Positions 1-64,000 of a stretch of DNA of 64,000 bases are shown in pieces (positions within the stretch are counted from its first letter, which is position 1; the number at the start of each line of letters is the position of its first letter). Where the stretch lies: positions 192,005 to 256,004 of the forward strand of contig CAVTBG010000009.1 in NCBI GenBank assembly GCA_963732895.1. Reading direction: 5' to 3'. The stretch is from an uncultured Pseudomonadota bacterium (lineage in GTDB: Bacteria; Pseudomonadota; Alphaproteobacteria; Rhizobiales; Xanthobacteraceae). Under the pieces are notes generated by a model. That model did not search any database and had not been told where the DNA came from. It saw nothing but the letters and a program-made list of their open reading frames with translations. The position numbers were made by a program, and so were the translations under genes.

Positions 1-793
1 TTCGCGCGTAGTCGTCGCTTTGATAGGCCACGAGCCGACGCACGCCCTCGATGACGACCGGGCGCACATGGGCCGGGAAGGTGCGCGTGACCTCGTCTTC
101 CAATGATTGCAGCGTGGCTGCAGCGCGCTTCTTCTTGTCCGGCAGCTTGGCGGGTTGGCTCTTCGCCCGCGCGGCTTCGAGGCCAGCCCGGAAGCCGCGC
201 AAATTGCTGTCGACCGATTTACCGTCGGCGCGGATGGCGGCTTCGAACTGCTCGGGCGTTAACGGCAGCCGGCCGCCGCCGGCGATGGTGCCGAACATCA
301 CCGCGCTGATGATCGAGCCGCTTTGCTTGGCCAACGCCTCCATGTCGATGAGCAGCGCGTCGTGCGCGTGCTCCTTGATGACCTTGGTGAGCGCGTCCTG
401 GTCGAAGCGGCCGTCGCCCATGGCGATCTTCTCGTCCATGGCATAGAAGCGGCTGAGCGAGGCAATGACGTGGGTGCGCTCGGGTGTGACAAAGCCGGCG
501 GTCACCGTACGACCGGCTTCCAGCAATTCGCTCGCCACCGCGATGTCAATGTCGCCGACGCCCGGCGTCAAGGCCAGCACCGGCCGCTTGCCCTTCAATT
601 CGTTGACGTGAATCGGCAGCATCTCGATGTAATAGGTGGTGGCGCCGGTGCGTTGCGCGACGCCGGGGATCGACGTCGACTGCACCGGGAAGCCGGCTTC
701 CGCCGCCGCCGACACGATCCAGTTGGTGAGCACGCCGCCGCCTTCGCCGCCGAGGGCGGCGATCAGCAGCGTGATCGGACGGTTCGCGCTCAT
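1..793 (-). CDS. iorB: Indolepyruvate ferredoxin oxidoreductase beta-subunit family protein (runs off window start)
   Basis: Manual translation MSANRPITLLIAALGGEGGGVLTNW...QSTSIPGVAQRTGATTYY matches the POR-gamma/IorB N-terminus; ATGA overlap with the iorA stop. Confidence 0.88.
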   Translation of the reverse strand, partial: MSANRPITLLIAALGGEGGGVLTNWIVSAAAEAGFPVQSTSIPGVAQRTGATTYYIEMLPIHVNELKGKRPVLALTPGVGDIDIAVASELLEAGRTVTAGFVTPERTHVIASLSRFYAMDEKIAMGDGRFDQDALTKVIKEHAHDALLIDMEALAKQSGSIISAVMFGTIAGGGRLPLTPEQFEAAIRADGKSVDSNLRGFRAGLEAARAKSQPAKLPDKKKRAAATLQSLEDEVTRTFPAHVRPVVIEGVRRLVAYQSDDYAR

Positions 794-2943
794 GCCGCTG
801 CCTGCACTACCGGCTTGCCGTCATAGCCACCGAGCCAGCCGATGACTTTCTGACGAAAGCGATGCAGCGCGCGGTCGCGCCAGGTGGCATTGCGCACGAT
901 CTCAGCGCGGTAGAACGAGGGGCACAGGACCGCGGCGTGCGCGACCTCGCCGCAGAGCCCGCAGCCGACGCAACTGTCGACCACGGTCGCCACCGGATCG
1001 GTGCGCAAGGGATCGGGCGAGGGCTTTACCGTCAGCGACGGGCAGCCGGACAGACGGATACAGGAATGGTCGCCTGTGCAGATCTCGTCGTCGACGCCGT
1101 AGCGCGCACGTGTCACCCGCTCGCCGCGCTTGAGCCTCTCCGCATCCTCGGCGCGTACGCGGCGCTGGCGTGCGAGCTGGCATTCACCGTCGGCGATGAT
1201 GACCTTGAGGCCTTTTTCGGCGGTCTTCATCGCCTCTTTCAGCGTCTTAGTCATGACGTCGACGCTGTAGGTACGCACCGTGCGCATCCAAGTCACGCCC
1301 ATGGCGCGCAGCGTCTGCTCGATGCTCATGCCCGGCGCAGCACCGTCACGGTTGGTCGCGCTGGATGGGATCCATTGCTGGCCAGTGGCCGAAGCGTAGC
1401 CGTTCTGCATCACGATCAGCACGCCATCACCCTTATTGAACAGGTTCGACGCCACGCCGGTGATCACTCCGTTGTGCCAGAAGCCACCATCGCCCATCAC
1501 CGATATCGGCCGCTGCGCCAGGTTGGGCCCGACCGCGGCGGCGCTGGCGAGCGACATGCCGTAGCCGAGGATGGAATTCCCCATGGAGAATGGCGCGAAG
1601 GTCGCGAACGAATGGCAACCGATATCGGCGCTGATATGGGTGGGGCCGAGCTCTCGCTGCATCAATTTCAGCGCGGAAAATACCGGGCGTTCCGGGCAGC
1701 CGGTGCAGAATGCCGGCGGCCGCGGCGGCAACGCGCCGAGCGCGGCGGCAGCTTTCGGCTTGTGCGCGATCAGCCCGCGCGCCTGTTCGGCAACGGTGTC
1801 TGGGTCGATGCCTTTTGGATGCGTTGCCTGCAGGAAGGCGGCGAGGCCTTCGAGCAGCACCTCCGACGAGTATTCGCCGGCCTGCGGCAGCGGGCCTTTA
1901 CCCAAAACCTTGGTCTGGATGTCGGCGCGGCGCAGCTCGACGTTGATCGCATCCTCGATGTAGGCCGGGTTGCCTTCTTCCACCACGAGTACCGCGCGCT
2001 TGCCCGCGCAGAACTCGCGGATTTCCCCCGGCACCAGCGGATAGACCACGTTCAGCACCAGCATCGGGATGCGGGAGGCGCCGAACACGTCGGCCAGCCC
2101 CATGCGCTCCATGGCGCGCAGCACGCTGTTGGTGAGCCCGCCCATGACGATGATGCCGACATCGTTCAAGTCGCCGTCGATCAATTCGTTGAGCTTGTTG
2201 TCGCGGATGAAAGCCTGTGCCGCCGGCAGCCGCTGCTCGACCTTCAGCTTCTCCTGCACAAAGGTGACCGGCGGATGCGCCAGCTTGCCGTAGTTGAAGC
2301 GGGCCGGGGCAGGAATGCGATTTATGCCGGAATATTCCGCCTTGCGGTTGGTCTTGGCGGCGAATTCGCCCGTGGCGTGGCAGGCGCGGATGCGCAGCTC
2401 CAGCATAACCGGAGCGTGGCTAGCCTCCGATAATTCGAAGCCTTTTTCCACCGAGCGCACGATTGAGGGCAGGTCTGGGCGCGGATCAAGCAGCCACATC
2501 GATGACTTGAGCGCATAAGCATAGGAGCGCTCCTGGATGACGCTGGCGCCTTCGCCATAGTCCTCGCCCAGTATGATCATGGCGCCGCCAACGACGCCGG
2601 GAGAGGCGAGATTCGAAAGCGCATCGGCCGCCACATTGGTGCCGACGATCGACTTCCAGGTCACCGCACCGCGCAAGGGATAGTTGATCGAGGCGCCCAG
2701 CATGGCGGCGGCACTGGCCTCATTCGAACAAGTCTCCAGGTGCACACCGAGCTGGCCCATGATGTCTTCAGCATCCACCAGCACGTCGAGCAGGTGCGAG
2801 ACCGGCGCGCCCTGATAGCCGCCCACGTAGGAAACGCCCGATTGCAGCAACGCCTTGGTGACGGCCAGAATCCCTTCTCCGCGAAAAGTCTCGCCGTTGC
2901 CGAGCTTGAGCGCCTGCACTTCTTTCTTGAATGAACGTTCCAT
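790..2943 (-). CDS. iorA: Indolepyruvate ferredoxin oxidoreductase alpha subunit (TPP-binding plus ferredoxin domain)
   Basis: 717 aa; GYQGAP N-terminus, FCTGCPER, GDGGFWHNG TPP motif, C-terminal CTGDHSC and CVGCGLC Fe-S motifs. Confidence 0.92.
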   Translation of the reverse strand: MERSFKKEVQALKLGNGETFRGEGILAVTKALLQSGVSYVGGYQGAPVSHLLDVLVDAEDIMGQLGVHLETCSNEASAAAMLGASINYPLRGAVTWKSIVGTNVAADALSNLASPGVVGGAMIILGEDYGEGASVIQERSYAYALKSSMWLLDPRPDLPSIVRSVEKGFELSEASHAPVMLELRIRACHATGEFAAKTNRKAEYSGINRIPAPARFNYGKLAHPPVTFVQEKLKVEQRLPAAQAFIRDNKLNELIDGDLNDVGIIVMGGLTNSVLRAMERMGLADVFGASRIPMLVLNVVYPLVPGEIREFCAGKRAVLVVEEGNPAYIEDAINVELRRADIQTKVLGKGPLPQAGEYSSEVLLEGLAAFLQATHPKGIDPDTVAEQARGLIAHKPKAAAALGALPPRPPAFCTGCPERPVFSALKLMQRELGPTHISADIGCHSFATFAPFSMGNSILGYGMSLASAAAVGPNLAQRPISVMGDGGFWHNGVITGVASNLFNKGDGVLIVMQNGYASATGQQWIPSSATNRDGAAPGMSIEQTLRAMGVTWMRTVRTYSVDVMTKTLKEAMKTAEKGLKVIIADGECQLARQRRVRAEDAERLKRGERVTRARYGVDDEICTGDHSCIRLSGCPSLTVKPSPDPLRTDPVATVVDSCVGCGLCGEVAHAAVLCPSFYRAEIVRNATWRDRALHRFRQKVIGWLGGYDGKPVVQAAA

Positions 2944-2993
2944 CGCGGGTCTCCAGCCGATGGTTTGGACGCAAACTATCTATCAAGTCCTGG

Positions 2994-4295
2994 TCACATA
3001 TGCGAGGGCAGCCAGGTAGCTAAAATGGGGAAGGTGATGATGATGGCCAGCCGCAGGATGTCTGTCAGCACGAACGGCATGACCCCATAGAATACCGTCG
3101 AGAGCTTCACCTCGCGTATCACGCTCTTGATGACGAAGACGTTCATGCCAACCGGCGGATGGATCAGGCCCAACTCGACCGTCATCACGATGACTACGCC
3201 GAACCAGATCGGGTCGAAGCCGAGCGCCTGGATCACCGGGAACACGATCGGTACCGTCAGGATGATCATGGCCATGGCATCCATGATGCAACCGAGCACC
3301 AAATACATCAGCAGGATCAGCACAAGAACGCCATAGGGGCCGAGGCCGAGCCCGGTGAGAAAGGCGGTAAGCTTCTGCGGCGTCTGGGTGATGGTGAGGA
3401 AGTAGCCGAAAATCAGAGCGCCGATCAGGATCGTGAACACCGCCGCAGTCGTGCGCAGGGATTCGATCAAGCAGTTCCAAAAATCGGCGCGCGAAAGCTT
3501 GCGCCGCACCACCGCGATGATGAAGGCGCCGGCCGCGCCCATGCCGGCCGCCTCGGTGGCGGTGAACATGCCGGCATAGAGCCCGCCGATGATGAAGATG
3601 AACAGCAGCACCACCGCCCAAATGTCCTTCAGTGCCTCGAGGCGCTCGGTCCATGAGTGGCGCGGCGTCTTGGGCAGGAAGCCTGGGCGGAAGAAGGCGA
3701 TCAGGTTGATGGTGACGATGTACATCCCCACCGCGATGATGCCCGGAATGATGCCCGCAATGAACAGCTTGCCAATGTCCTGCTCCGTGATCAGCCCGTA
3801 GACCGCAAACACGGTGGAGGGGGGGATCATGATGCCGAGCGAGCCGCCGGCCGCGATCACGCCGGTGGCGAAGCTCTGCGGATAGCCGAACTGGCGCATC
3901 TCCGGATAGGCGACCTTGGAGAAGGTTGCCGCAGTCGCCACCGACGATCCGCAGATGGCGGCAAAACCGCCGCAGGCCGCGATGGTGGCGACGCCTAATC
4001 CCCCGCGCAGATGGCCGAGAAAGGTGTTGGACGCGCGGAACAATTCACGGCTCATGCCGGATGCCGACGCGAAAGCGCCCATCAGCAGGAACAGCGGGAT
4101 AACCGCGAATTCGGCGTCGGTGGCGGTGCGAATAGGCGACTGCGACAGCAGCTTCAGCGCCGGATGGATATCGCCGATCAGATAACCGAAACCGAGCACG
4201 CCGACCGTGCCCATGGCGATGCCGACCGGCACGCGCAGCATCATCAGCGCGAACAGCGACACGAAACCGGTGACGGCGACGGCATCAGTGCTCAT
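2994..4295 (-). CDS. dctM: TRAP transporter large permease
   Basis: 433 aa polytopic membrane protein; GSSVATAA, GIMIPPS, TATEA, GLIHPPVG motifs. Confidence 0.95.
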   Translation of the reverse strand: MSTDAVAVTGFVSLFALMMLRVPVGIAMGTVGVLGFGYLIGDIHPALKLLSQSPIRTATDAEFAVIPLFLLMGAFASASGMSRELFRASNTFLGHLRGGLGVATIAACGGFAAICGSSVATAATFSKVAYPEMRQFGYPQSFATGVIAAGGSLGIMIPPSTVFAVYGLITEQDIGKLFIAGIIPGIIAVGMYIVTINLIAFFRPGFLPKTPRHSWTERLEALKDIWAVVLLFIFIIGGLYAGMFTATEAAGMGAAGAFIIAVVRRKLSRADFWNCLIESLRTTAAVFTILIGALIFGYFLTITQTPQKLTAFLTGLGLGPYGVLVLILLMYLVLGCIMDAMAMIILTVPIVFPVIQALGFDPIWFGVVIVMTVELGLIHPPVGMNVFVIKSVIREVKLSTVFYGVMPFVLTDILRLAIIITFPILATWLPSHM

Positions 4296-4309
4296 GGCTT
4301 GGCACGCTT

Positions 4310-4358
4310 GCGCATGATCTTATCCTAAAACCGGTTCCCACTTTTCGGGATCATGCGC
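4310..4358 (-). repeat. 49-bp palindromic intergenic element, copy 1 (GCGCATGATC...GATCATGCGC)
   Basis: 10-bp terminal inverted repeats around AAAACCGGTTCCCACTTTTCGG; near-identical copies at 7855 and 18341. Confidence 0.9.
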
Positions 4359-4361
4359 GCC

Positions 4362-4889
4362 TCACTCGCCCGTATGCGCTTCGCGGGCGGGCGCGAGTTT
4401 TTCGGGCGCCAGCAGCAGCCGCAGCGTGCGCAGCATCAGCAGCAGCACGGCGGCGGCCAATCCGATCCACGCGATGAAATAGTAGATCCAGACCGGCTGG
4501 CGCAGATCGAACGTGCCGGTGTGCGCGATGCGGGTGTTCAACACCTTTTCGGCGAACATCCAGGTGAAGGCGGCGAGGCCAACGAGCGTGACGAGCGCGG
4601 CGAACACGTCCATGGCCCGCTGCACCAACGGCGGCATGGCGCTCCACAACAGATCGACGGTGATATGGTCGCCGCGATAGCTTGCCACGGCCATGCCCCA
4701 GAAGATCAAAATTCCGAGCAGCAGGCTGGTGACATCGTAGGCGTCTGGAATTCCCCAGGAGAAGAAATAACGCAGGATCACCGAAACGAAGGTGAGCAAG
4801 GTGACGACGGCGAGAAACCCCGCCGCCATCACTTCGATCAGGTCGATGAACTTGTCGATGGGACTGCGTCCCCTCGTGGCGTCGTCCAT
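4362..4889 (-). CDS. dctQ: TRAP transporter small permease
   Basis: 175 aa, 4 TM, VILRYFF and HITVDLL motifs, lies between dctP and dctM. Confidence 0.92.
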   Translation of the reverse strand: MDDATRGRSPIDKFIDLIEVMAAGFLAVVTLLTFVSVILRYFFSWGIPDAYDVTSLLLGILIFWGMAVASYRGDHITVDLLWSAMPPLVQRAMDVFAALVTLVGLAAFTWMFAEKVLNTRIAHTGTFDLRQPVWIYYFIAWIGLAAAVLLLMLRTLRLLLAPEKLAPAREAHTGE

Positions 4890-5917
4890 CAGTAGGCCGC
4901 GTTCTCTTTCTTGAGGTCAGCCTTCAACTCGGCCATGGCCTTCGCCGGATCGACGCCGGCCTTCTTGGCGCCGGCTGCCCACTTGGCCTCGAGCGGCGCC
5001 GCCGCCTTGCGCCATTCGGCGACTTGCGCGGCGCTGATCGTATAGACCTCATGGCTCTTCTCGGCCTTCAGCTTGGCGATGCCGTTGTGCTCAAAGTCGG
5101 CCCACGGCGCGGCCACGCGCAACGCCCACTTGCTGTTGCAGTGGTCGTCGATAACCTTCTTCTGTTTGGCGTCCATCTCGTTGTACTTGGCCTTGTTGAA
5201 CACCAGCGCGAAGGTCGTCGTGTAGAACGGCATTTCCAAATCGTACTTGGTGACCTTGTCGATGCCGAAGAGCACGATCGAGCCCCACGGGAAGGTCACA
5301 GCGTCAGCGACATGGCGAGCCAGTACGTCACGCACCTGCGGCGCGGAAGCTTGCACGTTGGTGCCGCCAAGCAGGCGAACGAATTCGGCGATGGTGCCCT
5401 GCGCCGGGCGGATCTTCATGCCCTTGATGTCGCCGGGCACCATGATCTTCTTGTCGACCGAGTGGAACGAGCCCGGATCGTGCACGAAGGCCAGGCAGAA
5501 TTTGACGTCCTTCATCTCCTTGGCGGCATATTTGCGGTACCATTCATCGAGCGCCACGGTACCGCCCTTGGCGTTCGACATCAGGAACGGCAACTCGCCG
5601 GCGGCAATGACCGGAAAGCGGCCAGGCGTGTAGCCCGGATTGATGTAAGTCATGTCGGCGATGCCGTCGCGCGCCATGTCGTAGTGGTCGAAAGCCTTAC
5701 CGAGCTGCTGGGAGGGATAGATGGTCGCCGTGATGGTGCCGCCGGAGTCCTTCTTCACCGACGCGGCCCAATCCTCCAGCGCTTTCTGCAACGGGTGTGA
5801 CGGCGGTACCCAATGCGATATCTTGAGATGAAAGTCCTTGGCCATCGCCCCCGTCGGGGCGCACATCAGTGCGGCGATGGCGGCCGCATAGACACAGGCC
5901 GTAAAACGCGATTTCAT
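4889..5917 (-). CDS. dctP: TRAP substrate-binding protein
   Basis: Signal peptide; IYPSQQLG, DIKGMKIRP, DAVTFPW motifs. Confidence 0.93.
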   Translation of the reverse strand: MKSRFTACVYAAAIAALMCAPTGAMAKDFHLKISHWVPPSHPLQKALEDWAASVKKDSGGTITATIYPSQQLGKAFDHYDMARDGIADMTYINPGYTPGRFPVIAAGELPFLMSNAKGGTVALDEWYRKYAAKEMKDVKFCLAFVHDPGSFHSVDKKIMVPGDIKGMKIRPAQGTIAEFVRLLGGTNVQASAPQVRDVLARHVADAVTFPWGSIVLFGIDKVTKYDLEMPFYTTTFALVFNKAKYNEMDAKQKKVIDDHCNSKWALRVAAPWADFEHNGIAKLKAEKSHEVYTISAAQVAEWRKAAAPLEAKWAAGAKKAGVDPAKAMAELKADLKKENAAY

Positions 5918-6000
5918 GAAGTCCCTCCCTTGGTTATAGGTCGCTATCAGCGACTTTTCTGAAGCTCAGCAGAATGTTGGCTGGATTGCAAAGTCTAACG

Positions 6001-6014
6001 GTTTGATACCAAAC
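6001..6014. promoter_or_regulatory. Candidate operator GTTTG-N4-CAAAC in the divergent dctP/marR promoter
   Basis: Inverted repeat gtttgataccaaac between divergent genes. Confidence 0.35.
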
Positions 6015-6074
6015 TAAATCGCGGGGGAGCGAGTCGAAAATTCGGCGCGCTGCACGACTATCGGGGGAATCGCG

Positions 6075-6575
6075 GTGAGTGGTAGCAATGGGACGGGTCC
6101 TGGCGCGGGTCGGCGCGGCAGAAACGGCGCAGCCGCGGCCGGTTCTATCAAACTGGGTCCGCTGGAACACTGGATCGGCTTTAATCTGCGCATGGCGCAG
6201 GAGGCCACCTTCCAGGCGTTTTCGCGCCGGTCGCAGGAGGTCGGTGAGAGCCCCGGGCGTTTCGCCACTTTGACGCTCATCGCGCGCAATCCGGGCATCA
6301 GCCAAACCGAGCTCAGTTACGCGGCCGGTCGTGACAAGTCGAGCCTGACGCCGGTGGTCGAAGACCTGGTGCGGCGCGGCCTGGTGGCGCGCAAGCGCAT
6401 GGAACACGACCGCCGTACCTATAGCTTGAACCTGACGCCCGAGGGCAAGAAGACGCTCACAATGATGACCCGCTGCGCGCGGCGGCATGAACGTAACCTC
6501 GATCGCGTTATCGGTATGCGCGACCGCAAGCGCTTCTTGCAGCTCTTGAAGAAGATTGCGACCGAGATCGACTGA
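6075..6575 (+). CDS. MarR-family transcriptional regulator
   Basis: 166 aa; PGISQTELS, DKSSLTPVVEDL, DRRTYSLNLTPEG winged-helix pattern. Confidence 0.92.
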   Translation: MSGSNGTGPGAGRRGRNGAAAAGSIKLGPLEHWIGFNLRMAQEATFQAFSRRSQEVGESPGRFATLTLIARNPGISQTELSYAAGRDKSSLTPVVEDLVRRGLVARKRMEHDRRTYSLNLTPEGKKTLTMMTRCARRHERNLDRVIGMRDRKRFLQLLKKIATEID

Positions 6576-6628
6576 GCTTCCCTGCATCGGCATCGCCCTT
6601 GCTTTCCGATCGTTCCCTCGGATGAGAG

Positions 6629-7045
6629 TTACGCGCCGAACTTCTCCCGCACCGACGCCGGCACCGGATGCGATTTGAGTCTGCCCTCGGCGTCGCGCAC
6701 CACCCACACCCGCTTTTCGGCGCATTCGACGCAAAGATCGCTTCCGCGGCTGAGCTTGTGTTCGATTTCGAAACTGGTGCGCCCGAAGGTGATCTTGGTG
6801 TCGACCGTGACATCGTCGCCGAAGCGGGTGGGGCGGATGAACTTGGCCTGCGTGCGCACCAGCGGGTAGCCGGCGAAATCCAGGTTCTTGAGCTGCTGGT
6901 ACTTGGTCTGCCCGAGCGCGCGCTCGAACAGCGCCGCTGTCGAGGCGTCGAAGATTTCGAAATAGCGCGGATAGAAGATGATGCCGGCGGGGTCACAGTC
7001 GCCCCACTCAATTCGCACTTGGCGGCTATTGGTTAGTGTGGTCAC
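6629..7045 (-). CDS. Acyl-CoA thioesterase, 4-hydroxybenzoyl-CoA thioesterase (hot-dog) family
   Basis: EWGDCDPAGIIFYPRYF motif; GTG start chosen at 7045 behind GAGG. Confidence 0.88.
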   Translation of the reverse strand: MTTLTNSRQVRIEWGDCDPAGIIFYPRYFEIFDASTAALFERALGQTKYQQLKNLDFAGYPLVRTQAKFIRPTRFGDDVTVDTKITFGRTSFEIEHKLSRGSDLCVECAEKRVWVVRDAEGRLKSHPVPASVREKFGA

Positions 7046-7070
7046 GTGACTTTGCCTCAAAAAGAAGAAA

Positions 7071-7835
7071 TTAGCGCGGCGCCATGCGCAGCGCGCCGTC
7101 GAGGCGGATCACCTCGCCGTTGAGATAGACATTGTGGATGCAGTGCATGACAAGCGCCGCGAATTCGCGTGGGCTCCCGAGGCGCTTGGGGAACGGCACC
7201 GAGGCGCCGAGCGAATCCTGGGTTTCCTGCGGCAGCGCCTGCAGCATCGGCGTGCTGAAGATGCCGGGCGCGATCGCCATGACGCGGATGCCGAACTGGG
7301 CGAACTCGCGGGCCGCCGGCATGGTCAGCGCGGCGACGCCGCCCTTGGACGATGAATAAGCAGCTTGGCCGATCTGACCCTCGAAGGCAGCGACCGAGGC
7401 TGTCGACACGATGATGCCGCGCTCATCGTCCGGCAGTGGGTCGAGCCTCTGCATGGCGGCGCCGCAAAGCCGCATCATATTGAAGGTCCCAATCAAATTG
7501 ATCCTGATGACGCGCTCGTAGTCGGCGAGCGGCATCGGCCCGTCGCGGCCGACGATGCGCTTGGCCGGGCCGACGCCGGCGCAATTGATCAGGATGCGCG
7601 CCGGCCCGTGGTCGGCGGCGGCCTTCTTGATGGCATCTTCGGCGCTCGCGGAATCGGCTACGTCGCAATGGATTGCGATGCCGTTGATGTCGATCGCCAC
7701 GTCAGCGGCGGCTTTGTCGTTGACATCAAGGATGGCCACCCGCGCGCCGGCGGCAGCGAGCGTGCGGGCGCAGGCCGCGCCCAGGCCGGAGGCGCCGCCG
7801 GTGACGATGGCCACTTGTCCTTTGACTTCCATCAC
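7071..7835 (-). CDS. SDR, 3-hydroxyacyl-CoA dehydrogenase type II-like
   Basis: TGGASGLG, NCAG, GQIGQAAYSSSKGG, GEVIRLDGALRM. Confidence 0.92.
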   Translation of the reverse strand: MMEVKGQVAIVTGGASGLGAACARTLAAAGARVAILDVNDKAAADVAIDINGIAIHCDVADSASAEDAIKKAAADHGPARILINCAGVGPAKRIVGRDGPMPLADYERVIRINLIGTFNMMRLCGAAMQRLDPLPDDERGIIVSTASVAAFEGQIGQAAYSSSKGGVAALTMPAAREFAQFGIRVMAIAPGIFSTPMLQALPQETQDSLGASVPFPKRLGSPREFAALVMHCIHNVYLNGEVIRLDGALRMAPR

Positions 7836-7854
7836 TGCGCCCTCATTTCTCGAT

Positions 7855-7905
7855 CGCGCATGATCTGATCCGAAAACCGGTTCCCACTTTTCGGGATCAT
7901 GCGCG
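7855..7905 (-). repeat. 49-bp palindromic element, copy 2 (overlaps the thiolase stop codon)
   Basis: cgcgcatgatctgatccgaaaaccggttcccacttttcgggatcatgcgcg. Confidence 0.9.
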
Positions 7906-9141
7906 GGCCTCCCGGTTCTCGATCAGCAGCGCGATGCCCTGGCCGCCGCCGATACAGGCTGACGCAATGCCGTAGCGTGCGCCCGAGCGCTTGAGCTCGC
8001 GCGCGCAGGTCAGCGTCAACCGGATGCCGGTGGCGCCGAGCGGATGGCCGATTGCGATTGCCCCACCGTTGACGTTGAGCTTGTCCTCGTCGAGCGCGAG
8101 TTCGCGCGCACAGGCCATGACCTGGGCGCCGAAGGCCTCGTTGATCTCGATGCGGTCGATGTCGTCGAGTTTCAGCCCCGCGCGCTCCAGCACGGCGCGG
8201 ATTGCCGGCACCGGGCCGATGCCCATGATCTCCGGCGGCACGCCGATCGCGGCGCTCGCCAGAATGCGCGCCAGCGGCGTCTTGCCAAGCTTGTGGGTGT
8301 AATCGGCGCTGCCGACGAGAACGGCCGCGGCGCCGTCGACGATCGCCGACGAATTGCCGCCGGTCTGCACGCCGCCAAAGGCCGGGCGGATTTTCGCGAG
8401 CTGCTCAACCGAAGATGACCGGATATGGGTGTCGGCCTTCAGTTCGTCTTTCACCTTGATGCCACGCGCGTTGAGGCCCTCGGCCTCGAATTTCTCGGTC
8501 GTGACGGGCGCGATCTCGCCGGCGAGAAAACCATCCTCTTGCGCCTTCACCGCGCGCGCGAACGAGCGTGCGGCGAACTCGTCCACTTGCGGCCGGGTGA
8601 TCTGGTACTGCTTCGCCAGGTTCTCGGCGGTGTCGCCCATGGTGAGGTCGGGGCCGGTGTCGCGCAGCGCTTCCCACAGGAAATCCTTGAACTCGGTCTG
8701 CCCCATGCGGAAACCGCCGCGCAGGGTGTAGGCGGCGATCGGATTGCGGGTCATCGACTCGGTGCCGACGCAAAGCGCCAGCTCCGCGCGGCCGAGCGAG
8801 GTCGCGTCGGACGCCTGCGCCAGCACCTCGATGCCGGTGCCGCAGACCCGCTGCACCATATGCGCGGGCGCTTCTTGCGATACGCCGGAGTAGAGCCCGA
8901 CATGACGAGGCAACATGTAGGCGTCGAAACTCGCCTGCGCCATCGAGCCGGTGATGACGATGCCGACGTCCCGCGGCGAGGCGCCTGTCTTCTTGAAGGC
9001 TTCGCGCGCGACCTTGATACCGAGATCGATCGGCGACACCGAACCGAGCGCGCCGTTGTAGTCGGCGAACGGCGTGCGCATGCCGTCGATAAGCCACGCG
9101 TCTTGGTAGGTCGCGCCGATGCCGTTCTTTGCGGTGCTCAC
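7897..9141 (-). CDS. Thiolase (acetyl-CoA C-acyltransferase)
   Basis: QRVCGTG, NEAF, GHPLGATG, ACIGGGQG catalytic motifs. Confidence 0.95.
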   Translation of the reverse strand: MSTAKNGIGATYQDAWLIDGMRTPFADYNGALGSVSPIDLGIKVAREAFKKTGASPRDVGIVITGSMAQASFDAYMLPRHVGLYSGVSQEAPAHMVQRVCGTGIEVLAQASDATSLGRAELALCVGTESMTRNPIAAYTLRGGFRMGQTEFKDFLWEALRDTGPDLTMGDTAENLAKQYQITRPQVDEFAARSFARAVKAQEDGFLAGEIAPVTTEKFEAEGLNARGIKVKDELKADTHIRSSSVEQLAKIRPAFGGVQTGGNSSAIVDGAAAVLVGSADYTHKLGKTPLARILASAAIGVPPEIMGIGPVPAIRAVLERAGLKLDDIDRIEINEAFGAQVMACARELALDEDKLNVNGGAIAIGHPLGATGIRLTLTCARELKRSGARYGIASACIGGGQGIALLIENREARA

Positions 9142-9147
9142 TTGACG

Positions 9148-11022
9148 CTACTCCTCGATGCTCAGGACGCGCGGCGATAACTTGGGCGAATAAAGCTCGT
9201 CAACCAGCGCGGCCCGGTGCGACAGCACGCCGCGCTGGTTGATCGAGCCCTTGTCGGTCATCTCGCCTTTGTCGAGCGACGGCGGCTCCGCCATCAACAG
9301 CGCGCGGGTGATACGGGTGGACGAACCGGAGTTTGCTTTGGCGAGCTCCATCAGGCGCCCGGCGAAATACTCGCGCACACGCGCGTCGTTCAGTACGGTC
9401 TCGGCCGGCGCGTCAGCTATCAGATCGGGCGCAAGCTTGCGGCAGGCAGCGAGGTCGGGAAACACCAGCGCGCCGATCTCATTGCGGTCCGCTCCCGCCA
9501 ACACCACGTCACGCACAGTGGGCGCGAAATGATCGACGAAACCGGCGCGCAAGGGGCCGACGTTGACCCATGTGCCGGTCGAGAGCTTGAAGTCCTCGGC
9601 GATGCGTCCGTCGAACAGCAGCCCTTGGTGCAGATCTTTGGCATCGGCGAACTTGAAGGCGTCGCCGAGGCGGTAGAAGCCTTCCTCGTCGAAAGCCTTC
9701 TCCGTGAATTCCGGCTGGCGCCAATAACCCGGCGTGATGTTGGCCCCGCGCACGCGCGCTTCCAGCTTGCCTTCGTTCGGAACAAGCTTCAGCTCCATGC
9801 CGGCGCCCGGCAGGCCCATGTTCGCCGCGTTCTCCGCGTGCCAGGTGCGCGCCAGCGCAAACGGCGCGGTCTCGGTCGAGCCGAAGCCGGTGAGAAACAA
9901 AATGCGCTCGCCGCAGGTCTCGACCGCAAGGTTCTGGATCTCGTCGAACACGTGCTGGGCGATGCCGGCGCCGGCGAACCAGAACAGCTTCAGCCGCGAG
10001 AAGAAATTGCGGCGTAGCTCGGCGTCATTGCGCAGATAAGGCAACAGTGCCTCGTAGCCCTTGGGCACCGTGAAGTACCAGGTCGGCGCGACCTCGCGCA
10101 GGTTCTTCACCGTCTCTTCGATGGCGCCGGGCAGCGGCTTGCCCTCGTCGATGTAGAACGTGCCGCCGTTGTAGAGCACGAGACCGACGTCGTGGTTGCC
10201 GCCGGCGGTGTGGTGCCACGGAGCCCAGTCGACGATCACCGGCGGCTCGTCGGCGAAGTAGGCCAAGGCCTGGCGCAGCATCACCTGGTTGGCGCACCAC
10301 ATGCGTTGGGTGTTGATCACGCATTTCGGTATGCCGGTGGAGCCGGATGTGAACAGGAACTTGGCGATGGTGTCGGGGCCGACGGCATCGTGCGCGGCAT
10401 CGACGGCGCTGGTTGGCGTCGGCTTGGTGAGATCGGCAAAGCGCGTGGCACGGCGGCCTTTCGGCGCGTTGCGCGTGACGACGACTTCCACATCCTCCGG
10501 CACCACAGCTTGAATCGCCTTGTCGAATTGAGTGCCGTCGCAGGCGAAGACCAGGCCGGGCGTGAGCAGTTCGATGATCGAACGCAGCTTGCCGAAGTCG
10601 CCCGACATCAGCGAATAGGCCGGTGAGATCGGCGCGTGCGGGATGCCGACATAAAGCGCGGCCAGCGCCAAGAGCGCGTGCTCGATGTCGTTGCCCGACA
10701 AAATCACGATCGGCCGTTCGGCGGAGAGATTGCGCGCCAGCAGCGATTGGCCGATGCGGCGGGCGAATTCGAGTGCCTGCTCGTAGGTGACGGTGCGCCA
10801 GTCGCCGTTCTTGTCGCGCTGGGCGAAGAAGGCTTGAGTTGGCGTTTCCGCCGCCCAGAATTCCAGGCGTTCGGTCAGCTTGTCGGGATAGCGCCCGAGC
10901 GGCTGCGGCGAGCGCAGCAGGATGGTGCCGTCGGCGCGGTGCTCCGCGGTGACGTCCTGCGGCCCAAGATTGACCGCGCGGATGCCGGCGCGAGGCCATG
11001 TCAGTGCGGGCGCGGGCGTCAT
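9148..11022 (-). CDS. fcs: Feruloyl-CoA synthetase-like aryl-alkanoate CoA ligase, paralog 2
   Basis: 624 aa; FTSGSTGIPK AMP-binding loop, GFGSTET, DGRIAEDFKLSTGTWV, EMTDKGSINQ. Confidence 0.9.
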   Translation of the reverse strand: MTPAPALTWPRAGIRAVNLGPQDVTAEHRADGTILLRSPQPLGRYPDKLTERLEFWAAETPTQAFFAQRDKNGDWRTVTYEQALEFARRIGQSLLARNLSAERPIVILSGNDIEHALLALAALYVGIPHAPISPAYSLMSGDFGKLRSIIELLTPGLVFACDGTQFDKAIQAVVPEDVEVVVTRNAPKGRRATRFADLTKPTPTSAVDAAHDAVGPDTIAKFLFTSGSTGIPKCVINTQRMWCANQVMLRQALAYFADEPPVIVDWAPWHHTAGGNHDVGLVLYNGGTFYIDEGKPLPGAIEETVKNLREVAPTWYFTVPKGYEALLPYLRNDAELRRNFFSRLKLFWFAGAGIAQHVFDEIQNLAVETCGERILFLTGFGSTETAPFALARTWHAENAANMGLPGAGMELKLVPNEGKLEARVRGANITPGYWRQPEFTEKAFDEEGFYRLGDAFKFADAKDLHQGLLFDGRIAEDFKLSTGTWVNVGPLRAGFVDHFAPTVRDVVLAGADRNEIGALVFPDLAACRKLAPDLIADAPAETVLNDARVREYFAGRLMELAKANSGSSTRITRALLMAEPPSLDKGEMTDKGSINQRGVLSHRAALVDELYSPKLSPRVLSIEE

Positions 11023-12899
11023 AGCGCGATCACCGACTTTGGAACCGGCTCGATGTAAAGCTGCTCAACCAGGTCGGCGCGATTTCCCAACACGGCGCGC
11101 TGGTTGATCGAACCCTTGTCGGTCATCTCGCCCTTGTCCATCGACGGCGGCTCGGCCATCAGCGCCAGCCGCACCACGCGTGTCGACGAGCCTTTGCTTT
11201 GCGCGGCCAGTGCGGCCAATAGCTCGGCGAATTTCGCTCGCACTTTTTCGTCGGCAACGATCGCATCGGGCGCCGCCTCCGCGCCAAGCCCGGCCAGCGC
11301 GCGACAAGCCTCGATATCGGGAAACACCAGCGCGCCGATGTGGTCGCGGTCGGGCCCGGCGAGCACCACGTCGCGCACATAGGGCGTGAAATGATCGATA
11401 AAGTGCGCGCGCAGCGGCCCGACGCTCACCCAGGTCCCGGTCGACAGCTTGTAGTCCTCGGCGAGGCGGCCGTCGAACAACAGGCCTTTCATCGGGTCGT
11501 CGGGGTCGGCGAATTTCAACGCGTCGCCGATCTTATAGTAGCCTTCCTCGTCGAAGGCATCGCGGCTGAGATGCTCCTGCCGCCAATAGCCGGGCGTGAT
11601 GAGCGGGCCGCGGAGGCGAGCTTCTAGCTTGCCTTCGTTCGGCACCAGTTTCAGTTCCACGCCGGGGCAGGGCAGGCCGATATTGCCGGGGCGGTCGAAC
11701 TCCCAAGTGCAGGCGAGCGCCGCCGGCGCGGTCTCGGTCGAGCCGAGCGAGGTCAAGAAGATCACGCGCTCGCCGGTGGTCTCGACCGACAATTGCGTGA
11801 GATCGTCCCAGGTGGTCTGGTTCAGGCCGGCACCGGCATAAAACAGCACCTTCAGCCGCGAGAAGAAGTTCTTGCGCAGGGTATCGTCGGCGCGGAAATG
11901 TGAAACAAGCGCCTCATAACCCTTTGGCACATTGAAATAGATGGTCGGCGCGATCTCGCGCAGGTTCCGTGCGGTCTTCGGCACGCCCGGCGGCGTTGGA
12001 TTTCCGTCGTCGATGTAGAGCGAGCCGCCTTGCGTCAGTACCAAGTTGAAGTTGTGGTTGCCGCCGAAGGTGTGACTCCACGGCAGCCAATCGAGGACCA
12101 CGGGCGGCTCGTCGGTGACGAACCGGAGGCCGGCGGCGAGCATTGCCTGGTTGGAACAGAGCATGCGGTGCGTGTTGATTACCGCCTTCGGAGTGCCGGT
12201 CGAGCCGGAGGTGAAGAGGAATTTGACGACGGTGTCGCGCGTCACTTGGCGCTCCGCAGCGGCAACACCGCTCGCGTCTTCCGCGCCGATCAGATCGGCG
12301 AACAGTGTTGCCTTGCGGTCCGGCGGCGGATTGGCGGTCACCACCAGTTCGACGTCGTCCGGCACGGTGGCCGCGATGGCGCGGCCGAAAGCGGCGCCGT
12401 CGGCAACGAACACGAGGCCGGGCGTGAGCAGATCGATGATCATGCGCAACTTGCCGAAGTCGCTCGACATCAGCGAATAAGCCGGCGAAATCGGCGCGAA
12501 CGGAATGCCGACGTAAGCCGCCGCCAGCCCCAAGAGCGCGTGCTCGATGCTGTTGCCGGAGAGGATCACGATCGGCCGCTCGGGCGAGAGTCCACGGCGC
12601 AGCAGGGAAGCGCCAATGCGCTTCACGGTGTCGAGCACTTGCGAGTAGGAGAGCTTGCGCCAGGCGTCGTCCGGCCCGCGCTGCGCCAGGAACACGCGCT
12701 CCGGCGCCTCGCGCGCCCAATGTTCCAACGGCTCGCTCAGCTTGCCATGATAGTCGCCGAGCGGTGCCGCGGTACGGATATGGATGGTGCCGTCGGCGTC
12801 GCGCTCCACGATTGCATCGGGCGCACCCAAGCGCACCCGCCTCAGCGGTGCGGCGTTTGTAGGCCGGTCGGCGCGTAGCGGTTCACCCATCGAACGCAT
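11019..12899 (-). CDS. fcs: Feruloyl-CoA synthetase-like aryl-alkanoate CoA ligase, paralog 1
   Basis: 626 aa; FTSGSTGTPK, LGSTET, DGRLAEDYKLSTGTWV, EMTDKGSINQ; overlaps paralog 2 by 4 nt. Confidence 0.9.
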   Translation of the reverse strand: MRSMGEPLRADRPTNAAPLRRVRLGAPDAIVERDADGTIHIRTAAPLGDYHGKLSEPLEHWAREAPERVFLAQRGPDDAWRKLSYSQVLDTVKRIGASLLRRGLSPERPIVILSGNSIEHALLGLAAAYVGIPFAPISPAYSLMSSDFGKLRMIIDLLTPGLVFVADGAAFGRAIAATVPDDVELVVTANPPPDRKATLFADLIGAEDASGVAAAERQVTRDTVVKFLFTSGSTGTPKAVINTHRMLCSNQAMLAAGLRFVTDEPPVVLDWLPWSHTFGGNHNFNLVLTQGGSLYIDDGNPTPPGVPKTARNLREIAPTIYFNVPKGYEALVSHFRADDTLRKNFFSRLKVLFYAGAGLNQTTWDDLTQLSVETTGERVIFLTSLGSTETAPAALACTWEFDRPGNIGLPCPGVELKLVPNEGKLEARLRGPLITPGYWRQEHLSRDAFDEEGYYKIGDALKFADPDDPMKGLLFDGRLAEDYKLSTGTWVSVGPLRAHFIDHFTPYVRDVVLAGPDRDHIGALVFPDIEACRALAGLGAEAAPDAIVADEKVRAKFAELLAALAAQSKGSSTRVVRLALMAEPPSMDKGEMTDKGSINQRAVLGNRADLVEQLYIEPVPKSVIAL

Positions 12900-12937
12900 T
12901 TCCCTGGATAGCGTTTCCTGCCCTGCCGGTTCTTGTT

Positions 12938-12956
12938 GCGCATGATCTTATCCGAA
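12938..12956 (-). repeat. Truncated half-copy of the 49-bp palindromic element
   Basis: gcgcatgatcttatccgaa matches one end of the copy at 4310. Confidence 0.6.
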
Positions 12957-12990
12957 CAGGGGCGCCATGCGCTGGCGGCAAATTGTCGGC

Positions 12991-13015
12991 AATTAGTTGT
13001 CCTGGACAACTAATT
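12991..13015. promoter_or_regulatory. Perfect 25-bp palindrome, probable repressor operator upstream of the fcs operon
   Basis: AATTAGTTGTCC-T-GGACAACTAATT: 12-bp perfect arms, AT-rich, about 90 bp upstream of the fcs start. Confidence 0.75.
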
Positions 13016-13086
13016 TTCACCAGCCCGGGGCCACCCGTCAAGCGAAGCTTATTTCCGGGACGGGCGCGGCCCGCCAGGCCAAACCC

Positions 13087-13893
13087 TCAGCTTTGCTTTA
13101 CCTTCGGCCCGCGCTTTTCCAGGAAGTCGCGCAGGCGCGCCTTGGCCTCCGGATCGGCCTGGGCAATCGACGAGATCAGCGATTCCATGGCGTAACCTGC
13201 GGCCGGGTCGCTCTCGGCAATGCGCGGCAGTGCGTGCATGACCGCGAAATTGGTCAGCGGCGCGTTGGAGGCGATGTGCTGCGCCAGTTCCAACCCTTTG
13301 GCGAAGCCTTTGCCCGGCTCAACCAAATAGGTTGTCAGCCCCATGGCTTGGCCTTCTTCGGCCGAATAAGTGCGGCCGGTCAGCATCATGTCCATCATGC
13401 GCGCGACTCCGATCAGTCTTGGCAATCGAACCGAGCCGCCACCGCCGACGTAGATGCCGCGGCTGCCCTCAGGCAGCGCGTAATACGCCGAGCGATCGGC
13501 GACGCGCACATGCGCGGCGGCCGCAAGCTCCAGCCCGCCGCCCACCACCGCGCCGTGCAGTACCGCCACCACCGGCACCTTGCCGAACTGGATCTTCTCG
13601 AAAGCACGGTGCCACAGGCGTGAATGATTGATGCCCTCGCGTACGTCGCGCTCTTTCAGTTCGGAGAGATCGAGGCCAGCGGAGAAATTGTCACCTTCGC
13701 CCACCATCAATACCGCACTGATCTCGGGCGGCAGGTGGCTGAAGAAGGCGTCGATACCATTGACGGTATCGTCGTCGAGCGCATTGCGCTTGTGCGCGCG
13801 GTTGAGTCGCAAGATCGCGACGTCTCCCTGTCGTTCGGCAGTCAGCGACGCGGGCAGGGCAATGGACGGAAAATCTTGCTGGCTCTCGGACAC
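13087..13893 (-). CDS. Crotonase/enoyl-CoA hydratase family protein
   Basis: NFSAGLDL, GAVVGGGLELA, YALPEGSRG; GTG start at 13893 behind GGAGAG. Confidence 0.92.
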   Translation of the reverse strand: MSESQQDFPSIALPASLTAERQGDVAILRLNRAHKRNALDDDTVNGIDAFFSHLPPEISAVLMVGEGDNFSAGLDLSELKERDVREGINHSRLWHRAFEKIQFGKVPVVAVLHGAVVGGGLELAAAAHVRVADRSAYYALPEGSRGIYVGGGGSVRLPRLIGVARMMDMMLTGRTYSAEEGQAMGLTTYLVEPGKGFAKGLELAQHIASNAPLTNFAVMHALPRIAESDPAAGYAMESLISSIAQADPEAKARLRDFLEKRGPKVKQS

Positions 13894-14013
13894 TCGATCT
13901 CTCTCCGCTGTCAGGACCCGCGAAAGCGGGGCATCCAGTAAACACGGGCCGCGGCGCATTCAGCAAGAGCGGGGCTACCGGTTCGTCCGCCTTCGCGGAC
14001 GATGGCCGCGGAA

Positions 14014-14466
14014 TTATAAAACCTCGAATACGTCGAGCCGCACCGCCAGCGCCTCGCGCTGACCCCGGGCGATGGCCAGGATGCGGTTGAGCCAGGAGGC
14101 TCCAGGGTCCGACGTTTCGAACCGCATCACTGTGCGGAAGTAATAGCTGGCCGGGTCAACGGGCTCGCCGCGCGCCAGCGCCGCCAGTACGTCCGGGGGG
14201 CCGTGCCGTAGGCCGGCGCTATTGACCAGGACGCGTCCGCCGGTTGCGGTCTCGATGGTGTAGCGGGCCTGGATGTCGGCGGCTCCGTCGGTCCGGATGA
14301 TCTGCCAGTCAGCGCCGCCGCGCAGGACCTTGCCTTGCAGCCGGGGGCCTTGCACGGTGCCGCCCAGAATGTCGATGATGCGGCGCTCGCCGTAGGGCGT
14401 GGGGCCGAGATTGAGCATCGGCGCAAGCTCGGCCTTGATGGTGAAGATCGGTTCTTGTCCCAGCAT
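14014..14466 (-). CDS. DUF3237 (UPF0311) family protein
   Basis: GERRIIDILGG, GGADWQ, YFRTVMRFET pattern. Confidence 0.8.
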   Translation of the reverse strand: MLGQEPIFTIKAELAPMLNLGPTPYGERRIIDILGGTVQGPRLQGKVLRGGADWQIIRTDGAADIQARYTIETATGGRVLVNSAGLRHGPPDVLAALARGEPVDPASYYFRTVMRFETSDPGASWLNRILAIARGQREALAVRLDVFEVL

Positions 14467-14493
14467 GGCGGTTATGGTTGGGGTCCCAACTTT

Positions 14494-14569
14494 CTAGTGG
14501 TCCGATTCCGACATTTGCTTCCCGTTGCTGCAAGCTCCGAAGCAAATGTCGGAATCAAAGGACCACTAG
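14494..14569 (+). repeat. 76-bp hairpin element with CTAGTGG...CCACTAG termini (MITE/REP-like), copy A
   Basis: ctagtggtccgattccgacatttgctt...aagcaaatgtcggaatc-aaa-ggaccactag, a long imperfect inverted repeat. Confidence 0.8.
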
Positions 14570-14582
14570 CAACTAATTGATT

Positions 14583-14659
14583 CTAGTGGAGCTTTGAATT
14601 TGACATTTGATGAGCGGCTCGCCTCAAATGAGTATCAAATGTCAAATCCGCTCCACTAG
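14583..14659 (-). repeat. 77-bp hairpin element with CTAGTGG...CCACTAG termini, copy B (inverted relative to A)
   Basis: ctagtggagc-ttt-gaatttgacatttgat...atcaaatgtcaaatcc-gctccactag; same architecture with the AAA bulge on the opposite strand. Confidence 0.8.
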
Positions 14660-14739
14660 TTTCCGAGGCGATTTGGCCATTTGACCCTATGGATGGCGGG
14701 CCGTAAATACGGGGCCGCACAAACCGGGAAATCCTTTGA

Positions 14740-15600
14740 ATGGCGCGCATTTCGTCTCTCGCCGAAGCCATCGCCGCAGCCGTCCGCGACGGCGATACTG
14801 TGGCCGTGGAAGGCTTCACGCACCTCATTCCGCATGCGGCGGGTCATGAGATCATCCGTCAGGGTCGAAAAGCTCTGACCCTCATCCGCATGACGCCGGA
14901 CCTCGTCTACGACCAGTTCATCGGCATGGGCTGCGTCGACAAGCTGATCTTTTCGTGGGGCGGAAATCCGGGCGTCGGCTCGCTGCACCGCTTCCGCGAT
15001 GCGGTCGAGAACGGCTGGCCGCACAAGCTCGAGATCGTCGAGCACTCCCACGCCGCCATGGCCAATGCCTATGAGGCCGGCGCCGCCGGCTTGCCCTGCG
15101 CGGTATTCCGCGGCTATATCGGCGGCGACCTGCCCAAGGTCAATCCGAACATTAAGTACATCACTTGCCCGTTCACCGGCGAGAAGCTCGCCGCCATACC
15201 GGCGCATCGGCCGGACGTGGCGGTGATCCATGCCCAACGCGCCGACAAGGCCGGCAACGTGATGATCGAAGGTGTGCTCGGTGTGCAGAAGGAGGCAGTG
15301 CTCGCCTCGCAGCGCTCGGTGGTGACGGTCGAAGAGATCGTCGACGAGTTGCCGGAGCGTAGCCTCAATGCGGTGGTATTGCCGCACTGGACCGTTGGTC
15401 ATGTCGTCGAGGTGCCGGGCGGCGCCTTCCCCTCGTATGCGCAAGGCTATTATCCGCGCAACAACGGTTTCTACAAGCAGTGGGATACGGTCTCGCGCGA
15501 GCGTGACAGCTTCCTCACCTGGATGAAAGAAAACGTGCTGGAGAGGGGCCCTGACGCCTTCGCCCAGTATGCGCGCAAACACCGCGCGGCGGCGGAGTGA
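14740..15600 (+). CDS. pcaI: 3-oxoadipate CoA-transferase subunit A (CatI/GctA type)
   Basis: EGFTHLIPHAAGHEIIRQ, FSWGGNPGVGSLHR, SYAQGYYPRNN; pca context. Confidence 0.9.
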   Translation: MARISSLAEAIAAAVRDGDTVAVEGFTHLIPHAAGHEIIRQGRKALTLIRMTPDLVYDQFIGMGCVDKLIFSWGGNPGVGSLHRFRDAVENGWPHKLEIVEHSHAAMANAYEAGAAGLPCAVFRGYIGGDLPKVNPNIKYITCPFTGEKLAAIPAHRPDVAVIHAQRADKAGNVMIEGVLGVQKEAVLASQRSVVTVEEIVDELPERSLNAVVLPHWTVGHVVEVPGGAFPSYAQGYYPRNNGFYKQWDTVSRERDSFLTWMKENVLERGPDAFAQYARKHRAAAE

Positions 15601-16379
15601 CGACCATGGCCGATTACAAGCCCAATGAAATGATGACTATCGCGGCCGCGCGCGCGCTCAAGAACGACGACGTCTGCTTCGTCGGCATCGGCATGCCGTC
15701 GGCAGCCGCCAATCTCGCGCGCCTGACGCACGCGCCGGATATCACCTTGATCTACGAATCCGGCACGCTCGCCACCAAGCCCAACGTACTGCCGCTTTCG
15801 ATCGGCGACGGAGAACTCTGCGAAACAGCGGTCACGACTGTGTCGGTGCCGGAGATGTTCCGCTACTGGCTGCAGGGCGGGCGCATCAAAGTCGGCTTTC
15901 TCGGCGGCGCGCAGATCGACAAGTTCGCCAACCTCAACACCACCGTGGTCGGCGGCTCCTACGACAAGCCGAAAGTGCGCCTGCCCGGCGGCGGCGGCGC
16001 GCCGGAGATCGCCACCTCGTGCGGCGAAATCTTCATCATCATGGCGCAGTCCAAGCGCGGCTTTGTCGACAAGCTCGATTTCGTCACGTCGATCGGCCAC
16101 GTTACCGGCGGCGATAGCCGACAGAAACTGGGCGTGAAAACCAAAGGCCCGACGCGATTGATCACCGACTTGGCGCTCTTGGAGCCGGATCTGGAGAGCA
16201 AGGAGATGACCGTCGTCTCCATCCACCCGGGCGTCACGCGCGAGCAGATTCAGGAAAACACTGGGTGGGACGTAAAATTTGCCGCTCACGTCGCGGAAAC
16301 GCCGCCACCGACGGCTAAGGAACTCGAAGTCCTGCGCGAACTGCAGGCGCGCACCGCGCGCGCCCATGCGGCGGCGTGA
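15597..16379 (+). CDS. pcaJ: 3-oxoadipate CoA-transferase subunit B (CatJ/GctB type)
   Basis: CFVGIG, LIYESG (catalytic Glu), RLPGGGGAPEIA. Confidence 0.9.
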   Translation: MTTMADYKPNEMMTIAAARALKNDDVCFVGIGMPSAAANLARLTHAPDITLIYESGTLATKPNVLPLSIGDGELCETAVTTVSVPEMFRYWLQGGRIKVGFLGGAQIDKFANLNTTVVGGSYDKPKVRLPGGGGAPEIATSCGEIFIIMAQSKRGFVDKLDFVTSIGHVTGGDSRQKLGVKTKGPTRLITDLALLEPDLESKEMTVVSIHPGVTREQIQENTGWDVKFAAHVAETPPPTAKELEVLRELQARTARAHAAA

Positions 16380-16394
16380 GCAAAGGGGTAGAAC

Positions 16395-17600
16395 ATGCGT
16401 GAAGCTTTCATCTGCGATGCGGTGCGGACGCCGATCGGCCGCTATGCCGGCGGCCTCGCCAAGGTGCGCGCCGACGATCTCGGCGCCATCCCGATCAGGG
16501 CGCTGATCAAGCGCAACCCCAAGATTGATTGGGAGAAGCTCGACGAGGTGTTCTACGGCTGCGCCAATCAGGCCGGGGAGGACAACCGCAACGTCGCACG
16601 CATGGCGCTTCTGCTCGGCGGGCTGCCCGACAACGTGCCGGGCGTGACGCTCAATCGCTTGTGCGCCTCCGGCATGGAGGCGGTGGGCGCCGCCGCCCGC
16701 GCCATCCGCGCCGGCGAAATGGATTTCGCCATCGCAGGCGGCGTCGAATCCATGACTCGCGCGCCCTTCGTGCGAGGCAAGAGCGACGAGGCCTTCTCGC
16801 GTAAGGTCGAGGTCTTCGACACCACCATCGGCTGGCGTTTCGTCAATCCGCTGATGAAGCAGCAATACGGCATCGACTCGATGCCGGAGACCGGTGAGAA
16901 CGTGGCCGAGGAATTCCAGGTCAGCCGCGCCGATCAGGACGCGTTCGCGTTGCGCTCGCAGCAGCGCGCCGCCAAGGCGCAGGCCGACGGCTATTTCGCC
17001 GCCGAGATCGTGCCGGTGGAGATCGCTGGCCGCAAGGAGACGGTGACCGTCGATATGGACGAGCATCCGCGGCCGCAGACCACGCTCGAGCAACTCGCCA
17101 AGCTGAAGACGCCGTTCCGCAACCCCGGCACAGTCACTGCCGGCAATGCTTCCGGCGTCAACGACGGAGCCGCCGCCGTGATCGTCGCTTCGGAAGAGGC
17201 GGTGAAGGCGCACGGGCTGACGCCGCGTGCGCGCGTGCTCGGCATGGCCTCGGCGGCGGTGCCGCCGCGCATCATGGGCATCGGGCCGGTGCCGGCGTCT
17301 CAAAAATTGATGGCGCGCCTTGGGCACAAGATCGGTGACTATGATTTGATTGAGATCAACGAGGCCTTCGCCTCGCAGTCGCTAGCTTGCCTGCGCCAGC
17401 TCGGCCTTCCGGACGATGCGGCCCAAGTCAATCCGCACGGCGGAGCGATTGCGCTCGGCCATCCATTGGGCATGTCGGGTACCCGCTTGGTGCTGACGGC
17501 CGCGCACGGGCTTGAAACGCAGGGCGGCAAGCTAGCGCTTGCCACCATGTGCGTCGGTGTCGGTCAAGGCGCATCGCTGGCCATCGAGCGAGTCACCTGA
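16395..17600 (+). CDS. pcaF: 3-oxoadipyl-CoA thiolase
   Basis: CANQAGEDNRNVARM, NRLCASG, DTTIGWRFVNP, GHPLGMSG, MCVGVGQG. Confidence 0.95.
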   Translation: MREAFICDAVRTPIGRYAGGLAKVRADDLGAIPIRALIKRNPKIDWEKLDEVFYGCANQAGEDNRNVARMALLLGGLPDNVPGVTLNRLCASGMEAVGAAARAIRAGEMDFAIAGGVESMTRAPFVRGKSDEAFSRKVEVFDTTIGWRFVNPLMKQQYGIDSMPETGENVAEEFQVSRADQDAFALRSQQRAAKAQADGYFAAEIVPVEIAGRKETVTVDMDEHPRPQTTLEQLAKLKTPFRNPGTVTAGNASGVNDGAAAVIVASEEAVKAHGLTPRARVLGMASAAVPPRIMGIGPVPASQKLMARLGHKIGDYDLIEINEAFASQSLACLRQLGLPDDAAQVNPHGGAIALGHPLGMSGTRLVLTAAHGLETQGGKLALATMCVGVGQGASLAIERVT

Positions 17601-17633
17601 GCAGAGCCAAGAACAGAAAACGAAGGGACGACA

Positions 17634-18341
17634 ATGTCGCTGATCTATCCGAGGGAGAGCCTCAGTGCTTTTCCCAAGCACTTGAGCCCCGAGTACCGCA
17701 GCACGGTGAAGCGCTCGCCCTCGAAGCCGCTCATCCTCGTGCCGCACACGCTGTCGGAATTGACCGGCCCGGTCTATGGTCACGACTCGGTGCAGGAAGG
17801 CGATAACGACCTCACCAAGCAGCACAAGGGCGAGCCGCTCGGCGAGCGCATCATCGTGCACGGTCATGTGCTCGACGAGGACAAGCGCCCGCAGCCCGAT
17901 ACGCTGGTGGAGATCTGGCAGGCCAACGCCTGCGGCCGCTATGTGCACATTGTCGACCAGCACCCGGCGCCGCTCGATCCCAACTTCACCGGCGGCGGGC
18001 GCACCGTCACCGACGAGAACGGCTATTACCGCTTCGTGACTGTGAAGCCGGGCGCCTATCCGTGGGGCAATCACCACAACGCCTGGCGGCCCAACCACAT
18101 CCACTTTTCGGTGTTCGGCCACTCGTTCCTGTCGCGGCTGGTCACACAGATGTATTTCCCCGGCGATCCGCTGTTCCCGTTCGATCCGATCTTCAACTCG
18201 GTCACTGACGAGAAGGCGCGCCAACGCATGGTCTCGAGCTTCGACCTGGAAAACACCATCCCCGATTGGGCGCTCTGCTTCCGCTTTGACATCGTGCTGC
18301 GCGGGCGCGAGGCCACTCCTCTCGACACGGATAAGCACTAG
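17634..18341 (+). CDS. pcaH: Protocatechuate 3,4-dioxygenase beta chain
   Basis: EIWQANACGRY, PGAYPW, WRPNHIHFS Fe-ligand motifs. Confidence 0.97.
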   Translation: MSLIYPRESLSAFPKHLSPEYRSTVKRSPSKPLILVPHTLSELTGPVYGHDSVQEGDNDLTKQHKGEPLGERIIVHGHVLDEDKRPQPDTLVEIWQANACGRYVHIVDQHPAPLDPNFTGGGRTVTDENGYYRFVTVKPGAYPWGNHHNAWRPNHIHFSVFGHSFLSRLVTQMYFPGDPLFPFDPIFNSVTDEKARQRMVSSFDLENTIPDWALCFRFDIVLRGREATPLDTDKH

Positions 18342-18389
18342 CGCATGATCCCGAAAAGTGGACACCGGTTTTCGGACAAGATCATGCGC
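18341..18389 (+). repeat. 49-bp palindromic element, copy 3 (between pcaH and pcaG)
   Basis: gcgcatgatcccgaaaagtggacaccggttttcggacaagatcatgcgc. Confidence 0.9.
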
Positions 18390-18403
18390 AAAGGGAAAAA
18401 CTA

Positions 18404-19018
18404 ATGTCGGACATCACCCCTTCGCAGACCGTTGGCCCGTACTTCGCCTACGGCCTTACGCCCAAGGGCCGTTGCCAATGGGATCCCAACGGCAGCTATA
18501 GCTGGAAGGAAACCGTCAGCGACAATCTCGTCACCCCCGACGCCAGCGGCGAGCGCATCCACATCGAAGGCACGGTGTTCGACGGTGACGGCCAACCGAT
18601 CAACGACGCCATGATCGAGATCTGGCAGGCAGACAGCCAAGGGCGCTACGCCAGCCCGTATGACAGCCGCGCGCTGCCGAACACCCGCTTCAAAGGCTTC
18701 GGCCGCTCGGCCACCGACAAGAACGGTGTCTACAGCTTCGACACCATCAAGCCGGGCGCGGTGCCGGGCCCGGAGGGCAAAGCCCAAGCTCCACACATCG
18801 TTGTCGCCGTGTATTCGCGCGGCATGCTCCGGCAGATTTATACGCGACTGTATTTTTCCGACGACGCGGCCAACCAAACTGATCCCATTCTAGCGCTGGT
18901 GCCGGCAGACCGGCGTGGGACGCTCATTGCCCACAAGGAGGCGAAGGGCGGCCAGACAATCTACCGCTTCGACATCCGCGTTCAGGGCGAAAACGAAACG
19001 GTTTTCTTCGAAGTCTAG
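18404..19018 (+). CDS. pcaG: Protocatechuate 3,4-dioxygenase alpha chain
   Basis: TPSQTVGPYF, EIWQADSQG, QAPHI, RGML...TRLYF, ETVFFEV. Confidence 0.96.
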   Translation: MSDITPSQTVGPYFAYGLTPKGRCQWDPNGSYSWKETVSDNLVTPDASGERIHIEGTVFDGDGQPINDAMIEIWQADSQGRYASPYDSRALPNTRFKGFGRSATDKNGVYSFDTIKPGAVPGPEGKAQAPHIVVAVYSRGMLRQIYTRLYFSDDAANQTDPILALVPADRRGTLIAHKEAKGGQTIYRFDIRVQGENETVFFEV

Positions 19019-19040
19019 CGATTTCCTGTCGGGATCAGGA

Positions 19041-19071
19041 CAGAGGCGGGCGATCAGGACGCCCGCCTCTG
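19041..19071 (+). terminator. 12-bp perfect stem-loop after pcaG (terminator-like, no clear U tract)
   Basis: cagaggcgggcg-atcagga-cgcccgcctctg. Confidence 0.5.
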
Positions 19072-19305
19072 CCCACATATCTTGACCGAATAGTGGGCAA
19101 AGCCCATTACGTTCATCATCTGCCTCGCTATAGCTCGACATTTTTGACCGCGAATCTGCTTAAAAGTAGTCCGTCTCCTTCGTTCACTCCTGCCCATCCA
19201 CTGTGCCCAACTTTTCCAAATATTGTTTTGTGGTTGACGCCGCCCGTTTGGCTTGGTTCGCTAAGCGCATTAATCGGCCATCGAGAGCCGTACTGGGAAA
19301 CGCGC

Positions 19306-20721
19306 ATGAACGAGCAAATTCTCCAGGAGATCAGCGACTTTTGCCGCCAGCGCGGGCTCGCCAAATCCACCTTCGGCCGCCGCGCGGTGAACGACGGCAA
19401 GCTCGCGAGCCGCTTGCGTAGCGGTGGCCGCATCACCACCGACACGCTGGAGCGCATCCGCTCCTTTATGGCCAGCAACGCCGATGGCGCGCCGGCCCGC
19501 CGACGCGTGCTGTTCGATCCCGCGCCACCGCCGGCACAGACGTTGCCGGTGCTGACGCCACCGGCGCCGCCGGTCGCCTCGGGCCAGGCCAGCGACGACC
19601 CGCAGCGCAATTTCCGCTTCTTCGACAATCGGCAGAAATATCTTCTGTTCGTGAACACCTGCTCGGAGAAGTGGGAGGTCGCCAACCGCGTCAGCCTCGA
19701 GCTCGCCAACATCCATCCGCGCCCGCCGGCGGTGCGCGTGTTCGACGCCGGTGTCGGCGATGGAACCGTGCTCGCGCGCGTGATGCGCACCATGCACGAC
19801 CGCTTCCCCACGATGCCATTCTATATCGTCGGCAAGGAAATCAGCCTGGAGGACGTCCGCCTCACGCTCAATAAGGTCGCCGACCGCTTCGTCGAGCATC
19901 CCTCGACTGTGCTGGTACTCACCAACCTCGCTTATGCCGACGCGCCCTGGCTAGCGGTGAAGTCCTTGAGCGCGGCCTCGAGCCTGGTGTGGAAAGAAGT
20001 GGCGATGGAGGGCAACACCGCCCACGCCTTCGAAAAGCAGATCTCTGACCTCGAACCGTTCCTGGCGGAAGCCTGGAAGGCGGGCGTGTCGCCGAAGAGC
20101 GGCAACCCGGTCTATGAGCGGCCCGTCATCCTGGTGATCTACCGCAACGACCACCGCTTCCTGCTCGACCAGATCGTGCCCAAGCCGGGCGGCACCGTTG
20201 CCGACTACGATCTGGTGATCGCCTCGCAGCCTTATCGCGCGCGCGCCTCGCTTCAGTTCAAGGCCAAGCGCGTCCTGGCGCCGCTTGCGCGCGCGCTCGG
20301 GCCGGGCGGGCGTATGATCGCCATTCATTCCTACGGCCATGATCCCGGCATGGAGATCATCCATAAGGTTTGGCCGGGCGACGATCCGTTCAACCACAGC
20401 CGCCACGACCTGCTCAAGGAAGTGAAGCACGAATTGGGGGCGGCCGGCCGCGATCTCAATTTCAATGCCTATTCCGATCAGCGCTCGCTGTTCCGCTACG
20501 ACATGCACACGCTGCCGTCGGAAATCTCCAATTCGATCGGCACCTCCACGCTGCTCGCAGCCTGGAATGCGGCGATCTACGTGGCGCAGATCGAGGACGA
20601 CCGGCTCTCCGACGTCAACAGCGACCGCCGCTACATCGAGGCCACACGTGAAGCGCTGCAGAAGAACGGCGGGCTCTGGTTCTACGACGAGTCCTTCGTG
20701 ATCTCGCACCGGCGGGAGTGA
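19306..20721 (+). CDS. N-terminal Cro/XRE-like HTH fused through a Pro-rich linker to a class I SAM-methyltransferase-like domain (uncharacterised)
   Basis: 471 aa; STFGRRAVNDGKLASRLRSGG helix-turn-helix-like segment, PAPPPAQTLPVLTPPAPP linker, VFDAGVGDG (motif I), VGKEIS (motif II), YDLVIASQPY (motif IV-like). Confidence 0.75.
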   Translation: MNEQILQEISDFCRQRGLAKSTFGRRAVNDGKLASRLRSGGRITTDTLERIRSFMASNADGAPARRRVLFDPAPPPAQTLPVLTPPAPPVASGQASDDPQRNFRFFDNRQKYLLFVNTCSEKWEVANRVSLELANIHPRPPAVRVFDAGVGDGTVLARVMRTMHDRFPTMPFYIVGKEISLEDVRLTLNKVADRFVEHPSTVLVLTNLAYADAPWLAVKSLSAASSLVWKEVAMEGNTAHAFEKQISDLEPFLAEAWKAGVSPKSGNPVYERPVILVIYRNDHRFLLDQIVPKPGGTVADYDLVIASQPYRARASLQFKAKRVLAPLARALGPGGRMIAIHSYGHDPGMEIIHKVWPGDDPFNHSRHDLLKEVKHELGAAGRDLNFNAYSDQRSLFRYDMHTLPSEISNSIGTSTLLAAWNAAIYVAQIEDDRLSDVNSDRRYIEATREALQKNGGLWFYDESFVISHRRE

Positions 20722-21617
20722 GCGCCATGGAGGACCTGATGACGCTCGACACTGCGCCCGCGCTCGCGCCGGACCGGCTCGCGCGGCGCTTCTCGCTCGA
20801 AGCCACCCGGCCGACGGCCGACGAAATTGCGCGACTGGCCGATACCGTGCCGGCCGGCACCATGATCTATCTCACCGCGGTACCGAACCAGTCCGCGGCC
20901 GAACTGAGCGAAGCCGCCGCGCGCCTGCGTCAGGCCGGACTGGAGCCGGTCGCCCATATCGCCGCCCGCCGGCTGACAAGCCTCGATGAATTGCACGGCC
21001 TGCTGAAAGCCTTGCGCGGCGAAGCGGACATGCGCCGCCTGCTGGTGATTGGCGGCGACATCGACGCCAGCGGCCCGTTGCCCGATGCGCTGGCGGTGAT
21101 CCGGCAGGGCAATTTGCGCGGCCTCGGCTTTGAGGAAATCGGTATCGGCGGCTATCCGGAACCGCACCCGCGCATCGCGCCGGGGCGGCTCGAAGCCGCG
21201 CTCGACGAGAAGATCGCGCACGCGGCGGCGCAGGGCTTGCGTGTCCACATCGTGAGCCAGTTTTCGTTCTCGCCCGAGCGCATCCAGGCCTGGCTCAGGC
21301 AATTGCGCGGCTGCGGCATCACATGGCCGGTGCGGGTCGGCCTGGTCGGTCCCACCAGCGTGCCGGCACTGTTGCGCTTTGCCCGCCGCTGCGGGGTCAA
21401 TGCTTCGCTACGCGGGCTGGCTTCCGGGGTCGCCACCAGCCTGGTCGGCCATGTCGGGCCCGGCCGCATCATCGATGCGCTGTCGGCGGCCGACGATCTG
21501 GGCGATGTTGCCCTGCATTATTTTTCCTTCGGCGGAACAGTTGAAACCGCACGCTACGCGTGCCAAGCCGCTGCGGGACGGCGCGATGCCCATCGTGCTA
21601 TGGCTCACCCCAATTAA
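20718..21617 (+). CDS. metF: Divergent methylenetetrahydrofolate reductase (MetF-like flavoprotein)
   Basis: SLEAT, VAHIAARR, LVIGGD, GGYPEPHP, VSQF correspond to the MetF Glu/His/Asp/Gln motifs; GTGA overlap with the upstream gene. Confidence 0.75.
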   Translation: MSAMEDLMTLDTAPALAPDRLARRFSLEATRPTADEIARLADTVPAGTMIYLTAVPNQSAAELSEAAARLRQAGLEPVAHIAARRLTSLDELHGLLKALRGEADMRRLLVIGGDIDASGPLPDALAVIRQGNLRGLGFEEIGIGGYPEPHPRIAPGRLEAALDEKIAHAAAQGLRVHIVSQFSFSPERIQAWLRQLRGCGITWPVRVGLVGPTSVPALLRFARRCGVNASLRGLASGVATSLVGHVGPGRIIDALSAADDLGDVALHYFSFGGTVETARYACQAAAGRRDAHRAMAHPN

Positions 21618-21667
21618 GCCAGCCCGCCGGTTACAGCGCTGGGCGGCTCCTATGCGGAGGAAAAAAT

Positions 21668-22777
21668 ATGACGCAACGGACCAAACCGCCTTTCAGCGCC
21701 GACGAGGTCGGCAGCCTGCTGCGTACCGCGCCGATCAAGGACGCGCGCGCCAAGCACGAGGCCGGCAAGATCAGCGCCGCCGAGCTCAAGGCGGTCGAAG
21801 ATCAAGAGATCAAGAAGATCATCAAGAAGCAGGAAGAAGTCGGCCTCAAGCTCGCGACCGACGGCGAATTCCGCCGATCGTGGTGGCATTTCGACTTCTA
21901 CGGCGGACTCGATAACGTCGAAATTTACGAGCTCGACCACGGCATCCAGTTCCAGGGCGTACAGACCAAACCGCGCTCGATCCGCGTCAACGGCAAGATC
22001 GGATTTTCCGATCACTACATGCTGGAGCACTTCAAGTTCTTGAAGGCGAATTGCAGCGTCACGCCCAAGATGTGCATACCGGCGCCATCGACTTTCCATT
22101 TCCGGCTTGAGCCGAACGCGGTCAGCAAGGACGCTTATGCGAACCGCGATGCCATCTTCGACGATCTCGCGGTCGCCTATCAGAACGCGATCAAGGCTTT
22201 CTATGCCGCCGGCTGCCGCTATCTGCAGTTCGACGACACGGCCTGGGCCTATCTCTGTTCGCAGGAGCAGATGCAGCAGGCGCGCGACCGCGGCCTCGAC
22301 GTCGATCACCTGCAGGACAGCTACGCCAAGTGCATCAACAAGGCACTGGAAGCCAAGCCCGCCGACATGACCGTCACCACTCATGTTTGTCGCGGCAATT
22401 TCCGCTCCACCTTCATCTCGTCGGGCGGCTACGAGCCGGTGGCCGAGACGCTGCTCGCCAAGTGCAATTACGACGGCTACTTCCTGGAATACGACACCGA
22501 CCGCGCCGGCGGTTTCGAGCCGCTGCGCTTCCTGCCCAAGGGCAACAAGATCGTGGTGCTCGGCCTCGTCACCACCAAGCAGGGTCGGCTCGAGCCGCGT
22601 GCCGACGTCAAGAAGCGCATCGAGGAGGCGACCAAGTTCGTTGCGCTCGATCAGCTTTGCCTGTCGCCGCAGTGCGGCTTTGCCTCCACCGAGGAAGGTA
22701 ACACGCTGGCCGAGGACGAGCAGTGGGCCAAGCTGCGCATGATCGTCGAACTCGCCAGCGAGGTGTGGGGCAAGTAA
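21668..22777 (+). CDS. Core-only cobalamin-independent methionine synthase-like Zn enzyme (MetE C-terminal/YxjH family), paralog 1
   Basis: 369 aa; ADEVGSLLR, TDGEFRRSWWH, HVCRGN, LEYD, SPQCGF (H-x-C...E...C Zn ligands). Confidence 0.9.
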   Translation: MTQRTKPPFSADEVGSLLRTAPIKDARAKHEAGKISAAELKAVEDQEIKKIIKKQEEVGLKLATDGEFRRSWWHFDFYGGLDNVEIYELDHGIQFQGVQTKPRSIRVNGKIGFSDHYMLEHFKFLKANCSVTPKMCIPAPSTFHFRLEPNAVSKDAYANRDAIFDDLAVAYQNAIKAFYAAGCRYLQFDDTAWAYLCSQEQMQQARDRGLDVDHLQDSYAKCINKALEAKPADMTVTTHVCRGNFRSTFISSGGYEPVAETLLAKCNYDGYFLEYDTDRAGGFEPLRFLPKGNKIVVLGLVTTKQGRLEPRADVKKRIEEATKFVALDQLCLSPQCGFASTEEGNTLAEDEQWAKLRMIVELASEVWGK

Positions 22778-22788
22778 GGCCTCCACTT

Positions 22789-22903
22789 TTCCCGGGCGCA
22801 GCGCAGCACGCTGGTGATGCGCTGCAGACCCGGGATCGTTTGCGCCTGTAGCGGACCCGGATCAGCGGTGCACCGCTATCGCGCTGCACCGCATCCGGGA
22901 CAC
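22789..22903. repeat. REPIN-like doublet of (T/G)CCCGG...GC(A/G)GTGCA-type palindromes
   Basis: ttcccgggcgcagcgcagca...tgcgctgcagacccgggat followed by the inverted partner gacccggatcagcggtgcaccgct...tgcaccgcatccgggacac. Confidence 0.8.
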
Positions 22904-22915
22904 GAGGCAACGCAT

Positions 22916-24022
22916 ATGACCCAACGCACAAAACCGCCCTTCCGCGCCGACCATGTCGGTAGTTTGTTGCGTCCGGCCGCGCTGAAGGACGCGCGCGCTC
23001 AATTTGCCAAGGGTGAGATCGATGCCGCCGCGCTGCAGCGGATCGAAGACGACGCCATCAAAGCCGTCGTGAAGAAGCAGGAGGAGGTCGGCCTCAAGCT
23101 CGCCACCGACGGCGAATTCCGCCGCTCGTGGTGGCATTTCGATTTCTTCAAGGGCCTGCAGGGCGTCGACCTCATCGAGGCGCCACCGATCAAGTTCCAC
23201 GGCGTCGTCACCAAGAGCGAGGCCATCAAGATCAACCGCAAGGTCGACTTTGCCGGCCATCCGCATCTGGAGCATTTCAAGTTCTTGAAGGCGAACTGCA
23301 AGGTTACGCCCAAGATGTGCATCCCGGCGCCGAGCACCTTCCACTTTCGCCAGGGAAGGGCGATGGTGAGCAAGGATGCCTATCCCGATATCGACGCATT
23401 CTTCGCCGACGTCGCCGCCGCCTGGAAGAAAGCGATCAAGGCGTTCTACGACGCCGGCTGCCGCTATCTGCAACTCGACGACACCGCCTGGGCGATGATC
23501 TGCGATCCCAAGGAGCGCGAGCAATCGAAGGCGCGCGGCGACGATCCCGACAAGTTGCCGGCGATCTATGCGCAGATGACCAATGCGGCGCTGGCAGACA
23601 AGCCCGCCGACATGGCGATCACCATGCACTCTTGCCGTGGCAACTTCCGTTCCACCTTTATCGCCTCAGGCGGCTATGAGTTCGTCGCCGAGCAGCTGCT
23701 CGGCAACACCAATTTCGACGGTTATTTCCTCGAATACGACACCGACCGGGCCGGCGGTTTCGAGCCGCTGCGCTTCTTCCCCAACGGCGACAAGCAGCTC
23801 GTACTTGGTCTTGTCACCTCCAAGAGCGGGCGCCTCGAGCCGCGCGACGACATCAAGAAGCGCATCGAGGAAGCGACCAAATACGTGCCGCTCGAGCAGC
23901 TCTGCCTGTCGCCGCAATGCGGCTTCTCCTCGACCGAGGAAGGCAACGTGCTGGCCGAGGACGAGCAGTGGGCCAAGCTGCGCATGATCGTGGAATTGGC
24001 CGAGGAAGTGTGGGGCCGCTGA
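22916..24022 (+). CDS. Core-only MetE-like Zn enzyme, paralog 2
   Basis: 368 aa; RADHVGSLLRP, HSCRGN, LEYD, SPQCGF. Confidence 0.9.
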   Translation: MTQRTKPPFRADHVGSLLRPAALKDARAQFAKGEIDAAALQRIEDDAIKAVVKKQEEVGLKLATDGEFRRSWWHFDFFKGLQGVDLIEAPPIKFHGVVTKSEAIKINRKVDFAGHPHLEHFKFLKANCKVTPKMCIPAPSTFHFRQGRAMVSKDAYPDIDAFFADVAAAWKKAIKAFYDAGCRYLQLDDTAWAMICDPKEREQSKARGDDPDKLPAIYAQMTNAALADKPADMAITMHSCRGNFRSTFIASGGYEFVAEQLLGNTNFDGYFLEYDTDRAGGFEPLRFFPNGDKQLVLGLVTSKSGRLEPRDDIKKRIEEATKYVPLEQLCLSPQCGFSSTEEGNVLAEDEQWAKLRMIVELAEEVWGR

Positions 24023-24024
24023 TC

Positions 24025-24117
24025 GTCGTCCCCGCGAAGGCGGGGACCCATACGCCGTGTACTATCGTTAACTGCGGAGTATGGGTCCCGGCCCTCGCTC
24101 CGCTCGGCCGGGACGAC
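24025..24117. repeat. REPIN-like doublet of GTCGTCCC...GGGACCCATA palindromes, copy 1
   Basis: gtcgtccccgcgaaggcggggacccata...tatgggtcccggccctcgctccgctcggccgggacgac. Confidence 0.88.
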
Positions 24118-24124
24118 AAACTCC

Positions 24125-25231
24125 ATGCAACGCACCAAACCGCCCTTCCGCGCCGACCATGTCGGCAGCCTGTTGCGCACCGCGCCTTTGAAAGATGCGC
24201 GTGCCAAGCACGAAAAGGGCGAGATCGACGCCGCCGCGCTCAGCGCAGTGGAAGATCTGGAAATCCAGAGGATCATCAAGCGCCAGGAGGACATCGGCCT
24301 GAAAGCCGTGACCGACGGCGAATTCCGCCGCGCTTTCTGGAATTACGACTTTCTCGGCGGGCTCGACGGCGTCGAAGCCTATCTTGGTGAGCGCAAGATC
24401 AAGTTCCAGGGTATCCAGCCCAAGCCGATGATGCTGCGGGTTACGGCTGAGCTCGGCACGTTCTCCGGCCACCCGATGATCGAGCACTTCAAATTCGTGC
24501 AGGCACACACTAAAGTCGTGCCGAAAATGACGATCCCCTCGCCGTCGTCCTTGCATTTTCGCTACGGCCGCGATGCGGTGCCGGAATCGATCTACCCCGA
24601 CATGGGCGTTTTCTACCGCGACCTCGGCGCCACCTACCGACAGGCTGTGCGCGCTTTTGCCGATGCCGGCTGCCGCTACCTGCAGCTCGACGAGGTCAAT
24701 TTCACATATCTTTGCGATCCGAAGCTGCGCGCGCAGGTGGCGAACCGCGGCGACGATCCCGAGCAGCTTCCTTCGATCTATGCCGGCATGATCAACGCGG
24801 CGATCTCCGACATCCCGGACGACATGACCATCGCCATGCATCTGTGCCGCGGCAATTTCCAATCCACGTTCGTGGCCTCGGGCGGCTACGAGCCGGTGGC
24901 GGAGATCCTGTTTAACACCATCAACGTCCACGGCTATTTCATGGAGTACGATTCCGACCGCGCCGGCGGCTTCGAGCCGCTGCGTTTTGTCCCTAAGGGC
25001 AAGACGGTGGTGCTCGGTCTCGTCACGACGAAGTCGGGGCGGCTCGAATCGCGCGACGAGCTCAAGCGCCGCATCGACGAGGCTTCCAAATACATCGACC
25101 TTGATCAGTTGTGCCTGTCGCCGCAATGCGGCTTTGCCTCAACCGAAGAGGGCAACCTGCTGGCGGAAGAGGAACAGTGGGCTAAGCTCAGGACGATCGT
25201 CGAGGTGGCGCAAGAGATTTGGGGCCGTTGA
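24125..25231 (+). CDS. Core-only MetE-like Zn enzyme, paralog 3
   Basis: 368 aa; RADHVGSLLR, HLCRGN, MEYD, SPQCGF. Confidence 0.9.
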   Translation: MQRTKPPFRADHVGSLLRTAPLKDARAKHEKGEIDAAALSAVEDLEIQRIIKRQEDIGLKAVTDGEFRRAFWNYDFLGGLDGVEAYLGERKIKFQGIQPKPMMLRVTAELGTFSGHPMIEHFKFVQAHTKVVPKMTIPSPSSLHFRYGRDAVPESIYPDMGVFYRDLGATYRQAVRAFADAGCRYLQLDEVNFTYLCDPKLRAQVANRGDDPEQLPSIYAGMINAAISDIPDDMTIAMHLCRGNFQSTFVASGGYEPVAEILFNTINVHGYFMEYDSDRAGGFEPLRFVPKGKTVVLGLVTTKSGRLESRDELKRRIDEASKYIDLDQLCLSPQCGFASTEEGNLLAEEEQWAKLRTIVEVAQEIWGR

Positions 25232-25232
25232 G

Positions 25233-25261
25233 TTATCCCTCCCCTTTCAGGGGAGGGATAA
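25233..25261. repeat. CCCTCCCC-type REP hairpin
   Basis: ttatccctcccct-ttc-aggggagggataa, 13-bp perfect stem; related hairpin at 34813. Confidence 0.75.
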
Positions 25262-25284
25262 AAAAGTGCAGGGAGAGAAACAAA

Positions 25285-26385
25285 ATGTTGCGCACCGTTC
25301 CCCCCTTCCGCGCCGATCATGTCGGCAGCCTCTTGCGCCCGGCCGCGCTCAAAGAAGCGCGCGCGCAATTCGCCAAGGGCGAGATCGATGTCGCCGCGCT
25401 GAAAGCGGTCGAAGACCACGAGATCGAACGCGTCATCAAGAAGCAGGAGGAAGTCGGGCTTAAGAGCATCACCGACGGCGAGTTTCGCCGTTCGTGGTGG
25501 CATCTCGACTTCCTATGGGGGCTCGATGGTGTGGAGAAGCACGTGATGGATGCGGGCGTCGCGTTTGCGGGCGTCAACACCCGCAACGAGGGCGTCAAGG
25601 TCACCGGTAAGATCGACTCTTCCCATCATCCGATGATCGAGCATTTCAAGTTCGTCGCCGCGCACACCCGCCGCACACCCAAGATCACCATCCCGGCGCC
25701 CTCGGCGCTTTATGGGCGGCCCATGCGCCCGCCGATTGACGGGAAGATCTATCCGAAGCTCGACAAGATGTTTGAGGATCTCGGCCAGGCATACAAAAAG
25801 GCCGTGCGCGCCTTCGCCGATGCCGGCTGTCGTTACCTGCAACTCGACGAAGTCTTCATCGCCATGCTGTGCGACGAAAAATACCGCCAGCAGATGAAAG
25901 ACCGCGGCGATGACCCGCAGAGGCTCGGCGAGCTTTACGGCGATCTCATCAACATGGCGATGTCGGACATCCCGTCCGATATGCGCATCACCATGCACAT
26001 GTGCCGCGGCAACTATCGCTCGACCTTCATGGGCTCGGGCGGCTACGAGGCCGAACAGGACATCCTGTTCAACCGCATCAAGGTGCACGGCTACTTCATG
26101 GAGTACGATTCGGACCGCGCTGGCGGGTTCGAGCCGCTGCGTCTCGTACCAAAAGACCGTCAGGTCGTGCTGGGCCTGGTCACCACCAAGACCGGGCGGC
26201 TTGAAACGAAGGACGATCTCAAGCGCCGCATCGAGGAAGCGGCCAAATACATTTCGCTCGACCAGCTTTGCCTCTCCCCGCAATGCGGCTTCGCCTCGAC
26301 GGAAGAGGGCAACACGCTCGCCGAAGAAGAGCAGTGGGCCAAGCTGCGCATGATCGTCGAATTAGCGGAAGAGGTGTGGGGTTGA
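25285..26385 (+). CDS. Core-only MetE-like Zn enzyme, paralog 4
   Basis: 366 aa; RADHVGSLLRP, HMCRGN, MEYD, SPQCGF. Confidence 0.9.
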   Translation: MLRTVPPFRADHVGSLLRPAALKEARAQFAKGEIDVAALKAVEDHEIERVIKKQEEVGLKSITDGEFRRSWWHLDFLWGLDGVEKHVMDAGVAFAGVNTRNEGVKVTGKIDSSHHPMIEHFKFVAAHTRRTPKITIPAPSALYGRPMRPPIDGKIYPKLDKMFEDLGQAYKKAVRAFADAGCRYLQLDEVFIAMLCDEKYRQQMKDRGDDPQRLGELYGDLINMAMSDIPSDMRITMHMCRGNYRSTFMGSGGYEAEQDILFNRIKVHGYFMEYDSDRAGGFEPLRLVPKDRQVVLGLVTTKTGRLETKDDLKRRIEEAAKYISLDQLCLSPQCGFASTEEGNTLAEEEQWAKLRMIVELAEEVWG

Positions 26386-26391
26386 GTTGCG

Positions 26392-26499
26392 GTCGTCCCC
26401 GCGAAAGCGGGGACCCATAACCCCAGTCTTGCAAAACAAGCGCAGTCCGTGGTTATGGGTCCCGGCTCGCGCTCGCTTCACTCGCTTGGCTGGGACGAC
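26392..26499. repeat. REPIN-like doublet of GTCGTCCC...GGGACCCATA palindromes, copy 2
   Basis: gtcgtccccgcgaaagcggggacccataa...ttatgggtcccggctcgcgctcgcttcactcgcttggctgggacgac. Confidence 0.88.
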
Positions 26500-26505
26500 A
26501 AGAAG

Positions 26506-27363
26506 ATGCCTCTCGACCCCGAAAAACTCCTCGCTCTGCAAATCCCTGACGTTGAGCACGTCTATGGCCCGCGCGATTGCATTGTGTACGCGCTCGGTAT
26601 CGGCCTCGGCCAGGATCCGGTGAACGAAAACGAGCTCGCGTTCGTCTACGAAAAAAATCTCAAAGTGCTCCCGACCTTCGCGCTGGTGCAGGGCTACGCC
26701 GCCTATTTTCTGCGACGGCAGGAACTGGGCGTCACCTGGAGCCATGTGGTGCACGGCGAACAGGCCGTTGTCCTGCACAAGCCGGTGAAGCCGGAGGGTA
26801 CGGTGATCGGCCGCACGCGCATCCTCGACGTGGTCGACAAGGGCGTCGGTCGTGGCGCGCTGGTCTATTCGGAGCGTGGGATCATCGACAAGCATAGCGG
26901 CGAACTGCTTGCCACGCTCAACCAGACCACGTTCTGCCGCGCTGATGGCGGCTTCGGGGGCGCGAAGCGCGACACACTGCCGCCGCACGCGCTGCCCGAG
27001 CGCGCGCCTGACGCGGTGGTCGATCTGCCGACGCGGCCGGAAATGGCGCTGATCTATCGGCTATCCGGCGACGTCAACGCGCTGCACGTCGACCCCGAAT
27101 ACGCTCGCGTGGCGGGCTTCCCGCGCCCGATCCTGCATGGGCTTGCCACGTTCGGCGCGGCGGGGCATGCCTTGCTGAAACAAGTGTGCGGCTACGATCC
27201 TGCCCGGCTCACTGCCATGGCCGGCCGCTTTTCGGCGCCGGTCTATCCGGGCGAGACCATTCGCACCGAAATCTGGCGCGACGGCGGCGTGGCGAGTTTC
27301 CGCGCTCGCGTCGTCGAACGCGACGTGGTGGCGATCAATAATGGCCGCGCGGAGGTAAGGTGA
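26506..27363 (+). CDS. MaoC-family (double hot-dog) (R)-specific enoyl-CoA hydratase
   Basis: YALGIG, VVHGEQ, YRLSGDVNALHVDP, PILHGLATFG. Confidence 0.9.
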   Translation: MPLDPEKLLALQIPDVEHVYGPRDCIVYALGIGLGQDPVNENELAFVYEKNLKVLPTFALVQGYAAYFLRRQELGVTWSHVVHGEQAVVLHKPVKPEGTVIGRTRILDVVDKGVGRGALVYSERGIIDKHSGELLATLNQTTFCRADGGFGGAKRDTLPPHALPERAPDAVVDLPTRPEMALIYRLSGDVNALHVDPEYARVAGFPRPILHGLATFGAAGHALLKQVCGYDPARLTAMAGRFSAPVYPGETIRTEIWRDGGVASFRARVVERDVVAINNGRAEVR

Positions 27364-28535
27364 CGATGGCGAAAGCCGACCACAGATACGAAGACCATGC
27401 CGATATCCGCGAGGGCGTGCGTGCGCTCTGCGCCCGCTTCCCCGGCGAATACTGGCGTACGCTCGACCGCGAGCGGGCCTACCCGACCGAGTTTGTCGCC
27501 GCGTTGACGGAAGCCGGCTATCTCGCGGCCCTCATCCCGGAAGACTACGGCGGCAGCGGCCTCGGCATCAGCGCCGCCGCCGCGATCCTGGAGGAGGTGC
27601 ACCACGCCGGCGGCAACGGCGCGGCCTGCCACGCCCAGATGTATACCATGGGCACAATTCTGCGGCACGGCTCGCCCGCGCAGAAGCAGGACTATCTGCC
27701 GCTCATCGCCAGCGGCGAGCTGCGCCTACAGGCCTTCGGCGTCACCGAGCCGACGTCGGGCACCGACACGCTTTCCCTGCGCACCACCGCGCGCAAGGAA
27801 GGCGACCATTACGTCATCAATGGCCAGAAAATCTGGACCTCACGCGCCGAGCATTCCGACCTGATGCTGCTGCTGGCGCGCACCACGCCGCGCGAACAGG
27901 TCGAGAAACGCACAGATGGCTTGTCGGTGTTTCTGGTCGACATGCGGCTCGCGCTCGGCACCAGTATGACCATCACGCCGATCCGCACCATGATGAACCA
28001 CGCCACAACGCAGATCTTCTTCGACGATCTGCGCGTGCCGGCGGAAAATCTGATCGGCGAGGAAGGTAAGGGCTTCCGCTACATCCTGTCAGGCATGAAT
28101 GCGGAACGAATCCTGATCAGCGCCGAATGCATCGGCGACGCCAAATGGTTCATCGACAGGGCGACGAATTACGCCAAGGAGCGCGTGCTGTTCGGCCGGC
28201 CCATCGGGCAGAACCAGGGCGTTCAGTTTCCGATCGCGCGCGCCTATGCGCAGATGCGCGCCGCCGAACTGATGGTGCACGAGGCCGCGCGCCGCTACGA
28301 GGCCGGCGAAGACATCGGCGAGCAGGCCAATATGGCAAAGTTGCTCGCCGCCGACGCCTCTTGGGCCGCCGCCGACATGTGCGTGCAGACCCACGGCGGC
28401 TTCGGCTTCGCCGAGGAATACGACATCGAGCGCAAATTCCGTGAGGCGCGGCTTTACCAGGTGGCGCCAATCTCCACCAACATGATCCTGTCTTACCTGG
28501 CCGAGCACGTGCTCGGCCTGCCACGGTCGTATTGA
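27360..28535 (+). CDS. Acyl-CoA dehydrogenase
   Basis: AFGVTEPTSGTD, INGQKIWTSRA, GMNAERI, QTHGGFGFAEEY. Confidence 0.95.
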   Translation: MTMAKADHRYEDHADIREGVRALCARFPGEYWRTLDRERAYPTEFVAALTEAGYLAALIPEDYGGSGLGISAAAAILEEVHHAGGNGAACHAQMYTMGTILRHGSPAQKQDYLPLIASGELRLQAFGVTEPTSGTDTLSLRTTARKEGDHYVINGQKIWTSRAEHSDLMLLLARTTPREQVEKRTDGLSVFLVDMRLALGTSMTITPIRTMMNHATTQIFFDDLRVPAENLIGEEGKGFRYILSGMNAERILISAECIGDAKWFIDRATNYAKERVLFGRPIGQNQGVQFPIARAYAQMRAAELMVHEAARRYEAGEDIGEQANMAKLLAADASWAAADMCVQTHGGFGFAEEYDIERKFREARLYQVAPISTNMILSYLAEHVLGLPRSY

Positions 28536-28536
28536 A

Positions 28537-29658
28537 ATGACGCTTCCGCTTGAAGGCCTCCTCGTCGTCTCGCTCGAACAGGCGGTGGCCGCGCCGACCT
28601 GCACCTGCCGCATGGCCGACGCCGGCGCGCGCGTCATCAAGATCGAGCGCCCGGAGGGTGACTTCGCCCGCGGCTACGACACGCTGGTGCACGGTGAGAG
28701 CGCCTATTTCGTCTGGCTCAACCGCGGCAAGCAGTCAGTCGTGCTCGACCTCACCACGGACGATGACAAGGCGCTGCTCGAAGCCATGCTCGCCAAGGCC
28801 GACGTCTTCGTGCAGAACCTCAAGCCGGGGACCGTCGCCAAGCTCGGCTTCGCCATCGAACGGCTGCGCAAAGATTATCCGAAGCTGATCTGCTGCTCGA
28901 TCTCCGGCTACGGCGAGAGCGGCCCTTACGCGCAGCGCAAGGCCTATGACCTGTTGATCCAGGCCGACAGCGGACTGTCGTCGGTCACCGGCGGACCGGA
29001 AGCACCGGCCCGTGTGGGCGTGTCGGTGGTTGATGTCGCCACCGGCATGAACGCCTACGAGGCGGTCCTCGAAGCGCTGATCGCCCGCGGCCGCACCGGC
29101 GAAGGCTTAGCCGTCAGTGTGTCGATGTTCGACGCCATGGCCGATTGGATGACGGTGCCGTTGCTGCACACCGAGGGCGGCAAGCCGCCGCAACGCATCG
29201 GCCTCGCCCATCCCTCGATCTCGCCCTATGGTGTGTTCAAGAGCCGCGAAGGCGGCGATATTTTGATTTCGATCCAGAATGACCGCGAATGGCGCGTGCT
29301 GGCCGAGAAGGTCATGGGCGATTCCGCGCTCGCCGCCGATCCAGGCTTTGCAACCGTGATCCAGCGCGCCAACCGCCGCAGCGACACTGACGGACGTGTG
29401 CAGGCGGCGTTTGGGTCAATGGACGTCGCTGAACTCGAGAAGAAACTGGCTGCCGCGGACATCGCCTATGCGCGGGTCAACGACACCAGTCTGCTGGCCA
29501 AGCACCCGCACCTGCGCCGGATCATGGTCGATACGCCGACCGGCCCGGCCTCACTGCCCGCGCCGGCCCCGGTGCGCTCCGGCGAGCCGCGCCGTTACGG
29601 CGCGGTCCCGGCGCTCGGCGAGCATACGGAGATGGCGCGGAAGGAATTCGGCGGCTGA
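28537..29658 (+). CDS. CaiB/BaiF family III CoA-transferase
   Basis: LEQAVAAP, GARVIKIERP, WLNRGKQS, YDLLIQA. Confidence 0.95.
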   Translation: MTLPLEGLLVVSLEQAVAAPTCTCRMADAGARVIKIERPEGDFARGYDTLVHGESAYFVWLNRGKQSVVLDLTTDDDKALLEAMLAKADVFVQNLKPGTVAKLGFAIERLRKDYPKLICCSISGYGESGPYAQRKAYDLLIQADSGLSSVTGGPEAPARVGVSVVDVATGMNAYEAVLEALIARGRTGEGLAVSVSMFDAMADWMTVPLLHTEGGKPPQRIGLAHPSISPYGVFKSREGGDILISIQNDREWRVLAEKVMGDSALAADPGFATVIQRANRRSDTDGRVQAAFGSMDVAELEKKLAAADIAYARVNDTSLLAKHPHLRRIMVDTPTGPASLPAPAPVRSGEPRRYGAVPALGEHTEMARKEFGG

Positions 29659-29670
29659 CCCGCGCGCCGA

Positions 29671-31218
29671 CTATTCCAGCATCACCGCTTCTTCCAGCTC
29701 GTCCTCGCTCGGTTTTTTCTTCGATGAGCCGATGATGAAGATCAGCGGGATCATCGCCAGCGTCAGGATCATCAACAGCTTGTAGTCGTTGAGATAGGCG
29801 ATCAGCGTCGCCTGCTGTGTGACGATCAGGTCCATCATGGCGCGGCCTTCGTCCGTCGCCATGTTGAGGATCGTGTGCACGTCGGGAAACTGCAGCGCGT
29901 CGTTGAACGGCGTCACCTGCGCCGCCAGTCGCGCGTGCATGTATGTGGTTTCGTCGGTCAGGTTGGCTATCACCATGGAAATGCCGATCGACGAGCCGAT
30001 GTTGCGCACGAGCGTCAGGATCGCGGTGCCGCCGGTGCGCAGATGCCCGGGCAGCGTCAGGAACGCCGCGGTGGAGATCGGCACGAACAGCAGGCCGAGG
30101 CCGACGCCTTGCACGATCGAGGCGATGACGATCGTCTGCTGCGTGGTATCGAGCGAAAATCCGGTAAAGACATAGAGCGTGCCGCCGGATATCAGCAGTC
30201 CGGCCATGATCAGCCAGCGCGTCTCGAACAGTTTCATCAGCCGCGGCGCCACCATCATGGTGAGCAGCGTGCCGACGCCGCGCGAGCCGAGCAGGAAGCC
30301 GGCAGTCTGGATCGGATAGCCGAGCAGCTTCTGCATGAACGGCGTCACCAGCGCCATGGTGCCGAACAGCACCACGCCGATCACCACCATGAACACACAG
30401 CCGGACACGAAATTGCGGTCCTTGAATAGGTCGAACTGGACGAACGGCGTGTCGGTCGTCAGCGAATGGGCGAAGAAGTAATAGAAACCGGCGATCGAGA
30501 TGATGGTCTCGATCCAGATTTCGCTCGCGCCGAACCAGCCGACCTGCTCGCCGCGGTCGAGCATCAACTGCAGCGAGCCGATACCGATGGCGAGCGCGAT
30601 GAAGCCGAACCAGTCGAAGCGCAGATGTTCATGGCGCGGGGTCTCCTCCATGAACAGCATCAGTCCGAACACCGTGATGATGCCGATCGGCAGGTTGATC
30701 AGGAACACCCAGTGCCAGGAATAATTGTCGGTGAGCCATGCGCCCAGCGTCGGGCCCATGATCGGCCCCAGCATCACGCCGATGCCCCAGATCGCCATGG
30801 CGCCGCCGCGCTCCTCCGGCGTATAGGCGTCGAGCAGCACTGCTTGCGAAAGCGGCACCAGGGCCGCGCCCGCCATGCCCTGCATCAGGCGGAACAGCAC
30901 GATTTCTTCGATGTTCTGCGCCAGCGCGCAGAGCAGCGACGCGACGGTAAAGCCGGCGACACAGACGATGAACAGCTTCTTGCGGCCGAAACGGTCGGCG
31001 AGCCAGCCCATCGGCGCGGTCATGATGGCGGCGGCGACGATGTAGGAGGTCAGCACCCAGTTGATCTGGTCGAGGGACGCCGACAGCGAGCCTTGCATAT
31101 AGGGCAGCGCCACGTTGGCGATGGTCGTGTCGAGCGCCTGCATGATGGTGGCGGTCATCGCGCAGACCGTCACCAGCATGCGTCGCACGTTGGGCGACAT
31201 CGACGACGCGGCGGCCAT
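29671..31218 (-). CDS. emrB: DHA2 MFS multidrug efflux permease
   Basis: LDTTIANVALP, WVLTSYIVA, DRFGRK, WHWVFLINLPIG. Confidence 0.92.
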   Translation of the reverse strand: MAAASSMSPNVRRMLVTVCAMTATIMQALDTTIANVALPYMQGSLSASLDQINWVLTSYIVAAAIMTAPMGWLADRFGRKKLFIVCVAGFTVASLLCALAQNIEEIVLFRLMQGMAGAALVPLSQAVLLDAYTPEERGGAMAIWGIGVMLGPIMGPTLGAWLTDNYSWHWVFLINLPIGIITVFGLMLFMEETPRHEHLRFDWFGFIALAIGIGSLQLMLDRGEQVGWFGASEIWIETIISIAGFYYFFAHSLTTDTPFVQFDLFKDRNFVSGCVFMVVIGVVLFGTMALVTPFMQKLLGYPIQTAGFLLGSRGVGTLLTMMVAPRLMKLFETRWLIMAGLLISGGTLYVFTGFSLDTTQQTIVIASIVQGVGLGLLFVPISTAAFLTLPGHLRTGGTAILTLVRNIGSSIGISMVIANLTDETTYMHARLAAQVTPFNDALQFPDVHTILNMATDEGRAMMDLIVTQQATLIAYLNDYKLLMILTLAMIPLIFIIGSSKKKPSEDELEEAVMLE

Positions 31219-31224
31219 CGCTTC

Positions 31225-32397
31225 TTACTTTCCCTTGGCGAAGGCGAGGAACGACGGCAACCGGCTGTGGTGGGTGTCGATATCCACCGTCACGCTCATT
31301 CCGGCGCGCAAGAGGTGCGTATCCTGGCCCTTGTCGAACACGATGCGCACCGGCACGCGCTGCACCACCTTGACCCAGTTGCCGCTGGCGTTCTGCGGCG
31401 GCAGGATCGAGAACTGCGCGCCGGTGCCTGGGCTCACCGACTGCACGGTGCCCTTGAATTCATGGTCGGGGAAGCTGTCGACGGAGATGGTCGCCTTCTG
31501 GCCGACGCGCAAGTAGGTGATTTCCGTTTCCTTCGGGTTGGCGTCGACCCACGGCGCCTGGTCGTCGACCACGCTCAAGACCGGCGCGCCGGCGGCGATA
31601 AAGCGGCCGAGCTGGATGTTGTCGACCTGCGTCGCGGTACCGGCCATCGGCGCGCGGATCACGGTGTGGGCGAGGTTGCGTTTGGCGTCGTCCACGGCGG
31701 CTTTGGCCTGCACATAAGCCGGGAATTGCGCCAGCGGCAAGTCGCGCTTGCCGAGCAACTGCGCCAGCGTGGTGTCGTGCTGCTGCTGCGCGAACTGCGC
31801 CTGAAGTTGCGCGGTCACCAGGCCGACCGCCGCGGTGTCGAGGTCGGCGCGCGAGCCGGCCCGCGAAGTGAGCAGCGTTTGCTTGCGCTCGACGGCCTGC
31901 TTCTTGAGTTCGACGTTTTTGTGCGCGAGGTCGATTAGCGTCGTCAGTGACTTCACGGTCGTCTTCAGTTTGGAATATTCGGTACGCGCGGCGACAAGTT
32001 TCGACTCGGCTTGGTCGAGAGTGAGCTTGTAGGGTTCGGGGTCAAGCGTGAACAATTCATCGCCCGGTTTGACGTGCTGGCCCTCGCGCGCCGCGACGTG
32101 GATGATCTTGCCGGAAACGTCGGGGGTGATCAGCACCTTTTGCGCCCCGACATAGGCGTTGTCGGTCGAGATGTAGCGCCCGCCCATGAGATAGAATGTT
32201 CCGCCGCCGATCACCGCGATCAGTGGCAGTACGACCAGCAGGATGGTCCGCAGGCCCCGGCGCTTTTTGGGCGCCGCCTTGGCCGGCGCTTCGACAGCCG
32301 GCTTGGCGCCGGGTCGGTTTTTGGCTTCAGGCGCCTCGTCCGTCGGCGCCTGCGGCGCGTCGGAGGCAGGCACGATCTTCAATGCTTTGTCACTCAT
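31225..32397 (-). CDS. emrA: HlyD/EmrA periplasmic adaptor
   Basis: STDNAYV, GTGAQFSILPPQNASGNWVKVVQRVPVRI. Confidence 0.93.
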   Translation of the reverse strand: MSDKALKIVPASDAPQAPTDEAPEAKNRPGAKPAVEAPAKAAPKKRRGLRTILLVVLPLIAVIGGGTFYLMGGRYISTDNAYVGAQKVLITPDVSGKIIHVAAREGQHVKPGDELFTLDPEPYKLTLDQAESKLVAARTEYSKLKTTVKSLTTLIDLAHKNVELKKQAVERKQTLLTSRAGSRADLDTAAVGLVTAQLQAQFAQQQHDTTLAQLLGKRDLPLAQFPAYVQAKAAVDDAKRNLAHTVIRAPMAGTATQVDNIQLGRFIAAGAPVLSVVDDQAPWVDANPKETEITYLRVGQKATISVDSFPDHEFKGTVQSVSPGTGAQFSILPPQNASGNWVKVVQRVPVRIVFDKGQDTHLLRAGMSVTVDIDTHHSRLPSFLAFAKGK

Positions 32398-32885
32398 GAT
32401 GCTTCGGTCGCTTCAACGATATCGGCGGATTGCGCACCGTCGTTGCCGTTGATGGCGGCGCGCAGGTTGTATTTGATGGTGACGAGGTCGCGCAGCAGAC
32501 GCTCGTTGGCTTTGTCGTCGAGGCCTTCGAGCACGGTCTCCATCAGTTCCTGACCGAGGTCGGCGAGTTCGATCAGCAGCGGGCGCGCCGCCGGGGTCAG
32601 GTAGAGCCGGTTGGCGCGGCGATCGTTGGGGTCGGGCCGTCGCTCGATCAGTCCGTTCTCGGCCAGCCGGTCGAGCAGGCGGGTAAGCGAGATCGGCTGC
32701 AGGTCGAGGATCTCGGCGAGCTCCGACTGCTTGAGGCCTTCCGAGCGGTCGAGCCGCACCAGCACGGTCCACTGGGCGCGGGAGATGCCGAACTGGCGCG
32801 CGCGCTGGTCGGCATAGGTCCGCAGCATTCTCGCTACGTCCATGATATTAAAGGCAATTTCGCGTTTGGCCGGCACCGCTGGCAT
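32394..32885 (-). CDS. MarR/SlyA-like regulator of emrAB
   Basis: AQWTVL, LKQSELAEILDLQPISLTRLLDRL, DRRANRLYLT; start taken at ATG 32885. Confidence 0.92.
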   Translation of the reverse strand: MPAVPAKREIAFNIMDVARMLRTYADQRARQFGISRAQWTVLVRLDRSEGLKQSELAEILDLQPISLTRLLDRLAENGLIERRPDPNDRRANRLYLTPAARPLLIELADLGQELMETVLEGLDDKANERLLRDLVTIKYNLRAAINGNDGAQSADIVEATEAS

Positions 32886-32919
32886 GCTCGGGATCCTCTT
32901 TCCTGAGTGCCGATATAAT

Positions 32920-32933
32920 AAGTACACTTATAA
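32920..32933. promoter_or_regulatory. Probable MarR/SlyA operator ATAAGT-AC-ACTTAT
   Basis: Perfect 6-bp-arm palindrome in an AT-rich patch about 35 bp upstream of the regulator start. Confidence 0.6.
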
Positions 32934-33102
32934 TAACGTCAATACTGCTTTAGGCGGATGGTTGCCGAACCGTTCAGGTCATTCGGGGACTGCGCCGCCT
33001 GAAAGCCGTACCTCAAAATGACGGCGGAGAGGGTTGATGACGCCGCGGCGACGCTCGGGCAAAGTTGGAATTGGAAACGCGAATTCAAGAGGGCTCGAAG
33101 AA

Positions 33103-33996
33103 ATGGACATCGGATTTATCGGTCTCGGTAACATGGGCGGCCCGATGGCACGCCGGCTGGCCGAGGCGGGGCACAAACTCGTCGTCTACGACACCCGCAA
33201 CGACGCCGTGGCGCCACTGGTGGCGCTCGGTGCGCAAGTCGCATCCTCGCCGCAGGACGTCGCCGACCGGGTCGAGACCGTGATGGCGAGCCTCCCGTCG
33301 CTGCAGATCTCCGAGAAGGTTGCGACCGGCGAGGGCGGCGTCATCTATGGCAAGCGCGTGAAGCGTTACATCGATCTTTCCACCACCGGCTCGCGGGTCG
33401 CGGCGAAAATCGCGGCGGAACTCGCCAAGAAGAACATCGTGCAGATCGACAGTCCGGTGTCGGGCGGCGTCGGTGGTGCCAATAGAGGCACGTTGGCCGT
33501 GATGGTCTCGGGACCGACCGCCGAGATCGATCAAGTGAAAGAGGCGCTCAACGTTTTCGGCAAGGTCTTCATCATCGGCGACAAGCCGGGCATGGCGCAG
33601 ACCATGAAGCTCGCCAACAACTTCCTCTCCGCCACCGCCATGGCGGCGACTGCCGAGGCGGTCGCTATGGGCGTGAAAGCAGGACTCGATGCGGGAGTGA
33701 TGATCGACGTCATCAACGCCGGCTCCGGCCGCACCACCGCGTCCGAGCAGAAGTTCCCGCAGACCATCCTGCCGCGCACGTTCGACTATGGATTTGGCAC
33801 CGCGTTGATGCTCAAGGACGTCCGGCTCTGCTTCGAGGAATCGAAGGAGTTCGATGTGCCGAATTCGGTGATGCGCACCGTGCTCGATCAGTGGGAGGCG
33901 ACCAACGCGGAATATGGTGGCGACAGCGACTTCACCCACATCGTCAAGATGATCGAGACGCGCGCCGGCATCATCGTTGGAGGAAACAAGAAATGA
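33103..33996 (+). CDS. NAD(P)-dependent beta-hydroxyacid dehydrogenase (3-hydroxyisobutyrate dehydrogenase family)
   Basis: GFIGLGNMG, DSPVSGG, MKLANN, LMLKD. Confidence 0.92.
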   Translation: MDIGFIGLGNMGGPMARRLAEAGHKLVVYDTRNDAVAPLVALGAQVASSPQDVADRVETVMASLPSLQISEKVATGEGGVIYGKRVKRYIDLSTTGSRVAAKIAAELAKKNIVQIDSPVSGGVGGANRGTLAVMVSGPTAEIDQVKEALNVFGKVFIIGDKPGMAQTMKLANNFLSATAMAATAEAVAMGVKAGLDAGVMIDVINAGSGRTTASEQKFPQTILPRTFDYGFGTALMLKDVRLCFEESKEFDVPNSVMRTVLDQWEATNAEYGGDSDFTHIVKMIETRAGIIVGGNKK

Positions 33997-34790
33997 GCGA
34001 TGACATCCACGAGGTATACGCCGTGCGCTACGCCGAGCACGCGCGCATGCGTTCGGAAAACTACATTTTCGGCGACCCCCACGATGCGATGACCTCGATC
34101 GCCTATTACGTCTGGGTCATCAAGGGCCCGCACGGTACTTTCGTCTGCGACACCGGCTTCGACGACGCGGCGGCCAAGGAGCGTGGCCGCAAGATTACAC
34201 ATCCGGTGGGCGAGGGGCTGAAAGCGCTCGGTGTTCAGCCCGACAAGGTCGATCACGTCGTCGCCACGCACATGCATTGGGACCATGCCGGCAATTATGA
34301 CCTGTTTCCCAATGCGCGTTATCACGTCCAGGACACAGAGATGGCCTATTGCACCGGCCGCTGCATGTGCCACCAGACGCTGCGCATTCCGTTTTCCGAA
34401 AGTGACGTACTGGCAATGGTGCGCAAGGTCTACGCCTACCGCGTCGAGTTCCATGACGGTGTCGAGGAACTTGCGCCCGGCATCACCGTGCACAAGATCG
34501 GCGGCCATTCGAAAGGCCTGCAATGCGTGCGCGTGAAGACTCAGCGCGGCTACGTCGTGGTGGCGTCGGACTGCTGCCACCTCTATTCGCATATGGACGA
34601 AGGCCGCGTGTTCCCGATCACGTACAGCGTCGGCGATACGCTCGAAGGCTATAAGACGCTCAAGAAGCTCGCCTCTTCGCGTCACCATGTGGTGCCCGGC
34701 CACGACCCGGAGGTGATGAAGCTTTATCCGGCCGCCGGCCCGAACCTGGATGGCTGGATCGCGCGGTTGGATGTGGAGCCGAAGGTGTAA
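33993..34790 (+). CDS. Metallo-beta-lactamase-fold N-acyl-homoserine-lactonase family hydrolase
   Basis: CDTG, THMHWDHAG (HxHxDH), GGHSKG, SDCCH, PGHD; ATGA overlap with the upstream gene. Confidence 0.85.
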   Translation: MSDDIHEVYAVRYAEHARMRSENYIFGDPHDAMTSIAYYVWVIKGPHGTFVCDTGFDDAAAKERGRKITHPVGEGLKALGVQPDKVDHVVATHMHWDHAGNYDLFPNARYHVQDTEMAYCTGRCMCHQTLRIPFSESDVLAMVRKVYAYRVEFHDGVEELAPGITVHKIGGHSKGLQCVRVKTQRGYVVVASDCCHLYSHMDEGRVFPITYSVGDTLEGYKTLKKLASSRHHVVPGHDPEVMKLYPAAGPNLDGWIARLDVEPKV

Positions 34791-34812
34791 CGGGCGCAGC
34801 GTTGCTGCAGGT

Positions 34813-34837
34813 CCCCTCTCCCACAAGGGGAGAGGGG
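34813..34837. repeat. CCCTCTCCC-ACAAG-GGGAGAGGG REP hairpin between convergent genes
   Basis: cccctctcccacaaggggagagggg. Confidence 0.7.
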
Positions 34838-34864
34838 AAGAGAGATCGCTGCGAGCGTGGTCGG

Positions 34865-35413
34865 TTACACCAACTCCAAATCCGCAAACGCCGCCTTGTG
34901 GTGCTCGGCGCTGTCGGCCGAGTAGCAGCAGAACACCACCTGCATCATCCCGCGCGGGTGGGCGGCAAGCTCCGCCGCCACGGTGCCGACCGCGATGCGC
35001 GCCGCGCGGTCGGGCGGAAAGCGGTAGATGCCGGTCGAGATGGCGGGATACGCGATCGAAGTGAGCGTGTGCTCGGCGGCGAGATCGAGCGCCGTGCGGT
35101 AGCAGCCGGTGAGCAGTTTATCCTCGTGCTTGCCACCGCCGCTCCAAACCGGTCCGACCGCATGGATGACATGACGCGCTTTCAGCCTGTAGCCGCGGGT
35201 GATCTTGGCGCTGCCGGTATCGCAGCCGCCCAGCATCTCGCATTCCGTCAACAGGTCGGGCCCGGCGGCGCGGTGGATCGCGCCATCGACTCCGCCGCCG
35301 CCCAACAGCGTGCGGTTGGCGGCGTTGACGATCGCGTCGACGTCGAGCGTGGTGATGTCAGCGACCAGCACGTCGAGCCGCGTCTTGCCGATCTCGGCGG
35401 TCAGTTCGGTCAT
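34865..35413 (-). CDS. Macrodomain O-acetyl-ADP-ribose deacetylase (YmdB-like)
   Basis: DAIVNAAN, LLGGGGVDGAIHRAAG, HAVGPVW, AISTGIYRFP. Confidence 0.93.
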   Translation of the reverse strand: MTELTAEIGKTRLDVLVADITTLDVDAIVNAANRTLLGGGGVDGAIHRAAGPDLLTECEMLGGCDTGSAKITRGYRLKARHVIHAVGPVWSGGGKHEDKLLTGCYRTALDLAAEHTLTSIAYPAISTGIYRFPPDRAARIAVGTVAAELAAHPRGMMQVVFCCYSADSAEHHKAAFADLELV

Positions 35414-35422
35414 GGAGTAAGC

Positions 35423-36496
35423 TTACTCCGCGAACACTTCCGGTTCCAGATCGATGCTCGACCGCATCCCGATGTCCGCGTAGTGCGCATCCAAAAACCG
35501 CCGTGCGGCGCGTTCGCCCAGCTTGCGCAACAGCTCGAAGGATTCGAAATCGTTGCGCAATCGGCTCGCCGACGAGAATCGCTCGCCCAAGCCCTCCAGC
35601 ACGATGCGGTGCACCTTGATGTGGCGGTATTGGTCGCGGCCGGTGCCGTGCGGTAGCCGGCCGAGCTCGATCTGCCGGTTGACGAACTGGATGGCGCGCA
35701 ATTCCGCCATTAGCGACGAATTGAAGGTGATCTCGTTCACGCGCGCCATGATCTCGCGGTTCGAATGCGGAATCTTGCGCCGCACCAGAGGGTTGATCTG
35801 AACGATCAGCACGTCTTCGGTGTCGGTTGCGCGGAAGAAGGGAAACAGCACCGGGTTGCCGAGATAGCCGCCATCCCAATAGGCGACGCCGTCGATCTCC
35901 ACCGCGCGAAACACCGCCGGCAGGCAGGCCGAGGCCATCACCGCCTCGGCGGAAATTTTGTCGTGCGGAAAAATGTGCAACCGCCCAGTCTGCACCGCGG
36001 TGGCTGCGATGAACAGCGGCCGCGGCTCTGCGCGCAAGCCCTCGAAGTCGACGAAACGCTCGATCAGGTCTTTCAGCGGATTGATGTTGAGCGGGTTGAA
36101 GTCGTAGGGGGACAGATAGCGGGACCAGGCGGAAAGCCAGTCGAGTCCCGGTTGTCCGTTCGGTACCAGCGAGAACAGCCGGCTCAGCACATTGCGTTGC
36201 AGCTCGGGCAGGTCGCCGCCGAGGCTCGCCGCTTTCCAGAAATCGGCCAGCCGCGTGCGCGCTTCGTCGGCGCCGCCGCGCTTGAGGCCGTCCGCCAGCA
36301 TCACCGCGTTGACCGCGCCAGCCGAGGTGCCGGAAATGCCGTCGAGGCTAAGCCTTCCGTCATGCAGCAGATGATCGAGCACGCCCCAGGTGAAGGCGCC
36401 GTGCGCACCGCCGCCTTGCAGCGCCAGATTGATGCGCTTGGGGCCTTTTGGCGCCGGATCACCGCCGCCACGCAAGGCGCGGGCAAGGAAGGTCAC
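35423..36496 (-). CDS. Patatin-like phospholipase/esterase
   Basis: QGGGAHG, GTSAG (Ser nucleophile), ASACLP, YWDGG; GTG start overlapping the bdhA stop. Confidence 0.9.
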   Translation of the reverse strand: MTFLARALRGGGDPAPKGPKRINLALQGGGAHGAFTWGVLDHLLHDGRLSLDGISGTSAGAVNAVMLADGLKRGGADEARTRLADFWKAASLGGDLPELQRNVLSRLFSLVPNGQPGLDWLSAWSRYLSPYDFNPLNINPLKDLIERFVDFEGLRAEPRPLFIAATAVQTGRLHIFPHDKISAEAVMASACLPAVFRAVEIDGVAYWDGGYLGNPVLFPFFRATDTEDVLIVQINPLVRRKIPHSNREIMARVNEITFNSSLMAELRAIQFVNRQIELGRLPHGTGRDQYRHIKVHRIVLEGLGERFSSASRLRNDFESFELLRKLGERAARRFLDAHYADIGMRSSIDLEPEVFAE

Positions 36497-37275
36497 TGCG
36501 CGGTCCAGCCGCCGTCGATCGAATAGGCCGAGCCGGTAATGCTCGCCGCCGCGTCGCCGGCCAGAAACACCGCCAGCGCGCCGATGTTCTCCGGCTTGGT
36601 GAACTCGTGCATCGGCTGCTTCTCGGACACCAGCGCCACCTTGGCCTCGTCGAACGTCTGGCCGGTCTCCTTGGCGCGCGCCTCGATCTGCTGTGCGACC
36701 AGCGGCGTCAACACCCAGCCAGGGCAGATGGCGTTGCAGGTGACGCCGTCGTTGGCGGCTTCGATCGCCACCACCTTGGTCAGCCCCACCAATCCGTGTT
36801 TGGCGGCGACGTAAGCCGCCTTCTGTCCGCTGGCGACCAAGCCGTGCGCCGAGGCGATATTGATGATGCGGCCCCACTTGCGGCTCTTCATGCCGGGCAC
36901 CGCGGCGTGGATGGTGTGGAAGGACGACGACAGGTTGATCGCGATCACCGCGTCCCATTTCTCGGTCGGAAAATCCTCAATGTTCGCCACGTGCTGGATG
37001 CCGGCGTTGTTCACGAGGATGTCGATTTGGCCGAATTCCTTTTCGGTCGTCGCGATCATCGCGGCGATTTCGCCGGGCTTCGACATGTCGGCGCCGGAGT
37101 AGCGCGCTTTGATGCCGAAATCCCTCTCGAGCCCGCTGCGTTCCTTTTCGATCGCGGCCGTCTCGCCGAAGCCGTTGAGCATCACGTCGGCGCCGGCCTC
37201 CGCCATGGCGCGGGCGATGGCGAGCCCGATCCCCGAGGTGGAGCCGGTGACCAGCGCGGTTTTGCCTTTGAGCAT
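36493..37275 (-). CDS. bdhA: D-3-hydroxybutyrate dehydrogenase
   Basis: TGSTSGIG, NNAGIQHV, SAHGLVAS, AYVAAKHG, ICPGWVLTPLV, EKQP. Confidence 0.93.
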   Translation of the reverse strand: MLKGKTALVTGSTSGIGLAIARAMAEAGADVMLNGFGETAAIEKERSGLERDFGIKARYSGADMSKPGEIAAMIATTEKEFGQIDILVNNAGIQHVANIEDFPTEKWDAVIAINLSSSFHTIHAAVPGMKSRKWGRIINIASAHGLVASGQKAAYVAAKHGLVGLTKVVAIEAANDGVTCNAICPGWVLTPLVAQQIEARAKETGQTFDEAKVALVSEKQPMHEFTKPENIGALAVFLAGDAAASITGSAYSIDGGWTAQ

Positions 37276-37448
37276 GGGTATCCTCGTCATGACGCGCGGC
37301 CAGGAATTTGGGCCGGCAAAGGGGTCGTCCGGTAACGGCCGGAAAGCTGCCTCTATTTTTGCTGCGGTGCAATATCTATCTAAGGAGGGGTTTTCGCGAA
37401 TCCAGCGTTATCGCGTTAGACTTGCGGCTGAAGGCGGAACGAAAAAAA

Positions 37449-37946
37449 TTGGCAAAACGGCATTCCCACGCGGTGTTCCCGGCGCCGGGTCACGACCACG
37501 ACCGCTGCGCCAGCGACGCCATTGCCCACGCGGAGCATATCTGCGCCGCGCGGCATGAGCGACTGACGCCGATTCGCCGCCGCGTGCTGGAGGCGCTGCT
37601 CGAAAGCCATCAGCCGCTCGGCGCCTACGAGCTGATCGACCGTCTCGCCGAGGACGGCGCGCGCCCGGCACCGATTACCATCTACCGCGCGCTCGACTTC
37701 CTGCGCGAGCAGGGACTTGTTCATCGAATCGAGAGTCGCAATGCCTTCATCGCCTGTGGGCACAATCACGTGAGCGGCGACCCGGTGGTGTTTCTGATCT
37801 GCGAGAAATGCGGCGCGGTTGGGGAGGCGGCATCGGCCGCGGTTGCCGACACCATCAGAACCGCCTCGCGCGCTGCCGACTTCATTCCGAAGACTCCGGT
37901 GATCGAGATTTACGGCATCTGCGCCCATTGCAAGCAGGCGGCTTAA
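37449..37946 (+). CDS. Fur-family regulator (Zur-like)
   Basis: RLTPIRRRVL, LGAYEL, TIYRALDFL, VHRIES, CEKC and CAHC; TTG start. Confidence 0.88.
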   Translation: MAKRHSHAVFPAPGHDHDRCASDAIAHAEHICAARHERLTPIRRRVLEALLESHQPLGAYELIDRLAEDGARPAPITIYRALDFLREQGLVHRIESRNAFIACGHNHVSGDPVVFLICEKCGAVGEAASAAVADTIRTASRAADFIPKTPVIEIYGICAHCKQAA

Positions 37947-38039
37947 AGCACATCGGCCGGCCATGACAGCATTGCGCCCCGGCGCATAGCTTCGCGCGGC
38001 GGCGCGCGCTAAAACCGCGGCCTTGCCGCCGGGGAGCCC

Positions 38040-38954
38040 ATGTCTGCTACTTCGACTTCCGAACACCATCACATCAGCCGCCCGCTCGATGCGCTCGCCG
38101 CCGCGCTGGTGGTGATGCTGTGCCTGTCCTGGGGCTTCAACCAAGTGGCGGTGAAGCTCGCCATTCACGACATCCCGCCGCTGATGCAGGGCGCGATCCG
38201 CTCGGCCGGAGCGACGATCCTGGTCGTCGGCTGGTGCGTCTTGCGCGGTATCCCATTGCTCAAGCGCGACGGCACGCTCATCCCCGGCCTTGCCGCCGGT
38301 GCGCTGTTCGGCCTTGAGTTTGTGTTCATCTACCAGGGGCTTGCCTTCACCACCGCCACCCGCGCGGTGCTGTTCATCTATCTCGCGCCGTTCTTTGTGG
38401 TGCTCGGCGCCCGCATCGTGCTGCCGGCCGACCGTTTCCGGTTGTCGCAGTGGATCGGCCTCATGCTGTCGTTCGCCGGTATGATGGTCGCCTTCGGCCT
38501 GCCGACGCCGGCGCTCGATCCGCGCCAGACGCTCGGCGATCTGATGTGCGTCATTGCCGCCGCATTCTGGGCCGCTACAACGCTGACGCTCAAGGCCAGC
38601 GCGCTCAACCGGGTGTCTGCGGAAAAAGTGATGCTCTACCAGCTCGTCGTTTCGGCGCCGATCCTCGCGCTGGCCGCCTGGATCGCCGGCGAGCAGATAT
38701 CTCACTGGCCTTCGGCGCAGGCCGTCGGTGCGCTTGCCTACCAGACTGTCTGGGTGGTCAGCGTCACCTTCGTCATCTGGTTCGCACTCATTGCGCGCTA
38801 TTCGGCGAGCCGGCTATCGGCCTTCTCGTTCCTGACGCCCCTGTTCGGGGTCGCCGCCGGCCATCTGGTTCTGGGCGAGCCGCTGACCCCGGCCTTTGCC
38901 GCCGCTGTCGCCTTGGTCGCCGCCGGCCTGATGCTGGTGAACCGGCCGCGCTGA
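38040..38954 (+). CDS. DMT/EamA family transporter
   Basis: 10-TM pattern; SWGFNQVAVK, FLTPLFGV. Confidence 0.9.
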   Translation: MSATSTSEHHHISRPLDALAAALVVMLCLSWGFNQVAVKLAIHDIPPLMQGAIRSAGATILVVGWCVLRGIPLLKRDGTLIPGLAAGALFGLEFVFIYQGLAFTTATRAVLFIYLAPFFVVLGARIVLPADRFRLSQWIGLMLSFAGMMVAFGLPTPALDPRQTLGDLMCVIAAAFWAATTLTLKASALNRVSAEKVMLYQLVVSAPILALAAWIAGEQISHWPSAQAVGALAYQTVWVVSVTFVIWFALIARYSASRLSAFSFLTPLFGVAAGHLVLGEPLTPAFAAAVALVAAGLMLVNRPR

Positions 38955-38973
38955 TGTTAGTCCTTTGTGTGAG

Positions 38974-39822
38974 ATGAAGGGCCGATCCGACACGATCAAC
39001 GAGCGCCAACGCGCGCAGGCGGAAGCCCTGCAACGGGCGACGTTCGCTGCCCAAAACGGGCATCCGCTCGACGCCGAACGCATCGCTGGCGAAGTCCTCG
39101 CGGCGAACGCCGGTCATCCGGAAGCGACCAAGATTCTCGGTTACGCGCTGCTGATGCAGGACCGTGCCGACGAAGCGCTGGCGCCGCTCGAGAAGGTGGC
39201 GCGCACCAGCCGTAATCCGGAAGTCGAGACTCAGCTCGCCATCGCGTTGCGGCACGTCGGACGGAGCGACAAGGCGTTGCTTTGGTTGCGACGGGCCATC
39301 AAGCGAACGCCGCCGTTCGCGCCGGCGTTTCATGAGCTGGGCTATCTCCTCTACGTATTGAAGCAGCGGGACGAGGCGATCGAGGTGCTCAGGCAAGGCA
39401 CCGCGGTGGCGCCGATGATGACCGAGATGTGGATCCAGCTCGGCTACGTTTGCTCCACGGTCAACGACCGCTCCAAAGCCGCCGGCGCCTTTGCGCGAGC
39501 GCTTGCCATCAATCCCGTCCACCCTGACGCCTTGCAGGGACTGACGTCTGTGCTGATGCACGAAGGCGAATACGCGAAGGCGGCCGAGCTGTTCAAACGC
39601 GCGATCGCGGCCAACCCCGGCCATGCGTGGGCGCGCATCGGGCTCGGCAATTGCCTGCTGGAGCTCGGCCAGGAGGATGCCGCCTATGCCTGCCTGCGAG
39701 CTGCTACCGGCAAGGGCGCCGAGCTGCATAGGGTGCTCAAGGCAATTACGTCGTCCGGCCGTGGACGCTTCTGGCTGCGCCCCAGCGACGCCACGAAGTT
39801 CTTCAGGGGTGAAAGCGCCTGA
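38974..39822 (+). CDS. Tetratricopeptide-repeat protein
   Basis: Repeated LG..L...G...EA...L..A...P helical units; no catalytic domain recognised. Confidence 0.8.
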   Translation: MKGRSDTINERQRAQAEALQRATFAAQNGHPLDAERIAGEVLAANAGHPEATKILGYALLMQDRADEALAPLEKVARTSRNPEVETQLAIALRHVGRSDKALLWLRRAIKRTPPFAPAFHELGYLLYVLKQRDEAIEVLRQGTAVAPMMTEMWIQLGYVCSTVNDRSKAAGAFARALAINPVHPDALQGLTSVLMHEGEYAKAAELFKRAIAANPGHAWARIGLGNCLLELGQEDAAYACLRAATGKGAELHRVLKAITSSGRGRFWLRPSDATKFFRGESA

Positions 39823-39828
39823 CGCGGG

Positions 39829-40548
39829 CTAGCGTTTTGGCTCGCGAAATTCGCGCCGGTAGACGCCCAACTCGCTTGCGATGGTGCCGGCCGTGTCGTT
39901 GAGCCGGACAGCGGCTTCGGGGGTGAGCCTTTCGGTCTGACTCGTCCATTTCTCGCGTTTGACCGGGATACACTGCGCGATAGGCGTTCCCTTCGGCAGC
40001 ACGCCATTGAACTCGTCGTCGTGCCAGCGCGCCGGAAAGTGGATCAGGTTGTCGTTATAGCTGTCGGTGTCGACCAGTCCGGTGACCGTGGTGAACGGCA
40101 GATCTTTCCGGTTCAGCGGGTGCGTGCACAGCAGCGAGTAGCCCGACGGCGTCTCGATCGTCCAGAAATTGTTGAACTTGATGAGAAAGCGGTCCTCGTC
40201 GAAGAACGGCGTGCCGGCGGCCTGAACGTTGTCGTGATAGTCGATCGGCGCGTGAGGAAAGTTGGTGACGCCGCCGCCCGGCACGTCGCGGTCCCAGAAG
40301 AACTCTCCGTTCTCGACCTTGAGATCGCATACCAGCGGTATCAGGAATCCGTAGCCCATGGCGTCGATGAACGGCGGGCATTTTTTGACCGTCATCACGT
40401 CCGTCTGGTTGATTTCGCTGAAGACTTTTTGCGGCATCGCCTTGAACCAGTCGGGGAGACCCTGTACGGCCGGAATTGGCCGCGGCAGGATCGGTTCCAA
40501 CTCCGGCGGGCAGCGGAAAACAACGGACCTCGGGCTTGTCTGGTGCAT
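39829..40548 (-). CDS. Conserved hypothetical protein (tentatively DUF6065-like, beta-rich)
   Basis: Host-like codon usage; LPDWFK, TVKKCPPFIDAM, GLVDTD, PKGTPIAQCIP. Confidence 0.7.
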   Translation of the reverse strand: MHQTSPRSVVFRCPPELEPILPRPIPAVQGLPDWFKAMPQKVFSEINQTDVMTVKKCPPFIDAMGYGFLIPLVCDLKVENGEFFWDRDVPGGGVTNFPHAPIDYHDNVQAAGTPFFDEDRFLIKFNNFWTIETPSGYSLLCTHPLNRKDLPFTTVTGLVDTDSYNDNLIHFPARWHDDEFNGVLPKGTPIAQCIPVKREKWTSQTERLTPEAAVRLNDTAGTIASELGVYRREFREPKR

Positions 40549-40608
40549 GCCGTAGCGGGCCCCCAAGCCTCCGCACGTCGAACTGCAGCTTTTATGATCT
40601 TATTTGAG

Positions 40609-40642
40609 TGCTATTTTATGCTCCGATTATTTACAATAGCAA
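40609..40642 (-). promoter_or_regulatory. Sigma70-like promoter TTGCTA-N18-TAAAAT overlapped by inverted repeat TGCTATT-N19-AATAGCA
   Basis: Read on the minus strand in an AT-rich tract upstream of the 40548 gene. Confidence 0.4.
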
Positions 40643-40899
40643 GAAAGTTATATCAAATTTATACATCCGCCGGCGGCAAAGAACTGGCGCTGGTCGACCG
40701 ATTGCCGCTGGCGTCATTGCACCGACGTAAATCGAGGCCAAATTGAAGGACTACGGGAGGCGGCCGTGCCATTGACGCTGTTCGTGCGCTCTGGCACTCC
40801 GGTCCGAAGGAACCGCCGTCCGCGTAGCACGGTTGTCGGAAGGGCCCCGGCGCTGGTTGGTTCGCGATAAAGAGCCGCGCAAACAAGAAGTTACATCCG

Positions 40900-42147
40900 A
40901 TGAGCATGAGCACGATCAATCGCCACAAGACCGTCGGCGTTGACGTCGGCGGCGTCATGGTGGGCGGCGGCGCCCCTATCGTGGTGCAGTCGATGACCAA
41001 CACCGATACTGCGGATGTTGACTCGACAGTCCGCCAGGTCGCCGCGCTCGCGCGCGCAGGCTCCGAGATCGTGCGCATCACCGTCGACCGCGACGAGGCA
41101 GCCGCTGCCGTGCCGCACATCAAGGAGCGGCTGCTGAAGATGGGCGTCGACGTGCCCATCGTCGGCGACTTCCATTACATCGGTCACAAGCTGCTTAACG
41201 ACCACCCGGCCTGCGCGGTAGCGCTCGACAAGTACCGCATCAATCCCGGCAATGTCGGCTTCAAGGGCAAGCGCGATCCGCAATTCACGCAGATCGTCGA
41301 AATGGCAATCAAGCACGGCAAGCCGGTGCGCATTGGCGTCAACTGGGGTTCGCTCGACCAGGAACTGCTCACCAAGCTGATGGACGAGAACTCGCGGTCG
41401 GCGACGCCGCGCGACGCCCGCGAGATCATGCACGAAGCCATGGTGCAGTCCGCGCTTCTTTCCGCTGCGCGTGCCGAAGAGATCGGCCTGCCGAAGAACC
41501 GCATCATCCTTTCCGCCAAGGTGTCGGCGGTGCAGGACCTGATCGCCTGCTATCTCGAGCTCGCCCGCCGCTCCGATTACGCGCTGCATCTCGGCCTCAC
41601 CGAAGCCGGCATGGGGACCAAGGGCATTGTCGCTTCCAGCGCGGCCATGGGCGTGCTGCTGCAACAGGGCATCGGCGACACCGTCCGCATTTCGCTGACG
41701 CCGGAGCCCAACGGTGATCGTACGCGCGAAGTGCAGGTGGCGCAGGAATTGTTGCAGACCATGGGCCTGCGCACCTTCGTGCCGCTGGTTGCCGCCTGCC
41801 CTGGCTGCGGCCGCACCACCTCGACCACCTTTCAGGAACTCGCCTCCGACATCCAGGGCTTCATCCGCGACTCCATGCCGGCGTGGAAGACGCGTTATCC
41901 GGGCGTCGAGACGCTCAACGTCGCGGTCATGGGCTGCATCGTCAACGGTCCGGGTGAATCCAAGCACGCCGACATCGGCATCTCGCTGCCCGGCACCGGC
42001 GAGCAGCCGACCGCGCCGGTATTCATCGACGGCAAAAAGGCCGCCACCTTGCGCGGGCCGACGCTCTCTGCCGACTTCAAGCAGATGGTGATCGACTACA
42101 TCGACCGCCGCTTCGGCACGGGCGGCGAGCGGACCGCCGCCGAGTGA
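40900..42147 (+). CDS. ispG: (E)-4-hydroxy-3-methylbut-2-enyl-diphosphate synthase
   Basis: [49 protein letters not shown]. Confidence 0.97.
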
Positions 42148-42575
42148 AGACCAAACCATTTCTGATAGGCTTCATCGCGATCATGGTCGCGGTAGTCATC
42201 GCTTCCGTCTATCTCAGCCTTACCGTCGAACCGACCAACAAATCATTCGTCGCGGTCAAGTCGCCGGACGGCCGCTACAAGGTGGTGTTGGCCTCGTTGA
42301 CGCGCCCCGGCAAACCGCCGTTCTGTGCCGATAGCATCGCGATCTTCCTCTCGGTCTATCCCGACAGCTTTGTCGAAAGCGACAAGGTCTACGAGATCTA
42401 TGCTGCCCCTTGCGCCGCACCCTCAGGCCGCGTACCGCCGCCCGAGATGGAGTGGCTGTCGAACACGGAATTGCGCATCACCTATTCGCCGCCGCCCGCC
42501 CCCGATGCGGCCAAGGTGAAGATGAACGCTCTCGATGCGTCGAAATATGTGCACGTGACGTACGTGGCGCGGTAG
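42144..42575 (+). CDS. Hypothetical membrane-anchored/secreted protein
   Basis: 143 aa with an N-terminal hydrophobic helix; GTGA overlap with ispG. Confidence 0.65.
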
Positions 42576-42686
42576 GACGCTCGCTAAATTCAGTTGATTT
42601 AACGCAGCCACCACTGGCTGACATTGATGAACTCGTATCGGCGTATCTTTAAATTCCGTACGACGAATGGTCTTGGTGATCTTGGT

Positions 42687-42803
42687 TTAGAGTTCGGCGC
42701 GCCGCCGCTCGATGCGGCACCAAAGCTTGTAGCATTCCACGGCAGGAAATCTCTGCGCGCGCATCACTCGGAGTTGCCGCTCTAGGCGCTCAATCCCTGC
42801 CAA
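42687..42803 (-). CDS. Possible 38-aa small protein (MAGIERLERQLRVMRAQRFPAVECYKLWCRIERRRAEL)
   Basis: Manual translation; TTG start 4 nt after AAGGAGG; below the ORF-track cutoff. Confidence 0.3.
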   Translation of the reverse strand: MAGIERLERQLRVMRAQRFPAVECYKLWCRIERRRAEL

Positions 42804-42985
42804 TGAGCCTCCTTGATTTGGTATCAGACAACGCGTCCGAAATGGTCGTAAGGGCTACACGCTGCCCAAAATTGCGGGTGGGTTTCGGTCTTGCCCAACT
42901 TGCCGCTGCCTCGTACCCGGCGACTCAGCTATAACGTCCCTCACCTCCCGCTGCTGCCGGGTTTCAAAACAAGCGGATGGACACC

Positions 42986-43231
42986 ATGAACAAACTTCAA
43001 CCGATTCCACTCGGCCTTGCCGCCGGCATCCTGTGGGCGGTTTCCGTGTTTGTGCTCGGCCTGACCGCCATCGGCGGCTGGGGCGGCGGCATCGTCGCCG
43101 GCCTTGGCACGTTCTATATCGGCTATGGTCCTTCGATCATCGGCGCCATCATCGGCGCGATCTGGGCCTTCGTCGACGGCTTGGTTGGCGGCGTCATCCT
43201 GGCCTGGCTCTACAACATGTTGGCGAAGTAG
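42986..43231 (+). CDS. Small Gly-rich membrane protein (holin-like family, tentative)
   Basis: 81 aa, 2-3 TM; LGLAAGILWA...YIGYGPSIIGAIIG...GGVILAWLYN. Confidence 0.7.
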   Translation: MNKLQPIPLGLAAGILWAVSVFVLGLTAIGGWGGGIVAGLGTFYIGYGPSIIGAIIGAIWAFVDGLVGGVILAWLYNMLAK

Positions 43232-43264
43232 CGGGCAGCGTGTCATTACGCGCTGTTGTCATGA

Positions 43265-44872
43265 TCAAATCCAACCGCCGCCATCATGCCCGCGGTTGGC
43301 GAGGCTGGCTTCTTCCAGATCGAGCTCGTATTCGATCCGTCGCCGCGCCTCGTCGGTGATCTTGCCCTCGCGCAACAGCCGGTAGATGAATTTGCGCTCG
43401 GCGTCGATCAGCTCTTTCTTCAAGCTCGCGCTCTGGCGCGTGCGGTCGAGTCCATCGGCGAGGTCGTGCGGCAGGATCTGCGTGCGGCTCAAATTGCGTG
43501 TGCGCAGTAATTCGAGTACGTCATCGGGCACTTCGCGTTCGCCGGCGAGCGCTTCGAGCCGCTTGCTCACTTCTACCAGTGCCGCCTGCCGTGCCGCCAG
43601 CTCCGCTTGAATTTCGCTCTGGCGCTCGGCCTCGCCGTGCTGCGTCAGGCCGAGCCAGCGCACCACGCTCGGCAGCAACAGACCATGTCCGATCAGCGTC
43701 ACGATGATTACGCCGAAGGTGACGAACAGAATCAGGTCGCGGTGCGGAAACGGCTGGCCGCTGTCGGTCGCGTAGGGAATGGCCAGGGCGGCGGCGAGCG
43801 AGACTACGCCGCGGATGCCGGTGAAGGCGAGCAGGAACACCGATTGCCAAGGCGGCGACGGATCGCGCCGCGCTATTGGCGGGATCAGCCAGCGCGGCAG
43901 ATAGGTCGCCGGAAACACCCAGATGAAGCGCGCGGCGATCACGATCAGTACGGCCCAGCCGGTCGCGATCAGCAAATCGGAAATCGAAAAGGTGTGCCCG
44001 TTGTCCATCAGCGTGCGCGCTTCCAGGCCGGTGACCAGGAACACCAGGCCTTCGACCAGATAGACGAGCAGGTCCCAGAAGAAGATGCCCTGCAGTCTTG
44101 TGGCCGAGGAGATCAGCCGCGGTCCATTCCAGCTCACATAGAGTCCGCAGGCGACGGTCGCGAGCACGCCGGAACCGCCGAGGTGCGCCGGCACCCAGAA
44201 GGCGAGATAGGGCGTCATCAGCGACAGCGTGATCTCGACGCGCGGGTCGCGCGCCCAATGTCTGAGGCGCAGGCTCAGCCAGCCGACGCCGATACCGTAG
44301 ATCACTTCGCACACAACGATCGCGCCGAAAGTACCGGCGGCTTCTTCGATCGAGAACGTGCCGGTGACGACCGCGGCGACGGCAAAGCGGTAGAGGATCA
44401 GCGCGGTGGCGTCGTTGGCGAGTCCTTCACCTTCCAACACCACCACGATCCGGCGCGGCAGGCCGAGCCGGCGCGCGATGGCGAGCGGCGCCACCACGTC
44501 GGGCGGTGCGATGATGGCGCCGAGCACAAAACCGACCGGCCAGGAGAAATGCAGCAGGTAATGCGCGGCCGCCGCCACCGCGCCGGCGGTGAACACCACG
44601 CAGCCGAAGGCGAGCAGGCCAATCGGCCGCAGATTGAACTTGAAGTCGTGCCAGCTCATAGCGACGCCGGCCGAATAGATCAGCGGCGGCAGGATGACGA
44701 GCAGCACGACTTCCGGCGCCAGCGAAACTTTCGGCAGGCCTGGGATCAGCGCCATGGCGATTCCGGCGATCACCAGTAGGATCGACGGCGCCACATTGAG
44801 CCGCCGCGCCAGCACGGCGACCACGGCGAGCACCGCCAGCATGAACAGCAGCGTCTGCATGATCGCGGTCAT
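43265..44872 (-). CDS. CPA1-family Na+/H+ antiporter
   Basis: LPPLIYSAG, GAIIAPPDVVA, LEGEGLANDATA, GIRGVVSLAAAL. Confidence 0.93.
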   Translation of the reverse strand: MTAIMQTLLFMLAVLAVVAVLARRLNVAPSILLVIAGIAMALIPGLPKVSLAPEVVLLVILPPLIYSAGVAMSWHDFKFNLRPIGLLAFGCVVFTAGAVAAAAHYLLHFSWPVGFVLGAIIAPPDVVAPLAIARRLGLPRRIVVVLEGEGLANDATALILYRFAVAAVVTGTFSIEEAAGTFGAIVVCEVIYGIGVGWLSLRLRHWARDPRVEITLSLMTPYLAFWVPAHLGGSGVLATVACGLYVSWNGPRLISSATRLQGIFFWDLLVYLVEGLVFLVTGLEARTLMDNGHTFSISDLLIATGWAVLIVIAARFIWVFPATYLPRWLIPPIARRDPSPPWQSVFLLAFTGIRGVVSLAAALAIPYATDSGQPFPHRDLILFVTFGVIIVTLIGHGLLLPSVVRWLGLTQHGEAERQSEIQAELAARQAALVEVSKRLEALAGEREVPDDVLELLRTRNLSRTQILPHDLADGLDRTRQSASLKKELIDAERKFIYRLLREGKITDEARRRIEYELDLEEASLANRGHDGGGWI

Positions 44873-44928
44873 GGCGTCATCCCCGTATTCCCACTCGCCC
44901 GGTCAATGGGGTCGTGTACGCATGGCGA

Positions 44929-45636
44929 TCATCCGCCGCCGAGCGCCCCCTGCACTAGATTCGACACCAGGTTCACCGTCAGCGCCAGCACAGTCAAATT
45001 GAAGAAGAAGGCGACGACGCCGTGCACCGTCGCTATGCGGCGGATCACCTTGCTGGTGATGGCGACGTCCGACACTTGCGAGGTCATGCCGATTACCAAG
45101 GAAAAATAGAGGAAATCCCAATACACGGGGTGCTTGTCGTCGGGAAAGTTGAGTCCTCCAATCACGCCGTCACGGCGCTCGCCGTAATATTCGTGCGCGT
45201 AGTGCAACGCAAAGATCGTGTGCACGAACAACCATGACAGCAAGATCGTCACCATGGCGAGCAGGGCGGGACCGAGGTCACTGGCGTGCGGGGTCGGCTT
45301 GGCGCTGCCCAGTTCGACCACGATGGCGACCAGGCTCGCCAGCGTGGCGATGATGGTGAGCACCAGGATGACGAAGGCGCCCTCATCCTGCTCGGCGGCG
45401 CGCTTGCGAATGCGAGCCTCGTCGGCGCGCAGCATCATGGCGTGAGTCGTTATCAGATAGAGCGCGAGGCCGACGTTCCAGCCGACCAGCAGCCGCGTCG
45501 ACAGATGCCAGTGGAAAGGCTCCAGCACGATGATGCCGGCGCCGATTATTGTCGCGATGAATAGCTTAGCGTGCAGCCGGGCGAGGCGGATCGGCAGGGG
45601 CGGCAATGGCGACGGCAGACGGGCAGTCTTGGCCAT
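44929..45636 (-). CDS. DUF1345 membrane protein
   Basis: FALHYAHEYY, PVYWDFLYFSLVIGMTSQVSDV. Confidence 0.85.
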   Translation of the reverse strand: MAKTARLPSPLPPLPIRLARLHAKLFIATIIGAGIIVLEPFHWHLSTRLLVGWNVGLALYLITTHAMMLRADEARIRKRAAEQDEGAFVILVLTIIATLASLVAIVVELGSAKPTPHASDLGPALLAMVTILLSWLFVHTIFALHYAHEYYGERRDGVIGGLNFPDDKHPVYWDFLYFSLVIGMTSQVSDVAITSKVIRRIATVHGVVAFFFNLTVLALTVNLVSNLVQGALGGG

Positions 45637-45652
45637 GGATGATCCGCGCGCT

Positions 45653-46597
45653 TCAGGCACTCCGCTCGGCGATGAAATGGGCAGTGGCGCGCAAGACGTC
45701 GGCCTCGGCGCCGAACGGCTCCAGCGCTTTGTCGGCATCCTTGACCAGCGCGTCGAGCCGCTTGTGGGCCCCGTCGATGCCGAGGATGGAGACAAGCGTT
45801 CCCTTCCCGGCGGCGGCGTCCTTGCCGGCGGCCTTGCCGAGCGTGGCCGTATCGCCCTCAACGTCAAGCAGGTCGTCGGCGATCTGGAAGGCTTGGCCGA
45901 TCACCACGCCGAAGTTGTCGAGCCGGGCGAAGGTGTCGCCGTCGGCCTTGCCGAGCAGCGCGCCGGCGCGGCAGGCAAAGCGCAACAGCGCGCCGGTCTT
46001 CATCGCCTGCAGGGTAAGGATTTCCTGTTCGCTTAAGGGTGCGCGCTTTTGATCGAAGCGGCCCTCGGCGGCGAGATCGAGCATCTGCCCGCCGGCCATG
46101 CCGCCGAGTCCGGCGGCGCGCGCAAGTTCCAGCACCACCGCATTGCGTACGGCCGGGTCGGCATGCACTTCGGGCCGCGCGGCCACGTCGAAAGCGAGCG
46201 TCAGCAGCGCGTCGCCGGCAAGGATTGCGGTGGCGTCGTCGAAAGCCTTGTGCACGGTGGGCCGGCCACGGCGCAGGTCATCGTTGTCCATCGCCGGCAG
46301 GTCGTCGTGCACCAGCGAATAGCAGTGCACCAGCTCGAGCGCCGCGCCAGCGAGCGCCGCGCCTTCGCCGCCGGCGCCGAGCAAAGTGGCGCTTTCAACT
46401 ACGAGAAACGGCCGCAGGCGCTTGCCGCCGCCGAGCACGGCGTGGCGCATAGCGTCCAGCAAACGTTTCGGGCGGGCGGTCTCGCCTTGCAAGGGCTCAT
46501 CGCCGAGCAAGCGCGCGAGCAGGGCCTCGGTATCGGCGGCGACGGCGGCCAGCCGGGCAGTGAAAGGGGCGTGGGAACTTACATCCATGGCCGCCAT
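45653..46597 (-). CDS. ispA: Farnesyl diphosphate synthase (polyprenyl synthetase)
   Basis: GGKRLRP, YSLVHDDLPAMDNDDLRRG, GQMLD, FQIADDLLD. Confidence 0.95.
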   Translation of the reverse strand: MAAMDVSSHAPFTARLAAVAADTEALLARLLGDEPLQGETARPKRLLDAMRHAVLGGGKRLRPFLVVESATLLGAGGEGAALAGAALELVHCYSLVHDDLPAMDNDDLRRGRPTVHKAFDDATAILAGDALLTLAFDVAARPEVHADPAVRNAVVLELARAAGLGGMAGGQMLDLAAEGRFDQKRAPLSEQEILTLQAMKTGALLRFACRAGALLGKADGDTFARLDNFGVVIGQAFQIADDLLDVEGDTATLGKAAGKDAAAGKGTLVSILGIDGAHKRLDALVKDADKALEPFGAEADVLRATAHFIAERSA

Positions 46598-46689
46598 TTA
46601 CCCTGAGCCCCCCGCCACCGCAAATCCTGCCTTCAATGGGTTATGTTTTCCTCATGCCCGGCTCTCGCAAGCGCCATTCGCCCCGCAAG

Positions 46690-47403
46690 ATGACGGCAGT
46701 CCGCGGCGTCTTGCGCCTGCCGCGGGTGCCGCGGCCGTTGCGTGTGCTGCTGTTTGCGGTGCTGCTGGTGCTGGCCGTGCCTTATGCGATCGCGCCCTTC
46801 TATGCCTTCGGCCAGCCGGTTTCGACCGAGATGCTGTGGCGGCGCATGAACGGCAAGCGGGTGGCGCGGAGCTGGGTGCCCCTTGCCTCCGTCGACCCCG
46901 ACTTGGCGCGGGCAGTTATCGTGGCCGAGGACGGCCGTTTTTGCGAGCATTACGGGCTCGATTTCACGCAGATCCAGGACGCCATCCAGGATGCCGACAG
47001 CCTGGAGGATGTGCGTGGCGGGTCCACCATTACCCAGCAGGTCGCCAAGAACCTGTTCCTCTGGCAAAGTCGCAGCTGGGTCCGCAAGGCGCTGGAGGCC
47101 CCGCTGGCGCTCTGGATCGACCTCGTGCTGCCCAAGCGACGAATCCTGGAACTCTACCTGAACGTGGCCGAATGGGGCCCGAACGGCGAATTCGGGGTGC
47201 AGGCGGGCGCCGAGCGAGCCTTCCACACCACCGCGCGCCGGCTCAGCCACACCCAGGCGGCGCTACTGGCGGCCATGCTTCCCAACCCGCACGATCGTGA
47301 CGCACGCCGGCCCGGTCGGGGCCTCAGGAGGCTGGCCCGGCTCTATGTCGTGCGTTCCGCCCGGGCCGGGGCCGCGGCCACGGCTTGTCTCCGCAGACAC
47401 TAG
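46690..47403 (+). CDS. mtgA: Monofunctional peptidoglycan transglycosylase
   Basis: [38 protein letters not shown]. Confidence 0.93.
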
Positions 47404-47474
47404 CCTTCCCGCCGGCCTTCCTTTATAAGCCCCGCCCAAACCCGACATTGCCCGATTTTCAGGAGTTCGTAGCC

Positions 47475-47660
47475 ATGGCCGTGCCGAAAAGAAAAACCTC
47501 GCCGTCGCGCCGCGGCATGCGCCGGTCGGCAGATGCGCTCAAGCAGCCGACCTATGTCGAGGACAAGGATTCCGGCGAACTGCGCCGTCCTCACCACATC
47601 GACCTGAAGACCGGCATGTACAAGGGCCGGCAGGTCTTGAAGGTGAAATCCGAAGCCTGA
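47475..47660 (+). CDS. rpmF: 50S ribosomal protein L32
   Basis: [18 protein letters not shown]...[18 protein letters not shown]. Confidence 0.97.
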
Positions 47661-47691
47661 CGACCCGGCCGTTAGCAGGGGGAGACCCATC

Positions 47692-48114
47692 ATGTACCTG
47701 ATTGGCATTCCCCTCCTGTTGCTACCGTTCGCGATCTACAACATGGTCGCTTTCCTGATGCCGGGCGTGAGCTGGACGGCCCCGATCTTCAGCGTGCACA
47801 TGATGTCCGGCGCCGACTGGACCATGTCGGCGAGCGACGTGCTGATCGTGTTCGCGATCCTCGCGCTGTTCGGCGAGGTGATGAAGTCGACCCGCATCGT
47901 GCTGCGCACCGTGGTCGATCACGGCCTGTCTCTGATCCTGTTTCTCGGCATGCTGGTCGAGTTCATCCTGGTGCCGCAGACCTCGACTGCCACTTTCTTC
48001 GTCCTTCTTGTGCTCAGCTTCGTCGACGTACTTGGCGGCTTCGTGGTGACGTTGCGCTCGGCCCAGCGCGACCTGACCATCGAAGGTACCGGCGTTCCGC
48101 ACGTGACTTCCTGA
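47692..48114 (+). CDS. Hypothetical 4-TM membrane protein
   Basis: 140 aa, hydrophobic, GGGGAG RBS, host-like codon usage. Confidence 0.75.
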   Translation: MYLIGIPLLLLPFAIYNMVAFLMPGVSWTAPIFSVHMMSGADWTMSASDVLIVFAILALFGEVMKSTRIVLRTVVDHGLSLILFLGMLVEFILVPQTSTATFFVLLVLSFVDVLGGFVVTLRSAQRDLTIEGTGVPHVTS

Positions 48115-48140
48115 GTGCTTCCCACCTTCTGGACCCCACT

Positions 48141-49730
48141 ATGAGCCGCGACTTCCAACTGCCCGGCCGCTCGCCGGTGATCGCCTGCAATGGCATGGCG
48201 GCGACTTCTCACCCGCTCGCCACTCTCGCCGCGGTCGACGTCCTGCGTGCCGGCGGCACCGCCGCCGATGCCGCCGTTGCCGCCGTCGGGGTACTGTGTG
48301 TCGTCGAGCCGCACATGACCGGCATTGGGGGCGACTGCTTCACATTGATCTCGCAGCCGGGCAAACCGGTCTGGGGTTATAACGGTTGCGGCCGCGCCGG
48401 CGCCGCCGCCTCCGCGGAGGCATTGCGCGGGCAGGGCATGGCCGAGATCGGCAATTCCATTCATGCCGTTACGGTGCCGGGTTCGATCGCTGCCTGGGAG
48501 GATATCCTCAAGAACCATGGCCGTTTCGGCCTCGACCGCGCGCTGCAGCCGGCGATCCAATATGCCGAAGGCGGCTTTCCGGTGGCCCCGCGGGTGGCCT
48601 GGGACTGGCAGCGCCACGTTGCCAAGCTCGCCGCCGATTCCGGCGCCACGCGGCACTACCTGTTCAACGGCAAGGCGCCGAAAGAGGGCGACGTCATCCG
48701 CTTTCCGGCGCTGGCGCAGACGCTCAAGACCATCGCCGCCAAAGACGCGAAGGGATTCTACGAAGGCGAAATCGCTGCCGAGATGGCGGCCACGGTCGCT
48801 GCGCGCGGTTCGTTCCTGACCGCGGAAGATTTCGCCAACCACCGCGGCGAAACTGTCGCGCCGATCGCGACGCGTTACCGCGGCCTTGACCTCACCGAGA
48901 TCCCGCCGAACGGGCAAGGCATTACTGCATTAGTGATGCTCAACGTCCTGGAGAATTTCGATCTCGCCAAGCTCGACCCGACTGGCCCGGAGCGCTTCCA
49001 TCTGGTGCTGGAGGCCGCGCGCTTGGCTTACGCGATGCGTGACAGCCACATCGCTGAAGCTTCGTTCATGCGCGTGCCCGTTCCTGACTTGCTCGATAAA
49101 GCGTTTGGCAAGAAGCTTGCGTCACTCATCGACATGAACAAACGCGCCAAATTTCCGGGCGCGCCAACGCCGGGCAGTGATACGGTCTATCTCACGGTGG
49201 TTGACCGCGACCGCATGGCCTGTTCCTTCATTAACTCGCTCTATTCGAGCTTCGGCGTCGGGCTGTGCACCGAGAAGAGCGGCATCCTGATGACCAACCG
49301 CGGCGCCTGCTTCACGCTCGAAGCCGGCCATGTCAACGAGTTCGGCCCGAACAAGCGGCCGATGCACACCATCATACCGGCGATGGCCATGAAGGATGGC
49401 CGCTGCGACATGAGCTTCGGCGTCATGGGCGCGCACTACCAGCCCATGGGCCATGTGCAGATCGTCACCAACATGCTCGATTACGGTATGGACGTGCAGG
49501 AAGCGATCGATTGCCCGCGCTTCTTCTTCAATGACGACGATTACGAAGAGACCGTGGTGGAGACCGGCACGCCGCAAGCGACCATCGACGGCTTGAAGGC
49601 GCGCGGCCACAGAGTGGTGATGGCGCCGACCCCGTGGGGTGGGGCGCAGACCATCAAGATTGACTGGGATCGCGGCGTGCTGATCGGCGGCTCGGAGCCG
49701 CGCAAGGATGGCTGCGCGCTCGGCTACTGA
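48141..49730 (+). CDS. ggt: Gamma-glutamyltransferase family protein
   Basis: PHMTGIGGD, SDTVYL (Thr nucleophile), KRPMHTIIP, FGVMG, SEPRKDG. Confidence 0.95.
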   Translation: MSRDFQLPGRSPVIACNGMAATSHPLATLAAVDVLRAGGTAADAAVAAVGVLCVVEPHMTGIGGDCFTLISQPGKPVWGYNGCGRAGAAASAEALRGQGMAEIGNSIHAVTVPGSIAAWEDILKNHGRFGLDRALQPAIQYAEGGFPVAPRVAWDWQRHVAKLAADSGATRHYLFNGKAPKEGDVIRFPALAQTLKTIAAKDAKGFYEGEIAAEMAATVAARGSFLTAEDFANHRGETVAPIATRYRGLDLTEIPPNGQGITALVMLNVLENFDLAKLDPTGPERFHLVLEAARLAYAMRDSHIAEASFMRVPVPDLLDKAFGKKLASLIDMNKRAKFPGAPTPGSDTVYLTVVDRDRMACSFINSLYSSFGVGLCTEKSGILMTNRGACFTLEAGHVNEFGPNKRPMHTIIPAMAMKDGRCDMSFGVMGAHYQPMGHVQIVTNMLDYGMDVQEAIDCPRFFFNDDDYEETVVETGTPQATIDGLKARGHRVVMAPTPWGGAQTIKIDWDRGVLIGGSEPRKDGCALGY

Positions 49731-49734
49731 ACGC

Positions 49735-50034
49735 CTAACCCCACTTCGCGAGTTTGGCCATGGCCCGGTAGGCGGTCGCCGCCTGTGCCGGTTCAGCCCG
49801 GCGGCGGGTCCTGGTCTGCGGGTGCTGGTCCTTGGTGGCGATCAGGTGGGCGAGGAACGGCGCTTGCCGGTGGCGTGGCAGCGGCGCAGAGGGGGTGGGG
49901 GCGGGCGCGACTAGCGCACGGGCTTCGCCTGCCGGTTGGTTTTCCGCCTGTCTGATCTGGTCCGAAGTCATGGCGCGGCCTGTCTCAATTTGGGACAGCG
50001 ACGGGCTGTCCGTCTTCGATGTGGCAAGGGCCAT
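49735..50034 (-). CDS. Small hypothetical protein
   Basis: 99 aa; FLAHLIAT...QTRTRRRAEP...AY; divergent from the GGDEF-EAL gene. Confidence 0.6.
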   Translation of the reverse strand: MALATSKTDSPSLSQIETGRAMTSDQIRQAENQPAGEARALVAPAPTPSAPLPRHRQAPFLAHLIATKDQHPQTRTRRRAEPAQAATAYRAMAKLAKWG

Positions 50035-50174
50035 GCCGCAAAGCTAAAACCGCCGAATGCAGCGCAAAAGTCGTAGTTTTGCGGATTGTTTAGGTATTTT
50101 TTGTAACGTCGCTGGCGACGACTGGTTCGCCGTTTACCAGCGCCCAGGCCGAGGCGTGCCAATAAGGGGCGAGT

Positions 50175-51881
50175 GTGACACACAACAAACCGGCGTCCGT
50201 CAGCCCGGACGCTGCCGCGATCCTCGAGTTCGTCGGCGAAGCCGCCTATGAATGGCGGCTCGACAGCGACGTGCTGACCTGGACGCCGAACGCAGGCGCG
50301 GTACTCGGCGTCGACATGGCCACGGTCGCCAACGGCCGCGCGTTCGCTCAGCGCGTCGATGCCGACGAGGGATTGAGCCGCATCGACGCCCTCGAGCAAG
50401 CCAACGAGACCGACGCCGGCGAAGGCGTGCCCTATCAGGCGCAATATGCTTTCCGCCGCAACGGCCCCGCCGATACGGTCTGGCTCGAAGACAGCGGCCG
50501 CTGGTTTGCCGGCCCCGACGGAAAGCCGCTTCGCGCGCACGGCGTCGTGCGCATTATCGACGAGCGTCATGAGCGCGAATTCCAACTTACGCGGCTCGCC
50601 AAGTTCGATCCGCTCACCGGCGAGATGAACCGAGCCTATCTGACCGAGATGCTGGAGGCGACGCTCGACGAGGCCGTGCGTTTCCGTGAATCGTGTGGTT
50701 TCCTGCTGGTCGCTATTGACCGGCTCGGCCATCTCAATGATGCCTATGGCTTCGACGTTACTGACGAATTGATCGGCAAGGTCGCCCAGCGCATCCGCGC
50801 GCGCTTGCGCGGCAAGGACCACCTTGGCCGCATCTCCGGCAACAAATTCGGCATCATCCTGACCCGGTGCACATCGGACGAATTGACGGTCGCGGCCGAA
50901 CGTCTATTGGCTGGCGTGCGCGACGAGACTATCGCCACCGAAGCGGGACCGGTGGCCGTGACGCTATCGATCGGCGGCGTGACCGCGCCGCGTCATGCCC
51001 GTTCGGTGCCGGAAATTCTGGCCCGCGCTCAGGACGCTCTGCACGCCGCGCGCGCCAAGCGGCCGGGCTCGTTCTATGCCTATCGGCCGAACGTTGAGCG
51101 CGACACGTTGCGGCGCGACGCGGCGCGCGCCACCGACGAAATCTGCGCTGCCCTCAACGAGCGTCGCATCGCGCTCGCCTTCGAACCGGTGGTCGACGCA
51201 TCAAGTCGCCAGATCGCGTTCTACGAATGCCTGATGCGGGCGAGCCGTGCCGACGGCCGCGTGCTCAACGCCAACGAAATCGTCCCGGTCGCGGAACGGC
51301 TTGGCCTGGTGCGCATGCTCGACTACCGAATGCTTGAGCTGGTGGTCAATGAATTGGTCGATGCGCCCGATCTTACGGCAAGCGTCAACGTCTCGCCTGC
51401 ATCGACTGTCGATCCGGATTGGTGGCAAGGCTTGGGGGCGCTGCTGCGCGCCAACCGGCACGCCGCCGAGCGGCTCATCGTTGAGATCACCGAAACCGCG
51501 GCAATCGACAATGTCGATGAAGCTCGCGGATTCGTCACGCGCGTCAAGGATCTCGGCTGCCGCATCGCCATCGACGACTTCGGCGCAGGCCATACTTCGT
51601 TCCGTAATTTGCGTAAGCTCGGCGTCGACATCCTCAAGATTGACGGCGCCTTCGTGCGTAACATGGTCAAGGCGGACGACGATCGTGCCTTCGCGCGCAC
51701 GCTAGTCGATCTGGCGCACCGGCTCAGGATGAAGACGGTTGCCGAATGGGTGCAAGACGAGGCCGCGGCGGCGTTGCTCGCCGAATGGGGCTGCGATTAC
51801 CTGCAGGGGGCGTTAATCGGTCTCGCTAGTGGCGAGCGGCCGTGGCGGCCTCACTCTGTTCAGAGTGCAGCGGCGCCCTGA
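50175..51881 (+). CDS. PAS-like/GGDEF(degenerate)/EAL protein
   Basis: DPLTGEMNR, RGKD...SGNKF, FYECLMR, EITET, IDDFGAG, KIDG, VAEWV. Confidence 0.92.
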   Translation: MTHNKPASVSPDAAAILEFVGEAAYEWRLDSDVLTWTPNAGAVLGVDMATVANGRAFAQRVDADEGLSRIDALEQANETDAGEGVPYQAQYAFRRNGPADTVWLEDSGRWFAGPDGKPLRAHGVVRIIDERHEREFQLTRLAKFDPLTGEMNRAYLTEMLEATLDEAVRFRESCGFLLVAIDRLGHLNDAYGFDVTDELIGKVAQRIRARLRGKDHLGRISGNKFGIILTRCTSDELTVAAERLLAGVRDETIATEAGPVAVTLSIGGVTAPRHARSVPEILARAQDALHAARAKRPGSFYAYRPNVERDTLRRDAARATDEICAALNERRIALAFEPVVDASSRQIAFYECLMRASRADGRVLNANEIVPVAERLGLVRMLDYRMLELVVNELVDAPDLTASVNVSPASTVDPDWWQGLGALLRANRHAAERLIVEITETAAIDNVDEARGFVTRVKDLGCRIAIDDFGAGHTSFRNLRKLGVDILKIDGAFVRNMVKADDDRAFARTLVDLAHRLRMKTVAEWVQDEAAAALLAEWGCDYLQGALIGLASGERPWRPHSVQSAAAP

Positions 51882-51943
51882 GGGAAACGCCGGAGGGACG
51901 GCGAAGCTTGCACAGCGCCGCCGCCTCCTATCATTGACTGCGC

Positions 51944-52813
51944 TTACTTCTTCCCGGTGACCCAGTAGCTCACCATCTTCGGGTGGGTCTTGATGAACTT
52001 TGCGGCGGCTTTCGGATAGGATGTCTGCTCCGACTGGTACATCAGCTTCTCCAACTCGCTGAGCGGGAAACTGATGCGCGAGACGAAGGCCGCCACCTTC
52101 GGGTCGTCCTTCTTGAAGCCTTCGCGGGCCAGCGCATGGATTTGTTCCGCTCCGCCGAGCACCTTCTTCGGGTCCTTCAGGTAACGCAGCTTGAAGGCGC
52201 CGAACATCCAATGCGGCCGCCAACCGGTGACCACGATCCACTTCTTACGGGTGATCGCGCGCTTCAATGCCGCCGTCATGGCAGCGCCGCTCGACTCGAT
52301 GAGATTGTAGTTGGTGAGTCCATAATCTTTGATTGCCTTCTTAGAGAGGCGCATCAAGCCAGCGCCGGGATCGATGCCGACGATCTGGCCGCCGAGTTTG
52401 TCGTGCACGTCCTTCTTCTTCAAGTCGGGAATTGCATCGAGCTTGGCCTTCGGCACGTAGGCGGGCGCCACCCAACCGAGGCTGGCGCCGCCATAGAGGA
52501 CGCCCAGATCCTCGACCTCGTTCTTCACCTTGGCGTAATAGTCGGCGTGGGTTTTAGGCAGCCAGGCCATTTCCATCAAGTCGATGTCGCCCTTAGCCAG
52601 CGCGCTGTACTGCAGCGCGATATCGAGCAGCACCAATTTGACCTTGTATCCCATCTTCTGTTCGAGGATCTGCTTGGTCACCTGAGTGACCGCTTCCGCG
52701 TCCGACCATGCCGTCCAGCCGATCTTGACCTCTTTGGCTTTGGCCGCCGTGCCGGCGGACGTCATCGTGACGCCGACCAGAACGGCCGCTATGAGTTGGG
52801 TGATTTTCGACAT
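51944..52813 (-). CDS. proX: Glycine betaine/proline ABC substrate-binding protein
   Basis: Signal peptide; GWTAWSD, AWLPKTH, GIDPGAG, GWRPHWMF. Confidence 0.9.
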   Translation of the reverse strand: MSKITQLIAAVLVGVTMTSAGTAAKAKEVKIGWTAWSDAEAVTQVTKQILEQKMGYKVKLVLLDIALQYSALAKGDIDLMEMAWLPKTHADYYAKVKNEVEDLGVLYGGASLGWVAPAYVPKAKLDAIPDLKKKDVHDKLGGQIVGIDPGAGLMRLSKKAIKDYGLTNYNLIESSGAAMTAALKRAITRKKWIVVTGWRPHWMFGAFKLRYLKDPKKVLGGAEQIHALAREGFKKDDPKVAAFVSRISFPLSELEKLMYQSEQTSYPKAAAKFIKTHPKMVSYWVTGKK

Positions 52814-52848
52814 CGGAAACTCCTTGGCTTGATATGGCTTTGCGGCGG

Positions 52849-53754
<906 letters not shown>

Positions 53755-53826
53755 TCTCCAACCTTTTCTCGGTCGCCCCTGCTTTTAGGCGGACAAGGGC
53801 GTCCACCTAATCACACAGGGTTGGGA

Positions 53827-55038
53827 TCAGGATCGGGTTTCGTGGCTGGATTCGCGGCTCAGCGCGTTCAGCATGGCGGAGGTCGTCACCAGGCCGGCGT
53901 ATTTGCCGTCCTTGTCAACGACAGGAAGTGCCTCGCCGCTGGCGGCGAGTGGCTCTAGCGCGGCGGCGAGCAGTGTGCCTTTGGACTTCGGCTTGATATC
54001 GGGAACGAAGGCATCGCGGCACGAGGCGCCGTTGCCTTTAGCGACCGCCGCCTCCAGGCTCTCGACCGTCACGGTGCCGGCGACCCGCAATGAATCATCC
54101 AGCACCACCGCAAGTAGGCGGCCCGCTTGATTGAGCTTGTCGAGCGCCGCGCGCGCCGGCGTGTCGGCGCCGCTGATTTCCGCATCGGCATTGCGACGCG
54201 CGATCGAGCCGACCGTGAACACCTGGCTCACGTCGACGCCGCGGAAGAAGGCGCGCACGTAGTTGTTGGCCGGGTACCGCAGAATCTCGGTTGGCGTCGC
54301 GACTTGAGCGATCTTGCCATCCTCAATGATGCCGATGCGGTCGCCCATCTTGAGCGCTTCATCGAGATCGTGGCTGACGAACACGACCGTGCGCGTTTGC
54401 TTCTTCTGCAGTTCGAGCACTTGGTCCTGCATCTCGGTGCGGATCAGCGGGTCGAGCGCGGAGAAGGCCTCGTCCATCAGCATGATGTCGGGATTGGTTG
54501 CGAGCGCACGTGCGAGCCCGACGCGTTGCTTCATGCCGCCCGACAGCTCGCTGGGCAAGCTGTCGGCGTAGGCTTTCAGGCCGACGGAATCGAGCGCTTC
54601 CATGGTGCGTTCACGACGCTGATGGTCCGGTATGCCGGAGACTTCGAGGCCGAACGAAGCGTTCTCGTAGACCGTGCGGTTGGGCAGCAGCGCAAAACCC
54701 TGAAATACCATCGCCATCTTGCGGCGGCGGAGCTCGATCAACGCGGCGTCGCTCATCTTGGTGATGTCTTCGCCATCGACGTGCACTCCACCGGATGTCG
54801 GATCGACCAGGCGATTGAACATGCGCAACAGCGTCGACTTGCCTGAGCCCGAGAGACCCATGAGCACGAAAATCTCACCTTCTCTGATGTCGAAGTTGGC
54901 GTCTTGGACGGCGACGGTCTGTCCTGTGCGCGTGAAAATCTCATCGCGCCCGAGGCCCTGTTTCAGCAGATCCAGGGCTTCCTGCGGGTAACTTCCGAAA
55001 ATTTTGTAGAGTCCCTCAATCGTGATTTTGGTGGACAT
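53827..55038 (-). CDS. proV: Glycine betaine/proline ABC ATPase with CBS domains
   Basis: GLSGSGKS, LSGGMKQR, LMDEAFSALDPLIR. Confidence 0.95.
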   Translation of the reverse strand: MSTKITIEGLYKIFGSYPQEALDLLKQGLGRDEIFTRTGQTVAVQDANFDIREGEIFVLMGLSGSGKSTLLRMFNRLVDPTSGGVHVDGEDITKMSDAALIELRRRKMAMVFQGFALLPNRTVYENASFGLEVSGIPDHQRRERTMEALDSVGLKAYADSLPSELSGGMKQRVGLARALATNPDIMLMDEAFSALDPLIRTEMQDQVLELQKKQTRTVVFVSHDLDEALKMGDRIGIIEDGKIAQVATPTEILRYPANNYVRAFFRGVDVSQVFTVGSIARRNADAEISGADTPARAALDKLNQAGRLLAVVLDDSLRVAGTVTVESLEAAVAKGNGASCRDAFVPDIKPKSKGTLLAAALEPLAASGEALPVVDKDGKYAGLVTTSAMLNALSRESSHETRS

Positions 55039-55285
55039 AATCCTCTAACGGTTGATGGGCGCCTGAGCGAAAACGACATTTCGTCGTCAAAAATGGCGGC
55101 GCACAAGAAATGGCCGTCGAAACGGCACGTTTATTGGACCAAATAGCTATGCGCCAAGAGATACGAGCTGAGCGCAGAGCGGATGATGAGTTCTTTATAC
55201 TGGAATGAGGCGCGCCGAACAATCTCCATCGGCCGACTAAGTTCCACGCCACGCCGCGGAAATCTCATCTGGCGAAGCTGCGTGC

Positions 55286-56899
55286 TCAAGATGCGCCGCG
55301 CACCTTATCGATCAAATGTTCGACATCGGCTGGCGCGCTGTCGCCGCGCCAGGCGACATGGCCATCGGGGCGCACAAGTACGAGTTTTCGCTCGTAGAAT
55401 TCCGCCGCATCGTCCGAGTCGATGTCGTGCACCGTGAGCGGCACGCTGCGCGCAGCTGCCATCTGCACGATCGTTTCGGCGGGCGGTGCGCCGGCAAGAC
55501 GCAGCAGCACGAAACCGCGGCCGAAGAGATCGAGCGTCGATAGGCCATCGCCGAGCCAGACATGCGGCGCCCGCGCACCAGGCCGCGCATTGGCCGCGTA
55601 ATTTGCGGGATCGTCGGGCGGCGGCGGGGAGCCGTCGGCAATGCAGATCGGCGAATTCTCGTAGGTGTAGCCAATCTGCAAACCCAGCGTGCGGAATTCG
55701 CCGCCAATGCCACGTTCTAGCATGGCGCCGAGTTCGCGGCGCGCGCGCTCGCCGGCGGATGTGTCGTCGAGCACTGCAGGCGACCACTGCGAGAAGGCCT
55801 CGTTGTTCTGGTAGAAGCTGGTCGCCATGCGCACGTTGCGGGCGCCGACCGGCCGGCGCTCGGCGTCGTAGCTTTCGATCAGGCGCGGCCCGCCCCAACC
55901 TTGCAGCACGGCAGCGAGTTTCCAGCCGAGATCGACCGCGTCGCCAACGCCGGAATTCATGCCGAGCGCGCCGGTTGGCGACAGTTGGTGCACGGCATCG
56001 CCGGCAAGCCACACGCGGCCATCGCCGTAGCGTTCGGCAACGAGGCTGCGGCGGCGCCAGACATTGACGTCAATCCATTCGACGCCGATGTCGCGGCCGA
56101 GCGCGCGGCGCAGGAAGCCTTCGCGGTCGACGCTTTCAGGCGTTACGTCGTCGCCGGCCTGGTCGATCATCAGCCGCCAGATCCCGCGCCCGGGATCAAT
56201 GATGCGCAAATTGGCCCAGGCGCCGCCGTGGTCGATGGGGATGAAGAAGGTTGCCGGCTTCTGCCCGCTTCGTTCGAGCAGGCCCGGCGCGCGGAAGAAC
56301 AGGTTGAGCGGATAGCCGATGGTGCCCTTGCCGGTGAGCTCGATGCCGAGCTTGCGCCGCACCAGGCTGGTGGCGCCGTCGCAGCCGGCCAGATAGTCGG
56401 CGCTGAGCGCATAGCGCTCACCGCTTTCGACATCGGTGATTTCGGCGGTGACGCCGTTAGGCCCTTGTTCGAACGACTCCAGCCGATGCCGGTGCTTGAT
56501 GGTGACGCTCGGAAACGAACGCGCGAACTTCAGCAGCATCGGGTCGAACCAGATCTGCGAGCAGGCCTGCAGCCGGTAGGGGCTCGCCGGTTCCGGAACC
56601 TGATGGTCGCGCGCCGGGCGCTCGACCCGGCCGAGCTCATAGCCGAACAGGCTGGTGACGAACACCGCGTCCAGCGGATGGTCGCCGGGGAACGGACAGT
56701 TCATCACCTGATCGGCAATGCCCCAGCGCCGGCAGAACTCCATCGTGCGGGTGTTCACCTCGTTCATTTTCGGCGTGACGATGCCGCCATCGCCTTGCTC
56801 GATCAGGGTACAGGCAATACCGCGCCAGCCGAGTTCGGCGGCGAGCGCGAGACCGACCGGCCCCCCGCCGGCGATCAGGACTGGTGTGTGGCCGTGCAT
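55286..56899 (-). CDS. FAD-dependent monooxygenase (PheA/TfdB aromatic hydroxylase family)
   Basis: GGGPVG, GCDG, LAGDAVH, GMNSGVGDA, LVRPDGHVAWR. Confidence 0.92.
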   Translation of the reverse strand: MHGHTPVLIAGGGPVGLALAAELGWRGIACTLIEQGDGGIVTPKMNEVNTRTMEFCRRWGIADQVMNCPFPGDHPLDAVFVTSLFGYELGRVERPARDHQVPEPASPYRLQACSQIWFDPMLLKFARSFPSVTIKHRHRLESFEQGPNGVTAEITDVESGERYALSADYLAGCDGATSLVRRKLGIELTGKGTIGYPLNLFFRAPGLLERSGQKPATFFIPIDHGGAWANLRIIDPGRGIWRLMIDQAGDDVTPESVDREGFLRRALGRDIGVEWIDVNVWRRRSLVAERYGDGRVWLAGDAVHQLSPTGALGMNSGVGDAVDLGWKLAAVLQGWGGPRLIESYDAERRPVGARNVRMATSFYQNNEAFSQWSPAVLDDTSAGERARRELGAMLERGIGGEFRTLGLQIGYTYENSPICIADGSPPPPDDPANYAANARPGARAPHVWLGDGLSTLDLFGRGFVLLRLAGAPPAETIVQMAAARSVPLTVHDIDSDDAAEFYERKLVLVRPDGHVAWRGDSAPADVEHLIDKVRGAS

Positions 56900-56927
56900 T
56901 CAGGTGGGTCGGACGCTAAGCGTGCCG

Positions 56928-57518
56928 CTACTGGTCTTTGTTGCTGAGGCGTTCGATCTTCTTCTGCATCTCTTCGAGCTGGCGCTTGAGTTCGTCCATC
57001 TCGCCGCCCGATCCGCCCGCCGCCGCTTGCGGCTTGTCGGCTGCCGCTTTGTCCTGGCCAGCCCGCGTGAAGGGCGTAAACATGGCGAAAGTCTTCTCGA
57101 ACATTTCCATGTTGCGCCGCACTTGCTCCTCGAGCGGACCGAAGCCGCTGACTTCGAAGGCCTGTGCCATCTGATCGCGGAACTTGCCCTGCTGCTGGGT
57201 AAGCGACGACATCGACTGTTCGAGATAGCGCGGCACCAGCATCTGCATGCTGTCGCCGTAGAACCGGATCAATTGCCGTAGGAACGCGATCGGCAGCAGA
57301 CTTTGGCCTTCCTTGTTCTCCTGCTCGAAGATGATCTGCGCCAGCACCGAGCGCGTGATGTCTTCGCCGCTCTTGGCGTCGTAGACCACAAAGTCCTCGC
57401 CAGCTTTCACCATGGAGGCCAAGTCTTCGAGGGTCACATACGTGCTGGTGCCAGTGTTATAAAGCCGCCGGTTGGCGTATTTCTTGATTGTGATTGGCTC
57501 TTTTTCGTTTTCTGCCAT
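56928..57518 (-). CDS. phaR: Polyhydroxyalkanoate synthesis repressor
   Basis: TIKKYANRRLYNT, GEDITRSVLAQII, FLRQLIRFYG. Confidence 0.96.
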   Translation of the reverse strand: MAENEKEPITIKKYANRRLYNTGTSTYVTLEDLASMVKAGEDFVVYDAKSGEDITRSVLAQIIFEQENKEGQSLLPIAFLRQLIRFYGDSMQMLVPRYLEQSMSSLTQQQGKFRDQMAQAFEVSGFGPLEEQVRRNMEMFEKTFAMFTPFTRAGQDKAAADKPQAAAGGSGGEMDELKRQLEEMQKKIERLSNKDQ

Positions 57519-57749
57519 GAGATCACACGTTCCTCCCTGCCCAGATGGTGAGCATAACCGCATTCCGGCGGGGTGGGCCAGCCGTTTTGTGGCGGCGCGG
57601 CAGGAAATTGGGGCGCTGCGGTAACCCTTGCGGCGGCGTCAAAAAAGCGCCAATTGTCGGGGATATCTGCAAGTTGTCCGTTATTGACAGGGTTCCCCTC
57701 GCCGCTAAGGATGCGGCAGTGCCAAAAAGCGGCCTTGCCCCGCAACTAA

Positions 57750-58984
<1,235 letters not shown>

Positions 58985-59037
58985 GCACCTGCTTTGCGTG
59001 TGTTGAGCAACGGGAGAAAATAGCACTACAATTATCA

Positions 59038-59075
59038 GCGCGCCGGTTAAGGGAACGCCGGCGCGCTTGGTTTTT
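59038..59075 (+). terminator. Intrinsic-terminator-like hairpin between phaA and phaB
   Basis: gcgcgccgg-N11-ccggcgcgc followed by ttggttttt. Confidence 0.5.
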
Positions 59076-59155
59076 GATCCAGGTCTTTGATCCAAGTCAT
59101 GGCCGGCTCGCCTCAGCCATGGCGCAAGGAAGAAACTCTCTGGGAGGGACGACGG

Positions 59156-59881
59156 ATGGCTCGCGTAGCGTTAGTCACAGGCGGCACCCGCGGCATCGGC
59201 GCCGCGATTTCGAAGGCGCTGAAAGCCGGCGGTTATTCGGTCGCGGCGGTCTATCACGGCAACGACGAAGCGGCGGCGAAATTCAAGGCCGAAACCGGCA
59301 TTGCGGTGTTCAAGTGGGATGTGTCGTCGTTCGAAGCCTGCGCCGATGGGGTCGGCAAGGTACAGACCGAGCTCGGGCCCATTGAAATCTTGGTCAACAA
59401 CGCCGGCATTACCCGGGACTCCATGTTCCACCGTATGAAGCCCGAGCAATGGTCGCAGGTGATCAACACCAATCTCGGCTCGCTGTTCAACATGACTCGG
59501 CAGGTCTGGGAAGGCATGCGCGAGCGCAAGTTCGGCCGCGTCATCAACATATCGTCGATCAACGGCCAGAAGGGCCAAATGGGCCAGGTCAATTATTCCG
59601 CCGCCAAGGCCGGCGATCTCGGCTTTACCAAGGCGCTCGCGCAGGAAGGCGCGCGCGCCGGCATCACGGTGAACGCGATCTGCCCGGGCTACATCAACAC
59701 CGAAATGGTGCAGGCGGTGCCGAAGGATGTGCTGGAGAAGAATATTCTGCCTCAGATCCCGGTCGGCCGTCTGGGCGAGCCGGAGGAGATCGCGCGCTGC
59801 GTGGTGTTCCTCGCTGCCGACGACGCGGGCTTCATCACCGGCTCGACGCTGACCGCGAATGGCGGGCAATACATCGCGTGA
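59156..59881 (+). CDS. phaB: Acetoacetyl-CoA reductase
   Basis: VTGGTRGIG, NNAGITRD, GQKGQMGQVNYSAAKAG, TANGGQY. Confidence 0.96.
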   Translation: MARVALVTGGTRGIGAAISKALKAGGYSVAAVYHGNDEAAAKFKAETGIAVFKWDVSSFEACADGVGKVQTELGPIEILVNNAGITRDSMFHRMKPEQWSQVINTNLGSLFNMTRQVWEGMRERKFGRVINISSINGQKGQMGQVNYSAAKAGDLGFTKALAQEGARAGITVNAICPGYINTEMVQAVPKDVLEKNILPQIPVGRLGEPEEIARCVVFLAADDAGFITGSTLTANGGQYIA

Positions 59882-59897
59882 GCAGCCCGGCGCTCGC

Positions 59898-61130
59898 TTA
59901 GTCGGCGGTCCACCATCCAAATCGTCGCAGGACGGTCCCAACGGGAGCCGCCGCAAGGGCTATGAGAAACGGCTCTATCGGGAGGCGGTAGCGCAGGGAA
60001 GCGATCGTGACGACGTGCACGATAGTAAAGTAGGCGAAAAGCAAAAGTAGCGGCGCGAACGCCAAAAGCCGGCGCCGCCATATGATCGCGGAAACGATTG
60101 ATAAGATGAGCACTGGGCCGAAGCTTGCGATGCTGATGATTCGATAGATGCTCTTGCCGAATTCGGACGCGTTGGGGACGATGTTCCAAAACCGAATAAA
60201 TTTGAGGCCCACAAGCCTCAAAAAGGCGACCGGGTTGCCGGTTATGTAACGGACCGCCTCGGCGCCATACGCGCGCTGTCGTTGGATTTCATTCGGCAGC
60301 GCGTCTATCCGGGCGACAACCGCCGGATCGACGTCCTTGCCCCAGTCGATCCCACCCGACGTGTTTCGCGGGTTGTTGCCAACATACAGGTTTGCGGCCG
60401 CACTCGTCGTAAACGGAACAAACACACCAAGGACAGTATAGTTGCGCCACCACCACGGGGTGAGCAGGGCGGCGTAGATCAGCGCGGATACCAGAGCCGC
60501 GCGCAACGTCAGTCGCCAATTGCGCGCGGAGAGCGTCGCCGCGGCAATCAAGAAGGGCGGCAGAACTGTCAACGTTGCCTTGGTATAGAGCGCAAGCGCA
60601 AATAACCAACATGTCACGAGAAACACGGCGTCAAGCCGAAATCCTCGATCGCGCCACCAATAGAGAGACGCAATCGCAGCGATAAGAAAGGTATTGAACA
60701 AGGTCTCGCTCAGTAGCAGGCCCTGATAATAGACCAGAAAGGGATATAGCGCCGTCATCACAAATGCACTTGAGCCGATCGCGCGGTCGTCAAAGATCCG
60801 TCTCGCGATCTTTCCAACCAGAAACGCCTGCAGCAATAAGAGAACGGCTTGAACGATCCGAATCGCGATGATGGCGGCGTTCTTGCTCGCGAAGATTGCG
60901 ATGAAGGCGGAAAAAAATGCGGCTGTTCCAGGCATTTCCCAGGCGCGACTACCGCGAACCGAGAATGCGCCAGTCGCCGCCATATGTGAGGCGCTTGCGA
61001 AAAAGCGATGCTCGTCAGGAAAGACAGTCCCGCGGGGGAAATAAAAAAGATCGATCAATATGCAAAGGAACAGCGATATTCCGCCGACTGCCAGATACCA
61101 TCGACAATCAGCATATCCGCGGCTTTTCAC
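59898..61130 (-). CDS. GT-C fold glycosyltransferase (family 39/ArnT-like)
   Basis: Polytopic; FPDE acidic motif, LLSETLF, YTKAT, WWWRNY, LRYRLPIEP; lower GC; start uncertain. Confidence 0.8.
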   Translation of the reverse strand: MKSRGYADCRWYLAVGGISLFLCILIDLFYFPRGTVFPDEHRFFASASHMAATGAFSVRGSRAWEMPGTAAFFSAFIAIFASKNAAIIAIRIVQAVLLLLQAFLVGKIARRIFDDRAIGSSAFVMTALYPFLVYYQGLLLSETLFNTFLIAAIASLYWWRDRGFRLDAVFLVTCWLFALALYTKATLTVLPPFLIAAATLSARNWRLTLRAALVSALIYAALLTPWWWRNYTVLGVFVPFTTSAAANLYVGNNPRNTSGGIDWGKDVDPAVVARIDALPNEIQRQRAYGAEAVRYITGNPVAFLRLVGLKFIRFWNIVPNASEFGKSIYRIISIASFGPVLILSIVSAIIWRRRLLAFAPLLLLFAYFTIVHVVTIASLRYRLPIEPFLIALAAAPVGTVLRRFGWWTAD

Positions 61131-61196
61131 ACTGAGCCTCTCAACGCGCCCGATGAAGCGGGAGCAGCGCGGCCTTGTGACTTCCGAAGCCAGCGC

Positions 61197-61871
61197 TCAA
61201 TGAAATGCCAAGTACAGGTTGGATGAAAAGGGACCGAGCCGTAATCCCGTGTAGCCGACGGCGGCGCTTCGCCCAATGGGCGCTGCGAGCCGCCACAAGA
61301 GCTTCCGCGTCATGGGAACCAGATTTGCTTCGTCCGCCCATTCGGATTTTCCCGTGATCCTGCATGCGATCTTAAACGAATTGTCCCAGTAATGCACGAT
61401 TGGCAATGCCGTGTGGTGCTCGATGGGAAAAAACCGGTTTGGCACGCTGATAAATACGCGGTGGCCGACCCGGCAAAGCTCTCGCACGAACGACAGTTGA
61501 CTTTCAAAGCTGCCCACGTGTTCGAGGACGGCGTTTGATGCGACGATGTCGAATTGATTATCGCCGAATGGCAGGCGGGAATTTCTATTGATCTGAACGT
61601 AGTCGATAAGAGGAAAGGCCTTCTTGAATTCGAGGCCGGCTCCCAGGCCGCACGCGGTTATTTTGTCGTGATGCGTATATCGGCGCTCCAGAACGTTTGC
61701 GCCGTCGTTTATGACGTCGGATACGCCGACATCCAGAATAGTGTCGGATGGAGTGGGGCGCATCCGTTCGTAAAAATCATGCAAGATGCGGTCGCGCGCG
61801 AGCACGAGAAACTGCTCCGCCGTGCTTTCGGGCGGAACCTGCTGATAATATTCTTGATCTAAGGCGGACAA
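61197..61871 (-). CDS. Class I SAM-dependent methyltransferase
   Basis: ILDVGVS, LPFGDNQFDIVASNAVLEHVG, PNRFFPIEHHT; lower GC. Confidence 0.82.
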   Translation of the reverse strand: MSALDQEYYQQVPPESTAEQFLVLARDRILHDFYERMRPTPSDTILDVGVSDVINDGANVLERRYTHHDKITACGLGAGLEFKKAFPLIDYVQINRNSRLPFGDNQFDIVASNAVLEHVGSFESQLSFVRELCRVGHRVFISVPNRFFPIEHHTALPIVHYWDNSFKIACRITGKSEWADEANLVPMTRKLLWRLAAPIGRSAAVGYTGLRLGPFSSNLYLAFH

Positions 61872-61931
61872 GCGCGAAACCTGATGCTTTAAGTAAAAGC
61901 TTAAGCATCTCTGTTGGGCCGAGTCTAGGGC

Positions 61932-62780
61932 TCAGCGTCCTTGCTTCGATCGCCTCTTCTTCGTTGCGTTCTTTCCTGCCTTCTTGACGCTCTTCTTTGC
62001 GGCCGTCGTCTTCTGGGGGACGCTCCCGGTTAGCCTGCGTGCGGGGTTCCGCGGGCGGAAATTGCCCTCTGCCTTGTCGAGCCGCACGTTGAAATATTCC
62101 CAGGCGCGATTAAGCGGGCCCGGCGCCAGGTTGAAGCTGCCGGCGAGCTCGGCCTCTTCGGCGTTGAGCGGCCCGACATGGCCGAGCATCTTGGCCTGGA
62201 TCTGCAGCGCGGCGTTGTGGGCGGTGTAGATGCAGCGGAACACCAGTTCCTGCAGCGAAGTGCCGGCGACGGTGGCGCCATGGCGGCGCATCAGCACCGT
62301 CCAGTGCGGTCCGAGCGCGCGCGCCAGCGATGCACCCTGCTCGGACTCCTTCACGATCAGGCTGGTGTTGCCGAATTCGTCGCGGGAATCCCAGAACGGC
62401 ACCACGTCGCCCATGGTGGCGCCGAGATGGAACACCGGCTTCAACTCGGCGCCGGAGATGCAGAACGGTAGGATCGACGGCGCGTGATGATGGCATACCG
62501 CGTTCACGTCTGGCCGCGCCTTGAAGATTTCGCCGTGGATCACCCGCTCGCTGTAGATGCGCGACTTCGGCGGCGCGACCGGCTCTGAGTCGAGGGTGAA
62601 CTCGAGGATGTCTTCCGGTTGGATCAGCTCCGAGCCGCGTGAGCGCGACATGAGATAACGCCCCGGGTCGGTGGGATGGCGCATGGTGGCATGACCGAAG
62701 GCGTCGAGAACGCCTTCGAGCGCGAGTATACGGTTGGCGCGCGCGAGCTGTTCGCGCGCCTCGGCGAGTGCATTGGCCAC
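61932..62780 (-). CDS. Class II aldolase/adducin-family protein with a Lys-rich C-terminal tail
   Basis: DAFGHAT, SERVIHGEI, VCHHHAP, LMRRHGATVAG; GTG start at 62780. Confidence 0.88.
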   Translation of the reverse strand: MANALAEAREQLARANRILALEGVLDAFGHATMRHPTDPGRYLMSRSRGSELIQPEDILEFTLDSEPVAPPKSRIYSERVIHGEIFKARPDVNAVCHHHAPSILPFCISGAELKPVFHLGATMGDVVPFWDSRDEFGNTSLIVKESEQGASLARALGPHWTVLMRRHGATVAGTSLQELVFRCIYTAHNAALQIQAKMLGHVGPLNAEEAELAGSFNLAPGPLNRAWEYFNVRLDKAEGNFRPRNPARRLTGSVPQKTTAAKKSVKKAGKNATKKRRSKQGR

Positions 62781-62817
62781 GGACGGTTTCTCCCTGCGAG
62801 TTCTGTCCTGTTGGTTC

Positions 62818-63255
62818 TTAGCGTGTTTTGCCGCCCGGCGACCAGTCGGGCGGCGCCAGTTCGAAGCTTGCGAAGTCGAAACCGGGCGCGACCGTGCAAC
62901 CGACCAACGTCCAGTCGCCAAGACTTTCCGCTGCCTGCCAGGCTCGCGCGGGGATGGTCACCTGCGGTGCCTCGCCGGTGTGGATGTCGGCGCCGAGCCG
63001 CACGATTTCTTCGCTGGCGCCGTTGACGACGGAAAGCGCCAGCGGCGCTCCGGCGTAAAAGTGCCAGATCTCGACCGCGTCGATGCGGTGCCAGTGCGAG
63101 CGCTCGCCACGCGCCAGCAGGAATAGGATGGCCGTCGAGGCCGCGCGGCCATTGACGGTGTGGCTGTCGCGGAAGGTTTCGCGGAAGTGGCCGCCTTCCG
63201 GATGCGGTTGCAGGTCGAGCTTAGCGATGATGTCGGCGGCGGTGGGGAAGGGCAT
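62818..63255 (-). CDS. Cupin, DUF985 family
   Basis: PHPEGGHFRETF, SHWHRID...EIWHFYAG, LVGCTVAPGFDF. Confidence 0.9.
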   Translation of the reverse strand: MPFPTAADIIAKLDLQPHPEGGHFRETFRDSHTVNGRAASTAILFLLARGERSHWHRIDAVEIWHFYAGAPLALSVVNGASEEIVRLGADIHTGEAPQVTIPARAWQAAESLGDWTLVGCTVAPGFDFASFELAPPDWSPGGKTR

Positions 63256-63272
63256 GTCGAAGCCTCTCGGTC

Positions 63273-63351
63273 GTCATGCGCGAGCCCGACCCGCGCATCC
63301 ATTTTTTCGCGAAAGATGGATTGCCGGGTGTCGCGGCGGCCGGGCAACGAC
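63273..63351. repeat. Degenerate REPIN-like doublet (GTCATGCGCG...CGCGCATCCAT / ATGGATTGCCGGG...)
   Basis: gtcatgcgcgagcccgacccgcgcatccat...gatggattgccgggtgtcgcggcggccgggcaacgac. Confidence 0.65.
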
Positions 63352-63354
63352 GAA

Positions 63355-64000
63355 TCAGAATTTATCCTTCCGCCCGCGGATCTCCGCGAACACCTCCGCT
63401 GCCGGTCGGCCGGCCATGCCGATGTCGACCGCGAGGTCGGGCACGTCGGCGCGCAGGAACGGGTTGGCCAGCTTCTCGTCGCCGATGGTGACAGGAATGG
63501 TCGGCTCGCCTTCGGCGATCTGCTGTTCCACCTGTGCCGCGCGCGCCTCCAGCACCGGGTTCTCCTGGTCGATGCTAAGCGCGAAACGGATGTTGGCGGC
63601 GGTGTACTCGTGGCCGCAATAAACAAGCGTCTCATTCGGCAGGTCACGCAGCTTGAGCAGCGACTTCCACATCATCTCGGGCGTGCCTTCGATGACGCGG
63701 CCGCATCCGATGGAGAACAGCGTATCGCCAACGAAGGCAAGATGCTCTTGCGGAAACCAATAGGTGATATGGCCGAGCGTGTGGCCAGGGGTGTCGAGCA
63801 CCGTGCCGGCGAGTTTACCGACCGAAACTAAATCGCCCTGGCTCACGGTTTCATCCACCGCGGGGATTTTGTTGGCTTCCTTGGCCGGCGCCACCACGCG
63901 GCACTTGTACTTGGCCTTCAGCGCCTCGATGCCGGCGGTGTGGTCGGCGTGATGGTGCGTGACCAGGATGTCGGTGAGCTTCCAGCCGGTCTGTTTTAGC
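63355..64000 (-). CDS. gloB: Hydroxyacylglutathione hydrolase (5' part outside window)
   Basis: LVTHHHADHTAG, TPGHTLGH, GDTLFSIGCGR, YCGHEYT, NPFLR. Confidence 0.95.
   Translation of the reverse strand, partial: LKQTGWKLTDILVTHHHADHTAGIEALKAKYKCRVVAPAKEANKIPAVDETVSQGDLVSVGKLAGTVLDTPGHTLGHITYWFPQEHLAFVGDTLFSIGCGRVIEGTPEMMWKSLLKLRDLPNETLVYCGHEYTAANIRFALSIDQENPVLEARAAQVEQQIAEGEPTIPVTIGDEKLANPFLRADVPDLAVDIGMAGRPAAEVFAEIRGRKDKF

Follow-up and report, generated by a model that had tools for sequence, protein, structure and literature searches.

The question raised by this locus is what six genes, five of them related to methylenetetrahydrofolate reductase (MTHFR) or to methionine synthase MetE, are doing inside a ferulate/vanillate-to-protocatechuate island in the genome of a soil Pseudolabrys (Xanthobacteraceae). 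The window analysed here is the whole 64-kb stretch of DNA (64,000 nucleotides) in which they lie. All six genes, g1 to g6, are on the + strand, and the TGA stop codon of g1 overlaps the GTG start codon of g2 in a GTGA tetranucleotide, which confirms what an earlier reading made without database searches (the sequence-only reading) had reported. That reading treated the six genes as one unit, but the number of MetE-like genes ranges from 1 to 4 per locus within the genus, so only g1 and g2 make up the conserved core.

Directly upstream of g1, and on the same strand, are found pcaI, pcaJ, pcaF, pcaH and pcaG (14740..19018, +) for the protocatechuate 3,4-cleavage/beta-ketoadipate pathway. A further cluster (2994..13959, - strand) encodes an enoyl-CoA hydratase, two Fcs-like CoA ligases of ~625 aa, a thiolase, an SDR, a thioesterase and a TRAP transporter, together with a MarR gene on the + strand; by homology, it is a putative CoA-dependent, beta-oxidative pathway for hydroxycinnamate side chains. 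Genes for a MaoC-type hydratase, an acyl-CoA dehydrogenase and a family III CoA-transferase (26449..29658, +) are conserved 3' of the MetE-like genes. The order pcaIJFHG-g1-g2-(1-4 MetE-like) is kept in ~50 Pseudolabrys loci, and in 15 sister loci, that of isolate Root1462 included, ligM is located between g2 and g3, the Pseudolabrys ortholog matching LigM of strain SYK-6 with an E-value of 7e-210. Many Pseudolabrys loci hold ligM and MetE-like genes together, indicating that these are not simple substitutes for each other. The genome studied here contains neither VanA_C nor a LigM-type GCV_T, which leaves the island without a known demethylase of these two types, the ones that were searched; DesA or another GcvT-type demethylase is likewise not found in this genome. 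Judged by homology and context, g1-g6 occupy the place where the missing O-demethylation step is expected. The sequence-only reading had framed the genes as a salvage system for sulfur or onium compounds. This framing is unsupported, and it missed the aromatic context, namely the hydroxycinnamate cluster, pcaIJFHG, ligM in sister loci and PRK06520-family genes (the family of g3-g6) beside ligM or pcaHG elsewhere. Our explanation, to which we give somewhat less than an even chance, is that g1-g6 constitute the methyl-group (C1) branch of this lignin-monomer catabolic island; that the module serves methoxy-aromatic/C1 handling is probable.

A known system with which the locus can be compared is the ligM-metF-ligH operon of Sphingobium lignivorans SYK-6, which combines a THF-dependent vanillate/3-O-methylgallate O-demethylase with S6MTHFR, a 'type 4' MTHFR that partners such demethylases by oxidising methyl-THF to methylene-THF (PMC11868366). 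Both loci share a vanillate/protocatechuate catabolic setting and an S6MTHFR relative, here g2 (20718..21617, +), next to which ligM is found in sister Pseudolabrys. They differ in that LigM, DesA and other GcvT-type demethylases are missing here, an HTH-methyltransferase-fold protein and four MetE-fold proteins being present instead; the neighbouring genes as annotated include neither ligH nor purU, and protocatechuate is degraded via 3,4-cleavage (pcaHG) and not 4,5-cleavage. With 25.8 bits g2 barely exceeds the Pfam MTHFR cut-off; it matches the S6MTHFR structure 7XG9 with an E-value of 1.6e-55, whereas ordinary MetF structures reach only 5e-5, and it retains P49, R78, F215, C219 and F269. 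Since g2 carries Ser at the position of Pro268 and Val for Leu48, in which it departs from S6MTHFR and the type 4 enzymes, the direction of its reaction is not certain. The assignment of g2 as a flavin methylene-THF-reductase-like protein stood at the family level, but g2 stands apart from ordinary MetF: it is predicted to be of the S6MTHFR type and to oxidise methyl-THF. Because g2 is S6MTHFR-like, the alternative that the sequence-only reading had also mentioned, a reverse demethylation feeding methyl-THF, was right in direction.

The remaining four genes, g3 (21668..22777), g4 (22916..24022), g5 (24125..25231) and g6 (25285..26385), all on the + strand, match Meth_synt_2 of Pfam and score 525-590 bits against the NCBIfam model NF005085/PRK06520 ('methionine synthase II', cut-off 313 bits). 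Their pairwise identity is 59-69%. g3 is the copy common to all Pseudolabrys loci and shares the active-site subtype DD-T-AW with g4, while the sister genes g5 and g6 are of the DE-V subtype; the closest solved structure of g5 is 1YPX from Listeria (E 4e-119). A REP-like palindromic hairpin, GTCCCCGCGAAGGCGGGGAC, is found in the g4-g5 spacer (24028..24047) and again after g6 (26395-26414); as a repeat dispersed in the genome and devoid of a T-tail, it is not an obvious terminator. The zinc ligands HxC...E...C are intact in all four proteins and the homocysteine-binding Ser/Glu/Asp residues are conserved. The N-domain of MetE is absent. In MetE structures the DMV and NGW motifs form pterin contacts, and the aligned positions of g3-g6 hold SWW/AFW and unrelated residues. 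As judged from their alignments, g3-g6 are four old PRK06520 paralogs that keep the zinc and thiol sites without the folate determinants of MetE, in agreement with the earlier description of four core-only MetE-like enzymes.

Members of the YxjG-YxjH family (NF005085 PRK06520, NF004875 PRK06233; structure 1YPX) have the same length of ~368 aa, zinc ligands and homocysteine-binding residues as g3-g6. Differently from them, the present genes form four tandem old paralogs without a riboswitch, in an aromatic island and beside an MTHFR of the methyl-THF-oxidising type. We know of no biochemically established methyl donor for this family and of no demonstrated substrate for any PRK06520 enzyme. The core-MetE enzymes MesA-MesD are described as single-domain MetE-fold proteins without the folate-binding half, which take methyl groups from non-folate donors (PMC7857596, PMC7005905). 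This architecture is common to g3-g6, but they score weakly, at 38-95 bits, against the MesD-like and archaeal core-MetE models of NCBIfam, no corrinoid protein occurs at the locus, and the host is aerobic and also has MetH. The fact that PRK06520 genes of sister genomes and other families adjoin ligM and a type 4 MTHFR, together with the description of LigM-derived methyl-THF as a source for methionine synthesis in SYK-6, would suit ordinary MetE chemistry, in which g3-g6 use monoglutamyl 5-methyl-THF from LigM-type demethylases, convey methoxy-derived methyls to methionine and regenerate THF in competition with g2. We consider this very unlikely, as the folate-positioning domain and the pterin motifs are gone, there is no LigM in this genome that could provide the methyl-THF, and a characterised bacterial core-MetE does not use methyl-THF (PMC7005905).

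The fold and zinc site of g3-g6 are also those of epoxyalkane:CoM transferases and of further S-alkyl transferases, whose substrates are epoxides, onium compounds (SMM, DMSP, betaines) or methyl-corrinoid proteins, and one distant g1 homolog lies near a gene of the MTTB family of quaternary-amine methyltransferases. Such a role is nevertheless extremely improbable. The annotated ORFs of the cluster and its flanks (positions 1-45 kb of the window) include no gene for a corrinoid protein, for CoM or for an alkene monooxygenase, and an EaCoMT-type context was absent among the plasmid matches listed. In NCBIfam, g3-g6 fit PRK06520 and PRK06233 better than the archaeal or MesD-like models, and the conserved amino-acid (homocysteine) binding triad does not fit CoM. 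The epoxide/CoM role that had been suggested for these genes has no evidence in gene context or in the NCBIfam models.

The first gene, g1 (19306..20721, +), has no sequence match in Pfam, NCBIfam or the PDB. Its AlphaFold model (pLDDT 85.8) places a class-I SAM-methyltransferase fold at residues 107-471, with histamine N-MTase and TmtA, small-molecule N- and S-methyltransferases, as top fold matches; motif I reads VFDAGVGDG, and there is a [SN][QH]P[YW] motif after strand beta-4. A disordered Pro/Ala linker (62-106) separates this domain from residues 1-60, which resemble the XRE/Cro HTH of HipB and C.Esp1396I (TM 0.6-0.68, at Foldseek E-values of 0.5-1, which are not significant for a domain that small). 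On these models the g1 family is an unannotated fusion of an XRE-type HTH and a SAM-methyltransferase fold, so the DNA-binding/SAM-fold fusion proposed earlier holds up. Similar logic is known from SahR and SamR, which control the proteobacterial methionine/SAM cycle and join an ArsR-type HTH to a SAM-MTase-like effector (PMC4239095). g1 shares with them a DNA-binding head with a methyltransferase-fold sensor and genes that adjoin metF, metK and methionine-synthase-like genes. It differs in its XRE/Cro-like HTH, with no match to an ArsR Pfam domain, in its long disordered linker and much larger MTase-fold domain with insertions, in GCCCA/TGGGC repeats instead of the 20-bp SahR palindrome, and in a family that includes HTH-less members.

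The g1 promoter region contains the operator-like palindrome TGGGCAAAGCCCA (19094..19106), of a TGGG-N4-8-CCCA type that the 64-kb window contains only once more; the motif is conserved upstream of HTH-bearing g1 homologs. Direct GCCCA repeats, GCCCATCCACTGTGCCCA (19192..19209), stand just upstream of a -35-like TTGAC in the block TTTGTGGTTGAC (19227..19238, +), which almost every aligned g1 upstream region retains; the phylogenetic footprint in Xanthobacteraceae reads GCCCA-N7-9-GCCCA(-N8-9-TGGGC), then TTTGTGGTTGAC. This block may function as a promoter, although a consensus scan gave no full sigma-70 match there. HTH-bearing members have 4.8 half-sites per 200 nt of upstream sequence, compared with 1.1 for HTH-less members and 1.3 in random sequence, and palindromes are present in 44/79 Xanthobacteraceae g1 promoters versus 1.3% of random windows. 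Since the repeats are specific to HTH-bearing members, DNA binding appears to be a selected function. No g1-type operator precedes g3-g6, and in other g1-positive genomes such a site was seen at only 1-2/11 PRK06520 genes; no SAM, SAH or B12 riboswitch was found for the cluster.

We lean slightly towards g1 being chiefly a regulator, a model that in its pure form leaves unexplained the HTH-less g1 homologs adjoining MTHFR genes. That pairing fits instead with g1 being chiefly an enzyme, a SAM-dependent N-methyltransferase whose product feeds the adjacent MTHFR, for example by converting SAM and THF to SAH and 5-methyl-THF. g1-g2 would then return surplus SAM/methionine methyls to the methylene-THF pool in two steps, with PRK06520 enzymes, at an earlier step of the route, transferring methyls from diverse donors to homocysteine and the HTH serving autoregulation only. 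In keeping with it are the translational coupling of g1 and g2, the conserved g1-MTHFR pairing, the conserved SAM motif I and N-MTase-like motif, the top fold matches, the genome-wide co-occurrence of g1 with PRK06520 expansions, and a g1 conservation (51-64% across the class; ~87% within the genus, against ~69% for g2) that is very high for a sensor domain. Even so, we regard this as distinctly unlikely: to our knowledge no SAM:THF methyltransferase exists, the route would cost ~3 ATP per methyl group, the operator-like repeats show selected DNA binding, and distant g1 homologs (38-41% identity) have lost GxGxG yet are kept in other catabolic clusters, more like ligand sensors.

That the association is not due to chance is supported beyond the genus. 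The g1 family occurs in ~9% of sampled Alphaproteobacteria and adjoins MTHFR genes of three kinds or metK in 14/20 loci; PRK06520 is present in 26/38 g1-positive genomes versus 35/363 g1-negative ones. The g1/g2/PRK06520 adjacency recurs in other alphaproteobacterial families, g2 and PRK06520 also being adjacent in three genomes. A survey of 40 PRK06520 loci from other families revealed pcaH-like dioxygenases at four loci, ligM-like genes at three, and TRAP transporters; ~75% of the 40 lack an aromatic neighbour.

A serious rival, albeit an unlikely one, is a module for methionine/SAM-cycle homeostasis with no mechanistic tie to aromatics, in which g1 is a SahR-like SAM/SAH sensor, g2 fixes the level of methyl-THF, g3-g6 act redundantly as cobalamin-independent homocysteine methyltransferases that draw on some general donor, and the pca adjacency is a genus-specific accident or a regulatory convenience. 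The metK and MTHFR neighbours of g1 homologs, the intact zinc and homocysteine ligands and the many PRK06520 loci without aromatic neighbours agree with it. So does the genome, which has MetH but no Meth_synt_1 (full MetE) anywhere, making a B12-independent back-up useful; metH is on a different contig, and the sequence-only reading correctly noted neither gene in the window. Homologs also exist in the Firmicutes Bacillus, Listeria and Lactococcus, which are not aromatic degraders and thus argue for a more general methyl donor; the Bacillus members yxjG/H presumably belong to the S-box methionine regulon. Conversely, four to more than four old PRK06520 paralogs per genome are more than a single housekeeping reaction should need, SAM and B12 riboswitches are absent, g2 is of the methyl-THF-oxidising and not the biosynthetic type while a canonical metF-metH pair is present elsewhere in the genome, ligM is inserted at the same locus in sister genomes, and in unrelated families, too, ligM and pcaHG are neighbours of PRK06520 genes.

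Under the methoxy-group explanation, the upstream genes would convert ferulate-type hydroxycinnamates by side-chain shortening into methoxy-benzoates, vanillate among them, and pcaHG, pcaIJ and pcaF would degrade protocatechuate, as homology and context suggest. g1 would bind the GCCCA/TGGGC repeats at its own promoter, so that transcription of the operon follows methyl status, sensed as SAM, SAH or a related ligand, and may also retain enzyme activity. Like MetE, g3-g6 would hold a homocysteine-type thiol on zinc and accept a methyl group from a non-folate donor. The candidates that the locus suggests for this donor are aryl methyl ethers of the kind of vanillate, syringate and 3-O-methylgallate, a choice derived only from the neighbourhood and the pathway hole. 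Attack of the zinc thiolate on the O-methyl carbon would yield a catechol for PcaHG and, as the thioether, methionine or some other compound. Different methoxy-arenes would be covered by the four old paralogs, and the methyl group would return to one-carbon metabolism through the SAM cycle and the THF pool, g2 oxidising methyl-THF. Zn-assisted cleavage of a C-O methyl bond by a TIM barrel, with transfer to a strong nucleophile, is the chemistry of MT I/MtaB-type enzymes in anaerobic O-demethylation and methylotrophy. Those enzymes depend on a corrinoid protein and on an activating enzyme, neither of which is seen among the genes annotated in and around the cluster; the nucleophile proposed here is the Zn-bound thiolate.

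Position, the ligM slot, the pathway hole, the type of g2 and the neighbours of PRK06520 count for the methoxy reading, as do the active site of g3-g6, the lack of a riboswitch and the DNA-binding g1 with its linkage. Counting against it are the loci without aromatic neighbours, the Firmicutes homologs, the coexistence with ligM, the two residue changes in g2, the HTH-less g1 homologs, the lack of a g1-type operator before g3-g6 and the ATP that a SAM cycle would consume in freeing the methyl group if methionine is the product. It is doubtful that the MetE-like proteins carry out aryl-O-demethylation themselves. The sequence-only reading was partly borne out, in the conserved association, the fusion and the core enzymes, and not in its sulfur/onium framing. 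The g1/g2/PRK06520 association is genuine, conserved and functionally undescribed and, if the methoxy reading is true, methoxy-aromatic methyl groups would be processed by families of enzymes and regulators not so far known for such a role.

The module consists of six co-oriented open reading frames in DNA of about 64% G+C: g1 (19306-20721, +), carrying an HTH and a SAM-methyltransferase fold, g2 (20718-21617, +), coding for an MTHFR-like protein, and the four MetE-like genes g3 (21668-22777, +), g4 (22916-24022, +), g5 (24125-25231, +) and g6 (25285-26385, +). These coordinates bear out the arrangement proposed in the sequence-only reading, including the coupling of the first two genes, where the GTG start of g2 overlaps the TGA stop of g1 as GTGA. 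The spacers g2-g3, g3-g4, g4-g5 and g5-g6 measure 50, 138, 102 and 53 nt. No intergenic intrinsic terminator was found in the cluster, terminator-like matches being at shuffle level, and a scan for the sigma-70 consensus promoter gave no match, again with counts at shuffle level; riboswitches were absent at gathering score from the whole 64-kb window, with no credible match at E <= 1 within the cluster. The REP-like palindrome GTCCCCGCGAA(G/A)GCGGGGAC, found in the g4-g5 spacer (24028-24047) and between g6 and maoC (26395-26414), is a dispersed element with ~13 copies genome-wide (27 matches over both strands).

The surroundings of the module are those of aromatic catabolism. A hydroxycinnamate cluster (2.9-14 kb, reverse strand) comprises genes for an enoyl-CoA hydratase, a thiolase, an SDR, a thioesterase, two ~625-aa Fcs-like CoA ligases and a TRAP transporter, together with a MarR gene on the forward strand. 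This minus-strand set is that of the CoA-dependent beta-oxidative hydroxycinnamate pathway known from work on Agrobacterium and Rhodopseudomonas, whose end products are vanillate-type acids. The genes pcaI, pcaJ, pcaF, pcaH and pcaG lie directly upstream of g1, and genes for a MaoC hydratase, an acyl-CoA dehydrogenase and a family III CoA-transferase follow g6. The earlier proposal of a sulfur-alkyl/methyl-transfer system had made no use of the hydroxycinnamate genes or of the pcaIJFHG genes upstream. Other genes of the region include one for a 717-aa TPP-enzyme-family protein (790-2943, -) flanking the TRAP transporter, and one for a DUF3237 protein (14014-14466, -) between the hydroxycinnamate cluster and pcaI. 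The island is closed at 29671-32927 (-) by genes for an EmrB-like MFS protein (515 aa), an HlyD-family adaptor and a MarR regulator, probably a unit for the efflux of aromatic acids; a 490-aa ORF at 30466-31938 (+), without family match, runs antiparallel across the MFS and HlyD-family genes and is therefore probably a shadow ORF.

The order pcaIJFHG-g1-g2-(1 to 4 MetE-like)-maoC-acad-CoA-transferase is kept in ~50 Pseudolabrys loci, with a copy of g3 in every one of them, and in more distant Xanthobacteraceae the g1-g2 pair alone persists. In an evenly spread sample of 401 alphaproteobacterial genomes, the g1 family occurs in 38 (~9%) and PRK06520, the MetE-like family of g3-g6, in 61, often with four or more copies; PRK06520 was found in 26 of the 38 g1-positive genomes vs 35 of the 363 g1-negative ones, as raw counts that ignore kinship. 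A survey of gene neighbourhoods, proposed earlier as a check, found the associations of g1 with MTHFR and with PRK06520 to recur in other alphaproteobacterial genomes. The six-gene cluster is a genuine module, conserved and as yet undescribed in function.

For g2, the match is to the S6MTHFR crystal structure of Sphingobium lignivorans SYK-6 (7XG9; E 1.6e-55, 192 bits, residues 16-280), the MetF structures of Thermus, Neisseria and E. coli giving only E 5e-5 to 0.8 and the Pfam MTHFR model a marginal 25.8 bits. S6MTHFR shows hardly any reaction with NADH; it oxidises 5-methyl-THF and founds a 'type 4' family that partners the THF-dependent demethylases LigM, DesA, CmuAB and Dmt (PMC11868366). 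In type 4 enzymes, Leu48-Pro49 of loop beta2-alpha3 and Arg78 block NADH binding, and Pro268 of loop beta8-alpha11 is conserved where types 1 and 2 have Thr (PMC11868366). Aligned to S6MTHFR, g2 replaces Leu48 conservatively by Val next to a retained Pro49, keeps Arg78, and in helix alpha8 matches LLRFAARCGV with LLRFARRCGV, retaining Phe215 and Cys219; Phe269 is also kept, and Pro268 is replaced by Ser (HYFSFGG vs HFYPFGG). By overall sequence g2 clearly belongs to the type 4 family; one defining motif position, Pro268, deviates, and oxidation of methyl-THF is the predicted catalytic direction of the enzyme. A canonical metF adjoins metH on another contig of the genome and was matched in two pieces. 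A third MTHFR-like gene, with two separate Pfam matches in ORFs of 170 and 284 aa, adjoins ABC-transporter genes. These two-piece genes, which may reflect frameshifts or assembly errors, lie at G000:C15:402960-403824 and G000:C1:296311-297157 of the studied genome, both on the reverse strand.

The partner expected from SYK-6 is present in sister loci of the same genus. A ligM gene (E 7e-210 to SYK-6 LigM) stands between g2 and g3 in 15 Pseudolabrys loci, including that of isolate Root1462; it occupies this slot, for example, at L041:12383-13786 (-), and further ligM-bearing loci include L007, L009, L014, L015, L021, L023, L034, L036-L038, L043 and L045. The presence or absence of ligM is polymorphic within one locus across Pseudolabrys. 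Among complete loci with one MetE-like copy it occurs in 4/4, and it is found in 3/10 three-copy and 3/21 four-copy loci; a GntR/FCD regulator accompanies it in the one-copy loci. The idea that ligM and extra MetE-like copies exclude each other was rejected, as ligM occurs with 1, 3 or 4 copies. In the studied genome, none of the g1-g6 products has the GcvT fold (PF01571) that marks the ~470-aa LigM/DesA proteins, the whole genome holds a single weak match to GCV_T (33.9 bits) that does not amount to a LigM-type protein, a tblastn search with Pseudolabrys LigM found nothing, and no VanA_C domain was detected, so that the island is without a known vanillate demethylase of these two types. The cluster is most readily understood as a new version of the lignin-monomer systems in which a demethylase is paired with a type 4 MTHFR; it may work like the LigM/DesA system, yet holds no member of it.

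Aromatic neighbours occur at some PRK06520 loci elsewhere too. Among 40 PRK06520 loci from other alphaproteobacterial families, four have pcaH-like intradiol dioxygenase genes as neighbours (one of them within a pcaCHGB operon), three have ligM-like genes and four TRAP transporters. With windows of 15 kb around these 40 loci, four pcaH neighbours are far more than expected (binomial P ~3e-4, on an assumed base rate of one or two pcaH loci per 4-Mb genome).

The four MetE-like proteins of ~368 aa are firmly placed in this family, with NF005085 (PRK06520) scores of 590, 574, 545 and 525 bits among the four (cut-off 313) and PF01717 (Meth_synt_2) scores of 59-66 bits (cut-off 21); the nearest solved structure is 1YPX (E 4e-119), a Listeria protein solved by structural genomics and named 'methionine synthase family protein'. 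As proposed earlier, they are core-only enzymes lacking the N-terminal folate domain, matches to PF08267 (Meth_synt_1) being sub-threshold, and no Meth_synt_1 match was found anywhere in the genome, which has no full-length MetE and carries metH on another contig. All four keep zinc ligands that align to those of T. maritima MetE, H(V/S/L/M)CRGN, (L/M)EYD and SPQCGF, and their VGS, DGEF and LQ(F/L)D(D/E) segments align with the MetE motifs IGS, GE and IDE, whose Ser, Glu and Asp hold the carboxylate and amino groups of homocysteine. In the same alignment the DMV segment of MetE corresponds to AFW/SWW and NGW is absent; in MetE both segments contact the pterin. The paralogs are 59-69% identical to each other and fall into two active-site subtypes; in a maximum-likelihood tree they are old paralogs, with g5 and g6 as sisters and with sequences of other families interleaved. 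A recent tandem duplication is rejected by this identity range and by the interleaving.

Profile models of other core methionine synthases do not claim these proteins. Those of archaeal and further core enzymes (e.g. PRK04326, PRK09121 and PRK00957) gave 27-95 bits, far under their cut-offs, and it is our assumption that such NCBIfam models can be assigned to individual Mes families. MesA-C are linked to a corrinoid protein and MesD to MesX/DUF1852; by sequence, on that assignment, g3-g6 fall outside these families, and neither a corrinoid nor a DUF1852 gene was found among the locus genes scanned against Pfam. Alkene monooxygenase and CoM biosynthesis genes, the linkage of epoxyalkane:CoM transferase (EaCoMT), were absent from the locus. 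Among the plasmid matches listed for the MetE-like genes, two of whose contexts were inspected, there was no EaCoMT-type context; they include a Klebsiella gene beside urea transporter genes and one of Roseinatronobacter, and offer no functional clue. A fifth PRK06520 paralog of the genome (G000:C8:185435-186646, -; locus L129), on a long branch and with 49% identity to g5, is a solitary copy next to a gene for a PAS-MCP chemoreceptor. The palindrome TGGGCGCGGGCCCA lies ~30 nt upstream of its longest ORF, where no credible riboswitch match was found at E <= 0.1.

How these parts may act together can be outlined as follows: g1 would autoregulate and drive the operon according to methyl status, g2 would oxidise methyl-THF, and g3-g6 would transfer a methyl group to a homocysteine-type thiol from a donor other than folate, for which the locus nominates aryl methyl ethers. 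Such ethers are classically cleaved with thiolates, and the nucleophile of MetE is a Zn-thiolate, which makes such chemistry plausible. Aryl-ether demethylation by g3-g6 would plausibly fill the hole in the pathway, and could likewise explain why several paralogs with two active-site subtypes are kept. Taken to its full extent, this reading makes PRK06520 a third aerobic aryl-O-demethylase class, independent of folate and corrinoid, in which a Zn-bound homocysteine thiolate would take the methyl group of a lignin-derived methoxy-aromatic to give methionine, while g1 and the type 4 MTHFR would return the methyl from SAM to the folate pool, g1 being a SAM-sensing regulator or even a SAM:THF methyltransferase; soil Alphaproteobacteria would thereby have an unrecognised methionine-cycle route for the assimilation of methoxy groups. 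We regard this joint proposal as tentative and rather unlikely to hold in all its parts. The weak points of the mechanism outlined first are that PRK06520 members occur in non-degrading Firmicutes, that many sister loci have both ligM and MetE-like genes, and that recycling of methionine via SAM costs ATP. In addition, the methyl-THF for g2 would have to come here from g1 (SAM to THF) or from an unseen demethylase, and its source is otherwise unexplained. The main rival to the aryl-ether proposal is a module for methionine/SAM homeostasis that is mechanistically unconnected with aromatics.

For g1 itself, searches of Pfam (even at E = 10), NCBIfam, the PDB (phmmer) and the plasmid collection were empty, and fold prediction is its sole informative annotation. 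Its relatives number >8000 in a set of 5.8 billion proteins, the nearest being labelled Pseudolabrys where the source gives an organism, and 312 representatives of a 50%-clustered library match at E <= 1e-30; in the 38 sampled genomes the matches reach E ~1e-140 to 1e-186, except for a few fragmentary or divergent ones. The gene g1 defines a widespread family with thousands of metagenomic sequences and no Pfam or NCBIfam model. Its AlphaFold model (pLDDT 85.8) comprises a four-helix N-domain (1-60), a disordered Pro/Ala linker (62-106) and a large alpha/beta domain, which Foldseek aligns with probability 1.0 to class-I small-molecule SAM methyltransferases, namely histamine N-MTase (HNMT), TmtA, GtmA and OxaG, with a TM to target of 0.56-0.60. 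The features of that class, a Rossmann-like fold, a GxGxG motif I and an acidic residue after beta-2, are all present in g1; motif I VFDAGVGDG and GKE are kept in most homologs and gone from a branch of 38-41% identity, and strand beta-4 is followed by a conserved [SN][QH]P[YW] motif. Modelled alone, the N-domain resembles XRE/Cro-type HTH domains (HipB, C.Esp1396I, SinR; TM 0.6-0.68, rmsd ~2.1 A), with E-values that are not significant, as is to be expected with 56 residues.

The loci L082-L084 and the metagenome contigs L081 and L085 carry more distant relatives of g1. Those of 38-41% identity, which lack the GxGxG SAM motif, belong to catabolic clusters of other kinds: a VanA-like Rieske oxygenase and amine oxidases accompany one of them, SnoaL/cupin genes and a TonB receptor another. 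A homolog without HTH and with 49% identity has an MTTB-family methyltransferase and a DAO oxidase nearby. Members of the family may have evolved into sensors of different methylated substrates. Six stand-alone HTH-bearing homologs showed only unrelated housekeeping genes in their neighbourhoods.

The HTH is present in 11 of 20 fetched g1 loci and absent from the other 9. Among these loci, the neighbours of g1 are S6MTHFR-like g2 genes, metK (3 loci) and, in 7 loci where g1 mostly lacks the HTH, a divergent MTHFR of a third type. This divergent subfamily of ~350 aa (L102:9173-10225, also L095, L100, L101, L103, L105 and L106) scores 99.8 bits in Pfam and only 3e-9 to Thermus MetF, and has no BLASTP relation to g2. 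We conclude that the methyltransferase-fold domain of g1 has a functional link to MTHFR and the SAM cycle, in which it may be a sensor only or an enzyme as well. A second variant of the homeostasis alternative takes g1 as an enzyme and g1-g2 as a SAM-methyl disposal pair, and would account both for the HTH-less g1-MTHFR pairs and for the unusually high conservation of g1 within the genus (~87% vs ~69% for g2).

A regulatory role is suggested by the DNA upstream of HTH-bearing g1, where a conserved array of GCCCA/TGGGC (or TCCCA/TGGGA) half-sites ends just before a TTGAC box. At class level, promoters of HTH-bearing g1 hold 4.8 half-sites per 200 nt and 5/11 carry a TGGG-N4-8-CCCA palindrome; the values are 4.8 and 44/79 for Xanthobacteraceae g1 promoters, 1.1 and 0/9 for HTH-less g1, and 1.3 and 1.3% for random windows. 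In the present locus the palindrome lies at 19094-19106, with just one more in the whole 64 kb, and we infer binding of g1 to its own promoter. Genome-wide counts of GCCCA/TGGGC clusters, an attempt to define a regulon, yielded coding-region noise only, and upstream of PRK06520 genes in other g1-positive genomes a clean palindrome was seen at locus L124 only and a partial one at L120. SahR and SamR likewise fuse an HTH to a methyltransferase-fold domain and adjoin methionine/SAM-cycle genes (for g1, MTHFR types and metK). Differently from g1, they carry an ArsR-type winged HTH, while g1 has no ArsR or Pfam HTH match and an XRE/Cro-like N-domain model, and the TGGGC-N3/4-GCCCA operator of g1 with its extra half-sites differs from the 20-bp motif of SahR.

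Established aerobic O-demethylases are of three types, the Rieske enzyme VanAB, P450 enzymes of the GcoA type and the THF-dependent LigM/DesA, and O-demethylation is often called a bottleneck in microbial lignin valorisation. If the aryl-ether proposal were true, thiol-dependent demethylases of the MetE fold would form a novel class of enzymes working without O2-consuming cofactors or folate, and a large family now annotated as 'methionine synthase' would gain a function. In SYK-6, methionine reportedly inhibits growth on vanillate for unexplained reasons, a matter on which the g1 family bears; with its operator and its ties to MTHFR and metK, the control of methyl-THF oxidation vs methionine/SAM synthesis becomes directly testable. 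Even when read conservatively, the locus carries the idea of a demethylase paired with a type 4 MTHFR over to a genome without a known THF-dependent demethylase, and the module holds two protein families with testable roles.

What the first reader, a model, noticed from the sequence alone, without database searches (positions are those of the whole stretch)
19306..20721. Cro-like HTH fused to an amino-methyltransferase-like domain: a possible SahR analogue
Seen: about 55 aa of helical N-terminal domain resembling stand-alone phage-type Cro/XRE proteins, a Pro-rich linker, then a Rossmann MTase fold with DAGVGDG, KEIS and DLVIASQPY. The last resembles the (D/N/S)PP(Y/F) motif of HemK and N6-adenine MTases. 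Known: SahR/SamR regulators combine an ArsR HTH with an MTase-like SAM/SAH sensor and control metF/metE/ahcY. Inference: an independently evolved SAM/SAH-sensing regulator, or an active site-directed DNA/protein MTase, heading a met operon.
Basis: partly seen in the sequence, partly recalled or inferred. Interest (0 to 1): 0.75.

Follow-up and report, generated by a model that had tools for sequence, protein, structure and literature searches.

The report
HTH-methyltransferase-like regulator of methyl-folate genes
This gene encodes an undescribed type of protein, a phage-Cro-like DNA-binding head tethered to a SAM-methyltransferase-like body, that most likely switches on or off its own operon of methyl-folate / methyl-cycle genes, much as the unrelated regulator SahR does.

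Summary
Window 19306-20721 (+) encodes a 471-aa protein. It has a 4-helix N-domain with an XRE/Cro-type HTH fold, a disordered Pro-rich linker, and a class I SAM-methyltransferase fold with intact SAM motifs. Pfam, NCBIfam and PDB sequence searches find nothing, yet homologues fill more than 8000 protein clusters.

The SahR-analogue reading is largely supported.
- HTH-bearing homologues across Alpha-, Beta- and Gammaproteobacteria carry a conserved array of TGCCCAC/GTGGGCA half-sites just upstream of a conserved -35-like TTGAC.
- Homologues that lack the HTH have no such palindromes.
- The HTH form sits next to an S6MTHFR-like reductase in most loci, to metK-ahcY-MTHFR or metK in two loci, and to a LigM O-demethylase in one.

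"Heading a met operon" is imprecise. The neighbouring reductase is a divergent, S6MTHFR-like paralogue beside pca genes. The genome has its own canonical SahR-metF pair elsewhere.

Best reading: a locally acting, autoregulated transcription factor whose methyltransferase-like domain senses SAM, SAH or a related methyl metabolite. DNA binding, the effector and any catalysis are inferred, not shown. It is a new family that independently repeats the SahR design.

The parts
19306..20721 (+). Gene X: 471-aa HTH + methyltransferase-like protein (P0001)
   Evidence: ORF and translation. The start codon is conserved in about 80 loci. It is single copy in the genome. No Pfam, NCBIfam or PDB sequence hit.
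19306..19485 (+). N-terminal XRE/Cro-type helix-turn-helix domain (residues 1-60)
   Evidence: AF2 model pLDDT 89 with 4 helices. Foldseek neighbours are HipB, SinR and C.Esp1396I and phage Cro/C1-like proteins. phrog_7669 matches at E 7e-7. Invariant residues F23 G24 R25 N29 D30 G31 K32 R36 R38 G40 R50.
19486..19623 (+). Pro/Ala-rich flexible linker (residues about 61-106)
   Evidence: pLDDT below 50 over residues 62-106. Length and sequence vary among homologues.
19624..20718 (+). Class I SAM-methyltransferase-like domain (residues about 107-471). It has an inserted subdomain between strands beta-3 and beta-4 and a helical insert before the last strand.
   Evidence: Foldseek to HNMT 1jqd (E 2e-7) and other small-molecule MTases. 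Motifs FDAGxGDG, GKEIS, TN(L/M), ASQP(Y/W/F)R and EHP are conserved in the family.
19071..19107 (.). Distal operator-like half-sites: GCCCAC (19071-19076) and the palindrome GTGGGCAAAGCCCAT (19093-19107)
   Evidence: Same half-site type as in orthologous loci.
19191..19210 (.). Proximal operator-like half-sites: TGCCCAT (19191-19197) and TGCCCAA (19204-19210), about 24-40 nt upstream of the -35-like box
   Evidence: Half-sites occur at 12.6 per kb upstream of X against 1.3 per kb across the loci.
19230..19262 (+). Conserved promoter-like block: GTGGTTGAC (contains the -35-like TTGACG at 19234-19239), a 17-nt spacer, then TTCGCT (19257-19262, within the conserved TTGGTTCGCT)
   Evidence: Conserved in 65 of 79 upstream regions. 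Beta/Gamma loci have TGTAAT at the -10 position. The strict sigma-70 scan does not call it in the window.
20718..21617 (+). S6MTHFR-like (type-4-like) methylenetetrahydrofolate reductase paralogue. Its start overlaps the X stop codon.
   Evidence: PDB 7xg9 at E 1.6e-55, against 5e-5 for ordinary MetF. Weak Pfam MTHFR hit of 25.8 bits. Follows X in most loci.
21665..26385 (+). Four tandem core-MetE-like genes (PRK06520 type), same strand. Possibly part of the same transcription unit, in Pseudolabrys only.
   Evidence: Pfam Meth_synt_2 and NCBIfam NF005085 at 591 bits. Present after X-MTHFR only in Pseudolabrys loci. No half-sites in their intergenic gaps.
14740..19018 (+). Upstream context: pcaI, pcaJ, pcaF, pcaH and pcaG (protocatechuate branch of the beta-ketoadipate pathway). 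A hairpin at 19038-19074 follows pcaG.
   Evidence: ORFs. Synteny in Pseudolabrys loci. Inverted repeat I1. The pca gene names rest on my reading of the translations, not on a family scan.

Best explanation
Gene X most likely encodes a locally acting, autoregulated transcription factor of a new family.

Proposed mechanism:
- The N-terminal XRE/Cro-type HTH binds, probably as a dimer or tetramer, to an array of TGCCCAC/GTGGGCA half-sites.
- These half-sites form 14-bp TGGGnAWWTnCCCA and TGCCCACT-N7-AGTGGGC palindromes in most lineages. In Pseudolabrys they are partly direct repeats.
- The array lies immediately upstream of the -35 box of X's own promoter.
- The C-terminal class I methyltransferase-like domain, joined by a flexible Pro-rich linker, keeps the SAM-binding signature. 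It acts as the ligand-sensing module, most plausibly for SAM and/or SAH, and modulates DNA binding or RNA polymerase recruitment.

Target genes:
- X itself plus the co-directional S6MTHFR-like reductase.
- In Pseudolabrys, probably also the four core-MetE-like genes.
- In other lineages, metK-ahcY-MTHFR or ligM.

The protein would therefore tune how methyl groups carried on folate are shared between the SAM cycle and oxidation or assimilation. In this genome it works beside the protocatechuate pathway.

What is shown and what is inferred:
- Shown: domain folds, motif conservation, the conserved upstream array and its restriction to HTH-bearing forms, and the gene neighbourhoods.
- Inferred: that X is the protein binding the array, the effector identity, and the sign of regulation. 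Site position upstream of -35 suggests activation.
For: (1) Fold of the N-domain.
- XRE/lambda-repressor-type HTH, with a phrog_7669 match.
- The helix-2/turn/helix-3 segment STFGRxAVNDGKLxxRLRxG is nearly invariant from Alpha- to Gammaproteobacteria. It carries five invariant basic residues.

(2) Phylogenetic footprint.
- 65 of 79 upstream regions share the block [GTGGGCA]-[CCCAC]-[TGCCCAC]-N7-[GTGGGC]-TTTTGTGGTTGAC-N17-(TTCGCT/TGTAAT).
- Half-site density is 12.6 per kb in the 250 bp upstream, against 1.3 per kb across the loci.
- 65% of upstream regions have 3 or more half-sites, against 1.8% of random windows.
- The same type of palindrome (TGGGAAATATCCCA, TGGGATTAATCCCA) occurs upstream of X where the downstream gene differs.

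(3) Control.
- 0 of 14 homologues lacking the HTH have a TGGG-N4-10-CCCA palindrome upstream.

(4) Neighbours vary but stay on one theme.
- An S6MTHFR-like gene follows X in most of 80 loci, including Burkholderiales and Gammaproteobacteria.
- In an even sample of 301 Alphaproteobacteria it was adjacent to 7 HTH-forms, twice divergently, and to none of about 12 HTH-less forms.
- Other arrangements are X-metK-ahcY-MTHFR in L078 and X-metK in L081, X-ligM in L098, and X plus another MTHFR in L096.
- This resembles the published SahR regulon (metK, ahcY, metF; PMC4239095).

(5) SAM-binding hallmarks.
- GxGxG after beta-1, Glu after beta-2 and Asn after beta-3 are conserved in the family, on a class I MTase fold.

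(6) No second strong site in this or eight other genomes, so the regulon looks local.
Against: - No experiment. DNA binding and ligand binding are both inferred.
- Foldseek E-values for the 62-residue HTH are not significant (0.02-2).
- Pfam HTH models do not match.
- The strict sigma-70 scan finds no promoter in the window.
- In the window's own lineage the array is less palindromic, with direct TGCCCA repeats and degenerate sites.
- Two lineages show no such motif: L099/L100, where X and the MTHFR-like gene are divergent, and the distant HTH paralogues P0135 and P0142.
- The C-domain is very strongly conserved (about 65% identity between classes).
- It also exists as a stand-alone protein of about 380 aa with the extra invariant motifs EHP and ASQPYR. 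This looks more like an enzyme than a pure sensor.
- About 6 of 15 HTH-form genomes in the even sample had no S6MTHFR-like gene at E <= 1e-15.
- An earlier unchecked note (e1-4113827) reports a 401-aa form, apparently without an HTH, coupled to an MTHFR gene.
Confidence: 0.55

Rival explanations
1. Bifunctional enzyme-regulator. The C-domain is a catalytically active SAM-dependent methyltransferase for a small molecule, possibly N-methylating. The HTH only autoregulates its gene and couples expression of the neighbouring C1 genes to it. BirA, NadR, PutA and the HTH-bearing DNA methyltransferase M.SsoII work this way.
For: - Full SAM-binding signature plus further invariant residues (EHP, R280, W257, ASQPYR, Y425) shared with HTH-less homologues at 49-62% identity.
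- The HTH-less forms stand alone in unrelated contexts, so the domain has a function of its own.
- Structural neighbours are true enzymes with cap domains, such as HNMT, GtmA and SABATH enzymes.
- The S-Q-P-Y loop after beta-4 is where amino-methyltransferases carry their catalytic motif.
Against: - No substrate can be proposed from context.
- HTH-less forms are not linked to MTHFR or methyl-cycle genes in my sample, so catalysis and the C1 link do not travel together.
- The divergent HTH paralogues P0135 and P0142 have lost motif I and the beta-2 Glu. This shows the scaffold can serve as a non-catalytic sensor.
Confidence: 0.25
2. Pure metabolic enzyme. The N-terminal helical domain does not bind DNA and instead serves as a protein-protein or oligomerisation module. 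X works with the S6MTHFR-like enzyme as the methyl-THF-producing 'demethylase/methyltransferase' partner that type-4 MTHFRs are reported to need.
For: - Type-4 MTHFRs are described as paired with a methyl-THF-generating enzyme (PMC11868366).
- X is the gene most constantly adjacent to this MTHFR clade, often with overlapping stop and start codons.
- No other demethylase is conserved in the neighbourhood outside Pseudolabrys.
Against: - The conserved palindromic array tracks the presence of the HTH domain.
- X also precedes metK-ahcY (L078), or ligM itself (L098), where a demethylase already exists.
- X and the MTHFR-like gene are divergently transcribed in two genomes.
- HTH-less homologues are not next to MTHFR genes.
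- No class I SAM-MTase-fold enzyme is known to methylate THF (my knowledge).
Confidence: 0.1
3. HTH-directed DNA or protein amino-methyltransferase. The HTH docks the enzyme at TGCCCAC-type sites, where it methylates DNA or a bound protein.
For: - The S-x-P-Y loop after beta-4 is reminiscent of (D/N/S)PP(Y/F).
- An HTH fused to an MTase occurs in some restriction-modification methyltransferases (my knowledge).
Against: - No DNA-MTase or HemK structures appear among the top 50 Foldseek hits.
- No Pfam or NCBIfam DNA-methylase match.
- No restriction enzyme or mobile context. The neighbours are metabolic.
- The motif has Gln in place of the first Pro.
Confidence: 0.04

Closest known systems
SahR / SamR (ArsR-family HTH + SAM-methyltransferase-like domain; SAH-responsive regulators of metK, ahcY, metF and metH in Proteobacteria; PMC4239095)
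   Same: - One polypeptide with an N-terminal DNA-binding domain and a C-terminal class I MTase-like domain that keeps its SAM-binding motifs.
- The gene lies next to MTHFR, metK or ahcY genes.
- Palindromic sites lie upstream of its own operon.
   Different: - The DNA-binding domain is XRE/Cro type, not an ArsR winged helix.
- The MTase-like domain is about 365 aa with two inserts and is invisible to Pfam Methyltransf models. The genome's own SahR scores 89 bits on Methyltransf_11.
- BLAST between the two proteins aligns only the generic motifs (E 0.024).
- The operator is TGGGC/GCCCA-based, not ATC-N10-GAT.
- Both regulators coexist in this genome, each beside its own MTHFR.
XRE / Cro-C1 family regulators with C-terminal sensor or oligomerisation domains (HipB, SinR, DdrO, C.Esp1396I)
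   Same: Fold of the first 60 residues (TM 0.62-0.71, rmsd about 2.1 A). A RLRNGGRxT...TL segment resembles the family's recognition-helix and turn consensus (my knowledge). Sites are palindromic.
   Different: No match to Pfam HTH_3 or HTH_31. There are four helices rather than five. I know of no XRE member described with a methyltransferase-like C-domain.
Histamine N-methyltransferase and other small-molecule class I MTases (GtmA/TmtA, OxaG/RoqN, SABATH)
   Same: Best structural neighbours of residues about 107-471 (E 2e-7 to 1e-4, TM 0.5-0.58 normalised to the target). All share a Rossmann core plus a cap.
   Different: 8-13% sequence identity. No sequence-level hit even with a family profile. 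There is an extra insert of about 95 residues between beta-3 and beta-4. An HTH is fused at the N-terminus.
Enzyme-regulator fusions (BirA, NadR, PutA; M.SsoII-type methyltransferases with an autoregulatory HTH)
   Same: An HTH fused to an enzyme fold, with autoregulation of its own operon. This would apply if X is catalytically active.
   Different: No homology. X's catalytic activity is unknown. The context is C1/methyl metabolism, not restriction-modification or cofactor ligation.
S6MTHFR / type-4 MTHFR with LigM (Sphingobium lignivorans SYK-6; PMC11868366), for the regulated neighbour gene
   Same: The downstream gene's closest solved relative is 7xg9 (192 bits). Sister Pseudolabrys loci also carry a LigM orthologue and pca genes.
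   Different: X-linked reductases keep P49 and F269 but have V/I/P at L48 and S/C/A at P268, so the direction of the reaction is not settled. The papers read here do not mention an X-like gene in SYK-6. I did not search that genome.

Membership tests
SahR/SamR regulators | ArsR-type winged-helix HTH (Pfam HTH_5 / HTH_20) at the N-terminus | tested here: not met
   No Pfam hit for X, whether whole or as the N-domain at E <= 10. The fold is XRE type. The genome's true SahR does hit HTH_5 at 53 bits.
SahR/SamR regulators | C-terminal Methyltransf_11/25-type SAM-MTase domain homologous to SahR | tested here: not met
   No Methyltransf_* hit. BLAST of X against the own-genome SahR aligns only generic motifs (E 0.024).
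SahR/SamR regulators | Controls SAM-cycle / methionine genes (metK, ahcY, metF, metH) from palindromic sites | tested here: inconclusive
   Neighbourhood only: MTHFR-like in most loci, and metK-ahcY-MTHFR in L078. The operator-like palindromes have a different sequence.
SahR/SamR regulators | SAH (or SAM) is the effector | not testable with these tools
   Only the conservation of SAM-binding motifs can be shown.
XRE / Cro-C1 (lambda-repressor-like) HTH family | Helical bundle with helix-turn-helix geometry | tested here: met
   AF2 pLDDT 89. Nearly all of the top 50 PDB neighbours are XRE-type HTH domains, with TM up to 0.71 and rmsd about 2.1 A. Viral neighbours reach TM 0.82. E-values are weak because the domain is short.
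XRE / Cro-C1 (lambda-repressor-like) HTH family | Sequence-profile membership (Pfam HTH_3, HTH_31 and similar) | tested here: not met
   No HTH family at E <= 10. Only phrog_7669, of unknown function, matches at E 7e-7.
XRE / Cro-C1 (lambda-repressor-like) HTH family | Sequence-specific binding to a palindromic operator | tested here: inconclusive
   A conserved half-site array upstream of HTH-forms only is consistent with binding but does not demonstrate it.
Class I SAM-dependent methyltransferases | Seven-stranded Rossmann-like fold | tested here: met
   64 PDB chains at Foldseek E <= 1e-3, and all 50 listed are class I MTases. The strand order from DSSP fits.
Class I SAM-dependent methyltransferases | Motif I GxGxG after beta-1 and an acidic residue at the end of beta-2 | tested here: met
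   FDAGVGDG (146-153) and E178 in GKEIS. Both are conserved in nearly all representatives except P0135 and P0142.
Class I SAM-dependent methyltransferases | SAM binding and methyl transfer | not testable with these tools
Amino-methyltransferases with (D/N/S)PP(Y/F) (HemK/PrmC, N6-adenine DNA MTases) | Motif IV (D/N/S)-P-P-(Y/F) after beta-4 | tested here: not met
   The sequence is S-Q-P-Y (307-310), with Gln replacing the first Pro. Family variants are SQPW, SQPF and SHLY.
Amino-methyltransferases with (D/N/S)PP(Y/F) (HemK/PrmC, N6-adenine DNA MTases) | Closest structures are HemK or DNA/RNA amino-MTases | tested here: not met
   None among the top 50 Foldseek hits.
Type-4 (S6MTHFR-type) MTHFR, for the neighbour gene 20718-21617 | Closest to S6MTHFR, with signature residues Leu48-Pro49, Arg78 and Pro268-Phe269 | tested here: inconclusive
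   7xg9 at E 1.6e-55, against 5e-5 for ordinary MetF. P49, R78 and F269 are kept, but L48 is Val and P268 is Ser.

The most novel reading that the evidence does not exclude
X may be a catalytic 'enzyme-sensor'. In this reading it is an active SAM-dependent N-methyltransferase whose turnover, or whose own methylation or ligand state, directly sets transcription of methyl-folate genes. The boldest form is a SAM:tetrahydrofolate N5-methyltransferase that, together with the S6MTHFR-like oxidase, drains surplus SAM methyl groups into the methylene-THF pool. That would be a previously unknown route and a new chemistry for the class I MTase fold. The HTH-less homologues would be the same enzyme without the switch.
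Probability: 0.12. Interest if true: 0.9.

Novelty: new variant of a known kind. Interest (0 to 1): 0.68.

Why it matters
- **A second origin for the SahR design.** The 'HTH plus methyltransferase-like sensor' architecture of SahR would have arisen a second time, from different parts (an XRE head and an HNMT-like body). This would be convergent evolution of a metabolite-sensing regulator for the methyl cycle.
- **A name for a large uncharacterised family.** More than 8000 protein clusters have no Pfam or NCBIfam model. About 10% of sampled Alphaproteobacteria carry a member, roughly half of them with the HTH. Some Beta- and Gammaproteobacteria carry one too.
- **A candidate control element for S6MTHFR-type reductases and LigM O-demethylases.** These enzymes matter for lignin-aromatic valorisation. 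The 2025 S6MTHFR paper raised a link to methionine status but left it unexplained.
- **An immediately testable system.** The predicted operator (TGGGnAWWTnCCCA and TGCCCACT-N7-AGTGGGC) and the candidate effectors (SAM, SAH) can go straight to the bench.

Tried and rejected
- **Sequence annotation of X found nothing.** Pfam, NCBIfam, PDB phmmer and a PDB profile search with the family alignment all failed. An N-domain profile against the PDB also failed.
- **The word-based homologue search with the 62-aa N-domain** returned only fragments of the fused protein, not stand-alone relatives.
- **No riboswitch or other Rfam family** in the window at gathering thresholds.
- **The strict sigma-70 and terminator scan** of 18950-19400 found nothing. 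The promoter inference therefore rests on conservation only.
- **The search for further operator sites gave counts equal to controls.** This covered regex and cluster scans of the own genome and a pattern scan of eight other genomes. Only the doubled sites in front of X stood out, so a wide regulon was rejected.
- **Sites in front of ligM or between the MetE-like genes:** none convincing.
- **Plasmid collection:** no homologue.
- **The search for related loci with the 16-sequence alignment failed** because it was too divergent. I repeated it with a closer alignment.
- **One exact-sequence look-up failed**.
- **Rejected: 'housekeeping methionine operon'.** The canonical SahR-metF pair lies elsewhere.
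- **Rejected: 'X is the demethylase partner of the MTHFR' as the main reading.** X also precedes ligM and metK-ahcY, and HTH-less forms are unlinked to MTHFR genes in my sample.
- **Literature searches** found no description of an XRE-methyltransferase regulator.
Full report
**1. The observation.**

Window 19306-20721 (+) is an intact 471-aa ORF, P0001. A longer frame from GTG 19093 exists. However, the ATG at 19306, preceded by a GGGAA/AGGAA-type ribosome-binding site, is the start conserved in about 80 orthologous loci.

The quoted motifs are present: VFDAGVGDG (residues 145-153), GKEIS (176-180) and DLVIASQPY (302-310).

Pfam, NCBIfam and PDB sequence searches give nothing. A profile of the family against the PDB also gives nothing. 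Yet the protein has more than 8000 homologous 90%-identity clusters, mostly labelled 'hypothetical'. The closest come from Pseudolabrys MAGs at 84-97% identity. In the 50%-identity representative library there are 2168 hits. The gene is single copy in its genome.

**2. Domain anatomy.**

AlphaFold2 on a 16-sequence alignment gives pLDDT 82. The model has three parts:
- four N-terminal helices (2-15, 22-30, 32-38, 45-59);
- a disordered Pro/Ala-rich linker (62-106, pLDDT below 50);
- an alternating beta/alpha domain from about residue 107 to 471.

Foldseek against the PDB places the large domain among class I SAM-dependent small-molecule methyltransferases. The best hit is human histamine N-methyltransferase 1jqd (E 2e-7). 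GtmA/TmtA, OxaG/RoqN, mycobacterial fatty-acid O-MTase and SABATH enzymes follow. Identities are only 8-13%.

Mapping the secondary structure onto the sequence shows the canonical SAM-binding features:
- GxGxG after beta-1;
- Glu178 after beta-2;
- invariant Asn207 after beta-3;
- the loop S-Q-P-Y after beta-4.

There is also an insert of about 95 residues between beta-3 and beta-4, and a helical insert before the last strand.

The N-domain modelled alone on an 18-sequence alignment has pLDDT 89. Nearly all of its 50 best PDB neighbours are XRE/lambda-repressor-type HTH DNA-binding domains: HipB, SinR, C.Esp1396I, DdrO and a designed DNA binder (TM 0.62-0.71, rmsd about 2.1 A over about 56 residues). 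In the viral library the best matches are small phage proteins and Cro/C1 repressors, with TM up to 0.82. E-values are weak (0.02-2) because the domain is short. Independently, phrog_7669, a family of about 105-aa phage proteins of unknown function, matches at E 7e-7.

The comparison with (D/N/S)PP(Y/F) enzymes is not borne out. The motif is SQPY, and no HemK or DNA-MTase structure is among the neighbours.

**3. Two forms of the family.**

Many homologues of about 380 aa lack the first 90 or so residues (P0123, P0127, P0128, P0129, P0151, P0183). For P0123 the upstream gap is only 100 bp, so the HTH is truly absent.

In an even sample of 301 alphaproteobacterial genomes, 29 have a homologue. 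About 16 carry the HTH and about 12 do not.

Both forms keep FDAGxGDG, GKEIS, TN(L/M), EHP and ASQP(Y/W/F)R. Two distant HTH-bearing paralogues sit in aromatic-catabolic clusters: P0135 (41% identity) and P0142 (38%). They have lost motif I and the beta-2 Glu. The scaffold can therefore exist as an autonomous, probably enzymatic protein, and also as a non-SAM-binding sensor attached to the same HTH.

**4. A conserved operator-like array.**

The N-domain is extremely conserved. The segment LAESTFGRRAVNDGKLxSRLRNGGRITTDTL is nearly identical from Pseudolabrys to Burkholderiales and Gammaproteobacteria. The invariant residues include R25, K32, R36, R38 and R50.

Upstream of the gene, 65 of 79 loci share one architecture:
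- consensus ..tGGGcAAT..CCCAcTAT..TTGCCCACt-N7-aGTGGGc..TTTTGTGGTTGAC-N14-17-TTGGTTCGCT;
- that is, four helically phased TGCCCAC/GTGGGCA half-sites;
- these form a 14-bp palindrome (for example TGGGCAATTGCCCA in L071) and a TGCCCACT-N7-AGTGGGC palindrome;
- both lie directly upstream of a conserved -35-like TTGAC;
- seventeen nucleotides further on lies TGTAAT in Beta/Gamma loci and TTCGCT in Alpha loci.

Half-sites occur at 12.6 per kb in the 250 bp upstream of X, against 1.3 per kb across the loci. 65% of upstream regions have 3 or more, against 1.8% of random 250-bp windows.

The window itself has GCCCAC (19071), GTGGGCAAAGCCCAT (19093-19107), TGCCCAT (19191-19197) and TGCCCAA (19204-19210). 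These are followed by GTGGTTGAC (19230-19238) and TTGGTTCGCT (19253-19262). In Pseudolabrys the proximal pair is a direct repeat rather than an inverted one.

In more distant HTH-forms with different downstream genes, the same kind of palindrome recurs: TGGGAAATATCCCA in L098, and TGGGATTAATCCCA and TGGGAAATTTCCCA in L096. Similar arrays occur in L111, L112 and L114.

As a control, none of 14 HTH-less homologues has a TGGG-N4-10-CCCA palindrome in its upstream region.

Scans of the own genome and of eight other genomes found no second site comparable to the doubled one in front of X.

The only gene common to all these loci is X. The motif travels with the HTH. I therefore infer that X binds it and autoregulates. 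The position upstream of -35 suggests activation, but this is inference.

Exceptions were L099/L100, where X and the MTHFR-like gene are divergent, and the distant paralogues. I saw no such motif in either.

**5. What it sits next to.**

In the window, the X stop codon overlaps the start of a 299-aa MTHFR-family gene (20718-21617). That gene hits Pfam MTHFR only weakly (25.8 bits). It matches PDB 7xg9 strongly (E 1.6e-55), against 5e-5 for ordinary MetF. I take 7xg9 to be S6MTHFR of Sphingobium lignivorans SYK-6. PMC11868366 shows this enzyme to oxidise methyl-THF to methylene-THF and to pair with THF-dependent demethylases such as LigM.

The X-linked clade keeps P49 and F269, and mostly R78. 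It has V/I/P at L48 and S/C/A at P268. I call it S6MTHFR-like and leave the direction of the reaction open.

This gene follows X in most of the 80 loci, including Xanthobacteraceae, Rhodoplanes, Burkholderiales and Gammaproteobacteria. In the even sample it was adjacent to 7 HTH-forms, twice divergently, and to none of the HTH-less forms. About 6 HTH-form genomes had no such gene. Outside Pseudolabrys the other neighbours are unrelated housekeeping genes.

Other arrangements are informative:
- L078: X-metK-ahcY-MTHFR-like.
- L081: X-metK.
- L098: X, then a LigM orthologue (645 bits to 5tl4).
- L096: X, then a different MTHFR.

In Pseudolabrys the pair lies between pcaIJFHG and three to four core-MetE-like genes. 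Seven sister loci additionally carry a LigM orthologue right after the reductase. The window's genome has no LigM.

The common theme is methyl groups on folate and the SAM cycle. This is essentially the published SahR regulon (metK, ahcY, metF; PMC4239095).

**6. Relation to SahR.**

The genome carries a canonical SahR-type protein (HTH_5 at 53 bits plus Methyltransf_11 at 89 bits) at C1:297190-298215. It lies immediately beside the canonical metF, which scores 247 bits on Pfam MTHFR.

BLAST of X against this SahR aligns only the generic beta-4/beta-5 and motif-I segments (E 0.024). X is therefore not a SahR family member. The defining HTH type, domain family and operator are all not met.

It does repeat the SahR design with different building blocks, and it coexists with SahR, each regulator beside its own reductase.

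**7. Interpretation.**

Best-supported reading (about 0.55): X is an autoregulated local transcription factor whose methyltransferase-like domain senses a methyl-status metabolite, most plausibly SAM and/or SAH. It controls an S6MTHFR-like enzyme and, depending on the lineage, metK-ahcY, ligM or the core-MetE-like genes.

A physiological rationale, which is inference: the cell must decide whether folate-bound methyl groups go to methionine and SAM or are oxidised to methylene-THF. Such methyl groups come, for example, from O-demethylation of lignin-derived aromatics, which feeds protocatechuate into the adjacent pca pathway. A SAM/SAH sensor is the logical input for that decision. PMC11868366 notes that excess methionine inhibits growth of SYK-6 on vanillate, which hints at such coupling.

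Main rival (about 0.25): the C-domain is still an active methyltransferase, and X is an enzyme-regulator fusion. The strong conservation of extra residues and the autonomous HTH-less forms favour this.

Less likely readings are a pure enzyme partner of the reductase (about 0.1) and an HTH-guided DNA/protein methyltransferase (about 0.04).

**8. Limits.**

- Nothing here shows DNA binding, ligand binding or regulation directly.
- The earlier notes of this scan are unchecked AI notes. They independently report the same gene pair in other genomes, one case beside metK, and one 401-aa form coupled to an MTHFR gene. I confirmed the metK association in L078 and L081. I did not see an HTH-less form next to an MTHFR gene in my own sample.

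**9. Verdict.**

The 'SahR analogue' idea is substantially supported by comparative genomics, but the 'met operon' label should be replaced by 'methyl-folate / methyl-cycle module beside aromatic catabolism'. This is a new protein family and a convergent variant of a known regulatory design, with clear and inexpensive experiments available. Interest 0.68.

Noticed in passing
window 21665-26385: Four tandem core-MetE-like paralogues (PRK06520 type, 59-69% identical to the first) follow the reductase only in Pseudolabrys. A fifth copy lies on contig C8. The genome has no LigM, whereas sister Pseudolabrys genomes have one in this very cluster. These Zn-type methyltransferases might therefore substitute as methyl-ether or methyl-thio demethylases.
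   Followed up: partly
own genome C1:296284-298215 (outside the window): A canonical SahR-type regulator (ArsR HTH_5 + Methyltransf_11) sits directly beside the canonical metF. The genome thus has two separate 'HTH + MTase-like protein next to an MTHFR' pairs built from unrelated parts.
   Followed up: yes
L078:7995-13108 and L081:7995-10606: In two uncultured Alphaproteobacteria/Rhodospirillales the X orthologue heads X-metK-ahcY-MTHFR-like (L078) or X-metK (L081). The L078 reductase reads as if frameshifted, possibly a long-read assembly error.
   Followed up: partly
L005, L007, L011, L019, L020, L024, L026 (about 10.3-15.5 kb in each locus): LigM orthologues, 64-70% identical to the L098 LigM, lie on the opposite strand just after the S6MTHFR-like gene in seven Pseudolabrys loci. 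This gives a pca-X-MTHFR-ligM-MetE-like island.
   Followed up: partly
window 20718-21617 and orthologues (alignment A4): The X-linked reductases form a group related to S6MTHFR but with Val/Ile/Pro at Leu48 and Ser/Cys/Ala at Pro268. The 2025 paper ties both positions to NADH exclusion, so their cofactor use and direction are open.
   Followed up: partly
L085:2902-4344 and L082:1243-2646: Distant paralogues (38-41% identity) keep the same HTH but have lost the SAM motif I and the beta-2 Glu. They lie in or beside aromatic-type catabolic clusters (VanA-like Rieske oxygenase, SnoaL, cupin, HpcH). They may be regulators that sense a different ligand.
   Followed up: partly
L091, L092/L093, L083, L094; genomes G118, G308, G081 and others: HTH-less homologues of about 380 aa (49-62% identical) occur in about 4% of sampled Alphaproteobacteria in unrelated contexts. 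One marine example lies near an MTTB-family methyltransferase and a DAO oxidase. Their function is unknown.
   Followed up: partly
L020, L024, L026, about 230-260 bp upstream of ligM: A conserved TGGGCA-N13-GCCCAC-N4-TGCCCAC element, made of the same half-site type as in front of X, could be a second X site or could lie inside the next gene's start.
   Followed up: no
own genome C15:402960-403824: A third MTHFR-family locus scores in two pieces (59 and 55 bits). It may be split or frameshifted.
   Followed up: no
window 19038-19074: A 15-nt-arm GC-rich inverted repeat sits right after pcaG. It is a likely terminator of the pca operon without a T-tract, and it abuts the first GCCCAC half-site.
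   Followed up: no

Follow-up and report, generated by a model that had tools for sequence, protein, structure and literature searches.

Four tandem YxjG/YxjH-type genes in an aromatic-acid catabolic island: candidate homocysteine S-methyltransferases with different methyl donors

Four consecutive genes encoding MetE-like proteins raise the question of why a bacterium should keep so many neighbouring copies, and what each of them methylates or demethylates. The genes lie in a 64-kb stretch of DNA (64,000 nucleotides, hereafter the window) from an uncultured member of the Xanthobacteraceae. The original prediction held that they fall into two active-site subtypes and are retained for substrate diversification rather than for dosage. 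The four genes, with lengths counted from the conserved N-terminal start, are as follows.

21668-22777, plus strand: P1, single-barrel MetE-like zinc enzyme of the YxjG/YxjH family, 369 aa (NF005085, 590.9 bits)
22916-24022, plus strand: P2, paralogue of 368 aa, motif type as in P1 (NF005085, 574 bits)
24125-25231, plus strand: P3, paralogue of 368 aa, DEVNF / FWNYDF / SSLHFR (NF005085, 544.5 bits)
25285-26385, plus strand: P4, paralogue of 366 aa, DEVFI / WWHLDF / SALYGR (NF005085, 525 bits)

Family, fold and active-site residues

The description of the genes as four tandem core-MetE paralogues of 366-369 aa was confirmed. All four are preceded by a Shine-Dalgarno-like sequence and match PF01717 and the NCBIfam model NF005085 (PRK06520), the latter at 525-591 bits versus a cut-off of 313 bits, a threshold that the two control genomes (B. 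subtilis and L. lactis) likewise pass. The MetE model TIGR01371 yields 38-44 bits versus a cut-off of 930. P1 matches the Listeria protein 1YPX over residues 7-369 (phmmer E 3e-132), and its AF2 model (pLDDT 83) superposes on 1YPX with a TMt of 0.91 and an rmsd of 2.8 A; TMq to the C-terminal barrel of T. maritima MetE is about 0.77. Pairwise identity is 69% for P1/P2, 66% for P3/P4 and 59-63% for the cross pairs. On the basis of sequence, P1-P4 are members of the YxjG/YxjH (PRK06520) family that were anciently duplicated.

The 70 C-terminal columns, originally described as nearly invariant, are the best-conserved region of the proteins (48/70 invariant, pairwise identity 74-84%). The stretch of nucleotide identity reported near the 3' ends of P1 and P2 is real; its length is 42 nt (22705 / 23950), not 41. 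The stretch lends no support to gene conversion, since an identity of this length is within simulated expectation (P = 0.08) and is explicable by codon bias and identical amino acids.

The predicted zinc ligands, H239-x-C241, E274 and C336, are intact in all four proteins and invariant in the alignment of P1-P5. The same holds for S16, E67 and D189, which map to the homocysteine-side residues Ser411, Glu462 and Asp577 of T. maritima MetE, whose active-site roles have been described (PMC539065). Both sets are nearly invariant among 26 alphaproteobacterial homologues. The proposed match of the D-D/E pair to homocysteine binding is correct for its first member, as the homocysteine-holding Asp577 aligns with the invariant D189; the variable D/E190 corresponds instead to the neighbouring Glu578. 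The folate-binding N-terminal barrel of MetE is missing from these single-barrel proteins. Among the pterin contacts of MetE, Trp539 is replaced by an invariant R146 and Glu583 by Y/M/Y/M in P1-P4. DMV467-469 of T. maritima MetE becomes W72-W73-H74.

Divergence and maintenance of the four copies

The four copies differ in three predicted substrate loops, and the motif strings originally quoted are exact. From P1 to P4, the first loop reads QFDDTAW / QLDDTAW / QLDEVNF / QLDEVFI, the second WWHFDF / WWHFDF / FWNYDF / WWHLDF, and the third STFHFR / STFHFR / SSLHFR / SALYGR. The DD[TV] and DE[VT] motif types are seen again in other Alphaproteobacteria, including other bacterial families. The division into two subtypes is also phylogenetic: P3 and P4 form sister clades (SH-aLRT 95), and P1 and P2 cluster together with Listeria 1YPX, which falls with the P1 clade.

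Each copy has 1:1 orthologues in relatives. The orthologue clades of P1 (12 rows, support 98), P3 (10 rows, support 98) and P4 (10 rows, support 100) are well delimited, and P2 forms a clade of its own. The order of the array is kept in 7/12 relatives, and some congeners lack one to three copies. In two relatives, Peripla_BP_6 binding proteins are inserted within the array. By the tree, the duplications are older than the genus. Median dN/dS within the paralogue clades ranges from 0.10 to 0.16 (P2 0.16, P3 0.10, P4 0.12), values by which the P1-P4 clades are separately maintained under purifying selection.

Thirty-one positions are fixed within clades yet differ between them. Rather than lying away from the active site, 10 of the 31 fall within the 42 residues of the beta2, beta3 and beta4 loops, the methyl-donor side of MetE (OR 4.6, p = 9e-4, scored by loop windows set after the motifs were known and not by 3D distance). 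The loops on the zinc/homocysteine side are largely invariant, with 3 clade-fixed sites in 70 residues. Since the fixed differences sit where the methyl donor should bind, each copy probably demethylates a different compound. Separate ordered orthologue clades, purifying selection and donor-side fixed differences together support substrate diversification over dosage, as had been proposed.

Ordinary methionine synthesis appears to be served elsewhere. The genome encodes a PRK09121-equivalog core synthase, and metH adjoins a canonical metF on contig C1. Within the window no Rfam family, SAM riboswitches included, reached the gathering score, and neither a SAM riboswitch nor a T-box was found within 18900-26600 even at E <= 1. 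Taken together, these findings suggest that P1-P4 are not needed for this purpose.

The copies might still be redundant or condition-specific isozymes that share one donor, for instance a methyl-corrinoid protein or methyl-THF, the loops then reflecting kinetics, regulation or drift. The identity of all catalytic residues in P1-P4 agrees with this, as does the use of methylcobalamin as a donor in vitro by characterised core MetE enzymes (PMC7005905, PMC7857596), and the loss of copies in some congeners suggests partial dispensability. Nevertheless, we find isozymes decidedly unlikely: the clades are conserved separately at low dN/dS, their differences are gathered on the donor side instead of being evenly spread, both motif types recur in other bacterial families, and methionine synthesis is already supplied by MetH and the PRK09121-type enzyme. 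Moreover, the array cluster contains no corrinoid protein gene.

Genomic setting and candidate methyl donors

The array is flanked by the following genes.

6629-13959, minus strand: enoyl-CoA hydratase, two CoA ligases, thiolase, SDR and thioesterase, a hydroxycinnamate-type beta-oxidation set (Pfam)
14740-17600, plus strand: pcaIJ-like CoA-transferase subunits and thiolase, beta-ketoadipate lower pathway (conserved synteny)
17634-18341, plus strand: pcaH, protocatechuate 3,4-dioxygenase (PDB 2PCD beta chain, E 8e-71)
18404-19018, plus strand: pcaG, protocatechuate 3,4-dioxygenase (36% paralogue of pcaH)
19306-20721, plus strand: unk471, SAM-methyltransferase-fold protein without a family match (AF2 pLDDT 80, Foldseek)
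20718-21617, plus strand: type-4-like MTHFR (PDB 7XG9, S6MTHFR of Sphingobium SYK-6, E 1.6e-55, 40% over 265 aa)
26449-29658, plus strand: MaoC-type hydratase, acyl-CoA dehydrogenase and family III CoA-transferase (Pfam), directly 3' of the array

As judged from sequence matches, the beta-oxidation set provides the context of an aromatic-acid catabolic island; further upstream of it are MarR, TRAP transporter and IorA-like genes. Subunit A of the pcaIJ-like pair matches the glutaconate CoA-transferase family (E 4e-28), and the thiolase beside it was called from reading of the translation. In all 12 relatives examined, pcaHG adjoins the array. The starts and stops of the three downstream genes overlap or abut, and their downstream position is kept in relatives.

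In the AF2 model, the N-terminal residues 1-57 of the unk471 product form a helical domain, which a disordered linker connects to a class I SAM-methyltransferase fold. The protein has no sequence match in Pfam, NCBIfam or PDB; the best Foldseek matches are histamine N-methyltransferase (E 8e-9), followed by RoqN/OxaG and GtmA/TmtA. The protein is 82-90% conserved in the genus. Across the class, unk471 and PRK06520 genes co-occur (OR 18, p 4e-11), and the odds ratio is 55 for genomes with three or more PRK06520 copies. In six more genomes, from five other families, unk471 is adjacent to a type-4-like MTHFR gene.

The start of the MTHFR gene overlaps the stop of unk471 by 4 nt. Among solved structures, S6MTHFR is the nearest to its product, which matches canonical MTHFRs (Thermus) at E 5e-5 only and is kept at 61-81% identity in 12/12 relatives examined. 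Type 4 MTHFRs oxidise methyl-THF, are described as partners of methyl-THF-forming demethylases, and carry Leu48-Pro49, Arg78 and Pro268 motifs, which keep NADH from binding (PMC11868366). The motif is present in part: R78 is kept, V-P stands for L48-P49 and S-F for P268-F269.

LigM, a demethylase of this kind, is found at the array locus in 19-23/101 congeners sampled (about 20%), where the MTHFR is paired with it. In G005 and G009, a LigM equivalog (744-751 bits, cut-off 580) lies between the MTHFR gene and the array; the same position in G003, G007 and G021 was judged by coordinates. No known demethylase of that kind accompanies the MTHFR in the genome studied here, which has no LigM/DesA-type and no VanA-type gene and a single weak PF01571 match elsewhere; the cluster showed no ligH-like gene either. 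P1-P4 match PF01717 alone and show no GcvT-type fold (PF01571; NF047885 or NF047633).

P1-P4 might themselves take the place of LigM, transferring methyl groups directly to tetrahydrofolate as LigM/DesA do, with homocysteine uninvolved and the adjacent MTHFR oxidising the methyl-THF. The retention of the MTHFR in the 12 relatives examined, although 78-82/101 congeners and this genome are without LigM, argues for such a role, as do the described partnership of the type 4 class (PMC11868366) and genome G090, in which the nearest MTHFR homologue is directly upstream of a PRK06520 gene. We consider direct transfer to tetrahydrofolate unlikely, however, because the pterin contacts Trp539 and Glu583 and the folate-binding barrel are missing, the invariance of three homocysteine-holding residues would be left unexplained, and the co-occurrence of PRK06520 and type-4-like MTHFR genes across the class is not significant (OR 1.6, p 0.17).

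Our proposal is that P1-P4 are homocysteine S-methyltransferases whose methyl donors differ from copy to copy and are probably methoxy-aromatic compounds, a reading that we regard as an even call. Each paralogue would activate homocysteine on zinc and methylate it to methionine, drawing on its own non-folate donor. The genomic context suggests methoxylated lignin-derived aromatic acids as the most likely donors, whose O-demethylation would yield catechols for ring cleavage of the PcaHG type. Contexts of PRK06520 genes in other genomes bear on this reading. Elsewhere in the Alphaproteobacteria, the family shares operons with ring-cleavage dioxygenases. Members of the family occur in one-strand clusters with LigB and FAA hydrolase (L065) or with HpaB and a glyoxalase/VOC-superfamily protein (L060), two copies lie beside pcaB-G-H-D (L066), and a Rieske oxygenase gene is the neighbour at L064. 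About half of the contexts sampled in other genomes are non-aromatic, which counts against aromatic donors.

Methionine formation in catabolism is stoichiometric and would hence need a recycling route, which is hypothesised here. A methyl route into the folate pool is suggested by the conserved pair of genes upstream of the array: speculatively, the methyl group would leave methionine via SAM and unk471, and the resulting methyl-THF would be oxidised by the type-4-like MTHFR. The incomplete type-4 motif of the latter (V for L48, S for P268) counts against this scheme.

A broader version, which we hold to be possible though doubtful, is that PRK06520/YxjH proteins form a further class of aromatic O-demethylases. 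Oxygen, folate and corrinoid would be dispensable for the demethylation step; a methoxylated aromatic acid would pass its methyl group straight to zinc-activated homocysteine and be left as a catechol, with methionine as the other product. Different methoxy substrates could be divided among the paralogues, or these could act on the successive methoxy groups of one substrate. Methyl groups would be shuttled through homocysteine, methionine and SAM; unk471 would hand the methyl group of SAM on to tetrahydrofolate, and the MTHFR would oxidise the methyl-THF formed. Against aromatic ether donors in either version, we know of no enzyme in which a zinc thiolate attacks an unactivated aryl methyl ether, and in the literature searched we found no demonstrated reaction or donor for PRK06520 members and no tie to O-demethylation. 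The yxjH gene of Firmicutes responds to methionine through T-box/S-box elements and shares a transcript with luxS (PMC6004538). By analogy, this control points to methionine supply and against a catabolic role.

Methionine control would also agree with homocysteine methyltransferases that have diversified but not aromatic donors: carboxylated onium or otherwise activated methyl compounds, among them glycine betaine, proline betaine, DMSP, S-methylmethionine and trigonelline, used in a BHMT/Bmt-like manner. The chemistry would be far easier than ether cleavage, and cofactor-free methionine synthesis is known for Bmt enzymes (PMC12366255). Furthermore, Trp, Phe and Tyr abound in the donor-side loops, which include the acidic D/E190, and a carboxylate could be bound by the invariant R146. 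Against such donors, which we judge improbable, no gene for the transport or catabolism of betaine, choline or DMSP was found beside family members at about 30 loci sampled, whereas ring-cleavage and ring-hydroxylating enzymes recur, and LigM shares the array locus in congeners.

A methyl group need not be involved at all. XecA/EtnE, which add coenzyme M to epoxides, belong to the MetE superfamily, and P1-P4 might be zinc-thiolate alkyltransferases of this kind, joining a reactive aromatic intermediate to homocysteine or to a different thiol; the neighbouring catabolic genes can yield such electrophiles. The window showed neither genes for making coenzyme M nor any for an alkene monooxygenase. 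The one-carbon ties of the locus, namely the type-4-like MTHFR, the LigM of congeners and the SAM-methyltransferase-fold protein, together with the methionine regulation of the closest relatives, the YxjH proteins, make alkyl conjugation very improbable.

Comparison with known systems

The short methionine synthase models PRK04326, PRK09121, PRK00957 and PRK08575, which probably correspond to individual Mes families, give 19-96 bits with P1-P4, far under their cut-offs. MesA-D (Price et al. 2021) and the Dehalococcoides core-MetE (Deobald et al. 2020) are likewise single-barrel proteins that do not bind folate and use other donors, but they appear to be different families, distantly related to P1-P4, and the array cluster contains no MesX-like partner. 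Neither YxjG nor YxjH appears in the text of Price et al. 2021.

The C-terminal barrel of MetE (EC 2.1.1.14) shares with P1-P4 the fold, the His-x-Cys/Glu/Cys zinc set and the Ser/Glu/Asp triad. Unlike MetE, P1-P4 have no N-terminal barrel; an invariant Arg stands for Trp539, WWH or a variant of it stands for DMV, and Glu583 is not conserved.

The closest known proteins are YxjG/YxjH of B. subtilis and the Listeria protein of 1YPX, single-barrel proteins of about 370 aa with zinc and homocysteine-type residues identical to those of P1-P4. The P3/P4 'DEV' subtype and 1YPX differ in each of the three loops on the donor side. Firmicute yxjG/yxjH genes are single or paired, S-box/T-box controlled and linked to luxS. 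In contrast, the array consists of four diverged, ordered copies without a riboswitch, located behind a type-4-like MTHFR gene and a SAM-methyltransferase-fold gene in an aromatic catabolic island.

The arrangement of the locus resembles that of ligM-metF-ligH in Sphingobium lignivorans SYK-6, where, as here, demethylation genes (putative in our case), a type-4-like MTHFR gene and protocatechuate catabolism adjoin. Unlike LigM, which has the GcvT fold, P1-P4 have the MetE fold.

The tandem array and its parent family

The window, the G+C content of which is 61-66% for most of its length, carries four tandem genes encoding the MetE-like paralogues P1-P4:

21668-22777 (+), P1, 369 aa
22916-24022 (+), P2, 368 aa
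24125-25231 (+), P3, 368 aa
25285-26385 (+), P4, 366 aa

The four proteins share a conserved N-terminus (M-x-R-T-x-P-P-F-R-A-D), and a Shine-Dalgarno-like sequence precedes each gene. Identity among them ranges from 59 to 69% (P1/P2, 69%; P3/P4, 66%), and the best-conserved region is formed by the C-terminal 70 columns, 48 of which are invariant. In Pfam, P1-P4 match solely the MetE catalytic barrel (PF01717, cobalamin-independent methionine synthase). Scores against NF005085 (PRK06520, the YxjG/YxjH family) range from 525 to 591 bits, the cut-off being 313, and the nearest solved structure is the Listeria YxjH-like protein 1YPX (E 3e-132). Clustering at 50% identity divides the PRK06520 family into no fewer than 1,302 clusters (E <= 1e-30), and its members are routinely annotated as "methionine synthase".

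On re-reading, the array coordinates and every motif string of the original prediction were exact. The identical run noted near the 3' end of P1 and P2 is also present, although it spans 42 nt, not 41. Such a run, corresponding to 13 codons, was reached in 8% of simulations (P = 0.08) in which amino-acid identities were kept and synonymous codon identity was set at the observed 65%; therefore, it offers no evidence that P1 and P2 have recently undergone gene conversion. Riboswitch control of the array by methionine or SAM was discarded, as the Rfam search of the window revealed neither a SAM riboswitch nor a T-box. Terminator- and promoter-like matches are no commoner than in shuffled sequence, and none falls within the intergenic gaps. 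A sub-threshold Rfam match to the Ruegeria Cis2 sRNA, antisense within P2 (23650-23794, minus strand; 28.7 bits, E 0.008, gathering score 50), is most likely due to chance. Three apparent fusion proteins considered as Rosetta stones (P0244, P0248 and P0035) are uninformative, being gene-call extensions or merges that involve spurious leader sequence, the N-terminus of a LysR-type protein and a pair of adjoining paralogues.

The source genome (4.78 Mb, 15 contigs) appears to be Pseudolabrys-like, judging by the names of the closest database proteins. It contains 12 single-barrel MetE-superfamily ORFs, four of which form the array. The others are:

C8:185441-186544 (-), a fifth PRK06520 member
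C15:381061, C14:13115, C1:238453, C4:234221, C10:50557, C15:543975 and C6:415063-416103, seven more distant ORFs

Four of the distant ORFs encode proteins of about 380-390 aa belonging to a further group ("ILTTHxGSLPR..."), and three are MetE-C-terminal-like. Among the latter is a PRK09121 equivalog (542 bits), preceded by a gene that, read by eye, we take to encode an FAD-monooxygenase. A separate canonical metF adjoins metH. Judging by this gene content, MetH plus MetF and the PRK09121-type enzyme already provide for ordinary methionine synthesis.

Age of the duplications and divergence of the active site

PRK06520 genes are present in 24/24 genomes of the same genus, mostly in arrays with two to five members. 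Synteny extends over the entire cluster in 12 loci fetched from relatives, in which genes were called by a simple ORF and GC3 heuristic, the order being pcaIJ, thiolase, pcaHG, unk471, MTHFR-like, P1-P4, MaoC-type hydratase or SDR, acyl-CoA dehydrogenase and CoA-transferase III. An SDR of 304 aa replaces the MaoC-type hydratase in some loci (L021:9891-10805, L022:5408-6322 and L023:5680-6714); thus, the downstream CoA-ester genes are a variable module.

The window paralogues are 70-90% identical to their positional counterparts and 54-71% identical to the other paralogues. The maximum-likelihood tree resolves four orthologue clades, with a support of 98-100 for P1, P3 and P4; P3 and P4 are sister clades (95), and P1 and P2 group with 1YPX. 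All four paralogues are retained in order in 7 of the 12 relatives, the remainder having lost P1 (G005), P3 (G018), both P3 and P4 (G017 and G010) or all except P1 (G009). The median pairwise dN/dS is 0.16, 0.16, 0.10 and 0.12 within the P1, P2, P3 and P4 clades, respectively. The four clades, the conserved order and the low dN/dS therefore indicate that the duplications are older than the genus and that purifying selection acts on each of the four lines. Relative G014 carries an extra P3-like copy as a fifth array member (L015:10651-11757); this copy is fast-evolving (end branch 0.44) and features SWQTDF at the DMV-equivalent turn and E-N-R-R in place of E-F-R-R.

Active-site residues were mapped by aligning the paralogue profile to T. 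maritima MetE, the ligand contacts of which have been described by Pejchal and Ludwig (PMC539065). The homocysteine contacts Ser411, Glu462 and Asp577 of MetE correspond to S16, E67 and D189, and the zinc ligands are H239, C241, E274 and C336. All of these residues are invariant in the five PRK06520 members of the genome, and nearly so in 26 alphaproteobacterial homologues. The original prediction had assigned the homocysteine-binding position to the variable D/E190; this residue is the neighbour of the invariant D189, which is the Asp in question. The elements of the MetE donor side are replaced. The DMV turn (467-469) becomes W72-W73-H74 within the WWHFDF motif, the pterin-stacking Trp539 is matched by R146, which is invariant and ends the STFHFR motif, and the pterin-binding Glu583 becomes Y, M, Y and M in P1, P2, P3 and P4, respectively. 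The alignment thus identifies the three variable motifs as counterparts of the methyl-donor side of MetE.

A comparison of 44 orthologues reveals 31 positions that differ between clades yet are conserved to at least 90% within each. In the AlphaFold model of P1 (pLDDT 83, pTM 0.87), 10 of these lie among the 42 residues that come after strands 2-4, versus 21 in the other 327 residues (OR 4.6, p 9e-4), a comparison in which the loop windows were chosen with the motifs already known. Strands 1 and 5-8 are followed by loops totalling 70 residues, of which 40 are invariant and three are positions of this kind. This mapping, run as a check on whether the variable residues lie away from the active site, is a proxy based on barrel-strand ends (DSSP string of the P1 model) and MetE ligand homology in place of 3D distances, and it supports the focused divergence claimed originally.

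By sequence comparison, P1-P4 are securely placed as functionally distinct, long-maintained YxjG/YxjH members, in which the predicted zinc/homocysteine half-site is unchanged, the donor half-sites are diversified and the folate contacts of MetE are absent. That the paralogues are isozymes of one reaction is quite improbable; they share the catalytic residues, but separate clades, purifying selection and donor-side divergence favour substrate diversification rather than dosage, as first proposed. Onium compounds are unlikely methyl donors, and transfer of a non-methyl alkyl group is very unlikely.

Aromatic surroundings and the neighbouring MTHFR

The genes surrounding the array include several related to the degradation of aromatic compounds:

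20718-21617, directly upstream of P1, MTHFR matching S6MTHFR (7XG9)
19306-20721, upstream of the MTHFR gene, the start of which it overlaps by 4 nt, unk471
upstream of unk471, pcaH (E 8e-71 to PDB 2PCD) and pcaG
upstream of pcaHG, CoA-transferase and thiolase genes
further upstream, opposite strand, enoyl-CoA hydratase, two CoA ligases, thiolase, SDR and thioesterase
beyond this set, MarR, TRAP transporter and an IorA-like gene

The opposite-strand set consists of hydroxycinnamate-type side-chain degradation genes. In the interval that separates the pcaIJ genes from this beta-oxidation-type operon, a DUF3237 protein (E 2e-43) is encoded at 14014-14466 (-).

The window MTHFR is 40% identical to S6MTHFR, the type 4 enzyme of Sphingobium SYK-6 (E 1.6e-55, versus 5e-5 for canonical MTHFRs). 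Of the type 4 marker residues, Arg78 is kept, L48-P49 is replaced by V-P and P268 by S. Yu et al. 2025 (PMC11868366) found that S6MTHFR acts as a methyl-THF oxidase with scarcely any reactivity towards NADH, and that its partners are THF-dependent demethylases, LigM among them. Across the class, co-occurrence of PRK06520 and type-4-like MTHFR genes is not significant (OR 1.6, p 0.17); therefore, the link is limited to genomes in which the genes are adjacent. In a genome of an unrelated alphaproteobacterial family (G090:C143:1069-3108), a PRK06520 gene directly follows, on the same strand, the closest homologue of the window MTHFR (47% identity); this is an independent repeat of the pairing.

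Neither VanA-type nor LigM/DesA-type genes were found in the source genome. A true equivalog of LigM, the vanillate/3-O-methylgallate O-demethylase (NF047885; scores of 744 and 751 bits against a cut-off of 580), is inserted between the MTHFR gene and the array, on the opposite strand, in G005 and G009 (L016:5595-7022 and L018:4677-6080, both minus), and LigM is also found, by coordinates, at the array locus in G003, G007 and G021. Overall, the equivalog is present in 19-23 of 101 genomes of the genus (~20%). Replacement of lost paralogues by LigM, hinted at by G005 (LigM, no P1) and G009 (LigM, only P1), was rejected; LigM coexists with the complete set of four paralogues in G007, so neither excludes the other.

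In G005 and G015, insertions encoding Peripla_BP_6 binding proteins separate P2 from P3. LivJ-like proteins of this type are encoded in or adjoining PRK06520 arrays at L016:8430-9713 (+), L017:9486-10763 (+), L066:6200-7462 (-) and L037:5636-7132 (-). Context sampling covered about 30 loci, and about half of the contexts are uninformative. In other alphaproteobacterial families, PRK06520 genes occupy several aromatic settings:

L065, downstream of LigB and FAA hydrolase, with stop/start overlap
L060, between HpaB and a glyoxalase/VOC-superfamily protein
L066, adjoining pcaB-pcaG-pcaH-hydrolase, where two copies flank a binding protein
L064, after a Rieske oxygenase
L059, after an O-methyltransferase
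L053 and L052, near Amidohydro_2 and FAA hydrolase genes

The locus context points to demethylation of methoxylated aromatics, because this is the locus where congeners keep LigM, the MTHFR resembles the type by which methyl-THF arising from demethylation is removed, and the products would feed into PcaHG. Direct THF-dependent demethylation by P1-P4 would suit such an MTHFR, but is improbable given the conserved homocysteine triad, which argues for homocysteine rather than THF as the putative methyl acceptor. Two literature leads were dropped: the DmtS protein from Novosphingobium resembles VanA rather than MetE, and the partner domains of Phaeocystis MetE fusions are PKS- and CzcO-like, unrelated to the cluster. 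YxjH is not treated by Price et al. (2021).

The unk471 protein and the proposed reaction

Were homocysteine the acceptor, the type-4-like MTHFR would have no source of methyl-THF in a genome lacking LigM. Speculatively, unk471 is a candidate to close this gap, for instance by transferring the methyl group of SAM to THF, because it co-occurs with PRK06520 and is usually MTHFR-adjacent. The unk471 protein has no match in Pfam, NCBIfam or PDB sequences. In its AlphaFold model (pLDDT 80), a disordered Pro-rich linker joins a small, helical N-terminal domain to a class I SAM-methyltransferase fold, the nearest relatives of which are N-, O- and S-methyltransferases acting on small molecules. The protein may be either an enzyme or a SahR-like sensor. 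It is conserved at 82-90% within the genus, and 29 of the 300 Alphaproteobacteria sampled (~10%) have it at 40-67%; about a third of the homologues miss the N-terminal ~95 residues. PRK06520 genes are found in 19/29 genomes with unk471 versus 26/271 others (OR 18, p 4e-11), and unk471 in 11/14 genomes with at least three PRK06520 copies (OR 55), p-values being inflated by phylogenetic non-independence, although the genomes span many families. The gene adjoins a type-4-like MTHFR in six genomes (G065, G245, G119, G121, G213 and G280) and another MTHFR in G340.

The array is a clean natural experiment, in which four old copies have identical catalytic and homocysteine residues and different donor-side loops. 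Whatever the donors, P1-P4 are a ready panel for finding the methyl donors of YxjG/YxjH proteins, and unk471 is a second concrete target. O-demethylation is the rate-limiting step for lignin-derived compounds. Methoxylated aromatics as donors would explain the three to six copies present in many soil Alphaproteobacteria. The parent family is known but uncharacterised, and the putative function of the array enzymes is potentially important: with such donors, they would provide an O-demethylation route independent of oxygen, folate and corrinoid.
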